Sequence record: OR992643
DNA from: Escherichia phage EP-M-A
Length of the DNA stretch: 24,264 nucleotides
Direction: 5' to 3' (one strand)
This document shows, in pieces, positions 1 through 24,264 of the stretch. Position numbers and translations under genes: made by a program. The notes under the pieces are model-generated. The model made no database searches and was not told where the DNA came from. It saw nothing but the letters and a program-made list of their open reading frames with translations. The stretch's first letter is position 1. The number at the start of each line of letters is the position of its first letter.

Positions 1-87
1 GATTTCACCCATTACATCTACGACTTGTAACTGCTGCCGTAGTTGGTTAATCAGGTACTCGAATACTTCGTTTTTGTTACTCATCAT
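1..87 (-). CDS. hypothetical protein, 5' part only (runs off the left edge); begins MMSNKNEVFEYLINQLRQQLQVVDVMGEI
   Basis: ATG-ATG at 87..82 on the minus strand with a GGAGG Shine-Dalgarno (plus 94-98) upstream; frame open to the window edge; start overlaps the stop of the upstream gene by 11 nt. Confidence 0.45.
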   Translation of the reverse strand, partial: MMSNKNEVFEYLINQLRQQLQVVDVMGEI

Positions 88-295
88 CCGGTTCCTCCCC
101 GTTATATTCTTCAAACACAAAGGCATCGTCTGCGGATAACGCCCATCGACCATACCCGGTGTAATAGACGTCAAGTTCAGTGCCGTTGTCGTCTATTATG
201 TAGCATCGACTCTCGTCGCTGTCTTCTTTGATGTGGTACAGGTCGTTTTTAGCCAGCGCCCAGTAACCATCGTAGGATTTGCATTCCAGGAACAT
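77..295 (-). CDS. hypothetical small acidic protein, 72 aa
   Basis: ORF from the track; AGGAG Shine-Dalgarno just upstream of the ATG at 295; sits downstream of minus-strand promoter A. Confidence 0.6.
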   Translation of the reverse strand: MFLECKSYDGYWALAKNDLYHIKEDSDESRCYIIDDNGTELDVYYTGYGRWALSADDAFVFEEYNGEEPDDE

Positions 296-325
296 CTCTG
301 TCTCTCCTATCGTCTGTGTAAATGA

Positions 326-354
326 ATAGTAGTCTATTCTATCCCAGTGTGCAA
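326..354 (-). promoter_or_regulatory. sigma70-like promoter (-35 TTGCAC, 17 nt spacer, -10 TACTAT) containing the palindrome GAATAG-N4-CTATTC
   Basis: Read on the minus strand: TTGCAC = plus 349-354, TACTAT = plus 326-331; palindrome at 324-339; about 25 nt upstream of the ATG at 295. Confidence 0.55.
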
Positions 355-361
355 GTAAATT

Positions 362-535
362 TTATTGGTGTGTTATTGAATCGATGAACGCCAGTAAACC
401 CCGTTCCGCCTCTGCTTCTCTTTCTTCAAGCGACCAGGTAGCGGATTCCTCTGTTGCCGGTGCTAAATCGGTTTTTACATCCATCATTGTGTCGATTAAC
501 GCGATTAGTCGTTCAGCCTGTTCTTTAGTAATCAT
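362..535 (-). CDS. hypothetical protein, 57 aa (MITKEQAERLIALIDTMMDVKTDLAPATEESATWSLEEREAEAERGLLAFIDSITHQ); absent from the ORF track because under 60 aa
   Basis: Hand translation of the minus strand; AGGAG about 8 nt upstream of the ATG at 535; protein-like composition; the overlapping plus ORF 384..596 is low-complexity. Confidence 0.5.
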   Translation of the reverse strand: MITKEQAERLIALIDTMMDVKTDLAPATEESATWSLEEREAEAERGLLAFIDSITHQ

Positions 536-659
536 TGTTGCATCTCCTGCAATAGTCGCTTCGATTGTTGCATTTGGTGAAATAGAACAAAAATGAGAAA
601 AATGATACGCTGCTGTGTAGCAGCGTAAGTCACTCAGTAAAATCCCAAACTATTGAACA

Positions 660-839
660 TCACACTTCCGGCGGCTCGGGTAACGACATCCAGTGGGTCA
701 CCCCGGCACACTTAACATATTCATCACAGACAAAGTCACCGTTGTATCTTGCTATATAGCAGTACCCGGCGCGGACATAGACAATGACATACTCCCCATA
801 TTTAGGCATCTGCTCACTGCACTCAACCCACTTACTCAT
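660..839 (-). CDS. hypothetical protein, 59 aa, ending ...GVTHWMSLPEPPEV (resembles the C-terminal W-x-LPEPP signature of DUF551-type phage proteins)
   Basis: Hand translation; GAGGTGA Shine-Dalgarno directly upstream of the ATG at 839; its start context overlaps the stop of the upstream gene 843..986. Family assignment is from memory. Confidence 0.5.
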   Translation of the reverse strand: MSKWVECSEQMPKYGEYVIVYVRAGYCYIARYNGDFVCDEYVKCAGVTHWMSLPEPPEV

Positions 840-842
840 ATC

Positions 843-986
843 TCACCTCGTATTCATCACAGCTTGCACACCAGCTTTCCACGCCCGCCACGCGAGACGC
901 GTCTTAACGTTAAGGTACTCTTTCTTCGAACCCTTGTTAATCGGCAAACCCTCGACGATGGCCCACCGTTCAAATGCTTCTCTCAT
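843..986 (-). CDS. hypothetical protein, 47 aa (MREAFERWAIVEGLPINKGSKKEYLNVKTRLAWRAWKAGVQAVMNTR)
   Basis: Hand translation; its TGA stop lies inside the GAGGTGAGATATG start context of the next gene, a translational-coupling arrangement. Confidence 0.45.
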   Translation of the reverse strand: MREAFERWAIVEGLPINKGSKKEYLNVKTRLAWRAWKAGVQAVMNTR

Positions 987-1019
987 ACCAACCCCCGCAC
1001 CACATAAACGGTTAAAATA

Positions 1020-1319
1020 TTACTTAACACGGCAACCTCCCTCAGAGTCGTCGGCACGAGCATCATGATTCGATGCCGTTCGTATAAACAGCTTACCTTT
1101 GCGCTGTAACAAATCCATTGTCACGGCGCCAGCCCCTGACTTATTAGGGCGACGCAGCCGGCTAAAATTCCATACCCGGGCCTTTGTTACATCCCGGGCG
1201 TTACATACCCACAAAGCACCATTTTCTCTTAGTTCCAGTAAATCAGAAATGTTGAAATTATTTACTGGGATAAACCCGCTAATGAACTGGCGTTCGCATT
1301 GAGGTAATTCTTCCATCAC
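1020..1319 (-). CDS. hypothetical protein, 99 aa
   Basis: ORF from the track; ATGA start/stop overlap with the upstream gene 1316..1501; purine-rich GGGGTGA upstream of the start. Confidence 0.55.
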   Translation of the reverse strand: MMEELPQCERQFISGFIPVNNFNISDLLELRENGALWVCNARDVTKARVWNFSRLRRPNKSGAGAVTMDLLQRKGKLFIRTASNHDARADDSEGGCRVK

Positions 1320-1501
1320 TTCACCCCTTTGAATTTAAAATTGTTGCCGATGAGTTTTATCTCGTCCCCGAAGCACCACTTACCGAAACGCTGGTTAGGT
1401 GTACGGATGTAGTACATCCCGTTAACCTTATTTGAAATTCGTTCGATAGCACCGTAATAACCGTAATCGTTTACTTTAACCAACTGACCCTTCTTAAACA
1501 T
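1316..1501 (-). CDS. hypothetical protein, 61 aa
   Basis: ORF from the track; GAGGAG Shine-Dalgarno 9 nt upstream of the ATG at 1501; first gene downstream of minus-strand promoter B. Confidence 0.6.
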   Translation of the reverse strand: MFKKGQLVKVNDYGYYGAIERISNKVNGMYYIRTPNQRFGKWCFGDEIKLIGNNFKFKGVK

Positions 1502-1536
1502 AACCCCTCGCTCCTCTGTCTCGTTTCGATAAGTGA

Positions 1537-1565
1537 ATAGTAACCTATTATGTTGGGGTGTGCAA
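1537..1565 (-). promoter_or_regulatory. sigma70-like promoter (-35 TTGCAC, 17 nt spacer, -10 TACTAT) with palindrome GAATAG-taac-CTATTA at 1535-1550
   Basis: Same TTGCAC-N17-TACTATTCA architecture as the promoter at 326-354; TTGCAC = plus 1560-1565, TACTAT = plus 1537-1542; drives the leftward small-gene operon. Confidence 0.55.
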
Positions 1566-1637
1566 GAGAATAGTTACGTTGCCGTTGTGATTCTTTAGGG
1601 AAGGTTGTGCCTTTATTCTTATTACTTGGTAACTAAA

Positions 1638-1658
1638 GGGCAGGCCTTAAGCCTGCCC
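1638..1658. other. perfect 8 bp GC-rich hairpin GGGCAGGC-cttaa-GCCTGCCC in the non-coding region
   Basis: Inverted repeat read directly; on the minus strand it is followed by a T-rich run (TTTAGTT). Possible insulator/terminator or RNA element. Confidence 0.4.
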
Positions 1659-1935
1659 GATAATCGTTACATTTTTACGGTTGCGAATCTACGGCACATT
1701 AAGAAAATCAGATACTTAAGAGATATGCTGCCGGTGAGAATAGAGCTTGCCCAGGGCAACCGGAGATACTTAGGAAGGAAAGTTACGATAATTCTCGTGT
1801 TCAGTAAGCCTGTGTTTAACCCTTTGCTTGACGCACGGGTTAAACATTCTTACAAGGTGAACAGGAATCAAAGTAACTAAGATATAGAAGCACCTTAAAC
1901 GAAGATTTTCATAATGTCAATAGGTGCGATTATGT

Positions 1936-1964
1936 TTGATTTCCCATTATTCGCAATGTATACT
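1936..1964 (+). promoter_or_regulatory. sigma70-like promoter (-35 TTGATT, 17 nt spacer, -10 TATACT) for the rightward operon
   Basis: Hexamers and spacing read directly; about 30 nt upstream of the ATG at 1997; lacks the GAATAG palindrome. Confidence 0.45.
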
Positions 1965-1996
1965 TGGTTCCGTTAACTGATAATGAGGGGTTGAGA

Positions 1997-2167
1997 ATGA
2001 CGCAGAATGAAGTAGCTGAGCGTATCGGGGTTACTCGTCGCACGCTGAATAACTGGTTAAAGAGCGGGAAGTTCCCGGATTGTTGTATTCGCATTATGGG
2101 CCGCCGGCAGCCAGGTACGTTTGACCGGGAGAAAGTGGAAGCGTGGATTAAGGAGAACGTGAAATGA
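1997..2167 (+). CDS. small HTH DNA-binding protein (AlpA/excisionase-like fold), 56 aa
   Basis: MTQNEVAERIGVTRRTLNNWLKSGKFP is a typical helix-turn-helix; GAGGGG Shine-Dalgarno 8 nt upstream of the ATG at 1997. The track ORF starts at a TTG at 1964, judged less likely. Confidence 0.6.
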   Translation: MTQNEVAERIGVTRRTLNNWLKSGKFPDCCIRIMGRRQPGTFDREKVEAWIKENVK

Positions 2168-2397
2168 CTGAGTTCCAGTCACGCGTATTTACGGCGGTCG
2201 TCTCATTAACACGTAAAAAAGGGTCGTGCAGCGTTATGGACTTGCGCCGTAGTTATTTTAAGTACTATAGTTCCGCCGTTATTGAAGGGTCGTTGAAGGT
2301 GCTGGTTAAATCCGGTGTCGTGAAAAATGTTGGCGGGAAATATAGTGCCGTTGCTGAAGTTCGCGGAATGACCGCTACTTTAGAGGACCTGGAATAA
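2164..2397 (+). CDS. hypothetical protein, 77 aa, ending ...TATLEDLE
   Basis: ATGA overlap with the preceding gene; acidic C-terminal EDLE tail as on the primase-helicase and nuclease. Confidence 0.55.
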   Translation: MTEFQSRVFTAVVSLTRKKGSCSVMDLRRSYFKYYSSAVIEGSLKVLVKSGVVKNVGGKYSAVAEVRGMTATLEDLE

Positions 2398-2456
2398 AAG
2401 AAAGCCCCGACGCGGTGAACGCCGAGGCCAAATTACTTGCTGAAGGAATATACAAC

Positions 2457-4700
2457 ATGTCCGATGTAATTTTATCCTACTCGTGGTCTCGTCGCAACGC
2501 GCGAGCAGAGAAAAAGGATATAAACGTCAGAACCACACACATGGCAACACTGGACGACCTGAAAGAGTTAATCCGGCCGCTCGATGCTGTTCGTGATGGG
2601 GTTAACCCGAAGACCGCGCCCGGCTATATCACAGCCGCGTGCGACTCAACACACAGCACCGTAAAAGACCCGGAAACCGGGGACTTTAAGCAAGCGCGTA
2701 AAGGCTTCTTTTATCGCTGTGACGCGTCTGTAAGCAAATCGTCGCTGGCATATCTGGACTTCGACAGCACAACGCCGGAAGAGTATCAGGAAGCGGTGCG
2801 ACTGGTTAAGCGCAGCCGTCAGGCCATGTGCCTCTATACCACGGCATCCCATACCGATGAGTCACCGCGCTTTCGCGTCGTTATGCCCCTGGGCCGACCG
2901 GTTGAAGGTGGTGACATAATCCGTGTTCGTCATGGATTGCTTGAGCACTTCTTCAAAGGCATGGGTGCGGACCGCAGCGGGTTCACTCTTTCGCAGCCGA
3001 TGTACCTGCCGCCGGTCGGCTCTACCGTTATCTGGTCGCGTCGCAACGACCTGATTGACCCGGACGAGTTACTGGAAGGCATCCCGGATTACGATGTGAG
3101 CAGCGCATCGGATTACCAGATACCGGAAGAACTGCGCACCGCGTTTACAGACGCGTTCGAGGCGCTGGCGTTTGAGTATGGCGGCATCATGACGCCCCGC
3201 GGCCTTAAGATGCCAGCTACACCAGAACACGCAGAGAACTACAGCGACCCGACCCCTCGCCCGGATGACTTCCTGCTGTGTTTCCCGCGTGAGGGCTACG
3301 AAGCGCCTAACGTAACCATGATTCACGACACCGACATTACGGCAACCGAAGGCATGTCGCCGAAAGAGGTGTGGAGATACGCGTGCGATGCGACCGGGCT
3401 GCCATTCAGTGAAGTCGCCGAGGCTATCGGCTGGGGTGCACGTGAATATGTCTCATGCAGCCTCGACGACCTGGAAGATGGTGATGAGGACTCAGAGGAG
3501 GATGAGTTACCGGAACCGGTAAAGGCTGATTTCGTCGTTGAGGGGTATATGCCGTCGGATTGTATCTGGGATATTGTTGGGGAATCAGGCACGTACAAAT
3601 CATTCTATACGCTGGGTATGATGTACCTTAGCGCGGCGGGATACCGGTTTGCAGGCGCTGACACCCAGCGTTGCCACCACTTCTATATCGACGGTGAGGG
3701 GGGCGCAGCCACACGTACACGTATTGACGCGCTCGCGGCTAAATACGGCGCAGAGGGTAAAGATTATGTACACGTCATCGACATGGGCGAAGTCGGCAAA
3801 CTTAAAAGCCTGATTAAGTTAATGCGCGAAACTGCGGGCGATGAACCTATCGGCATGGTCGCGTTCGACACCCTTAACCAGACCCTGGCCCTGACGATTG
3901 ATAAGTTCGACGAGAACAGCTCATCAACGGCAATCGGTATGGGTAAAGTTATCGCCATCCTGAAAGAAGTACGTGATGCGACTAAAGCCGCGGTGGGCGT
4001 CGTCCACCATACACCGAAGGGTGGAAAGAAAGCCCGCGGTAGTGGGGCGCTGTATGCGGGCGTCGACGTGGAACTGACAATCGAACGCGCCACTGACCGT
4101 CAGATAAACGTATACCACTCTAAATTTAAGCATGGGCCTCAACAGAAGACGGTTGGCATGGTGCTGGAGTCGGTACAGTTCCGTGAAGCGCCACCACCGA
4201 AAGAGTACCGTGCGGTTGAGTTCCTCGGTAGCACAGAGGAATACGGCACAATCGTAAACCTCGACCTGCCGGAACCGCACAAGGCGCTTGTGCTGATGCC
4301 GTGGGGATTCGAGCCGTTCAAGACTGACGAGGAGAAGGAGCGGGAAGAAGGGCTGACAAAGGAAGGTAAAGAAAACGTAAAGAATGCTGTGAAACGTGGG
4401 AAGGATGAAGGGCGTAAGGAATCAATACTCGCCGCGCTGGAAGACCTGCAACAGTCTGACGACACCGGACGCGGTTTTACCCAACGACAGATAGTAGCGA
4501 ACTCGGGTGACCACGCCATCACCAACCATCATCTTGAGAAGATGCTGAAAGACGGGGAGTTGATGCTTGGGTGTGATATTAACGGTGAAGTTATGCCGGG
4601 CACATACCGGATACCGGAAAAGATGGGTGACAGATTAAGACCGAAGACAATATACGAACCGAATGAAATGCTGGTGGTGACAGAGGAGGATTTGGAATAG
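2457..4700 (+). CDS. bifunctional DNA primase/helicase: N-terminal archaeo-eukaryotic-primase-like (PrimPol) domain plus C-terminal RecA-fold (DnaB/RepA-like) ATPase
   Basis: AEP-like motifs (LDFD; TTASH); Walker A GESGTYKSF; Walker B MVAFDTLN; HHTPKG...ARGSGAL; ends VTEEDLE. Start set at ATG 2457 (GAAGGAA upstream) rather than the GTG at 2415. Confidence 0.8.
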   Translation: MSDVILSYSWSRRNARAEKKDINVRTTHMATLDDLKELIRPLDAVRDGVNPKTAPGYITAACDSTHSTVKDPETGDFKQARKGFFYRCDASVSKSSLAYLDFDSTTPEEYQEAVRLVKRSRQAMCLYTTASHTDESPRFRVVMPLGRPVEGGDIIRVRHGLLEHFFKGMGADRSGFTLSQPMYLPPVGSTVIWSRRNDLIDPDELLEGIPDYDVSSASDYQIPEELRTAFTDAFEALAFEYGGIMTPRGLKMPATPEHAENYSDPTPRPDDFLLCFPREGYEAPNVTMIHDTDITATEGMSPKEVWRYACDATGLPFSEVAEAIGWGAREYVSCSLDDLEDGDEDSEEDELPEPVKADFVVEGYMPSDCIWDIVGESGTYKSFYTLGMMYLSAAGYRFAGADTQRCHHFYIDGEGGAATRTRIDALAAKYGAEGKDYVHVIDMGEVGKLKSLIKLMRETAGDEPIGMVAFDTLNQTLALTIDKFDENSSSTAIGMGKVIAILKEVRDATKAAVGVVHHTPKGGKKARGSGALYAGVDVELTIERATDRQINVYHSKFKHGPQQKTVGMVLESVQFREAPPPKEYRAVEFLGSTEEYGTIVNLDLPEPHKALVLMPWGFEPFKTDEEKEREEGLTKEGKENVKNAVKRGKDEGRKESILAALEDLQQSDDTGRGFTQRQIVANSGDHAITNHHLEKMLKDGELMLGCDINGEVMPGTYRIPEKMGDRLRPKTIYEPNEMLVVTEEDLE

Positions 4701-4708
4701 GTAAAAAG

Positions 4709-4728
4709 AAAGGGGCGTTAAGCCCCTT
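4709..4728. terminator. bidirectional hairpin AAGGGGC-gttaa-GCCCCTT between convergent genes
   Basis: Inverted repeat read directly between the primase-helicase stop (4700) and the XRE regulator stop (4718). Confidence 0.5.
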
Positions 4729-4933
4729 CACCGAACGCCAGCCACTTGGCGTCTACTTGCAGCACTTCCGCCAGTTTAAACAGCGTTGCCGGGCGGACAT
4801 CCTGAGTTACCCCAAGGGCCAGCTGGTTAATTGCACCCTGGGAAACGCCGGTTAGTACAGCCAGACGGCGCTGGGAGATTCCAAGTTCTTTGCGGCGTTG
4901 TTCTACACGGATGCCTAGTTCAGATGGTTGCAT
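4718..4933 (-). CDS. XRE-family (Cro/CI-type) helix-turn-helix transcriptional regulator, 71 aa
   Basis: LGISQRRLAVLTGVSQGAINQLALG is a canonical HTH_3 motif; GGAG Shine-Dalgarno upstream of the ATG at 4933; divergent from the gene at 5058 with two palindromic operator-like sites between them. Confidence 0.8.
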   Translation of the reverse strand: MQPSELGIRVEQRRKELGISQRRLAVLTGVSQGAINQLALGVTQDVRPATLFKLAEVLQVDAKWLAFGEGA

Positions 4934-4962
4934 GTCAATTACTCCTTAGTTAGTTGATATGT

Positions 4963-4978
4963 GAATAGTACCATATTA
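4963..4978. promoter_or_regulatory. operator-like palindrome GAATAG-tacc-ATATTA overlapping the -10 region (TACTAT on the minus strand) of the XRE gene
   Basis: Imperfect copy of the GAATAG-N4-CTATTA palindrome that recurs in about seven promoters in this window. Confidence 0.5.
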
Positions 4979-4997
4979 ATTATTTTAGAAAAGCCCA

Positions 4998-5026
4998 TTG
5001 ACATGTGAATAGTTCGCTATTATAGT
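4998..5026 (+). promoter_or_regulatory. near-consensus sigma70 promoter (-35 TTGACA, 17 nt spacer, -10 TATAGT) with palindrome GAATAG-ttcg-CTATTA in the spacer
   Basis: TTGACA 4998-5003, TATAGT 5021-5026; about 30 nt upstream of the GAGAGGAGAG Shine-Dalgarno and ATG at 5058. Confidence 0.7.
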
Positions 5027-5057
5027 TAGCCCATACCAAACGAGAGGAGAGAAACAA

Positions 5058-5528
5058 ATGTTAGACCAATTCTTAAAATTACTGGAACGTTTCGTAGTTG
5101 CACATGAACTGATTGCTGCGAACAGTGTGAAACAAGTAGTCGTTGCTGAAACCGCAACAATCGAGACCACTGTTGCGAAAGAAGCAACAAAAGAAATCCC
5201 AGTCGAAGGTGAAGACGTCGTTGACATTAAACCTGCAGAAGAAGAGAAGCCGAAACGCAAGCCGCGTAAAGCTAAAGTAGAGGAGCCGACGCCAGAGCCG
5301 GAAGAAGAGAAAGAAGAAGTCGATTACCAGTCTCTGCGTGACCAGATTCAGGCTATCGATGACGCAATTAACGAAGGTCCTAGCGATGCCGCGTGCGATG
5401 ATTCCGATGAACTGCTGGAAGAGTTCACCGGTAAGAAGATGAAGATTGCCGAGATTAAAGACGAAGACCTGGCCGAATACCTGGAACGCCTGACAGCAAT
5501 CAAGAACAAGTATTTTGAAGAAGAATAA
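5058..5528 (+). CDS. highly acidic, Glu/Asp/Lys-rich protein, 156 aa; function unknown (possible DNA-mimic or anti-defence candidate)
   Basis: Strong Shine-Dalgarno; first gene after the operator-controlled promoter; followed by a hairpin terminator. No recognisable catalytic motif. Confidence 0.7.
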   Translation: MLDQFLKLLERFVVAHELIAANSVKQVVVAETATIETTVAKEATKEIPVEGEDVVDIKPAEEEKPKRKPRKAKVEEPTPEPEEEKEEVDYQSLRDQIQAIDDAINEGPSDAACDDSDELLEEFTGKKMKIAEIKDEDLAEYLERLTAIKNKYFEEE

Positions 5529-5535
5529 CTATCCC

Positions 5536-5556
5536 GCGGCCTTCGGGCCGCTTTAA
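5536..5556 (+). terminator. intrinsic terminator-like hairpin GCGGCC-UUCG-GGCCGC followed by TTTAA
   Basis: UUCG tetraloop hairpin and short T tract immediately after the stop at 5528. Confidence 0.6.
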
Positions 5557-5571
5557 CTGAGGGTCGGAATT

Positions 5572-5844
5572 ATGATTTACCAACTATACCGCGCCGTTGA
5601 CAGGCGGGATAACACAGAGGCGCTATGGTTATTGCGCGCGCCGTCCGGTGCACACCAGATGGAAGAGATGGCGTACTTAGGCAAAGTGCCACGGCCTAAA
5701 GACATAGGCCGCCACGTGTCGCATATTAAGCGTACGACTTTCGCCAAGCCTGACTTTTATGTCTTCGAGTCGATGTATGGCTGGGCTATGCATTGCCATC
5801 ACAAGACGCGACATTTAATTGACCAGTGGGAGAACAGGGTATGA
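5572..5844 (+). CDS. hypothetical protein, 90 aa
   Basis: GAGGG Shine-Dalgarno 8 nt upstream; ATGA overlap with the downstream nuclease gene; its initiation region repeats the one in front of the DNA polymerase. Confidence 0.6.
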   Translation: MIYQLYRAVDRRDNTEALWLLRAPSGAHQMEEMAYLGKVPRPKDIGRHVSHIKRTTFAKPDFYVFESMYGWAMHCHHKTRHLIDQWENRV

Positions 5845-7082
5845 TTCTTAAAGAACGCGGCGGCAATAATGATGTACATGCCTTACTGTCACCGTCAGGC
5901 GCTAAAAAGTGGCTGAGTTGTGCTGCATCACTGGCCTGTGAAAAAGATATTCCTAACACATCTGGTAAAGCTGCCGTTACAGGGACCGCGTGCCACACTA
6001 TAGCTGAGGTCCATCTCAACGCTTATATTCGCGGAACTGCGCTACCGTTAGAGCGTGAAGTCGGTGCTTATGTTCTGGATGAGGGCAAAGGCCAGATTAA
6101 GGCGCTAATCAGTCCTATGAAAGGCGCTGTACTGATTACGGCGGACATGATTGAGCAGGTGCGCAAGTACACCGACTACTGCAAACCGATTATCGACGTG
6201 GCTACTTTCGCTAAGCTGGAGATGCGCGTAAATCTTACTGAGGTATTGCATCCGGGGTATGAAGGCGTTGAGACGTTCGGAACCGCAGACCTTGTTGCCG
6301 TTCAGGAACTGACAAACACCGACGAGCACATGCTCATTATCGGCGACCTTAAAACAGGGCGGCATCGTGTCGAAGCGAAAGAAAACAAGCAGCTTATGCT
6401 TTACGCTCTCGGTGTTTATCGCAGACTTAAGAGACGTTATAACATAACAACCGTTCGTCTGGTTATCTTCCAGCCGTACGCTGGCGGTGCGTCGGAGTGG
6501 GACATCCCGGTTGAAGGGCTGGAACTGTTCGCCAAGTTCGCACAGAAACGCGCGCTGTTAGCGCTAGATGCGTACTTCCGCGGTAAGAAGAACCTGAAAG
6601 CGTCGGACTTTAAGCCGTCGGTAGATGGTTGTCAGTGGTGTAGGTTCTCTGAACAATGCGCCGCGCGTACAAAGACGGTTAATTCTGTACTGGCGGAAGA
6701 ACTTGAAGACGACTTTGCACTAGAACTAACGCCGGAGCAACTCGTCGCCGAGTATGAGAAGTTGCCGTTGTTGCGCCAGCACATCGATAAGGTCGAGAAA
6801 GCGATGGCGGCCGTGTTGCATTCCGGTAAGAAAGTGCCAGGGTACAAACTGGTTGAAGGCCGCCCGGGTAATCGTGCGTGGAAAGACGCGGAGAAAGTAA
6901 CAGAACTCTACGGCGACAAGCTGACTAAAGAAGTGCTCATGACGCCTACCGAAGCTGTTAAAGTCATACCGGAAGAAGAACTGAAAGACTTCATTACCCG
7001 TAAGCCGGGCGCACCATGTGTCGCAACGGCAGACGACAAACGTCCTGAGTGGAATCAGGTAACAGAGGAGGATTTAGAATGA
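5841..7082 (+). CDS. PD-(D/E)XK exonuclease of the Cas4/RecB-nuclease type with a four-cysteine cluster (probable recombination exonuclease)
   Basis: N-terminal Cys (WLSCAAS); nuclease core TADLVAV...IGDLKTG and QLMLYAL; C-terminal CQWCRFSEQC (C-x2-C-x5-C); ends VTEEDLE. Start set at ATG 5841. Confidence 0.8.
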   Translation: MILKERGGNNDVHALLSPSGAKKWLSCAASLACEKDIPNTSGKAAVTGTACHTIAEVHLNAYIRGTALPLEREVGAYVLDEGKGQIKALISPMKGAVLITADMIEQVRKYTDYCKPIIDVATFAKLEMRVNLTEVLHPGYEGVETFGTADLVAVQELTNTDEHMLIIGDLKTGRHRVEAKENKQLMLYALGVYRRLKRRYNITTVRLVIFQPYAGGASEWDIPVEGLELFAKFAQKRALLALDAYFRGKKNLKASDFKPSVDGCQWCRFSEQCAARTKTVNSVLAEELEDDFALELTPEQLVAEYEKLPLLRQHIDKVEKAMAAVLHSGKKVPGYKLVEGRPGNRAWKDAEKVTELYGDKLTKEVLMTPTEAVKVIPEEELKDFITRKPGAPCVATADDKRPEWNQVTEEDLE

Positions 7083-7279
7083 TTCGTAAAATGTTCAGAG
7101 TAATTGGCGGTTTTGTGGCGTTTTTAACTTATCACGCGCTAATATTGCCGCTTGTCATAATGCTTCTTCCGTTTTTCGCGTATACCGCGTTCAAGTGCAG
7201 GAAAATAGAGCTAGAGGATTTGGTGTACGCCAAAGAAGTTGAGTGGGTTCGTAATTTGAAGTGGCCTAACTATACCTAA
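7079..7279 (+). CDS. small hydrophobic (probable membrane) protein, 66 aa
   Basis: The GAGGAGGA formed by the EEDLE codons of the upstream gene serves as its Shine-Dalgarno; ATGA overlap; hydrophobic stretch FVAFLTYHALILPLVIMLLPFFAY. Confidence 0.55.
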   Translation: MIRKMFRVIGGFVAFLTYHALILPLVIMLLPFFAYTAFKCRKIELEDLVYAKEVEWVRNLKWPNYT

Positions 7280-7284
7280 CTATA
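7265..7284. repeat. perfect tandem direct repeat CCTAACTATA x2, overlapping the palindrome AACTATAGTT (7278-7287)
   Basis: Read directly; about 25 bp upstream of the -35 of the SSB promoter; contains a further TATAGT hexamer. Confidence 0.5.
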
Positions 7285-7310
7285 GTTGAGAAAATAACTG
7301 GCTGGAAGGG

Positions 7311-7339
7311 TTGACACCTGAATAGTTAGCTATTATAGT
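7311..7339 (+). promoter_or_regulatory. consensus-like sigma70 promoter (-35 TTGACA, 17 nt spacer, -10 TATAGT) with palindrome GAATAG-ttag-CTATTA in the spacer
   Basis: TTGACA 7311-7316, TATAGT 7334-7339; upstream of the SSB gene. Confidence 0.7.
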
Positions 7340-7406
7340 TCTAATAACTGGCCGGGCAGTTCCCGGAGTAAACTTTGAAATATAAACTGAAAAGCGAGAA
7401 ATCAAG

Positions 7407-8033
7407 ATGGGACTGAAATTAAATCTGCGTAAAGTAAACACTGCATGGGTTAACGTATTTGAACGCGAAAAAGACCGTGAAAACGATGATGGTTCAATCA
7501 CTAAAGGCCAGTACAGCGCAACTATTATCCTGCCGTCTGACCATGCCCAAATCGATGCACTCTACGACAATGTTTACGCTGTAGTTGAAGAAGCGTTAGG
7601 TGCAGCCGCCGCCGAGAAGTGGATGAAGTCCAACTATGGCGAAGGTAAGCACATGGATAAATGCGCGATTAAAGACATTGCTGAGCGCGACAATCCGTTT
7701 GAAGACTTCCCGGAAGGCTTCTACTTCAAAGCGAAGGCACAGAAACAGCCACTGATTGTAACCTCTAAAAAAGGTGAGACCCAGGTAGAGCAGGACTTCA
7801 ACGTAGACGGTGAACAGATTGAAGGCGAACAGGTTTACAGTGGCTGCGTTGCTAACGTAAGCGTCGAAATCTGGTTCAGCCAGAAATATAAAGTTCTCGG
7901 TGTTAACCTGCTGGCGATTAAGTACGTCGGGGAAGGTAAAGCGTTTGGTGGCTCTAAAGTCGCCGCAAGCGTCGATGACCTGGAAGACGACGAAGAAGAT
8001 GGATCACCGCGCCGCGAACGTCGCCGTCGCTAA
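7407..8033 (+). CDS. single-stranded DNA-binding protein (T7 gp2.5-like), 208 aa
   Basis: Resembles gp2.5-type SSBs (C-terminal ...KAFGG... followed by the acidic tail VDDLEDDEEDG), here extended by a basic RRERRRR end; hairpin terminator downstream. Confidence 0.65.
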   Translation: MGLKLNLRKVNTAWVNVFEREKDRENDDGSITKGQYSATIILPSDHAQIDALYDNVYAVVEEALGAAAAEKWMKSNYGEGKHMDKCAIKDIAERDNPFEDFPEGFYFKAKAQKQPLIVTSKKGETQVEQDFNVDGEQIEGEQVYSGCVANVSVEIWFSQKYKVLGVNLLAIKYVGEGKAFGGSKVAASVDDLEDDEEDGSPRRERRRR

Positions 8034-8052
8034 TATCTGAATCAATTTAACT

Positions 8053-8076
8053 AAGGCCCTTCATTGGGCCTTTTTA
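8053..8076 (+). terminator. intrinsic terminator AAGGCCC-ttcatt-GGGCCTT plus TTTTT
   Basis: GC-rich hairpin and T tract immediately downstream of the SSB stop. Confidence 0.65.
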
Positions 8077-8092
8077 CTAAGGGTCGAAAATA

Positions 8093-10273
8093 ATGAGTTA
8101 CCTGTTCTTAGACTTTGAAACATTCTCCGAAGCCGATTTGAAGAAAGTCGGTTCTTACGCTTACGCCGAGCATCCGTCAACCGAAGTGCTTATCTGTACA
8201 TACTCTTTTGACGACGAGCCAGTACGTGTATGGGATTGCACTGACGGCAGCGACATGCCAGGAGATTTGCACCGTGCTCTGCGCCGTCTGGTGAAGCCAA
8301 ACAGCCGCATTAAGATGGTGTGGCACAACGGTGGACTTTTCGATAGGCCCATCATGAAACACTGCTGGGGCTTTGATATTCCCGTAAGCAACACCATTGA
8401 TACGATGATTTGGGCGTTTCGTCACGCGCTGCCGGGTTCACTTGATGCGCTGTGTGAAGTGCTCGGCGTGTCTGCTGACAATGCAAAAGATAAACGCGGC
8501 AAGGCGCTGATTCAGCGTTTCTCTAAACCGACACCGAAGAATTACAAAATCCGCCGCTACACCGCAGAAACACACCCGGACGAGTGGGCGCTGTTCATCA
8601 AGTACGCCGTGAGCGACATCACTGCGATGCGTGAAGTCTTCCATAAGCTGCCGCGTTGGGGTAACTCTGAGTTCGAAGACCGTGTACTGGAACTGGACCA
8701 GTTAATCAACGACCGCGGGTTTAAGGTTGACGTTGCACTGGCGGAAGCCGCTATTGAAGCCGTGGAGAAACACAAAGCGCAGTTACAGGAGGAAGCCCAA
8801 CGCAAATACGGCGGCTCGCTTACTGGTAAGGACTTTCTGCCGATTCTTCGTGAACTCTCCCCTGCACACCGCATACACAACGCACAGAAGTCGACGCTTA
8901 ACGACCTGCTGGCGGACGATGATTTACCGGACGACGCACGCACAATTATCGAAATGCGCCTCGGGGCCGCGTCCACCGCGTCAACGAAATATAACCCGCT
9001 GCTGTTGGGCCGCTCGTCTGACGACCGACGCCGTGGTTGCATCCAGTACGGTGGGGCCAAGCGTACGTTACGGTTTGCAGGTAAAGGCTTCCAGCCGCAG
9101 AACCTGGCGCGCGGGTACTATCACGATGATGAATTGGATAAAGGCATTTCAGCGTTACTTAAAGGCCGGGCACACCGCCGTTTTGATGTAGCCAAGCTAA
9201 CGGCATCGACGGTACGTAGCTGCATCATATCGGAAGTGGGGCATAAGTTTGTCGTCGCCGATTACTCAAACGTCGAAGGCCGTGGTTTAGCGTGGCTGGC
9301 AGGCGAAGAAACCGCGCTAGATACGTTCCGCGCCGGACTGGATATTTACTGCGTAACCGCAGGTAAGATGTTCGGCATGGACCCAGATTACATTAAGAAA
9401 GAACGTAAAGATTTGCGCCAGATTGGTAAGGCCTGCGAACTTGGGCTTGGCTATGCGGGCGGTGTCGGCGCATTCGTACAGTTCGCCAAGAACCTTGGCC
9501 TTGACCTGGTTGATATGGCAAAAACAATGGATGGGACTTTCCCCGACCACATCTGGGCTGCTACCGCACGTGGATATGAGTGGGCGCGTATTCAGGAAGC
9601 CAAGCGACCACCACGTCCAGGTGAAAAGGATGACCGACCATCATATATTCTTGATAAGAAAGTGTGGCGTACCTGTGACGCTATCAAGCGCATGTGGCGC
9701 GAGTCTCACCCGGAAACAGTAGCTTTCTGGCGAGATATTGAAGATGCAGCTATGGCGGCTATCCGCAACCCAGGTAAAGAGTTCACCGCAGGGCCGCGGG
9801 GCGTTAAGTTTTCGCGTAACGTAGAAACAGACACCAACGGCAACAAAGTCGCGGGCTGGTGGTTGCGCATGACGTTGCCGTCGGGCCGCGTTATGTCTTA
9901 CCCGGGCGTTGGTTTAAGTGTATCAAAAGAGACAGACGAAGACGGGAAGGTGTCTACTAACGTGCGCATCAAGTACCAGGGCGAAAACCAGTTAACCAGG
10001 CAGTGGGGCTTCCAGTATACCTACTCCGGTAAACTGGTGGAAAACTGCACTCAGGCGCTGTGCCGTGATTTGCTGGCTAATGCCCTGCTTAACGTCGAAG
10101 CAAACGGCTACCCAATTGTGCTTCATGTTCACGATGAGATTATCTGCGAGACGCCAGATTTACCGGAATACAATGTCGCAGAGCTTGAACGGTTGATGTG
10201 CGAATTACCAGAGTGGGCAGAGGGGTTCCCTCTTGTAGCGGAAGGTGCGGAGATGAAGCGCTATGCTAAGTAA
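8093..10273 (+). CDS. family A DNA polymerase with N-terminal 3'-5' proofreading exonuclease domain, 726 aa
   Basis: Exo I motif FLDFETFS; Pol A motif A VVADYSNVEGRGLAWLAG; motif B RQIGKACELGLGYAGG; motif C VLHVHDEIICE. Confidence 0.9.
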   Translation: MSYLFLDFETFSEADLKKVGSYAYAEHPSTEVLICTYSFDDEPVRVWDCTDGSDMPGDLHRALRRLVKPNSRIKMVWHNGGLFDRPIMKHCWGFDIPVSNTIDTMIWAFRHALPGSLDALCEVLGVSADNAKDKRGKALIQRFSKPTPKNYKIRRYTAETHPDEWALFIKYAVSDITAMREVFHKLPRWGNSEFEDRVLELDQLINDRGFKVDVALAEAAIEAVEKHKAQLQEEAQRKYGGSLTGKDFLPILRELSPAHRIHNAQKSTLNDLLADDDLPDDARTIIEMRLGAASTASTKYNPLLLGRSSDDRRRGCIQYGGAKRTLRFAGKGFQPQNLARGYYHDDELDKGISALLKGRAHRRFDVAKLTASTVRSCIISEVGHKFVVADYSNVEGRGLAWLAGEETALDTFRAGLDIYCVTAGKMFGMDPDYIKKERKDLRQIGKACELGLGYAGGVGAFVQFAKNLGLDLVDMAKTMDGTFPDHIWAATARGYEWARIQEAKRPPRPGEKDDRPSYILDKKVWRTCDAIKRMWRESHPETVAFWRDIEDAAMAAIRNPGKEFTAGPRGVKFSRNVETDTNGNKVAGWWLRMTLPSGRVMSYPGVGLSVSKETDEDGKVSTNVRIKYQGENQLTRQWGFQYTYSGKLVENCTQALCRDLLANALLNVEANGYPIVLHVHDEIICETPDLPEYNVAELERLMCELPEWAEGFPLVAEGAEMKRYAK

Positions 10274-10331
10274 ACTGATTATTGCGGTACTGGCGGGATT
10301 CGCCGCCGGTGTCTACTGTCACGAGGGGTAA
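10263..10331 (+). CDS. candidate micro-ORF, 22 aa, hydrophobic (MLSKLIIAVLAGFAAGVYCHEG)
   Basis: Hand translation; overlaps the polymerase stop; its terminal GAGGGG doubles as the Shine-Dalgarno for the next micro-ORF. Speculative. Confidence 0.25.
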   Translation: MLSKLIIAVLAGFAAGVYCHEG

Positions 10332-10337
10332 TACGGC

Positions 10338-10394
10338 ATGATGGTAGCCGTATTGGGTATGTTCATCGCAATTTATCTGTGGGTGCTGGAATGA
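10338..10394 (+). CDS. candidate micro-ORF, 18 aa, hydrophobic (MMVAVLGMFIAIYLWVLE)
   Basis: GAGGGG 9 nt upstream; ATGA overlap with the next micro-ORF. Speculative. Confidence 0.3.
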   Translation: MMVAVLGMFIAIYLWVLE

Positions 10395-10480
10395 AAATTT
10401 ACTGGTTTTATGAGGAAGACTGCCGAATCTGTCCGCGCTGCGGTATTGAGCATACGAAACGTGAGGGGTGTGTATTATGA
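10391..10480 (+). CDS. candidate micro-ORF, 29 aa, Cys-rich zinc-ribbon-like peptide (MKIYWFYEEDCRICPRCGIEHTKREGCVL)
   Basis: C-x2-C-x2-C pattern plus a further Cys; ATGA overlaps on both sides (previous micro-ORF and HNH gene). Speculative. Confidence 0.3.
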   Translation: MKIYWFYEEDCRICPRCGIEHTKREGCVL

Positions 10481-10974
10481 AAGCACCAAGTGACGATATA
10501 AAAGATTTTCTGTCATACGACCCAGATACCGGGATATTTAAATGGGTCAAGCACAGATGCCAGACCGCGAAACCCGGAGATGTTGTTACATACAAGGACC
10601 GTAAAGGGTACATATTGTTAGGATGGAATAGGGTGTATTACCGCGCACACAGGCTGGCGTGGTGGTGGGTGTACGGAGAGATGCCAACTAAGCAAATAGA
10701 CCATATTAACGGCATACGGGACGATAATCGGATTTGTAACCTACGGCTTGCGGATGAATTTCAACAGAACCATAACCGCAAGACCCCAGTTACAAACACC
10801 AGCGGGGTGAAAGGGGTTAACTGGAGTAAGCACCATAATGCTTGGTGTGCCCGCGTTGGTTTTAAAGGTACACGCCACCAGATTGGGTATTTCCAGAACC
10901 TAAATGAAGCAGACGAATCGCTGAGAGAATTTAGGGCAAAACTGCACGGAGAGTTTTGCAACCATGGCGACTAA
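10477..10974 (+). CDS. HNH homing endonuclease with C-terminal AP2-type DNA-binding domain
   Basis: HNH_3-like HRLAWWWVYGEMPTKQIDHINGIRDDNRICNLR; AP2-like GVKGVNWSKHHNAWCARVGFKGTRHQIGYF. Start at ATG 10477 with a GAGGGG Shine-Dalgarno. Confidence 0.8.
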   Translation: MKAPSDDIKDFLSYDPDTGIFKWVKHRCQTAKPGDVVTYKDRKGYILLGWNRVYYRAHRLAWWWVYGEMPTKQIDHINGIRDDNRICNLRLADEFQQNHNRKTPVTNTSGVKGVNWSKHHNAWCARVGFKGTRHQIGYFQNLNEADESLREFRAKLHGEFCNHGD

Positions 10975-11251
10975 AGAGGGCCGCGTACAGAAATACGCAA
11001 AAGAGCAATTCGAGGCCATTGGCGGCCTCGTTCGTAAACTTTCGTACGAGGGGCGCTCCGGCGCCCCTGACCTGCTGGTAATTCTCCCCGGCGGCATCGT
11101 CTGGTTCGTCGAGGTTAAGAAAGACGAAAACACGAAGCCTGACCCGCACCAGTTACGTGAGCATGAGCGGATGCGTAAACGCGGTGCAAATGTTTTTGTC
11201 GTTGGTTCGTTTAAACAGGTTGACGACCTAATAGCGAACTATTATAGTTAG
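10964..11251 (+). CDS. VRR-NUC domain nuclease (PD-(D/E)XK fold), 95 aa
   Basis: Core GAPDLLVILPGGIVWFVEVKKD (D...E-V-K) is typical of VRR-NUC; start overlaps the HNH stop. Confidence 0.7.
   Translation: MATKEGRVQKYAKEQFEAIGGLVRKLSYEGRSGAPDLLVILPGGIVWFVEVKKDENTKPDPHQLREHERMRKRGANVFVVGSFKQVDDLIANYYS
11220..11248 (+). promoter_or_regulatory. sigma70-like promoter (-35 TTGACG, 17 nt spacer, -10 TATAGT) with palindrome AATAG-cgaa-CTATT, embedded in the last codons of the VRR-NUC gene
   Basis: TTGACG 11220-11225, TATAGT 11243-11248; same architecture as the promoters at 4998 and 7311; followed by the leader motif ACACCAACAAT shared with the 22870 region. Confidence 0.6.
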
Positions 11252-11281
11252 CCATACACCAACAATATAAGGAATTGAGAA

Positions 11282-11473
11282 ATGAAACACGAATATGACC
11301 GCAAGCCAGCACGTGACATCGTACCTGGCGACATGATTTTCAACGTTAAGACCCGCCAGCCTGTTGCCGTTGATACTGTGTTCGTCGAGTCAAACGGTAA
11401 ACTGGTTATCGAAGATGTAACCGGTAACGTTACGGCGTTCGGGCGTAAAGAGCTAGTTTTGGTGGCAAAATGA
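11282..11473 (+). CDS. hypothetical protein, 63 aa
   Basis: AAGGA Shine-Dalgarno upstream; ATGA overlap with the downstream methyltransferase gene. Confidence 0.6.
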   Translation: MKHEYDRKPARDIVPGDMIFNVKTRQPVAVDTVFVESNGKLVIEDVTGNVTAFGRKELVLVAK

Positions 11474-12399
11474 ACTATTACAACGAGTGGGATAAAGGCG
11501 CAACCGCGTGGCTGCGCGAGTTGATAAAACAGGGCCACATACCTTTTGGAGTTGTAGATGAAAGAAGCATTACTGAAGTTAGACCAGAAGACCTTGACGG
11601 GTTCACCCAGTGTCATTTTTTCGCTGGTATCGGCGGCTGGTCTCTCGCGCTCAGACTTGCGGGAGTTTCGGAAGATACGCCTCTCTGGACGGGAAGCCCG
11701 CCTTGCCAACCGTTTAGCGCGGCAGGAAAACAACTCGGACAGTTCGACCCGAGACACCTCGCTCCAGTCTTCCTTGACCTCATCAGCGAGTGCCGTCCTC
11801 CAGTCATCTTTGGGGAACAAGTTGCGCCAGCAATTGCAAAATCGTGGATGTGCGATTTACAAACTCACCTGGAAGGAGAAGACTACGCCGTCGGGTTTGC
11901 CGTACTCCCAGCTTGTAGCGTCGGCGCACCGCACAAACGCGACAGGCTGTTCTTCGGCGCGCACAGACTGGCCCACACCGGCGGTATCACTGATAACAAA
12001 CGACGTGAACATGCGCAGCACAGACGGCAGGACGAAACCGAACAAACTGGGATGGGCCGCTGCGATGGCGGCATGGGTGACGCCGACCGCGAACGATTAC
12101 AGAGGGAGCGGAGAGACAGTTATTCGCAAGGACGGGAAGGACAGGACATTCAGCAGGCTGGACTACTCAACGGAGCAGGGACTGAAAATATCGCGGCCAA
12201 TCCGCATCACGGCTTCTGGTCAGATACTGACTGGCTCGGATGCCGGGATGGAAAATTCAGGCCAGTTGAACCCGGCACATTCCCGCTGGCTAATGGGGTA
12301 CCCGCCAGAGTGGGACGATTGCGCGGTTATGGCAATGCCATCGTCCCGCAAGTAGCCGCTGAATTTATAAAGGCATTCATGGGGGCGGTAAATGAGTAA
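11470..12399 (+). CDS. DNA (cytosine-5)-methyltransferase; the long ORF in this frame carries motifs I, IV, VI, VIII and X, but the TRD and motif IX appear to lie in the +1 frame (ORF 11558..12355)
   Basis: This frame: HFFAGIGG (I), SPPCQPFSAAGKQ (IV), FGEQV (VI), GAPHKRDRLFFGA (VIII), GYGNAIVPQVAAEFIKA (X). The +1 frame: RPIRITASG and LNPAHSRWLMGYPPEW (motif IX-like). Confidence 0.75.
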   Translation: MNYYNEWDKGATAWLRELIKQGHIPFGVVDERSITEVRPEDLDGFTQCHFFAGIGGWSLALRLAGVSEDTPLWTGSPPCQPFSAAGKQLGQFDPRHLAPVFLDLISECRPPVIFGEQVAPAIAKSWMCDLQTHLEGEDYAVGFAVLPACSVGAPHKRDRLFFGAHRLAHTGGITDNKRREHAQHRRQDETEQTGMGRCDGGMGDADRERLQRERRDSYSQGREGQDIQQAGLLNGAGTENIAANPHHGFWSDTDWLGCRDGKFRPVEPGTFPLANGVPARVGRLRGYGNAIVPQVAAEFIKAFMGAVNE

Positions 12400-13816
12400 G
12401 TTTCAAAGGCGCGAGTACCAGAAGCTCATGACTTCGTTCATGCTGCAACACCCGCGCTGTAATATCTGGTGCGGAATGGGGGGAGGTAAAACCTCCTCCA
12501 CTATGTGGGTGCTCAACCGCCTGTTCCGCAACGGGCAGCTTACGGAAGAGGACCGCGTGTTAATCCTTGCCCCGTTACGTGTTGCGTCCGGTACGTGGCC
12601 CGCTGAACAAGAGAAATGGCAATTCCCTTGTCTGCGTGTCGTAGATGCAACTGGTTCGGAGAAGCGCCGCATCGCGGCGCTGGAGTCAGATGCTAACGTG
12701 GTGTGCACTAACTACGAAGTTATCGAATGGCTGATTGACTACTACGGCAAAGACGACTGGCCTTTCACGGTTATCGTTGCCGATGAAAGCACGAAGCTAA
12801 AATCTTTCCGCAGCTGTTCGGGTGGGAGCAAGCGAGCGAAGGCGCTCAGCAAAGTGGCATTCGGTAAAGTTAAGCGTTTCATCAACCTGACTGGTACACC
12901 ATCACCTAACGGCCTCAAGGACTTGTGGGGCCAGAACTGGTTTATCGACGCAGGAGAGCGCCTCGGTTCATCGTACACGGCATTCACCGACCGCTGGTTT
13001 AACTCAGTGCAGAAAGGTAAGTCGGCTATGGCGCGTGAATATCACGCCCGCCCGGGTGCGGATACTGAGATTCATCAGAAGATGAAAGACATTAGTCTCA
13101 CGATTGACGCTGCCGAGTGGTTTGGTTGTGAAGCGCCGATTATTGTACCGGTTGAAATCGACCTGCCTAAGAAAGCGCGTCAGGCGTACATCGATATGGA
13201 GGAGAAGTTATTCGCGGAACTGGAGAGCGGAGAAGTTGAAGCCGCTAACGCGGCGGCGAAGACGTCGAAGTGCCTCCAGATTGCATCCGGCGCCGTGTAT
13301 GTGTCGGGGCCAGACGGCGAAGCAACCAAAGACTGGGAGAAAGTGCACGACACGAAACTGGATGCGCTGGGGTCGATTGTTGAGGAGTTACAGGGTGCAC
13401 CGCTGCTTGTGGCTTATCAGTTCAAGCACGAACTGGAACGCATCCTGAAACGTTTCCCGCAGGCACAGGCGTTTGCAAAAGGCGCTAAGGGTAATAAGCA
13501 GATGGAAGCGTGGAACCGTGGCGAAATCGAAATCCTATGCGTACATCCTGCGTCAGCCGGGCATGGTTTGAATTTACAGGACGGCGGTCACCATCTGGCG
13601 TTTATTTCGCAGGGCTGGAACCTTGAGCACTATTTGCAGGTCGTTGAGCGCATCGGCCCGGTACGCCAGAAACAGGCGGGCCACGAGCGCCCGGTGTTCC
13701 TCTACCATATCGTAGCTAAAGACACGCTGGATGAGGTTGTTGCTGCGCGTACAGACGAGAAGAAATCTGTACAGGAAGAGTTGCTTAACTACATGAAGAG
13801 ACGAGGTAAGAAATGA
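12392..13816 (+). CDS. SNF2/Rad54-family DNA-dependent ATPase (helicase-like), 474 aa
   Basis: Motif I GMGGGKT; motif II VIVADESTKLK; motif III LTGTPSPNGLKDLW; C-terminal helicase motifs HPASAGHGLNLQDGGHHLAF; overlaps the methyltransferase stop. Confidence 0.85.
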   Translation: MSKFQRREYQKLMTSFMLQHPRCNIWCGMGGGKTSSTMWVLNRLFRNGQLTEEDRVLILAPLRVASGTWPAEQEKWQFPCLRVVDATGSEKRRIAALESDANVVCTNYEVIEWLIDYYGKDDWPFTVIVADESTKLKSFRSCSGGSKRAKALSKVAFGKVKRFINLTGTPSPNGLKDLWGQNWFIDAGERLGSSYTAFTDRWFNSVQKGKSAMAREYHARPGADTEIHQKMKDISLTIDAAEWFGCEAPIIVPVEIDLPKKARQAYIDMEEKLFAELESGEVEAANAAAKTSKCLQIASGAVYVSGPDGEATKDWEKVHDTKLDALGSIVEELQGAPLLVAYQFKHELERILKRFPQAQAFAKGAKGNKQMEAWNRGEIEILCVHPASAGHGLNLQDGGHHLAFISQGWNLEHYLQVVERIGPVRQKQAGHERPVFLYHIVAKDTLDEVVAARTDEKKSVQEELLNYMKRRGKK

Positions 13817-14016
13817 GTAATGAGTTCGATATTGACGCTTGCAACGAATTGATAAAAGACGCTCTTAACGCCCGCGAGCAACTTCTTGCTATGCAGTTAA
13901 AGCGAGAAATAAAACGTATCAAGGAACTCGAGGAGGAGGTTCTACGACTACGCCAGCAAAGAGACGCCGCTAATGCGCAACTGGCGTTTGTACTTGAGAA
14001 GTTATCAGAAGAGTAA
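13813..14016 (+). CDS. hypothetical coiled-coil protein, 67 aa
   Basis: ATGA overlap with the SNF2 gene; heptad-like charged sequence; followed by a bidirectional terminator. Confidence 0.55.
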   Translation: MSNEFDIDACNELIKDALNAREQLLAMQLKREIKRIKELEEEVLRLRQQRDAANAQLAFVLEKLSEE

Positions 14017-14020
14017 AGAA

Positions 14021-14040
14021 AAGGCCCCGTTTGGGGCCTT
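14021..14040. terminator. bidirectional terminator hairpin AAGGCCCC-gttt-GGGGCCTT between convergent operons
   Basis: Perfect 8 bp stem; T-rich on the minus-strand side (downstream of the tailspike gene). Confidence 0.65.
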
Positions 14041-14044
14041 CAAC

Positions 14045-15757
14045 CTATGGAAGCATTATCCCACCGTTTGAGGTCCCGTAAGTGCCCTGACTATTATTGG
14101 TTGAATATGAGTTCCACGCCTGCATTATCCCACCATTTACTGCGTAAAAACCCCATCCGCCATTACTGTAGGCGTTGGACCTATCTGCGTCTGCGGTACT
14201 AAGCCCATTACCTTCAACCACGCCCCCGTTTAGGGCATAGAAGCCGTGGCCTATATTGTTGTTAGATACACACGCGTGCGCCCACATACTCCCATTGCTA
14301 AGCGCGTAAAACCCAGCTACCTGATTTCCGAGGGCGTGCGACCGTTCGCAGTTTATAAACCCCCCAACTTCGGCACAGAAACCGAAACCAAGATTTTCAC
14401 CGTTTGTGTGCGCACAGTCCTGTGCGGTGCATCCGTAAGCATTAATCGTCGCAGCATATGCATGGTATCCGCAGTCCCCTGCCTGAACGGCGGTAGTCCC
14501 CTGACAGTTGATAGTGCCGCCGTACAACGCCTGGAATCCGTAATATATTCTTTCCGTACGAATGGCGGTTCCTGTTGATACCTTAGAACCTGACCCTATA
14601 ACACGAATAGCGGCTCCGTAACTTTGATTAGCCCATACACCCTTAGATGACCATCCTCCTACACCGAAAATATGGAAGCCGTTTATAACCGCGGCCCCAA
14701 ACCCATCTTCAAAAATAAAACCACACCCGTTGTCAGTAGTGTCTACTTGTAATTGACAGTCCAGAGGGTTTGACTCATTACCTATAATTTGCAAGGCGTG
14801 CCAGTCTTTTACCCTGGAACGAATGTTTTTAACCTGGTACACCCCATTATCGACCTGAATGCGAAACCACGCGTTATTAGCTGCACGTTTATAACTGAAG
14901 AAGTCAAGGGCCGCCTGGATAGTAGGGAACATTTCAGGAACCGACACAAGATACACAGCATTATCAACCGTGCGCGACGCAGGGAAGTTAACCCCGTTAA
15001 ACGTTATCACACCCGGGCCGTCGGATTTGGCTAACTGTGATATCGTCGATGCGGTAGTAGTCTTATATAAGCCGTGAGGGAAATAGTACACACCGGAGGC
15101 AAACGCGGCATGGAGTGCCGCAGTATCGTCGGTTACGCCGTCGCCTATTGCACCAAAATCTTTTACGGTTGGTGTGTCATTATTTTTTGAGTGCTGAGTG
15201 CGGATTACGGTGTTGTTAAAGTCGCCCTGGACTTTTATGTTGCTATCATCAACCAGGAGGCCACTGTTTGCAGATGCCAGTGATGTCTTATACGCTTCAA
15301 AATCGGAATTAAGTTCGGCCAGGTCTGACTCCACATTAGTCAGGTCACTGCGTAATGTAGGGTCCATAGTTAGCTTCCACGCACCAGCGGCGATGCCCCC
15401 GGTGGTAGCAGGAGTAGACGCAGCGGGGACCACTTTCGGCAAAGCGCCCTCCCAATTATACCACGCACCATCTCCGCCAGAACCTAAAGGCCATAACACC
15501 GCCTTATTACGGTCAGTCACGCTAAGAGTACCTCCAGTGTAAAAATCGAACGCCGCCGGTTCAAATCCTACATCTCTCAAAATGGCTGGCATTGTTTTCT
15601 GCACTTGCCCAGTAACAGCGTTGGTTGCGTGATCAATATCAGTACCAGTTGATACGCCGCCTGATTTGCCTGTGATAACCTCAGCCTCGAAAAGCTGGTG
15701 CTTCTTCGCAATCTGTAAATCCGCCAGGCTTAAAACGTCACCGCATCCGCTTGACAT
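14045..15757 (-). CDS. tailspike / tail fibre protein with pectate-lyase-type beta-helix domain and C-terminal Gly-rich repeats (candidate depolymerase), 570 aa
   Basis: KDFGAIGDGVTDDTAALHAAF is the signature of right-handed beta-helix glycanases; C-terminal GFYA(L/V)NGG repeated three times; AGAGGA Shine-Dalgarno; last gene of the tail operon. Confidence 0.75.
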   Translation of the reverse strand: MSSGCGDVLSLADLQIAKKHQLFEAEVITGKSGGVSTGTDIDHATNAVTGQVQKTMPAILRDVGFEPAAFDFYTGGTLSVTDRNKAVLWPLGSGGDGAWYNWEGALPKVVPAASTPATTGGIAAGAWKLTMDPTLRSDLTNVESDLAELNSDFEAYKTSLASANSGLLVDDSNIKVQGDFNNTVIRTQHSKNNDTPTVKDFGAIGDGVTDDTAALHAAFASGVYYFPHGLYKTTTASTISQLAKSDGPGVITFNGVNFPASRTVDNAVYLVSVPEMFPTIQAALDFFSYKRAANNAWFRIQVDNGVYQVKNIRSRVKDWHALQIIGNESNPLDCQLQVDTTDNGCGFIFEDGFGAAVINGFHIFGVGGWSSKGVWANQSYGAAIRVIGSGSKVSTGTAIRTERIYYGFQALYGGTINCQGTTAVQAGDCGYHAYAATINAYGCTAQDCAHTNGENLGFGFCAEVGGFINCERSHALGNQVAGFYALSNGSMWAHACVSNNNIGHGFYALNGGVVEGNGLSTADADRSNAYSNGGWGFYAVNGGIMQAWNSYSTNNSQGTYGTSNGGIMLP

Positions 15758-15769
15758 ATAGAGTCCTCT

Positions 15770-18325
15770 TTAATTAAAACCATTGCTGAATCCGTCGGAG
15801 AAACCGCGACCTAAAGGTGCGACGCCGTCGTATTTGTAGAATCCGTCGTCATAGTTGTAACCCGTAATCTTGACCGTGCGGTCGTCGCCCGGGTCGATTG
15901 AAGAAACAACTATCTTCTGGGCATTATGCCTTGCTTCGTTGCCGAATGAAAACTCAGTTTTTAGCGCACTATTCCCCGTGTAGATTGCCTCCTCAGGTGC
16001 GGAGAGCATAATCACTTCTCGGTCGTGGCTTCCTTTGATAACAGAGATACTCTGCACCGAGCCATCGCGCTTCTTAAGAATGATGGAGTGGTCATCGCCA
16101 GGAGTAAACGTAACAGGCTGGGATAGTGTAAGTGTAAGCCCATTAACGGCAACAACATAGCCATCCTGCGGCGCGATACGCGAGCCTTTAACCACGCTGA
16201 TTACGCCGCCGGGAGTAGCGAGAGCGCCTTCTTCGGTGGCTTCGAACTCTACGACAACTTTACTTAACGCGTTGCGCTGATAGCGACGCCACGCCAGCCA
16301 GTACGCTTGCTGATAGTTGCGCACGCCCTTAGATTCGTACTCCTCGGTGTTTGCTCCGAGTTCTTCCGGGATATAAATCGTTTCCTGTACGTTAGTATCC
16401 GGGTCGATGTACGAGAACGACAGACTATCGTAGGTTGTCGAATCGTTGAACGTGCGGGACCATTTCTCTGTACCGGTCGTCTTACTGCGGTGGGTGAACA
16501 CCATTTCAGGCCCAGCAACAGGACGGTCGAATCTCAGCATAATATCCGCGCCTTTACGGTACGCGGTACAGAACACGGCTTCAGCTATAGTCTGAACGAT
16601 GTCCTGCATCGTGGTGTCGTAGTCGTCGAACGTGTAACAGAACTGACCCGCTAATTCACTTCCGAAATAGGACTCAATCTCTTCCTGCACAGCAAGTAAC
16701 TTGTCCATGTTTGCCGTTGTCAGTTCCAGATTGCCAACCGCAGGGTCCCGAGCCAGTCTGATTAGTGACTGCACCGCCTGCGTGTTCGGAGTCATTACCG
16801 TATCGAATACACCATTACCGAGGTATTTGTAACACATCTCGGTTGCAATCATGCGCAGTTCCGGGTTGTCGATACTGGCGGCTCGCGGGGTCTGTTTACG
16901 GGCGCAATGTACCGTAGTTCTGTTACCGTAGTGGGGGGTTGTATCCAGAGACTGCCCGTACAGGTTGATGAACGTTATCTCGTCACTTACCGTACCGTCG
17001 AAATCTTTATCAGAGTTGCTAACCCGTCTAGCTCTTACGCGGACCCTGCTTGCCATTGGAAGGTAGCCGTAGGCGCTTGTTCCAGTGTAATCGGTGTTGC
17101 GACCAGTTACTACAACCCGTGTCGTGTAAATATCGCCAATCGGCTGTCTTTGTTCGTTTACCGCTTGAAATTGCAGCTCTATCGTGGCGCTTGCAGTGCT
17201 ATAGCTGCCGTTGTAGCGGTACATACCATTAGCGCCGGCGAAGTTAGCCAGGACACGGTCAACACTTCCTCTGGTGATGTAGTACCAGTCGGTTAGCGAC
17301 TTGTTGTATGTGTCCTGCGGGCGCATAGAGTTCTCTGCGTCGTTCCCCCGAATGGCATACCCTACGGCGGCGTTCCAGTCGGATTCGCGCCCTGTAATAT
17401 CTAGAGTAACCGTGTTTTCTGATACGTCTAAAACCCGGTAATGACCAGTAAGAGACACGTCGTTTGTCGTCCACATAGGGCTGCAAACTACGATGTCACC
17501 TACGGATATGTCTTCACTGAAATCTACCGCCGACGAAGTTTCGGTTAGGGTGCCGGTGTTGCCCGAGACGGATACGAATGCCGTTTCACCGTCAAAAACT
17601 ACGCCTAAATCGTTAGGTGCCTTAAGCACAACACCGTCAACATCATCGTTCATAAAAGTAATGTATAATTTTTGGTTTATAACGTCGCCGATCTGTAACT
17701 GCGGTGTAGTTGTGTTGTTTGGTGAAGTGTATGGGGCGTACACAGCAACAGAGGAGCCGGTAATACCGCTAATCTGGGTATCACCTTCTGTGACACCATC
17801 CGCTTCGATATGCAGATGCCCGCGCCCGGCGTCGTAGTATGAATACTCCAGCAAAGCACCAGTTGAGTTGAACGCCTTATACGTCTGCATCAGGTCATTA
17901 GGGATTGTCTGCACAGTACCGCATATGTCATAAGAGCGCTCGTAAGGTCGCGGCTTGTTGGAGCGGTCGGTAAGGCTGTTGTTCGGTGACGTTGTCTGAT
18001 TGTTGGTTGCTGAATAATTAGCGTTAGCCGCGGTGTTAAGCCCGAACAACTTAGCGATTGGCTTAAGGATAAAGCCGAATACCTTCCCAATAGCGTTACC
18101 TATCCCACCACCAGCGCCCTCAATAATGTGGTACACAGCGTCTTCATCTTTAAGCGCGTCGAAGTCGTCAGTTACGTCGGTATCATCACCAATCTCACCG
18201 AGATAGACGCGCACCGGCACGCCGTCCGGGATACGGTTAACGACAAACTCCATCGGCATCCCGACGTGTTTTGTACGGTCGAAAGCGCCTTCAGCGTTTC
18301 GCGTGTAGTGCAGGATTATCGCCAA
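15770..18325 (-). CDS. tail tip / central fibre protein (lambda J-like), 851 aa
   Basis: Large protein at the J position, downstream of M/L/K-like genes. The open frame begins at a TTG (18325); the first in-frame ATG is at 18259, so the start is uncertain. Confidence 0.65.
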   Translation of the reverse strand: MAIILHYTRNAEGAFDRTKHVGMPMEFVVNRIPDGVPVRVYLGEIGDDTDVTDDFDALKDEDAVYHIIEGAGGGIGNAIGKVFGFILKPIAKLFGLNTAANANYSATNNQTTSPNNSLTDRSNKPRPYERSYDICGTVQTIPNDLMQTYKAFNSTGALLEYSYYDAGRGHLHIEADGVTEGDTQISGITGSSVAVYAPYTSPNNTTTPQLQIGDVINQKLYITFMNDDVDGVVLKAPNDLGVVFDGETAFVSVSGNTGTLTETSSAVDFSEDISVGDIVVCSPMWTTNDVSLTGHYRVLDVSENTVTLDITGRESDWNAAVGYAIRGNDAENSMRPQDTYNKSLTDWYYITRGSVDRVLANFAGANGMYRYNGSYSTASATIELQFQAVNEQRQPIGDIYTTRVVVTGRNTDYTGTSAYGYLPMASRVRVRARRVSNSDKDFDGTVSDEITFINLYGQSLDTTPHYGNRTTVHCARKQTPRAASIDNPELRMIATEMCYKYLGNGVFDTVMTPNTQAVQSLIRLARDPAVGNLELTTANMDKLLAVQEEIESYFGSELAGQFCYTFDDYDTTMQDIVQTIAEAVFCTAYRKGADIMLRFDRPVAGPEMVFTHRSKTTGTEKWSRTFNDSTTYDSLSFSYIDPDTNVQETIYIPEELGANTEEYESKGVRNYQQAYWLAWRRYQRNALSKVVVEFEATEEGALATPGGVISVVKGSRIAPQDGYVVAVNGLTLTLSQPVTFTPGDDHSIILKKRDGSVQSISVIKGSHDREVIMLSAPEEAIYTGNSALKTEFSFGNEARHNAQKIVVSSIDPGDDRTVKITGYNYDDGFYKYDGVAPLGRGFSDGFSNGFN

Positions 18326-18681
18326 AATTCAATCTCCGTGTACGTGTCTCTGAGGTCCGCCAGCCTGTCAAGCCGTACCTGACGGGACGCAAGCTCGCAA
18401 TGACTCACCATACCATTGAAGTAAACTCCTGCGTGCCACACGATGCGACCCCCACGGCGATACCCCATAAGCACCGCACAGAAGTTTTCAGGCTTATCAA
18501 TTTTCGTAAGCCCCTTCGTGTTGCGGTGGCCTTCGTCGAACGCTTCATTAATTGCCGTTGGGCTTGTGACGTCGAACGCTGGCGTCTCTAACCCGGCATC
18601 CGCGCGGACAATGCGCACGTGATGCCAGCAATTACGTTTACGAAAGTCGTACGGTATGCCCGTGTAGTCGTTAATATTCAT
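18316..18681 (-). CDS. tail assembly protein with NlpC/P60-like Cys/His motifs (lambda K-like), 121 aa
   Basis: NCWHHV...HAGVY...SHC is consistent with an NlpC/P60 triad; position between the L-like and J-like genes; ATGA overlap with the upstream gene. Confidence 0.6.
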   Translation of the reverse strand: MNINDYTGIPYDFRKRNCWHHVRIVRADAGLETPAFDVTSPTAINEAFDEGHRNTKGLTKIDKPENFCAVLMGYRRGGRIVWHAGVYFNGMVSHCELASRQVRLDRLADLRDTYTEIEFWR

Positions 18682-19193
18682 GTGGTCAACAGCCCGCGTA
18701 ATAACGGTATCTCTTTAGGTGTCATCAGTATACCAGTGCTTCGTTGGTTCAGCATAGGTGTACCGACATCCGCGGAGAACTCGCCCTTTTCCTGGTTGAT
18801 GGCCTGCAACTCGTACACGACCGGGCCATCAGCGGGATAAGACAGGTCGGTGCTGACGTAACGGCGGAAGACGAATTTCGGCAACTCGGTGTTACTCATC
18901 GGGATTTTATCCATCTCATCGTCCAGTTGGTTGAGAATATCCGGTAAAGTAAACGTCGTCGTCTGGTCCATATCGCTGTTGTTAGAGGCCCCCGACGCTT
19001 CCATCGGGGTGGGTTCGAAGGTTATAGTTTCACCCGTCTCCAGTGTTGCCGTAAGTTCCTGTAGCCCGCGCACAAGATAGTACGTCTTCGATAGTAACGG
19101 GTGGCTGATTTGCAACGTGATGTAGTCCATCTCGCCGTCGGGATTTGAGGCCAGCTTACGGCGATAGGCTGCTTCTACTGATTCCTGACTCAT
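18678..19193 (-). CDS. minor tail protein (lambda L-like position), about 171 aa
   Basis: Gene order; start set at ATG 19193 (ATGA overlap with the upstream gene) rather than 19208. Confidence 0.55.
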   Translation of the reverse strand: MSQESVEAAYRRKLASNPDGEMDYITLQISHPLLSKTYYLVRGLQELTATLETGETITFEPTPMEASGASNNSDMDQTTTFTLPDILNQLDDEMDKIPMSNTELPKFVFRRYVSTDLSYPADGPVVYELQAINQEKGEFSADVGTPMLNQRSTGILMTPKEIPLLRGLLTT

Positions 19194-19690
19194 TGCATCG
19201 GGTCCCAAATTCGTGGAAACGTTGATTGCGCGGTTCCGTAGGCTTTAAGGAAACATCCCAGCCCGTCGCCATAGCAACCATACAAATCTGGTAGATTGTT
19301 AACAAGGCACTGGTTATCTTCATCCTGGAACGGTGATTTCTCGGCGGTTGCCGTGAAGGTAATTGTCCAGTTAATGCCGTCTTCGGTTGACTCCGCGATG
19401 GTGGACGTGATTGTTACCTGGTAATCCTCGATGCCCATGCCGAAGTCGTGCGCCATCCAGAAACTTGACGCACCGCCATCGACTTTCTCAAGGAACGACA
19501 GAAACGCCTTCCGCCCTAGTGCCGATGTAATCAGGGTTACGCTTATCGGGAACACGTCGTAATACGTGTCACGGCCCTGGCGCACACCACCACCTGCTAA
19601 ATCGACACTCCAGACGTTGTTGCGTCTGGTCATTGAGTAGCCTTTCGATACCACCGGCTTAAGGCTACGTGGGAAATATAAGTCGCTCAT
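19190..19690 (-). CDS. minor/distal tail protein (lambda M-like position), 166 aa
   Basis: Immediately downstream of the tape measure gene with a TAATG stop/start overlap. Confidence 0.55.
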   Translation of the reverse strand: MSDLYFPRSLKPVVSKGYSMTRRNNVWSVDLAGGGVRQGRDTYYDVFPISVTLITSALGRKAFLSFLEKVDGGASSFWMAHDFGMGIEDYQVTITSTIAESTEDGINWTITFTATAEKSPFQDEDNQCLVNNLPDLYGCYGDGLGCFLKAYGTAQSTFPRIWDPMQ

Positions 19691-21963
19691 TATTTAAACC
19701 CCGGCGCATTTCTTGTGGCCTTGCGGGCCTTGCTAATCTTACTGTTGCTGTTCTGCAAAGAGGCTGCCACTTGCTCCTCGATGATGATACGCAAACGGCC
19801 TTCATCATCTTGCTCGGTGGATACGTTGCCGATTTGAGAACTCGTGTTGTTTACGATGGTAACATTAGCCGGGCCGGAAGAAGACCCGTTTTGGCCCATA
19901 ATCTCTTTCATTTGCTGCGCGGTGCGCACACGCGATGCACCCGCGGGCATGATAACTTCCGGTTTACCGCGTTCGGCGATGGTGGAAGCCTGCCCTGCTG
20001 ATAGCTGCCCGCCCTGTTCACGCGCGGACCTGATAGCGGAAACCTGCGCCATACCCGCCCCAACGGCAGCGGCAGCGGCTACGGGAGCCAGGAACGGGCC
20101 GACTACAGGGATGGCAGCTGTTGACTTATAAGCCTCAATAGCTGCGGTGTACGTGGCGATAGTGGCCTGTACGATAGCGAATGCCTTATACGCGCCAGAA
20201 GCCTCACCCAACGCCGAACCGATGTTTGAAGCCATGTTACCAAAAGCGGTTGCCGTTGCGTCTGCGCGCTTGGTTGCGTACCGCTCATTGATAGCGTTGA
20301 GTGCCGCCTGATACTGTTCCTCGTTAATCAGACCCTGTTCGCGGTATTTATCTGCGACCGCCAGTTTCTGCTGTTCCTGGATGTCGAGAAGCTCGAGTTC
20401 AGTGGCGTTCTGGCCCATAATCTGAGCCATGAAGTCGTCACCTTTCTGCTGTTTTTCTTGGGCTTCTTTCTGGCGCTTATCCAGTTCATCTTGTCGTTTT
20501 TGCCCTGCTTCTAGGACAATAGCCGTTTTTGCTTGCTCGTATTCTTTCAGTGACAGCGCGCCCTGGCTGTAGAACTCTTTTGCCTTAGCCAGTTTCTGCT
20601 GTTCCTGGGCGTCAATAGCCTTTAACTCGTCGTTGTTCTGACGGGCCAAAGTGTCGAGGTAATCCTGGGCCTGTTTGCGCAATTGCTCTGCTTTCTTGGC
20701 GGCGGCTTTTGCTGCTTTATCGTCGGTTTCCCCCGTTCCACCAGTTCCGCCCTTTTTATTAACAAGGCTGGCTAAGTCAATTTCTTGCTTCTTGCGCTCG
20801 TCATACTGCTTGCGCTGTTCCTCAATTTCTTTCTTACGCTGCTTAGACCTGTTGGTAATGGCCTGTGATTCTGCCTCTGCTCGTTTTATGCTGGCGGCGT
20901 ATGCGGCGTCGGCTTCTGCGGTCAGGTTTTTAAATGTTAGCGCTGCCGTTTTGCTCGGGTCAAACACGTCGGCAAGGGTCTGGCCTAACGCTACGGCATA
21001 ATCGTCAATGCGCTGGAACCACGCGATAACCTCGTGGAATGTCTGCTGAATGTCGGGCAACCACTCACGGATAGCGTCCGGTATACCCCCCAGCGAGTCG
21101 GACATATCCACGGATTTGTCCTCGGTATCGTATGCCAGGTCGTTCAAGGCATCAGAGATAAACTTGAACGATTCATTGAACAGTGTTACCCAATCCTGGA
21201 GCGTGGCTGCTATCTCATTAGACGCGATGGCATCAGTAAGCGCCGTGATAGCATCTTCCGCCCTCGCAGCTTGCCCACCTACGGCGTCGCCGAAACCTGA
21301 TTGCGCCACCGCAAGTACAAGGCCGTCAAAGGAGTCCGCGAGGCTGGATAACTGCCCGTCAAGGGTTTTCGAACGCGTTTCCATCGCTCCGGCGAAATCA
21401 GTGTTACCAATATTCAGAAGGTATTTCTGAATCTCTTCGGAGTTCTTCTTAACCGTGGTGGTAACACCGCGGAACGTGAACGACACTGTATCCGCCTGCT
21501 GTGACGACTTGATACCAAACTCTTTCAGTCGCTCAAACTCAAATGTACTGGCGTCCGCCACAGCCTCAATCATCTGATTAAGGTCTTTGCCCATCGCAGC
21601 GGCGGTGTTGCCGTAGGAGATTAACGCCTCTTTGCTGGGGTTAAGACCAAGAGCTACAAGTTTAGTGAAGCCCTCGACCGCCTGATTGAGGCCATACGGG
21701 GTTTCTTTTGCGAACTGTTGCAGGACGCTGAAAGCCTTAGCCGCGTTCTCAGCACTCCCGGTCATTGTGATTAGGCCGGAGTTCAGCTTATCGAAGTTTC
21801 GCTGGGAGTCCACCAGCGCACTGAACACCTGCTTAGCGGTTTCCAGGCTGACAACGGCGGCAGCCGCAGCGCCTGCGGCTTTAGTAAGCCCGTTCAGTTG
21901 TGATGTGACTTTATCGACGCCGGTTGCGGATACTCGTACTATCAAGCTAGCGATATCAGCCAT
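19690..21963 (-). CDS. tail tape measure protein, about 757 aa
   Basis: Long Ala/Gln/Lys-rich alpha-helical protein with coiled-coil character (QQKLA repeated), between GT and M-like genes; start set at ATG 21963 (AAGGTAG upstream), not the TTG at 21978. Confidence 0.85.
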   Translation of the reverse strand: MADIASLIVRVSATGVDKVTSQLNGLTKAAGAAAAAVVSLETAKQVFSALVDSQRNFDKLNSGLITMTGSAENAAKAFSVLQQFAKETPYGLNQAVEGFTKLVALGLNPSKEALISYGNTAAAMGKDLNQMIEAVADASTFEFERLKEFGIKSSQQADTVSFTFRGVTTTVKKNSEEIQKYLLNIGNTDFAGAMETRSKTLDGQLSSLADSFDGLVLAVAQSGFGDAVGGQAARAEDAITALTDAIASNEIAATLQDWVTLFNESFKFISDALNDLAYDTEDKSVDMSDSLGGIPDAIREWLPDIQQTFHEVIAWFQRIDDYAVALGQTLADVFDPSKTAALTFKNLTAEADAAYAASIKRAEAESQAITNRSKQRKKEIEEQRKQYDERKKQEIDLASLVNKKGGTGGTGETDDKAAKAAAKKAEQLRKQAQDYLDTLARQNNDELKAIDAQEQQKLAKAKEFYSQGALSLKEYEQAKTAIVLEAGQKRQDELDKRQKEAQEKQQKGDDFMAQIMGQNATELELLDIQEQQKLAVADKYREQGLINEEQYQAALNAINERYATKRADATATAFGNMASNIGSALGEASGAYKAFAIVQATIATYTAAIEAYKSTAAIPVVGPFLAPVAAAAAVGAGMAQVSAIRSAREQGGQLSAGQASTIAERGKPEVIMPAGASRVRTAQQMKEIMGQNGSSSGPANVTIVNNTSSQIGNVSTEQDDEGRLRIIIEEQVAASLQNSNSKISKARKATRNAPGFK

Positions 21964-22288
21964 GGTTTCTACCTTCAAAGATTGCTTCTAAGCCCATGAT
22001 AATGTCTATCTCGAACAGGCTAAGCTGTTTTTTCGTAACGTCGAGATAGGCTTTCAGGTCTTGCCACGTAACGGATTCTCTTGCAAACAATACTACAGCG
22101 TCCTCGCGCACGTGTCGCGTAAACTTAATGTCGCAATACGTCTCAAAGGTGGATATAAAAAGGGGCGGACATTCCGGCCCACCCCGTCGCGCTGCACGTT
22201 TTTTCTTATCGATTACACCCATCGCGATAAGCGCCTGCTCGTGTCCGTCAGCTATAGAATCAAACTCTCTGATTTTATGCTTATCCAC
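21956..22288 (-). CDS. T segment of a putative G/GT tail assembly chaperone, reached by a programmed -1 frameshift
   Basis: This frame is open from 22345 (inside the G gene) to 21956, is the -1 frame relative to G, has no ATG of its own (GTG in the track), and ends just before the tape measure gene. Confidence 0.45.
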   Translation of the reverse strand: MDKHKIREFDSIADGHEQALIAMGVIDKKKRAARRGGPECPPLFISTFETYCDIKFTRHVREDAVVLFARESVTWQDLKAYLDVTKKQLSLFEIDIIMGLEAIFEGRNHG

Positions 22289-22320
22289 AAACTCGTAGGT
22301 GGCGAACCTGTACAGCGCGT

Positions 22321-22737
22321 CTACTTTTCCTGTAATGCTTTGCGCTCAGCGTTATGGAACGCGGCTACCTGTGTGCCTAATGCCTTGAACTGGTCGAGCA
22401 ACTTGTTAAACGCTTCCTTAGAGAAAGGCTCGTCAAAGCTCCAGCCGTTTACGACTTCTGCCGCAAGTTGCCGGTTGAGGTCTTCCGCCAGTTCGTTAAC
22501 CGCCAGGTTATATTCTGTATAGTCGCCGGAGGCTTTAGCGGTTTTTTCCAGTTCTTCGAAACGCGCCAGTCCGCGACGGTACGCGATAATGAAAGCACGC
22601 CCCGCTTTAACGGCAGCATCCGCATCCGGATTTACAACATTAAGCCATTCCCCTGAGTCTTCACCATTTGGCAGGAGAATCGGCATCTTCTTGCCTACCA
22701 GTGCTTTCTCTTCGAAATAAAAATCAGAAAGTTTCAT
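22321..22737 (-). CDS. tail assembly chaperone (lambda G-like), 138 aa
   Basis: Size and position immediately upstream of GT and tape measure; AAAGGA Shine-Dalgarno; putative slippery site G-GAA-AAG at the last two sense codons. Confidence 0.6.
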   Translation of the reverse strand: MKLSDFYFEEKALVGKKMPILLPNGEDSGEWLNVVNPDADAAVKAGRAFIIAYRRGLARFEELEKTAKASGDYTEYNLAVNELAEDLNRQLAAEVVNGWSFDEPFSKEAFNKLLDQFKALGTQVAAFHNAERKALQEK

Positions 22738-22857
22738 TCTTTAATCCTTTGGTTAAGAGGTTACAGGTTAAGGGAAATGCGCCAGACGGGAACCACCCGC
22801 TTTTCGTGTGCGACACTAGGCGCAAAATTATTCTATCACATTACTTGCGTACCCCAA

Positions 22858-22875
22858 TATAATAGGGTACTATTC
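22858..22875. promoter_or_regulatory. divergent control region: consensus -10 TATAAT (22858-22863) overlapping palindrome AATAG-ggta-CTATTC (22861-22875)
   Basis: Palindrome copy between the leftward tail operon and the rightward Imm gene; leader motif ACACCAACAAT as after the 11220 promoter. Orientation and -35 are ambiguous. Confidence 0.45.
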
Positions 22876-22903
22876 ACTTACACCAACAATGAAGGGGTTT
22901 AAA

Positions 22904-23095
22904 ATGTCCAGTTTACCAGTTTCCTTAATTCTGTTTGCACTGCTCGCTTATTTCGCGCCTTTCCTGGTTGCGTACTTCCGTAACCATAAAGCGAAGTTGG
23001 CGATATTCATGGCTAATCTGTTTCTTGGCTGGGTTCTGCTGCCGTGGGTATTTATTTTAATCTGGGCTTGCAACTCGAACGTGAAAGAGAAGTAG
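22904..23095 (+). CDS. small membrane protein resembling superinfection immunity (Imm-type) proteins, 63 aa
   Basis: Two hydrophobic segments and the pattern YFAPFLVAYFRNH...NLFLGWVLLPWVFILIWA; GAAGGGG Shine-Dalgarno 6 nt upstream of ATG 22904 (the track ORF starts at 22889). Family assignment is from memory. Confidence 0.55.
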   Translation: MSSLPVSLILFALLAYFAPFLVAYFRNHKAKLAIFMANLFLGWVLLPWVFILIWACNSNVKEK

Positions 23096-23133
23096 GCTAC
23101 TATAAGACAAATCCTAAACACGAGGAAGTAAGC

Positions 23134-24264
23134 ATGGCCCAGAAGAAAATAACCGACGAACAGTTACAGGAAGAATTGAACGCCGGGATGAAGAATATAG
23201 ATATCGCCCGTAAATACGGCATCTCAGACCGCGTTATTCGTATCCGTAAAGCGAAGCTGGCGAAAAAAGGCGTAGGCCACGGGCGTGACGTTAGCCATCT
23301 AGTACCAGACGGCTACAAGATTAAAGGAACGTCGTCACTGGTGGACGAGTTCGGCAACACTAAGTTGCAATGGGTTAAGACAGACACCGATGCCGAACGT
23401 CAGGTCGAGTTGATGAAAGCCGTAATCGAAGGAATGAAATCAGAGATTACGCCAGTCGCCCCTGTTAAAGCAGCACGCGCCAAACGCGACGACAAGCTAC
23501 TCAATCTTTACACGGTATCTGATTTTCATCTCGGTATGCTGGCCTGGGCCGACGAGAGCGGCGACGACTGGGACATGAAGATTGCGGAAGACCTGTTCTC
23601 CCGCTGGTTCGACGCGGCGTTTCAGAAAGCACCGGATGCAGGAACTGGAGTTATTAACCTGCTAGGCGACTTCGCGCACTTCGATAGCCTGGATGCCGTT
23701 ACGCCAACTAGTGGTCATGTCCTTGACGCTGACACGCGCTATCAGAAACTGGTCCGCTACATGATTCGTATGGTACGCCGTGTTGTAGATATGGCACTTG
23801 TTAAGCATAGAAATGTTCGTTTGCTTATAGTGCAAGGGAACCACGACGAAAGCGGAATGATTTGGCTGGCTGAGATGTTCAGTACGCTGTACGACAATGA
23901 GCCTCGTGTGTTCGTCGATACGTCGCCGGATGTGTACAAGATGGTACAACACGGCAAAACGACTCTGTTCTTTACACATGGCCATAAATGTCGGTTTGAG
24001 GTGGTCGAACCAATTATGATAGCTAAGTTCCGCAAAGCGTTTGGCGAAAGCGAGTACAGCTACGCCCACGTAGGCCACCTGCACCATCAGAAAATCGTAG
24101 AAAGCCGTAACATGATTGTCGAGCAGCACCGAACCCTGGCGGCGAAAGATGCATATGCTTCCCGCGGAGGGTGGATGTCGGGCCGTAGTGCAAATGTAAT
24201 TACTTATAGCGCCGAATATGGCGAGGTTGCACGTTTAACTATTTCACCGGAGATGCTGGGATGA
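23134..24264 (+). CDS. calcineurin-like metallophosphoesterase (SbcD/Mre11-type motifs) with an N-terminal HTH-like domain, 376 aa
   Basis: Motifs SDFHLG, LLGDFAHFD, VQGNHDE, THGH, HVGHLHH; N-terminal NIDIARKYGISDRVIRIRKAKL is HTH-like; GAGGAAG Shine-Dalgarno before ATG 23134; TGA stop at the window end. Confidence 0.7.
   Translation: MAQKKITDEQLQEELNAGMKNIDIARKYGISDRVIRIRKAKLAKKGVGHGRDVSHLVPDGYKIKGTSSLVDEFGNTKLQWVKTDTDAERQVELMKAVIEGMKSEITPVAPVKAARAKRDDKLLNLYTVSDFHLGMLAWADESGDDWDMKIAEDLFSRWFDAAFQKAPDAGTGVINLLGDFAHFDSLDAVTPTSGHVLDADTRYQKLVRYMIRMVRRVVDMALVKHRNVRLLIVQGNHDESGMIWLAEMFSTLYDNEPRVFVDTSPDVYKMVQHGKTTLFFTHGHKCRFEVVEPIMIAKFRKAFGESEYSYAHVGHLHHQKIVESRNMIVEQHRTLAAKDAYASRGGWMSGRSANVITYSAEYGEVARLTISPEMLG

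What the first reader, a model, noticed from the sequence alone, without database searches (positions are those of the whole stretch)
22738..22903. Tail operon begins at the chaperone gene with no major tail or head genes upstream; divergent switch region
Reading leftward from 22737 the order is G, GT, tape measure, M-, L-, K-, J-like, tailspike, but the expected major tail protein and head/terminase genes are not upstream. Instead a 150 bp divergent region with an operator palindrome and a TATAAT separates the chaperone from rightward Imm-like and phosphoesterase genes. Either the structural module is split in this genome or the window spans a rearrangement or mosaic junction.
Basis: inference. 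Interest (0 to 1): 0.45.

Follow-up and report, generated by a model that had tools for sequence, protein, structure and literature searches.

The report
Conserved split tail operon, RNA leader
The tail genes of this E. coli phage only look cut off from the other virion genes because a small backward-facing block of accessory genes sits between them, as in the whole phage subfamily; the gap that restarts the tail operon holds back-to-back promoters and a conserved folded RNA leader from a known but unexplained family.

Summary
The window comes from a Kagunavirus (subfamily Guernseyvirinae) and is 98.8% identical to Escherichia phage EP-B-K_E2. The "missing" major tail and head genes are mostly a window-edge effect. 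In EP-B-K_E2 the major tail gene ends 449 bp past the window's right end, on the tail-operon strand.

All 12 relatives inspected have major tail gene <- [1-4 opposite-strand accessory genes] -> <- chaperone. They span Kagunavirus, Jerseyvirus, Cornellvirus, Serratia phage eta and Pantoea AH01. Two distant outgroups lack the inverted block. The phage eta paper already calls this block a moron that divides the operon.

The GTACCC/GGGTAC palindrome is at chance level and not conserved. Three things in the gap are conserved:
- Overlapping divergent sigma-70-type promoters.
- One copy of a genome-wide promoter palindrome, AATAG-N4-CTATT.
- On the tail-operon strand, a three-stem RNA with a pseudoknot that starts at the predicted transcript start. 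It matches Rfam int-alpA (33.1 bits, just under the threshold of 35.8) and is backed by covariation.

The RNA's function is unknown. I propose it controls translation of the chaperone gene.

The parts
14045..15757 (-). Tailspike, the last gene of the leftward tail operon. The N-terminal anchor is conserved and the receptor-binding part is swapped relative to K1-type relatives.
   Evidence: PHROG tail spike families, plus Pfam Tail_spike_N and a pectate-lyase-like domain. K1-type relatives align only from about window 15580 onward.
15770..19690 (-). Four distal tail genes: 851 aa tail tip protein, 121 aa and 176 aa (DUF1833) minor tail proteins, and a 166 aa virion protein.
   Evidence: phrog_469, phrog_329, phrog_396 and phrog_384. 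Same order as in K1G.
19690..21963 (-). Tape measure protein gene. The ATG at 21963 overlaps the end of the T frame by 8 nt, as in K1G.
   Evidence: phrog_1538, E 2e-192. K1G coordinates.
21956..22737 (-). Tail assembly chaperone G (22321-22737) and its -1 frameshift product GT (to 21956).
   Evidence: phrog_15027 covers G at profile positions 1-138 and T at 152-259; PF08748 and PF23812 also hit. The -1 frame is open from the slip site. Relatives annotate a joined CDS.
22324..22330 (-). Candidate slip site GGAAAAG (G GAA AAG), directly before the G stop codon TAG.
   Evidence: Read directly from the sequence. It is not a canonical X XXY YYZ heptamer.
22162..22185 (-). G+C-rich hairpin followed by a T-run, inside the rarely translated T segment. 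It is a possible internal attenuator ahead of the tape measure gene.
   Evidence: Terminator scan. A hairpin plus T-run recurs in K1G, L005, L032, L033 and eta, but not in Jerseyvirus or phiEc4.
22745..22749 (-). Shine-Dalgarno AAGGA of the chaperone gene, 7 nt before the ATG.
   Evidence: Positions 2-4 (AGG) are invariant in 17 phage leaders and the two flanking A's are at least 90% conserved.
22750..22769 (-). Three AACC repeats: site 1 at 22769-22765, site 2 at 22762-22759, site 3 (AACCA) at 22754-22750, which abuts the Shine-Dalgarno. Sites 1 and 3 are complementary to the P3 loop UGGUU.
   Evidence: Where the loop changes U to C, site 1 changes A to G in 3 of 3 cases and site 3 in 2 of 3.
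22779..22823 (-). Three-stem RNA element. P1 is 22823-22819 with 22783-22779. P2 is 22816-22814 with 22808-22806. P3 is 22800-22796 with 22790-22786, with loop 22795-22791. Junction sequences are UAG, GAAAA and CU.
   Evidence: Rfam RF02996 int-alpA: 33.1 bits, E 2.5e-5, full model matched. 97% of cells are paired against 33-45% for slid controls, with 7 compensated pairs. RNAalifold predicts the same stems. The phage-only covariance model R1 finds bacterial copies.
22830..22838 (-). Leftward extended -10 promoter element TGaTAGAAT. The -35 is TTGGGG at 22857-22852 with a 16-nt spacer. The predicted start is about 22823, the first base of P1.
   Evidence: G of the TG, and T1, A2 and T6 of the hexamer, are invariant in 17 leaders from three genera and their relatives. 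The distance to P1 is fixed at 6 nt in the 33 phage loci that carry the RNA leader. The consensus scan missed it because of the weak -35.
22845..22873 (+). Rightward promoter TTGCGT-17-TACTAT for Imm and the phosphoesterase. Its -35 lies inside the spacer of the leftward promoter.
   Evidence: TTGC and T1, A2, T6 of the -10 are invariant across genera. The same TTGCAC-17-TACTAT occurs in paralogous regions near 325 and 1536.
22835..22863 (+). Alternative rightward promoter ATCACA-17-TATAAT.
   Evidence: Best consensus match in the region, 10 of 12. It is conserved only within K1G-like Kagunavirus.
22861..22874 (.). One copy of the genome-wide palindrome AATAG-N4-CTATT, an operator-like promoter element.
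   Evidence: 6 exact copies in the window against 0.035 expected, all intergenic. Three of them fill the spacer of TTGACA/TTGACG-17-TATAGT promoters. Reported as a 7-copy PHIRE consensus in Kagunavirus fBC-Eco01 (PMC9825357).
22849..22870 (.). GTACCC-N10-GGGTAC palindrome. A chance feature.
22904..23095 (+). Superinfection-immunity-like membrane protein, the first gene of the inverted cassette. The ribosome binding site AAGGGG is at 22891-22896.
   Evidence: PF14373 at 48 bits and phrog_1039. Same length as K1G gp23.
23134..24264 (+). SbcD-like metallophosphoesterase with a weak N-terminal HTH signal. Its stop codon is the last base of the window.
   Evidence: phrog_704, E 1e-166, and Metallophos. 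GerE at 17 bits, below its cut-off.

Best explanation
This is the normal genome layout of Guernseyvirinae phages. Their virion genes form one long same-strand array. Between the major tail gene and the tail assembly chaperone gene, that array is interrupted by a short opposite-strand cassette of accessory genes. Here the cassette holds Imm, an SbcD-like phosphoesterase and, just beyond the window, a 76-aa ORF.

The head-to-major-tail unit and the cassette converge on a shared bidirectional terminator. The distal tail genes (chaperone to tailspike) therefore form a separate transcription unit that has to start in the 166-bp gap.

The gap is a compact bidirectional control region with these parts:
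- A rightward sigma-70-type promoter and a leftward extended -10 promoter. They overlap so closely (-35 elements interdigitated, predicted starts about 57 bp apart) that both cannot be occupied at once.
- One copy of a promoter-associated palindrome that recurs across the genome.
- A tail-operon leader that starts, at its first base, with a three-stem RNA of the int-alpA type.

In this RNA the P3 loop can pair either with a site just after the element or with a site abutting the Shine-Dalgarno. I infer that this leader tunes translation of the chaperone gene, and so the dosage or timing of the distal tail genes.

Shown: gene identities, conserved synteny, the terminator in the relative, the conserved promoter hexamers, and the RNA structure with its covariation. 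Inferred: the actual transcript starts, promoter competition, and the RNA's function.
For: Identity:
- 98.8% to EP-B-K_E2 and about 91% to K1G-type Kagunavirus.
- K1G has no annotated phage RNA polymerase gene, so host-type promoters are relevant.

Synteny:
- K1G, EP-B-K_E2, Shelanagig, FSL SP-031, G AB-2017, AG11, phiEc4, VIPECOMC04, Shemara, TU03, eta and AH01 all show major tail <- [inverted cassette] -> <- chaperone.
- Tlacuache and phiH2, whose chaperones are 27-31% identical, have the major tail gene directly followed by the chaperone.
- The cassette content varies. The first gene is Imm, phrog_14165 or phrog_34162. PNK with a kinase, a 76-aa ORF, or Ant may follow.
- Published as a moron dividing the operon (PMC3918226).

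Terminator: AAGGCCCCGAAAGGGGCCTT lies between the cassette and the major tail gene in the relative, with a T-run on the tail strand.

Promoters: invariant TG, T1, A2, T6 and TTGC positions and fixed spacing in the 33 loci that carry the leader. Overlapping divergent promoters are also annotated in eta.

Palindrome family.

RNA:
- Rfam hits on the chaperone strand at the same place in the window, K1G, phiEc4 (36.6 bits, above the threshold), AH01 and Shelanagig.
- Covariation.
- G-U outnumbers A-C 55 to 19 in P1 of 119 instances, which indicates the sense strand.
- Only one copy in the whole K1G genome.
- The loop is complementary both to a site just after P1 and to the SD-like site in 104 of 121 instances, against 52.6 +/- 4.3 with swapped tails.
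Against: - No transcript-start or RNA-seq coverage data were available. The one Kagunavirus transcriptome paper is too coarse to help.
- The leftward promoter has a weak -35. A second leftward -10 (TATATT, 22861-22856) and a second rightward promoter (ATCACA-17-TATAAT) are also possible.
- The window's Rfam score is below the gathering threshold.
- The single-sequence folding energy is unremarkable, z = -0.54.
- The eta-like clade has the inverted gene but no RNA element, so the element is not required for a split operon.
- The far side of the cassette was seen only in relatives, not in the window.
Confidence: 0.85

Rival explanations
1. The window spans a recent rearrangement or mosaic junction that separated the distal tail genes from the rest of the structural module in this particular genome.
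For: Cassette content does differ between relatives. K1G annotators note similarity of cassette genes to T1 and Era103. So this position is a site of gene flux.
Against: The junction itself (chaperone, gap, first cassette gene) is conserved at the DNA level in 483 records. It is present in three genera plus eta and AH01. The window is colinear with EP-B-K_E2 up to its last base.
Confidence: 0.03
2. The conserved block next to the chaperone gene works as double-stranded DNA, for example as a binding site for a late-gene activator or repressor, and not as an RNA.
For: The region lies just downstream of the promoters. A repeated palindromic DNA element sits nearby. The junction nucleotides are invariant, as protein-binding sites often are.
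Against: Compensatory changes keep three helices paired: 97% against 33-45% for slid controls, with 7 pairs changed on both sides. G-U wobble pairs occur on the chaperone strand only. An independent Rfam covariance model matches on that strand. The loop and tail sequences covary.
Confidence: 0.08
3. The RNA element is not a translational regulator. It could be a 5' stabiliser, a promoter-proximal terminator or attenuator, a put-like antitermination signal for the 8.7-kb operon, or a separate small RNA.
For: - It sits at the very 5' end of the predicted transcript.
- The Rfam consensus has a U-rich tail after a G+C-rich P1, and Rfam types it as an sRNA gene.
- A hairpin plus T-run inside the T segment could need read-through.
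- In bacteria the element follows the integrase stop codon by 8-15 nt, so a role in the int 3' UTR is possible there.
Against: - Phage copies lack a U-run; Jerseyvirus has GACGCAACUAUC.
- The loop covaries with sites next to or within the ribosome binding site, both in phages and in 104 of 121 bacterial and viral copies.
- The distance to the start codon is similar in phages (45 nt) and in bacteria (36-44 nt).
- No gene lies upstream on the same strand in the phage.
Confidence: 0.3
4. The distal tail genes are mainly transcribed by read-through from the head and major tail operon, running antisense across the cassette. The gap promoters would then serve only the cassette.
For: All virion genes are on one strand. 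Intrinsic terminators are often leaky.
Against: A strong bidirectional hairpin with a T-run follows the major tail gene in the relative. Read-through would collide with convergent cassette transcription over 1.6-2.6 kb. A leftward extended -10 at a fixed distance from the leader is conserved across genera.
Confidence: 0.1

Closest known systems
Guernseyvirinae genome architecture (Kagunavirus K1G, Jerseyvirus SETP3/Jersey, Cornellvirus SP-031) and the 'moron gene 60' of Serratia phage eta
   Same: Same gene order, and the same inverted cassette between the major tail gene and the chaperone. There is a bidirectional terminator on one side and divergent promoters on the other.
   Different: Nothing essential differs. 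This genome carries the short cassette version (Imm, phosphoesterase, 76-aa ORF) seen in EP-B-K_E2, not K1G's four genes.
Rfam RF02996, int-alpA RNA motif (candidate structured RNA from comparative genomics; function unknown)
   Same: P1 encloses two hairpins, with the same junction nucleotides (CUAG, CGAAAAG, CUG). The full-length model matches on the sense strand. The loop-to-tail pairing and the distance to the next start codon are similar.
   Different: - The score is 2.7 bits under the gathering threshold.
- P1 is shorter (5-6 bp against 8) and the P3 loop is 5 nt against 7-9.
- There is no integrase upstream and no alpA downstream. Instead the element follows a promoter and precedes a tail assembly chaperone.
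- The loop pairs next to the Shine-Dalgarno and not with it.
Lambda G/GT tail assembly chaperone with programmed -1 frameshift
   Same: Two overlapping frames lie directly before the tape measure gene. The -1 relation holds and chaperone HMMs hit.
   Different: The gene is preceded by its own promoter and leader, not by the major tail gene V. The slip site G GAA AAG is non-canonical.
[quoted passage not shown]
   Same: An accessory block with its own predicted promoter and terminator. Its content varies, and it is absent at this position in distant relatives.
   Different: Here the block is on the opposite strand. It is fixed in a whole subfamily and it forces the downstream tail genes to carry their own promoter.
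Translational switches in which a loop alternates between a decoy and the ribosome binding site, and the cis-acting leader RNAs of phage operons (HK022 put, lambda sib). Analogies recalled from memory, not tested here.
   Same: A structured element in a promoter-proximal or gene-flanking position that acts in cis on the neighbouring genes.
   Different: No sequence or structural similarity was detected. Rfam returned only int-alpA.

Membership tests
Kagunavirus / Guernseyvirinae genome layout | High nucleotide similarity to reference members. | tested here: met
   98.8% over 97% of a 10.3-kb query to EP-B-K_E2, and 90.6% over 79% to K1G.
Kagunavirus / Guernseyvirinae genome layout | Chaperone G/GT, tape measure, four distal tail genes and tailspike on one strand, diverging from an opposite-strand cassette that starts with a small membrane protein and an SbcD-like phosphoesterase. 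| tested here: met
Kagunavirus / Guernseyvirinae genome layout | Major tail protein and head genes on the far side of the cassette, on the same strand as the tail operon. | not testable with these tools
   The window ends at the phosphoesterase stop codon. The feature is met in the 98.8%-identical EP-B-K_E2 and in 11 other relatives.
Rfam RF02996 int-alpA RNA | Covariance-model score at or above the curated gathering score (35.8 bits). | tested here: not met
   Window 33.1 bits, E 2.5e-5. K1G 31.8 bits. The same site in phiEc4 passes at 36.6 bits.
Rfam RF02996 int-alpA RNA | P1 enclosing P2 and P3, with conserved junctions CUAG / CGAAAAG / CUG. | tested here: met
   Alignment to the model. 17 phage leaders. 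The phage-only model R1 recovers 33 of 48 bacterial and viral loci.
Rfam RF02996 int-alpA RNA | Base pairing maintained by compensatory change. | tested here: met
   7-8 pairs changed on both sides. Covariation score 0.29-0.30 against 0.09-0.10, with 0 of 500 shuffles reaching it. In alignment A6, 96.9% of cells are paired against 37-49% for slid controls.
Rfam RF02996 int-alpA RNA | Genomic context between an integrase gene and alpA in integrated elements. | tested here: not met
   In bacterial loci a Pfam integrase hit is found in 29 of 30 upstream ORFs, and AlpA or HTH_17 in 18 of 48 second downstream ORFs. The phage copy lies between a promoter and the chaperone gene.
Lambda-type G/GT frameshifting tail assembly chaperone | Two overlapping ORFs in a 0/-1 relation directly upstream of the tape measure gene, with chaperone family hits. 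| tested here: met
Lambda-type G/GT frameshifting tail assembly chaperone | Canonical slippery heptamer X XXY YYZ at the end of G. | tested here: inconclusive
   G GAA AAG followed by TAG at 22330-22321. Only the A AAG half is a classic slip site.
Moron (autonomous insert within a late operon) | Own promoter and own terminator. | tested here: inconclusive
   The promoter is predicted and conserved. The terminator is seen in the relative only. No transcript data were available.
Moron (autonomous insert within a late operon) | Absent at the same position in related phages, with variable content. | tested here: met
   Absent in Tlacuache and phiH2. Content varies.
Repressor/operator genetic switch of the lambda type | Divergent promoters flanked by regulator genes, with repeated operators in the same gap. 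| tested here: not met
   The flanking genes are Imm and a tail chaperone. There is one palindrome copy in the gap, and the other copies are dispersed at other promoters.

The most novel reading that the evidence does not exclude
The int-alpA-type RNA at the 5' end of the chaperone-to-tailspike mRNA is a cis-acting switch. Its P3 loop toggles between a decoy site and a site at the ribosome binding site, setting the timing or dose of distal tail proteins. The phage copies lack any integrase or alpA, so they would show that this orphan RNA family is a portable 5'-UTR regulator of mobile-element genes. They would also provide a simple lytic E. coli phage in which to find its trigger.
Probability: 0.3. 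Interest if true: 0.55.

Novelty: already known. Interest (0 to 1): 0.3.

Why it matters
As posed, the finding does not matter much. The split of the structural module is the standard, published layout of this phage subfamily, and the 'missing' genes lie just outside the window.

What may be worth a follow-up is what the gap actually contains:
- Overlapping divergent promoters.
- A genome-wide promoter palindrome that suggests an unidentified phage regulator.
- A covariation-supported RNA of an orphan Rfam family, in a context with no integrase and no alpA.

That context argues the RNA acts on the downstream gene. The E. coli phages that carry it would make its function directly testable.

Tried and rejected
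- blastn of the leader against complete E. coli genomes found nothing, so bacterial copies were found by pattern search instead.
- The paper that introduced the 224 motifs does not mention int-alpA in its main text, and its supplements are not held. The only other paper that names it merely lists it. What Rfam's curators say about a pseudoknot or about phage members could therefore not be checked.
- The Kagunavirus time-course transcriptome gives only coarse gene classes and no 5' ends.
- The GTACCC/GGGTAC palindrome was rejected as an operator because it is at chance level and not conserved.
- Single-sequence folding energy gives no signal, z = -0.54. The case for the RNA rests on covariation.
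- A coding explanation for the conserved block was rejected because the indels are 1-2 nt.
- The PDB sequence search for the phosphoesterase gave no hit. The N-terminal HTH signal is below the Pfam cut-offs.
- Promoters that directly abut the motif in other viral contigs gave mixed support. L151 fits, but in L153 the predicted start falls inside P1.

Full report
**What the window is.** The right-hand 10 kb is 98.8% identical to Escherichia phage EP-B-K_E2 and about 91% identical to K1G-type phages of the genus Kagunavirus, subfamily Guernseyvirinae. Positions 1-14000 carry plus-strand replication genes (compared with K1G). Positions 14045-22737 carry minus-strand tail genes. The last 1.4 kb carries two plus-strand genes.

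**Checking the observation.**
- chaperone G (22321-22737), matching phrog_15027 and PF08748;
- the T part in the -1 frame, matching the second half of phrog_15027 and PF23812;
- the tape measure gene (phrog_1538);
- four distal tail genes and a tailspike.

The -1 frame is open from GGAAAAG (22330-22324) to 21956. Rightward lie an Imm-like protein (PF14373) and an SbcD-like metallophosphoesterase (phrog_704). With the Imm start at 22904, as in K1G, the gap is 22738-22903, which is 166 bp. TATAAT is at 22858-22863, and GTACCC-N10-GGGTAC is at 22849-22870. tblastn with the major tail, capsid, portal and terminase proteins of the nearest relative finds nothing in the window. So the description is accurate, with two caveats. 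The palindrome is what chance gives, since 31-34% of 166-bp stretches hold one. And the window stops exactly at the phosphoesterase stop codon.

**Where the missing genes are.** EP-B-K_E2 is colinear with the window to its last base. Beyond that point it continues with a 76-aa plus-strand ORF. A 390-aa major tail gene follows on the minus strand, ending 449 bp past the window end. After it come the tail terminator, neck, adaptor, capsid, scaffold, portal and terminase genes, all on the minus strand.

The same layout is annotated or readable in twelve relatives: K1G, EP-B-K_E2, G AB-2017, phiEc4 and VIPECOMC04 (Kagunavirus); Shelanagig, AG11 and TU03 (Jerseyvirus); FSL SP-031 and Shemara (Cornellvirus); and the more distant Serratia phage eta and Pantoea phage AH01.

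A 581-bp probe across the junction matches 483 phage records, 342 of them over at least 80% of its length. Two outgroups whose chaperones are 27-31% identical, Serratia Tlacuache and Pseudomonas phiH2, have the major tail gene directly followed by the chaperone. The inverted block is therefore a shared derived feature of this lineage.

The content of the block varies:
- The first gene is Imm, phrog_14165 or phrog_34162.
- The phosphoesterase is present in most genomes but absent in Cornellvirus and eta.
- PNK with a nucleotide kinase, a 76-aa ORF or an anti-repressor may follow.

The phage eta paper already describes the inverted gene as a moron with its own promoter and terminator that divides the operon (PMC3918226).

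**Why the tail operon must restart here.** In EP-B-K_E2 a perfect 8-bp hairpin, AAGGCCCCGAAAGGGGCCTT, sits between the end of the cassette and the end of the major tail gene, with a T-run on the tail strand. Shelanagig and eta carry annotated bidirectional terminators at the same place. The head-to-major-tail unit and the cassette therefore converge on one terminator. The genes from chaperone to tailspike need their own promoter in the gap.

**Anatomy of the gap.** An alignment of nine gaps from three genera is 77% identical on average. It is most conserved on the chaperone side and has 1-2 nt indels, so it is not coding. In the 33 phage loci that carry the RNA leader, the geometry is fixed.
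- On the chaperone strand there is a -35 (TTGGGG, TTGAGC or similar), a 16-nt spacer, TG-n-TAGAAT (window 22838-22830), exactly 6 nt, and then GCGCC.
- On the other strand there is TTGCnn (22845-22850), 17 nt, and TACTAT, TATTAT or TATATT (22868-22873).

The invariant positions are the G of the TG, T1, A2 and T6 of both -10 hexamers, and TTGC. Each -35 lies inside the other promoter's spacer, and the predicted starts (about 22823 and about 22880) are about 57 bp apart, so the two promoters probably exclude each other. That last point is an inference.

The consensus scan preferred ATCACA-17-TATAAT instead (10 of 12). This motif is conserved only in K1G-like phages, and I cannot say which rightward promoter is used. 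K1G has no annotated phage RNA polymerase gene, so host-type promoters are the relevant kind.

**A real palindrome, but a different one.** AATAG-N4-CTATT (22861-22874) occurs six times exactly in the window, against 0.035 expected. K1G has six copies, and the head region of EP-B-K_E2 holds further copies. In the window all six copies are intergenic.
- At 5008, 7321 and 11230 it fills the spacer of strong TTGACA/TTGACG-17-TATAGT promoters.
- The copies at 325 and 1536 are paralogues of the divergent region studied here, including TTGCAC-17-TACTAT on the opposite strand.

The same consensus was reported as a 7-copy 'phage promoter' in Kagunavirus fBC-Eco01 (PMC9825357). A conserved palindrome inside promoter spacers suggests a dimeric regulator. 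That is an inference, and no candidate protein was identified.

**The RNA leader.** The most conserved block (22826-22762, minus strand) matches Rfam RF02996 (int-alpA RNA) over the full model, at 33.1 bits against a gathering score of 35.8, with E 2.5e-5. The same site scores 36.6 bits in phiEc4, 31.8 in K1G, 28.2 in AH01 and 26.7 in Shelanagig, always on the chaperone strand. It is the only copy in the window and in the whole K1G genome.

The structural evidence from 17 distinct phage leaders is as follows:
- P1, P2 and P3 are paired in 97% of cells, against 33-45% when partners are slid.
- Seven pairs changed on both sides.
- The covariation score is 0.29, against 0.09 in shuffles, and none of 500 shuffles reaches it.
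- RNAalifold predicts the same stems.
- The P3 loop UGGUU is complementary to AACC(U/A) 10 nt after P1 and to AACCA abutting the Shine-Dalgarno.
- Where the loop has C instead of U, site 1 has G in 3 of 3 cases and site 3 in 2 of 3.

P1 begins at the predicted transcript start.

**The same element elsewhere.** A pattern built from the junction nucleotides finds 91 bacterial loci, mainly Betaproteobacteria but also Aeromonas, Klebsiella and Pluralibacter. It also finds 45 viral contigs, many of about 16 kb and satellite-like.
- In the bacterial loci a P4-type integrase gene ends 8-15 nt before P1; 29 of 30 upstream ORFs have a Pfam integrase hit.
- A variable ORF starts 36-44 nt after the element.
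- An AlpA or HTH_17 gene often follows.
- In some viral contigs the downstream gene is an HNH or endonuclease VII type gene, or a major-tail-like gene.

In 119 distinct instances P1 has 851 Watson-Crick pairs, 55 G-U and 19 A-C, which favours the sense strand. The P3 loop has a complement of at least 4 nt both 6-13 nt after P1 and at the SD-like site 18-26 nt after P1 in 104 of 121 instances. With swapped tails the figure is 52.6 +/- 4.3. A covariance model built only from phage leaders recovers 33 of 48 of these loci at E <= 0.01, and finds nothing in eta, L033, Tlacuache or phiH2. These loci were chosen by a pattern taken from the motif, so that test is not fully independent. The Rfam model is independent.

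**Mechanism.** The architecture is settled. The function of the leader is not. My preferred reading, at about 0.3-0.35, is a cis-acting translational switch. In it the P3 loop pairs either with the decoy site (pseudoknot, ribosome binding site free) or next to the Shine-Dalgarno (site blocked), and the three-way junction is where an unknown signal acts.

The phage copies help because they have no gene upstream on the same strand. That argues against a purely int-3'-UTR role.

The rivals are a 5' stabiliser, an attenuator, a put-like antitermination signal or a small RNA. The antitermination idea is kept alive by a hairpin with a T-run inside the rarely translated T segment (22185-22162). This feature recurs in several clades but not in all. 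The eta-like clade has the inverted gene but no RNA element, so the element is not needed merely to restart the operon.

**Comparison, novelty and score.** The split operon is the known Guernseyvirinae layout and is published as a moron insertion. The chaperone is a lambda-type G/GT pair with a non-canonical slip site. The RNA resembles Rfam int-alpA in every structural feature I could test. It misses the curated score by 2.7 bits and lacks the family's usual gene context.

I rate the finding as posed 'already known' and of low interest. The RNA leader and the promoter palindrome raise the overall interest to about 0.3, because they make an orphan RNA family testable in a lytic E. coli phage.

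Noticed in passing
window 325-338, 1536-1549, 5008-5021, 7321-7334, 11230-11243, 22861-22874 (near-copy at 4964-4977): A 14-bp palindrome, AATAG-N4-CTATT, recurs in intergenic promoter regions (6 exact copies against 0.035 expected). In three strong TTGACA/TTGACG-17-TATAGT promoters it occupies the spacer, which suggests an unidentified dimeric phage regulator.
   Followed up: partly
window 300-400 and 1500-1600: Two further divergent promoter regions are paralogous to the chaperone/Imm gap. They share TTGCAC-17-TACTAT on one strand and GTGTGCAAG after the palindrome, but have no RNA element.
   Followed up: partly
window 22162-22185 (minus strand): A 9-bp G+C-rich hairpin followed by TTTTT lies inside the T segment, which only frameshifted ribosomes translate. 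It recurs in K1G, L005, L032, L033 and eta but not in Jerseyvirus or phiEc4. It could attenuate transcription into the tape measure gene.
   Followed up: partly
window 14045-15580: The receptor-binding part of the tailspike (pectate-lyase-like) matches only EP-B-K_E2. K1-type relatives, which carry an endosialidase, align only with the N-terminal anchor. This is a host-range module swap.
   Followed up: no
window 23134-23340: The phosphoesterase has an N-terminal segment of about 60 aa with weak helix-turn-helix signals (GerE 17 bits, HTH_24 13.7 bits, both below cut-off). One relative annotates it as 'HTH-type regulator/nuclease SbcD'.
   Followed up: partly
L002 10098-10328 (just beyond the window end in EP-B-K_E2): The 76-aa last ORF of the cassette matches only the C-terminal part of longer ATPase-like PHROG families. 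It may be a remnant of a longer ATPase-like gene.
   Followed up: no
loci L138-L182 (viral contigs) and L047-L137 (bacterial genomes): int-alpA-type elements sit directly after P4-type integrase genes at the ends of satellite-like elements of about 16 kb. In some phage contigs they sit directly before HNH or endonuclease VII genes. The family seems to travel with mobile genes.
   Followed up: partly
window 11470-12399 and 11558-12355: There are two overlapping plus-strand ORFs in different reading frames in the DNA methyltransferase region, as annotated in K1G (ORF30/ORF31).
   Followed up: no

What the first reader, a model, noticed from the sequence alone, without database searches (positions are those of the whole stretch)
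22904..24264. Imm-like membrane protein paired with an HTH-metallophosphoesterase
A 63-aa two-helix membrane protein resembling superinfection immunity proteins is followed by a protein that fuses an N-terminal HTH-like domain to a complete SbcD/Mre11-type phosphoesterase motif set. No SbcC-like partner is visible before the window ends. It could be a host DNA degradation or exclusion nuclease, or a DNA-end-processing enzyme targeted by its HTH domain.
Basis: partly seen in the sequence, partly recalled or inferred. Interest (0 to 1): 0.5.

Follow-up and report, generated by a model that had tools for sequence, protein, structure and literature searches.

The report
Phage Imm gene plus HTH-phosphoesterase gene
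Two ordinary accessory genes of a Kagunavirus coliphage sit here: a homologue of the T4 superinfection-immunity membrane protein, and a widespread but never tested phage enzyme (the family of phage T1 gene ST16) that joins a DNA-binding helix-turn-helix to a metallophosphoesterase, most likely a nuclease that works without an SbcC/Rad50 partner.

Summary
The window is 100% identical to Escherichia phage EP-B-K_E2 (Kagunavirus). Relatives about 92% identical already annotate this pair as "superinfection immunity protein" plus "DNA repair exonuclease / metallophosphoesterase".

- **Imm (22904-23095):** it passes Pfam Imm_superinfect and aligns directly with T4 Imm.
- **Phosphoesterase (23134-24264):** it is a full-length member of phrog_704, found in about 4% of sequenced phage genomes. 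It has a three-helix HTH, a linker and a metallophosphoesterase (MPE) core with every metal ligand invariant.
- **Not SbcD/Mre11:** the predicted structure has no capping domain, and no SbcC/Rad50 gene appears in an annotated relative's genome or beside 91 family members. Sequence profiles do not reach SbcD or Mre11. The fold search puts PolD-DP1, Mre11 and SbcD only slightly ahead of LpxH.
- **Imm adjacency:** it is confined to Guernseyvirinae, so the "pair" is shared synteny, not a module.
- **Recurrent neighbour elsewhere:** a HAD phosphatase (same PHROG as T5 Dmp) plus a dNMP-kinase-like P-loop protein. This phage lacks both.

Best reading: an autonomous nuclease tethered to DNA, for host-DNA breakdown or end processing, by analogy with T5 A1. 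No experiment supports this. Both genes are under strong purifying selection. Low novelty, modest interest.

The parts
22835..22873 (+). Sigma-70-like promoter region for the cassette. Two overlapping candidates: ATCACA-17-TATAAT (22835-22863) and TTGCGT-17-TACTAT (22845-22873).
   Evidence: The consensus scan gave 10 of 12 matches (window coordinate = L002 coordinate + 14699). The intergenic region is conserved across Kagunavirus, and the TTGCxx-17-TAyTAT version also aligns in a Jerseyvirus-like locus. Not tested experimentally.
22892..22897 (+). Ribosome-binding site (AAGGGG) of the Imm gene
   Evidence: Read directly from the sequence, 6 nt before the ATG at 22904. Conserved in relatives.
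22904..23095 (+). Imm-family gene: 63 aa, two transmembrane helices, homologue of T4 Imm
   Evidence: Pfam PF14373 48.6 bits against a cut-off of 27.9. phrog_1039 E 1.4e-22. BLASTP against T4 Imm 28% identity, E 2e-10. Hydropathy and dN/dS 0.02-0.17.
23122..23126 (+). Ribosome-binding site (GAGGA) of the HTH-MPE gene
   Evidence: Read directly from the sequence, 7 nt before the ATG at 23134.
23134..24264 (+). HTH-metallophosphoesterase gene: 376 aa, phrog_704, the family of phage T1 ST16
   Evidence: phrog_704 full-length match, E 9.9e-167. T1 ST16 is in the same family. 2049 phage records hold a homologue. 4740 representatives of 50%-identity clusters match. dN/dS 0.04-0.2.
23155..23265 (+). 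N-terminal three-helix HTH domain (residues 8-44)
   Evidence: AF2 helices at 8-16, 21-28 and 32-44, pLDDT 81-95. HTH Pfam models hit family members. GerE E 0.012 in this sequence.
23314..23445 (+). Beta-hairpin plus long helix (residues 61-104) between the HTH and the catalytic domain. It is part of the conserved core, kept even in members that lack the HTH.
   Evidence: AF2 model. G74, W80 and K82 are nearly invariant. The HTH-less Campylobacter phage homologue matches phrog_704 positions 78-389.
23488..24261 (+). Binuclear metallophosphoesterase catalytic domain (residues 119-376), with no capping domain

Best explanation
The region carries two independent accessory genes of a virulent Kagunavirus. 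They are co-transcribed from their own sigma-70-type promoter, antisense to the tail operon that surrounds them and in the same direction as the replication genes.

**Gene 1** is a homologue of T4 Imm. It is a 63-aa protein with two transmembrane helices. By homology it sits in the inner membrane and keeps the DNA of superinfecting phages out of the infected cell (inferred, not shown).

**Gene 2** is a member of the large phrog_704 family (phage T1 ST16). It has a three-helix HTH, a flexible linker, a small hairpin/helix module and a binuclear metallophosphoesterase domain with all metal ligands intact.

Most likely gene 2 is a metal-dependent DNA phosphodiesterase (a nuclease) that needs no SbcC/Rad50 ATPase, because its own HTH holds it on DNA. 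Its most probable role is breakdown of host DNA with nucleotide salvage, as for the T5 A1 phosphatase-fold protein. Trimming of DNA ends during phage replication or recombination is the close second.

Shown: gene reality, family membership, domain layout, intact active site, absence of SbcC. Inferred: DNA as substrate, nuclease activity, biological role.
For: Family and domain layout:
- The active site is intact and invariant across 57 relatives at 32-50% identity.
- The AF2 model is confident (pLDDT 91.8).
- N-terminal HTH modules recur across the family, sometimes two of them. This fits a DNA-bound enzyme better than a small-molecule one.

Genomic context:
- No SbcC/Rad50 gene exists in the genome of the close relative Bas74 or near 91 family members.
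- The gene lies in or beside DNA-metabolism genes in other phages: helicase, VRR-NUC and Dam; exonuclease, endonuclease VII and DNA ligase; ligase and RusA.
- In five of the 26 MPE clusters a HAD phosphatase follows it, usually with a dNMP-kinase-like P-loop protein, which alone follows it in one further cluster. That HAD phosphatase shares phrog_415 with T5 Dmp, a 5'-deoxynucleotidase.

Precedents:
- T5 A1, a putative metallophosphatase with Mre11/DP1-like structural features, is necessary and sufficient for host DNA degradation (bioRxiv 10.64898/2026.04.02.716235).
- A mycobacteriophage MPE disrupts host genomic DNA (PMC12287305).
Against: - No member of phrog_704 has been tested, as far as the searched literature shows.
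- The structural lead of nuclease MPEs over LpxH, MJ0936, Rv0805 and YfcE is small.
- The family is not detectably related by sequence to T5 A1 (hhalign probability 16.8%; separate phrog_1745). Nor is it related to Bxb1 gp47 (12.7%; phrog_221). The functional analogy is therefore only an analogy.
- The phage already encodes another exonuclease, endonuclease VII and a Holliday-junction resolvase.
- Some family members lack the HTH.
- The only transcriptome of a relative places Imm in a late-peaking class, but its timing scheme is coarse.
Confidence: 0.5

Rival explanations
1. The enzyme heals or repairs nucleic-acid ends. The MPE trims or deblocks damaged DNA or RNA ends (3'-phosphate, 2',3'-cyclic phosphate, adducts) together with a Pnkp-type 3'-phosphatase, a kinase and a ligase. 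This would resemble T4 Pnkp plus ligase, or the kinase/MPE-phosphatase/ligase layout of bacterial Pnkp.
For: - The HAD gene that follows the MPE in K1ind1, ECBP5 and Webervirus passes Pfam HAD_PNKP (57-72 bits against a cut-off of 27.6).
- In ECBP5 the run is exonuclease, endonuclease VII, MPE, HAD, P-loop protein, ATP-dependent DNA ligase.
- In Campylobacter phage PC14 the MPE lies directly after a DNA ligase gene.
Against: - The HAD and P-loop partners are found in only 5 to 6 of 26 MPE clusters and are absent from this phage.
- The P-loop protein matches dNMP kinase (phrog_139), not a polynucleotide kinase.
- The HAD protein shares its PHROG with the 5'-nucleotidase T5 Dmp, which fits nucleotide salvage equally well.
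- Bas74, a close relative of this phage, has no annotated ligase.
Confidence: 0.22
2. The enzyme is a small-molecule phosphodiesterase or phosphatase, for example one that destroys cyclic-nucleotide immune signals or alters nucleotide pools. The HTH would serve only to autoregulate the cassette.
Confidence: 0.1
3. Imm and the HTH-MPE form one exclusion module: Imm stops incoming DNA at the membrane and the MPE destroys it.
For: The two genes are adjacent and co-oriented, 38 nt apart and behind one promoter, throughout Kagunavirus and Jerseyvirus. T5 shows a superficially similar order: A2 (DNA-binding), T5.005 (65 aa, two transmembrane helices), A1 (MPE).
Against: - The adjacency is limited to one phage lineage, 2 of 26 MPE clusters, so it counts as a single evolutionary event.
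- Some Kagunavirus loci lack a detectable Imm next to the MPE (L014, L017, L021, L023).
- The MPE occurs alone in about 2000 other phages.
- T5.005 is not an Imm-family protein.
- T4 Imm works without such a nuclease (established knowledge).
Confidence: 0.06
4. It is the SbcD half of an ordinary SbcCD/Mre11-Rad50 pair, with the partner lying beyond the window.
For: Mre11 and SbcD are among the three best structural neighbours. Motif II reads GDxxH.
Against: There is no SbcC/Rad50 gene downstream, in the whole genome of the close relative Bas74, or near 91 homologues. The model has no capping domain or Rad50-binding tail. No SbcD profile matches.
Confidence: 0.01

Closest known systems
T4 Imm (Pfam PF14373 Imm_superinfect; phrog_1039)
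   Same: Same Pfam family and same PHROG. Direct alignment at 28% identity, pairwise E 2e-10. Both are small proteins with two hydrophobic helices, encoded by a virulent coliphage.
   Different: 63 aa against 83 aa in T4: it lacks about 15 N-terminal and a few C-terminal residues of T4 Imm. The genomic context differs. The exclusion function has not been tested for any Kagunavirus copy.
phrog_704 'DNA repair exonuclease' (phage T1 ST16; K1ind1 ORF19; annotated as calcineurin-like phosphoesterase, DNA polymerase II small subunit or wHTH protein)
   Same: Full-length member, E 9.9e-167, with the same HTH plus MPE layout. T1 ST16 matches the same model end to end. Homologues occur in 2049 of 50,697 phage records.
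   Different: Nothing of substance. The family name is a prediction; no tested member was found.
SbcD / Mre11 nucleases
   Different: There is no capping domain, no Rad50/SbcC-binding region and no SbcC/Rad50 gene. It has an N-terminal HTH instead. The sequence profile does not reach SbcD or Mre11 (E 0.2-0.9; no NCBIfam hit).
PolD small subunit DP1 (archaeal 3'-5' proofreading exonuclease)
   Different: 12% identity. The model shows no OB-fold domain of the kind DP1 has (the DP1 layout is established knowledge), and there is no PolD large subunit. The phage uses a family A polymerase.
Phage T5 A1 (pre-early putative metallophosphatase, host-DNA degradation)
   Same: It is a stand-alone phage MPE-fold protein, described as resembling DSB-repair and proofreading nucleases, and it works beside a separate DNA-binding protein, A2. 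T5 also encodes Dmp, which shares a PHROG with the HAD partner of this family.
   Different: It belongs to a different family: phrog_1745, 556 aa. hhalign probability is 16.8%, covering motif III only. It is not among the 50 best BFVD structural matches. A1 is also required for second-step DNA transfer, which Kagunavirus does not have.
Mycobacteriophage cluster A MPE (Bxb1 gp47, A10ZJ24 gp48)
   Same: It is a small phage MPE without an ATPase partner. It is reported to damage host genomic DNA and to be needed on some hosts (PMC12287305).
   Different: It falls in phrog_221, is 255 aa and has no HTH. hhalign probability is 12.7%.

Membership tests
Imm_superinfect (PF14373; T4 Imm) | Profile score above the curated cut-off | tested here: met
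   48.6 bits against 27.9. T4 Imm itself scores 58.2 bits on the same model.
Imm_superinfect (PF14373; T4 Imm) | Direct sequence similarity to the characterised protein T4 Imm | tested here: met
   BLASTP 15/54 identical, pairwise E 2e-10. Same phrog_1039.
Imm_superinfect (PF14373; T4 Imm) | Small protein with two membrane-spanning helices | tested here: met
   The mean hydropathy of 15-residue windows is above 1.7 over residues 1-24 and 31-57, with a polar loop RNHKAK between them.
Imm_superinfect (PF14373; T4 Imm) | Blocks DNA entry of superinfecting phage | not testable with these tools
   Needs exclusion assays.
Metallophosphoesterase superfamily | Motifs I-V with all metal ligands (DxH, GD, GNH, H, GHxH) | tested here: met
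   D130, H132, G178, D179, N236, H237, H282, G314 and H317 are invariant, and H315 is present in at least 90% of 57 relatives.
Metallophosphoesterase superfamily | Pfam Metallophos or Metallophos_2 above the gathering score | tested here: not met
   25.7 bits against 27, and 20.0 against 21.5. This is a divergent branch, and some relatives do pass.
Metallophosphoesterase superfamily | Alpha/beta sandwich MPE fold | tested here: met
SbcD / Mre11 | Match to SbcD or Mre11 sequence models | tested here: not met
   No NCBIfam hit. The family profile against PDB Mre11/SbcD chains gives E 0.22-0.9.
SbcD / Mre11 | Capping domain and Rad50/SbcC-binding C-terminal region | tested here: not met
   In the model the chain ends with the last strands of the MPE sandwich at residue 376. 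The extra 118 residues are N-terminal.
SbcD / Mre11 | Adjacent or genome-encoded SbcC/Rad50 ATPase | tested here: not met
   None downstream. None in the whole genome of Bas74, a relative 92.8% identical over this region. None among recurrent neighbours in 91 loci.
SbcD / Mre11 | Structural similarity clearly above other MPE classes | tested here: inconclusive
phrog_704 (phage T1 ST16 family) | End-to-end profile match | tested here: met
   E 9.9e-167, residues 3-375 on model positions 1-389 of 390.
HTH DNA-binding domain | Three-helix bundle recognised by HTH profiles | tested here: met
   AF2 helices at 8-16, 21-28 and 32-44. In this sequence GerE reaches only E 0.012, but relatives hit Sigma70_r4_2 at 1.5e-9, GerE at 2.4e-8 and HTH_8 at 2.6e-7.
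T5 A1 family (phrog_1745) | Detectable sequence relationship | tested here: not met
   No phrog_1745 hit. hhalign probability 16.8% over 29 columns.
Known anti-phage defence proteins (PADLOC) | Match to any PADLOC model | tested here: not met
   No hits for either protein.

The most novel reading that the evidence does not exclude
phrog_704 HTH-MPE proteins (T1 ST16, Kagunavirus ORF19, and relatives in about 4% of sequenced phages) could be a general class of host-chromosome DNases that need no Rad50. They would be the counterpart of T5 A1 in the T1, Kagunavirus, Webervirus and Dhillonvirus groups, with the DNA-binding partner fused on as an HTH. Where present, they would feed a Dmp-like nucleotidase and a dNMP kinase. 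Some of the HAD genes now annotated 'polynucleotide kinase' next to them would then be nucleotide-salvage enzymes.
Probability: 0.3. Interest if true: 0.5.

Novelty: already known. Interest (0 to 1): 0.22.

Why it matters
This window adds little. The sequence is already in GenBank, and close relatives carry the same two annotations.

The useful point is about annotation quality. A family present in roughly one in 25 sequenced phage genomes is labelled "DNA repair exonuclease", "DNA polymerase II small subunit" or "recombination endonuclease subunit" with no experiment behind any of these names. It is not an SbcCD/Mre11-Rad50 component.

If it proves to be an autonomous host-DNA nuclease like T5 A1, that would explain how many T1-like and Jersey-like therapeutic phages dismantle the host chromosome. 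It would also matter for their transduction risk and for phage engineering.

Tried and rejected
1. **Ordinary SbcCD pair.** Rejected: the identical phage record and an annotated relative have no SbcC.
2. **Solved relatives by sequence.** A single-sequence search found nothing, and the profile search gave no significant hit.
3. **Defence or anti-defence membership.** PADLOC gave nothing.
4. **Homology to T5 A1 and to Bxb1 gp47.** hhalign gave 16.8% and 12.7%, aligned around the motif III GNHD region (through motif V for gp47). They fall in different PHROGs. T5 A1 is not among the 50 best BFVD matches.
5. **T5.005 (two transmembrane helices, upstream of A1) as an Imm relative.** No Pfam Imm hit and a different PHROG. 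The weak BLASTP match covers 21 hydrophobic residues only.
6. **25-nt direct repeat inside both genes (22979-23003 and 23239-23263).** It encodes the shared peptide KAKLA. Synonymous sites drift independently in relatives, and one copy is missing in Jerseyvirus and Dhillonvirus. Chance, not an element.
7. **The 76-aa ORF downstream as a conserved partner.** It has no similarity to the small ORFs after the MPE in Dhillonvirus or XY1. It matches only the C-terminal parts of longer PHROG families.
8. **Structured RNAs.** Rfam found none in the window.
9. **Searching viral contigs with the 57-sequence alignment.** This failed for lack of a conserved stretch. An 11-sequence alignment worked.
10. 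**Literature on function.** Searches for any tested member of the family, or for T1 host-DNA degradation, found nothing relevant. The Kagunavirus transcriptome paper gives only a coarse temporal class.
Full report
**Source of the window.** Region 22700-24264 is 100% identical to Escherichia phage EP-B-K_E2 (OR992644.1, Kagunavirus, Guernseyvirinae; an unannotated record). It is 91-93% identical to many annotated relatives, including K1G, K1ind1-3, phage P, Bas74, ST20 and RP180. In these the same two genes are labelled "superinfection immunity protein" and "DNA repair exonuclease", "calcineurin-like phosphoesterase" or "metallophosphoesterase". Window coordinate = L002 coordinate + 14699.

The small gene runs 22904-23095 (63 aa). 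An upstream ATG at 22889 is possible, but the AAGGGG ribosome-binding site sits 6 nt before 22904. Two hydrophobic stretches flank a short basic loop.

The large gene runs 23134-24264, and its stop codon is the last triplet of the window. The ORF listing start at GTG 23044 lies inside the Imm gene. The ATG at 23134 has GAGGA 7 nt upstream, and distant homologues align from residue 1-5.

Both genes evolve under strong purifying selection. Against five Imm and six MPE homologues, dN/dS is 0.02-0.17 for Imm and 0.04-0.2 for the MPE. The antisense ORFs inside the MPE gene are therefore not credible.

**The Imm gene.**
- Pfam Imm_superinfect scores 48.6 bits against a cut-off of 27.9.
- phrog_1039 gives E 1.4e-22.
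- T4 Imm hits the same Pfam model (58.2 bits) and the same PHROG.
- It aligns directly with the window protein at 28% identity over 54 residues, pairwise E 2e-10.

Family membership is met. The function (keeping superinfecting DNA out) is inferred from T4.

**The HTH-metallophosphoesterase (MPE): family and spread.**
- The best family match is phrog_704 "DNA repair exonuclease", end to end (E 9.9e-167). Phage T1 gene ST16 is a full-length member.
- Pfam Metallophos_2 and Metallophos fall just under their cut-offs.
- NCBIfam offers nothing relevant, and PADLOC nothing at all.
- The family is very large. tblastn finds it in 2049 of 50,697 phage records across Guernseyvirinae, Drexlerviridae, Dhillonvirus and an Autographiviridae phage, and in Vibrio, Rhodobacter, Campylobacter, Flavobacterium and cyanophage genomes.
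- 4740 representatives of 50%-identity clusters match in the metagenome-scale library.

**The HTH-MPE: active site and fold.**
- In an alignment of 57 diverse members, the invariant positions are D130, H132, G178, D179, N236, H237, H282, G314 and H317. H315 is nearly invariant. This is the full set of binuclear metal ligands.
- HTH Pfam models of the sigma-70 region 4, LuxR and Fis types hit many members. Longer members carry one or two such modules. Campylobacter, Flavobacterium and cyanophage members lack the module.
- AlphaFold2 with this alignment gave a confident model (pLDDT 91.8). It shows three helices at 8-44, a disordered linker at 45-60, a beta-hairpin and long helix at 61-104, and an MPE sandwich at 119-376. 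Nothing follows the sandwich, so there is no capping domain.

**The HTH-MPE: which MPE class.**
- Sequence searches against solved structures found nothing significant, even with the family profile.
- Foldseek ranks Mre11, Rv0805 and DP1 within one order of magnitude of each other.
- Against predicted viral structures, the matches are other phage MPEs with the same vague names.

The fold is therefore a divergent MPE whose nearest solved neighbours are nucleases, but only by a small margin. It is not a member of the SbcD/Mre11 family.

**Surroundings.** The cassette runs rightward. It sits between the tail assembly chaperones (22321-22737 and 21956-22288, minus strand; Pfam Phage_TAC_4 and Phage_TAC_18) and, beyond the window, the major tail gene.

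- A sigma-70-like promoter lies at 22835-22873.
- A bidirectional terminator lies just before the tail gene.
- The cassette points the same way as the replication genes.
- After the MPE there is a variable slot. K1ind1 and many others have a HAD phosphatase (161 aa) and a P-loop protein (184 aa).
- Bas74 and this phage instead have a 76-aa ORF that matches only the C-terminal part of longer PHROG families.
- The complete annotated genome of Bas74 has no SbcC/Rad50-like gene.

**Is the pairing meaningful?** I collected 91 loci: 80 from IMG/VR, the nine relatives' loci fetched from GenBank records, and two duplicate views of the identical record and of Bas74. I called ORFs, built small HMMs for the candidate partners and clustered the MPEs at 70% identity into 26 clusters.

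| Neighbour | MPE clusters (of 26) |
|---|---|
| Imm adjacent | 2 (both Kagunavirus/Jerseyvirus; even there four loci lack it) |
| HAD phosphatase immediately downstream | 5 |
| dNMP-kinase-like P-loop protein immediately downstream | 5 |
| Endolysin within 3 kb | 10 |
| Large terminase within 3 kb, downstream | 7 (two families, 4 + 3) |
| VRR-NUC or HNH genes | 4-5 |
| Large ATPase resembling SbcC | 0 |

- The HAD and P-loop genes occur together in four clusters: Kagunavirus (two), Webervirus, and ECBP5-like podoviruses, where a DNA ligase follows. One further cluster has the HAD alone and one the P-loop alone, so six clusters in all have at least one of the two genes.
- In T1 and tonijn the gene closes the block of helicase, VRR-NUC and Dam genes before the lysis genes.
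- In Campylobacter phage PC14 it follows a DNA ligase.

The Imm/MPE adjacency is thus one lineage's synteny, not a recurring module.

**Clues to function.**
- The HAD partner passes Pfam HAD_PNKP. It also belongs to phrog_415, the same PHROG as T5 Dmp, the characterised 5'-deoxynucleotidase.
- The P-loop partner matches phrog_139 "dNMP kinase".
- T5 offers the nearest functional precedent. A1 is a putative metallophosphatase said to share structural features with DSB-repair and polymerase-proofreading nucleases. It is necessary and sufficient for host DNA degradation, and it works alongside the DNA-binding protein A2 (bioRxiv 10.64898/2026.04.02.716235).
- The T5 gene order is A2, then T5.005 (two transmembrane helices), then A1, with dmp nearby.
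- A mycobacteriophage MPE (A10ZJ24 gp48, the Bxb1 gp47 family) is reported to damage host genomic DNA (PMC12287305).
- Neither protein is detectably related to phrog_704 beyond the shared superfamily. These are analogies, not memberships.

**Conclusion on mechanism.** I commit to an autonomous, metal-dependent DNA nuclease held on DNA by its own HTH. About 0.5 of my confidence is that it is a DNA nuclease of phage DNA metabolism. Within that, host-DNA degradation with nucleotide salvage is somewhat more likely than end processing in replication or recombination.

| Rival | Confidence |
|---|---|
| Pnkp/ligase-style end-healing enzyme | 0.22 |
| Small-molecule phosphodiesterase with an autoregulatory HTH | 0.10 |
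| Two-gene exclusion module with Imm | 0.06 |
| Ordinary SbcCD | 0.01 (refuted) |

**Novelty and score.** The sequence is already deposited, and relatives carry the same annotations. The family is catalogued in PHROGs. Hence "already known" and low interest (0.22).

What remains open, and is worth a bench test, is the real activity of a family found in about 4% of phage genomes and named only by guesswork.

Noticed in passing
L003:6563-7045 (K1ind1), L010:4656-5240 (ECBP5), L011:4660-5145 (Webervirus); compare L092:124-858 (T5 dmp): The HAD gene that follows the MPE in several phages is annotated 'polynucleotide kinase'. It falls in phrog_415 together with T5 Dmp, a characterised 5'-deoxynucleotidase. 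Pfam calls it HAD_PNKP but gives no hit for Dmp. The 'Pnk' label may be wrong for part of this PHROG.
   Followed up: partly
L009:3501-5234 (phage vB_EcoS_XY1): A complete but divergent HTH-MPE (60% identity) is followed by a 187-aa chimeric ORF. Its last 130 residues are 95% identical to window MPE residues 247-376, behind an N-terminus that looks like an HNH/NUMOD-type domain (my reading of the translation; Pfam gives no hit). This looks like the relic of an allele replacement at this locus.
   Followed up: partly
window 21956-22737 (- strand) and the cassette 22835-24264 (+ strand): The rightward Imm/MPE cassette splits the leftward tail operon between the major tail gene and the tail assembly chaperones, normally one of the most conserved gene orders in siphoviruses. 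K1ind1 annotates the chaperone pair as a frameshift-joined product. How the chaperone and tape-measure genes are transcribed across the cassette was not examined.
   Followed up: no
L002:9566-9982 (just beyond the window end): This phage has 187 nt of apparently non-coding DNA, then a 76-aa ORF, where relatives carry the HAD and P-loop genes. The ORF matches only the C-terminal 70 or so positions of longer PHROG families, one of them labelled ATPase (phrog_2452 and phrog_17613). It may be a detached C-terminal domain.
   Followed up: partly
window 22979-23003 and 23239-23263: A 25-nt direct repeat (22 of 25 identical) lies in frame inside both genes and encodes R-x-x-KAKLA. Synonymous positions vary independently in relatives, and one copy is missing in Jerseyvirus and Dhillonvirus. 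Judged to be chance.
   Followed up: yes
L092:1706-4134 (phage T5 pre-early region): The T5 gene order is A2 (DNA-binding), T5.005 (65 aa, two transmembrane helices), A1 (MPE-fold). This mirrors the order here: Imm (two transmembrane helices), then HTH-MPE. T5.005 is not an Imm-family member, so the parallel is architectural only.
   Followed up: yes
window 22798-22834: A conserved GC-rich imperfect hairpin (TGTGCGACACTAGGCGCA) lies just upstream of the -35 region of the cassette promoter. It could be an operator or a terminator for the opposite strand. Not examined.
   Followed up: no
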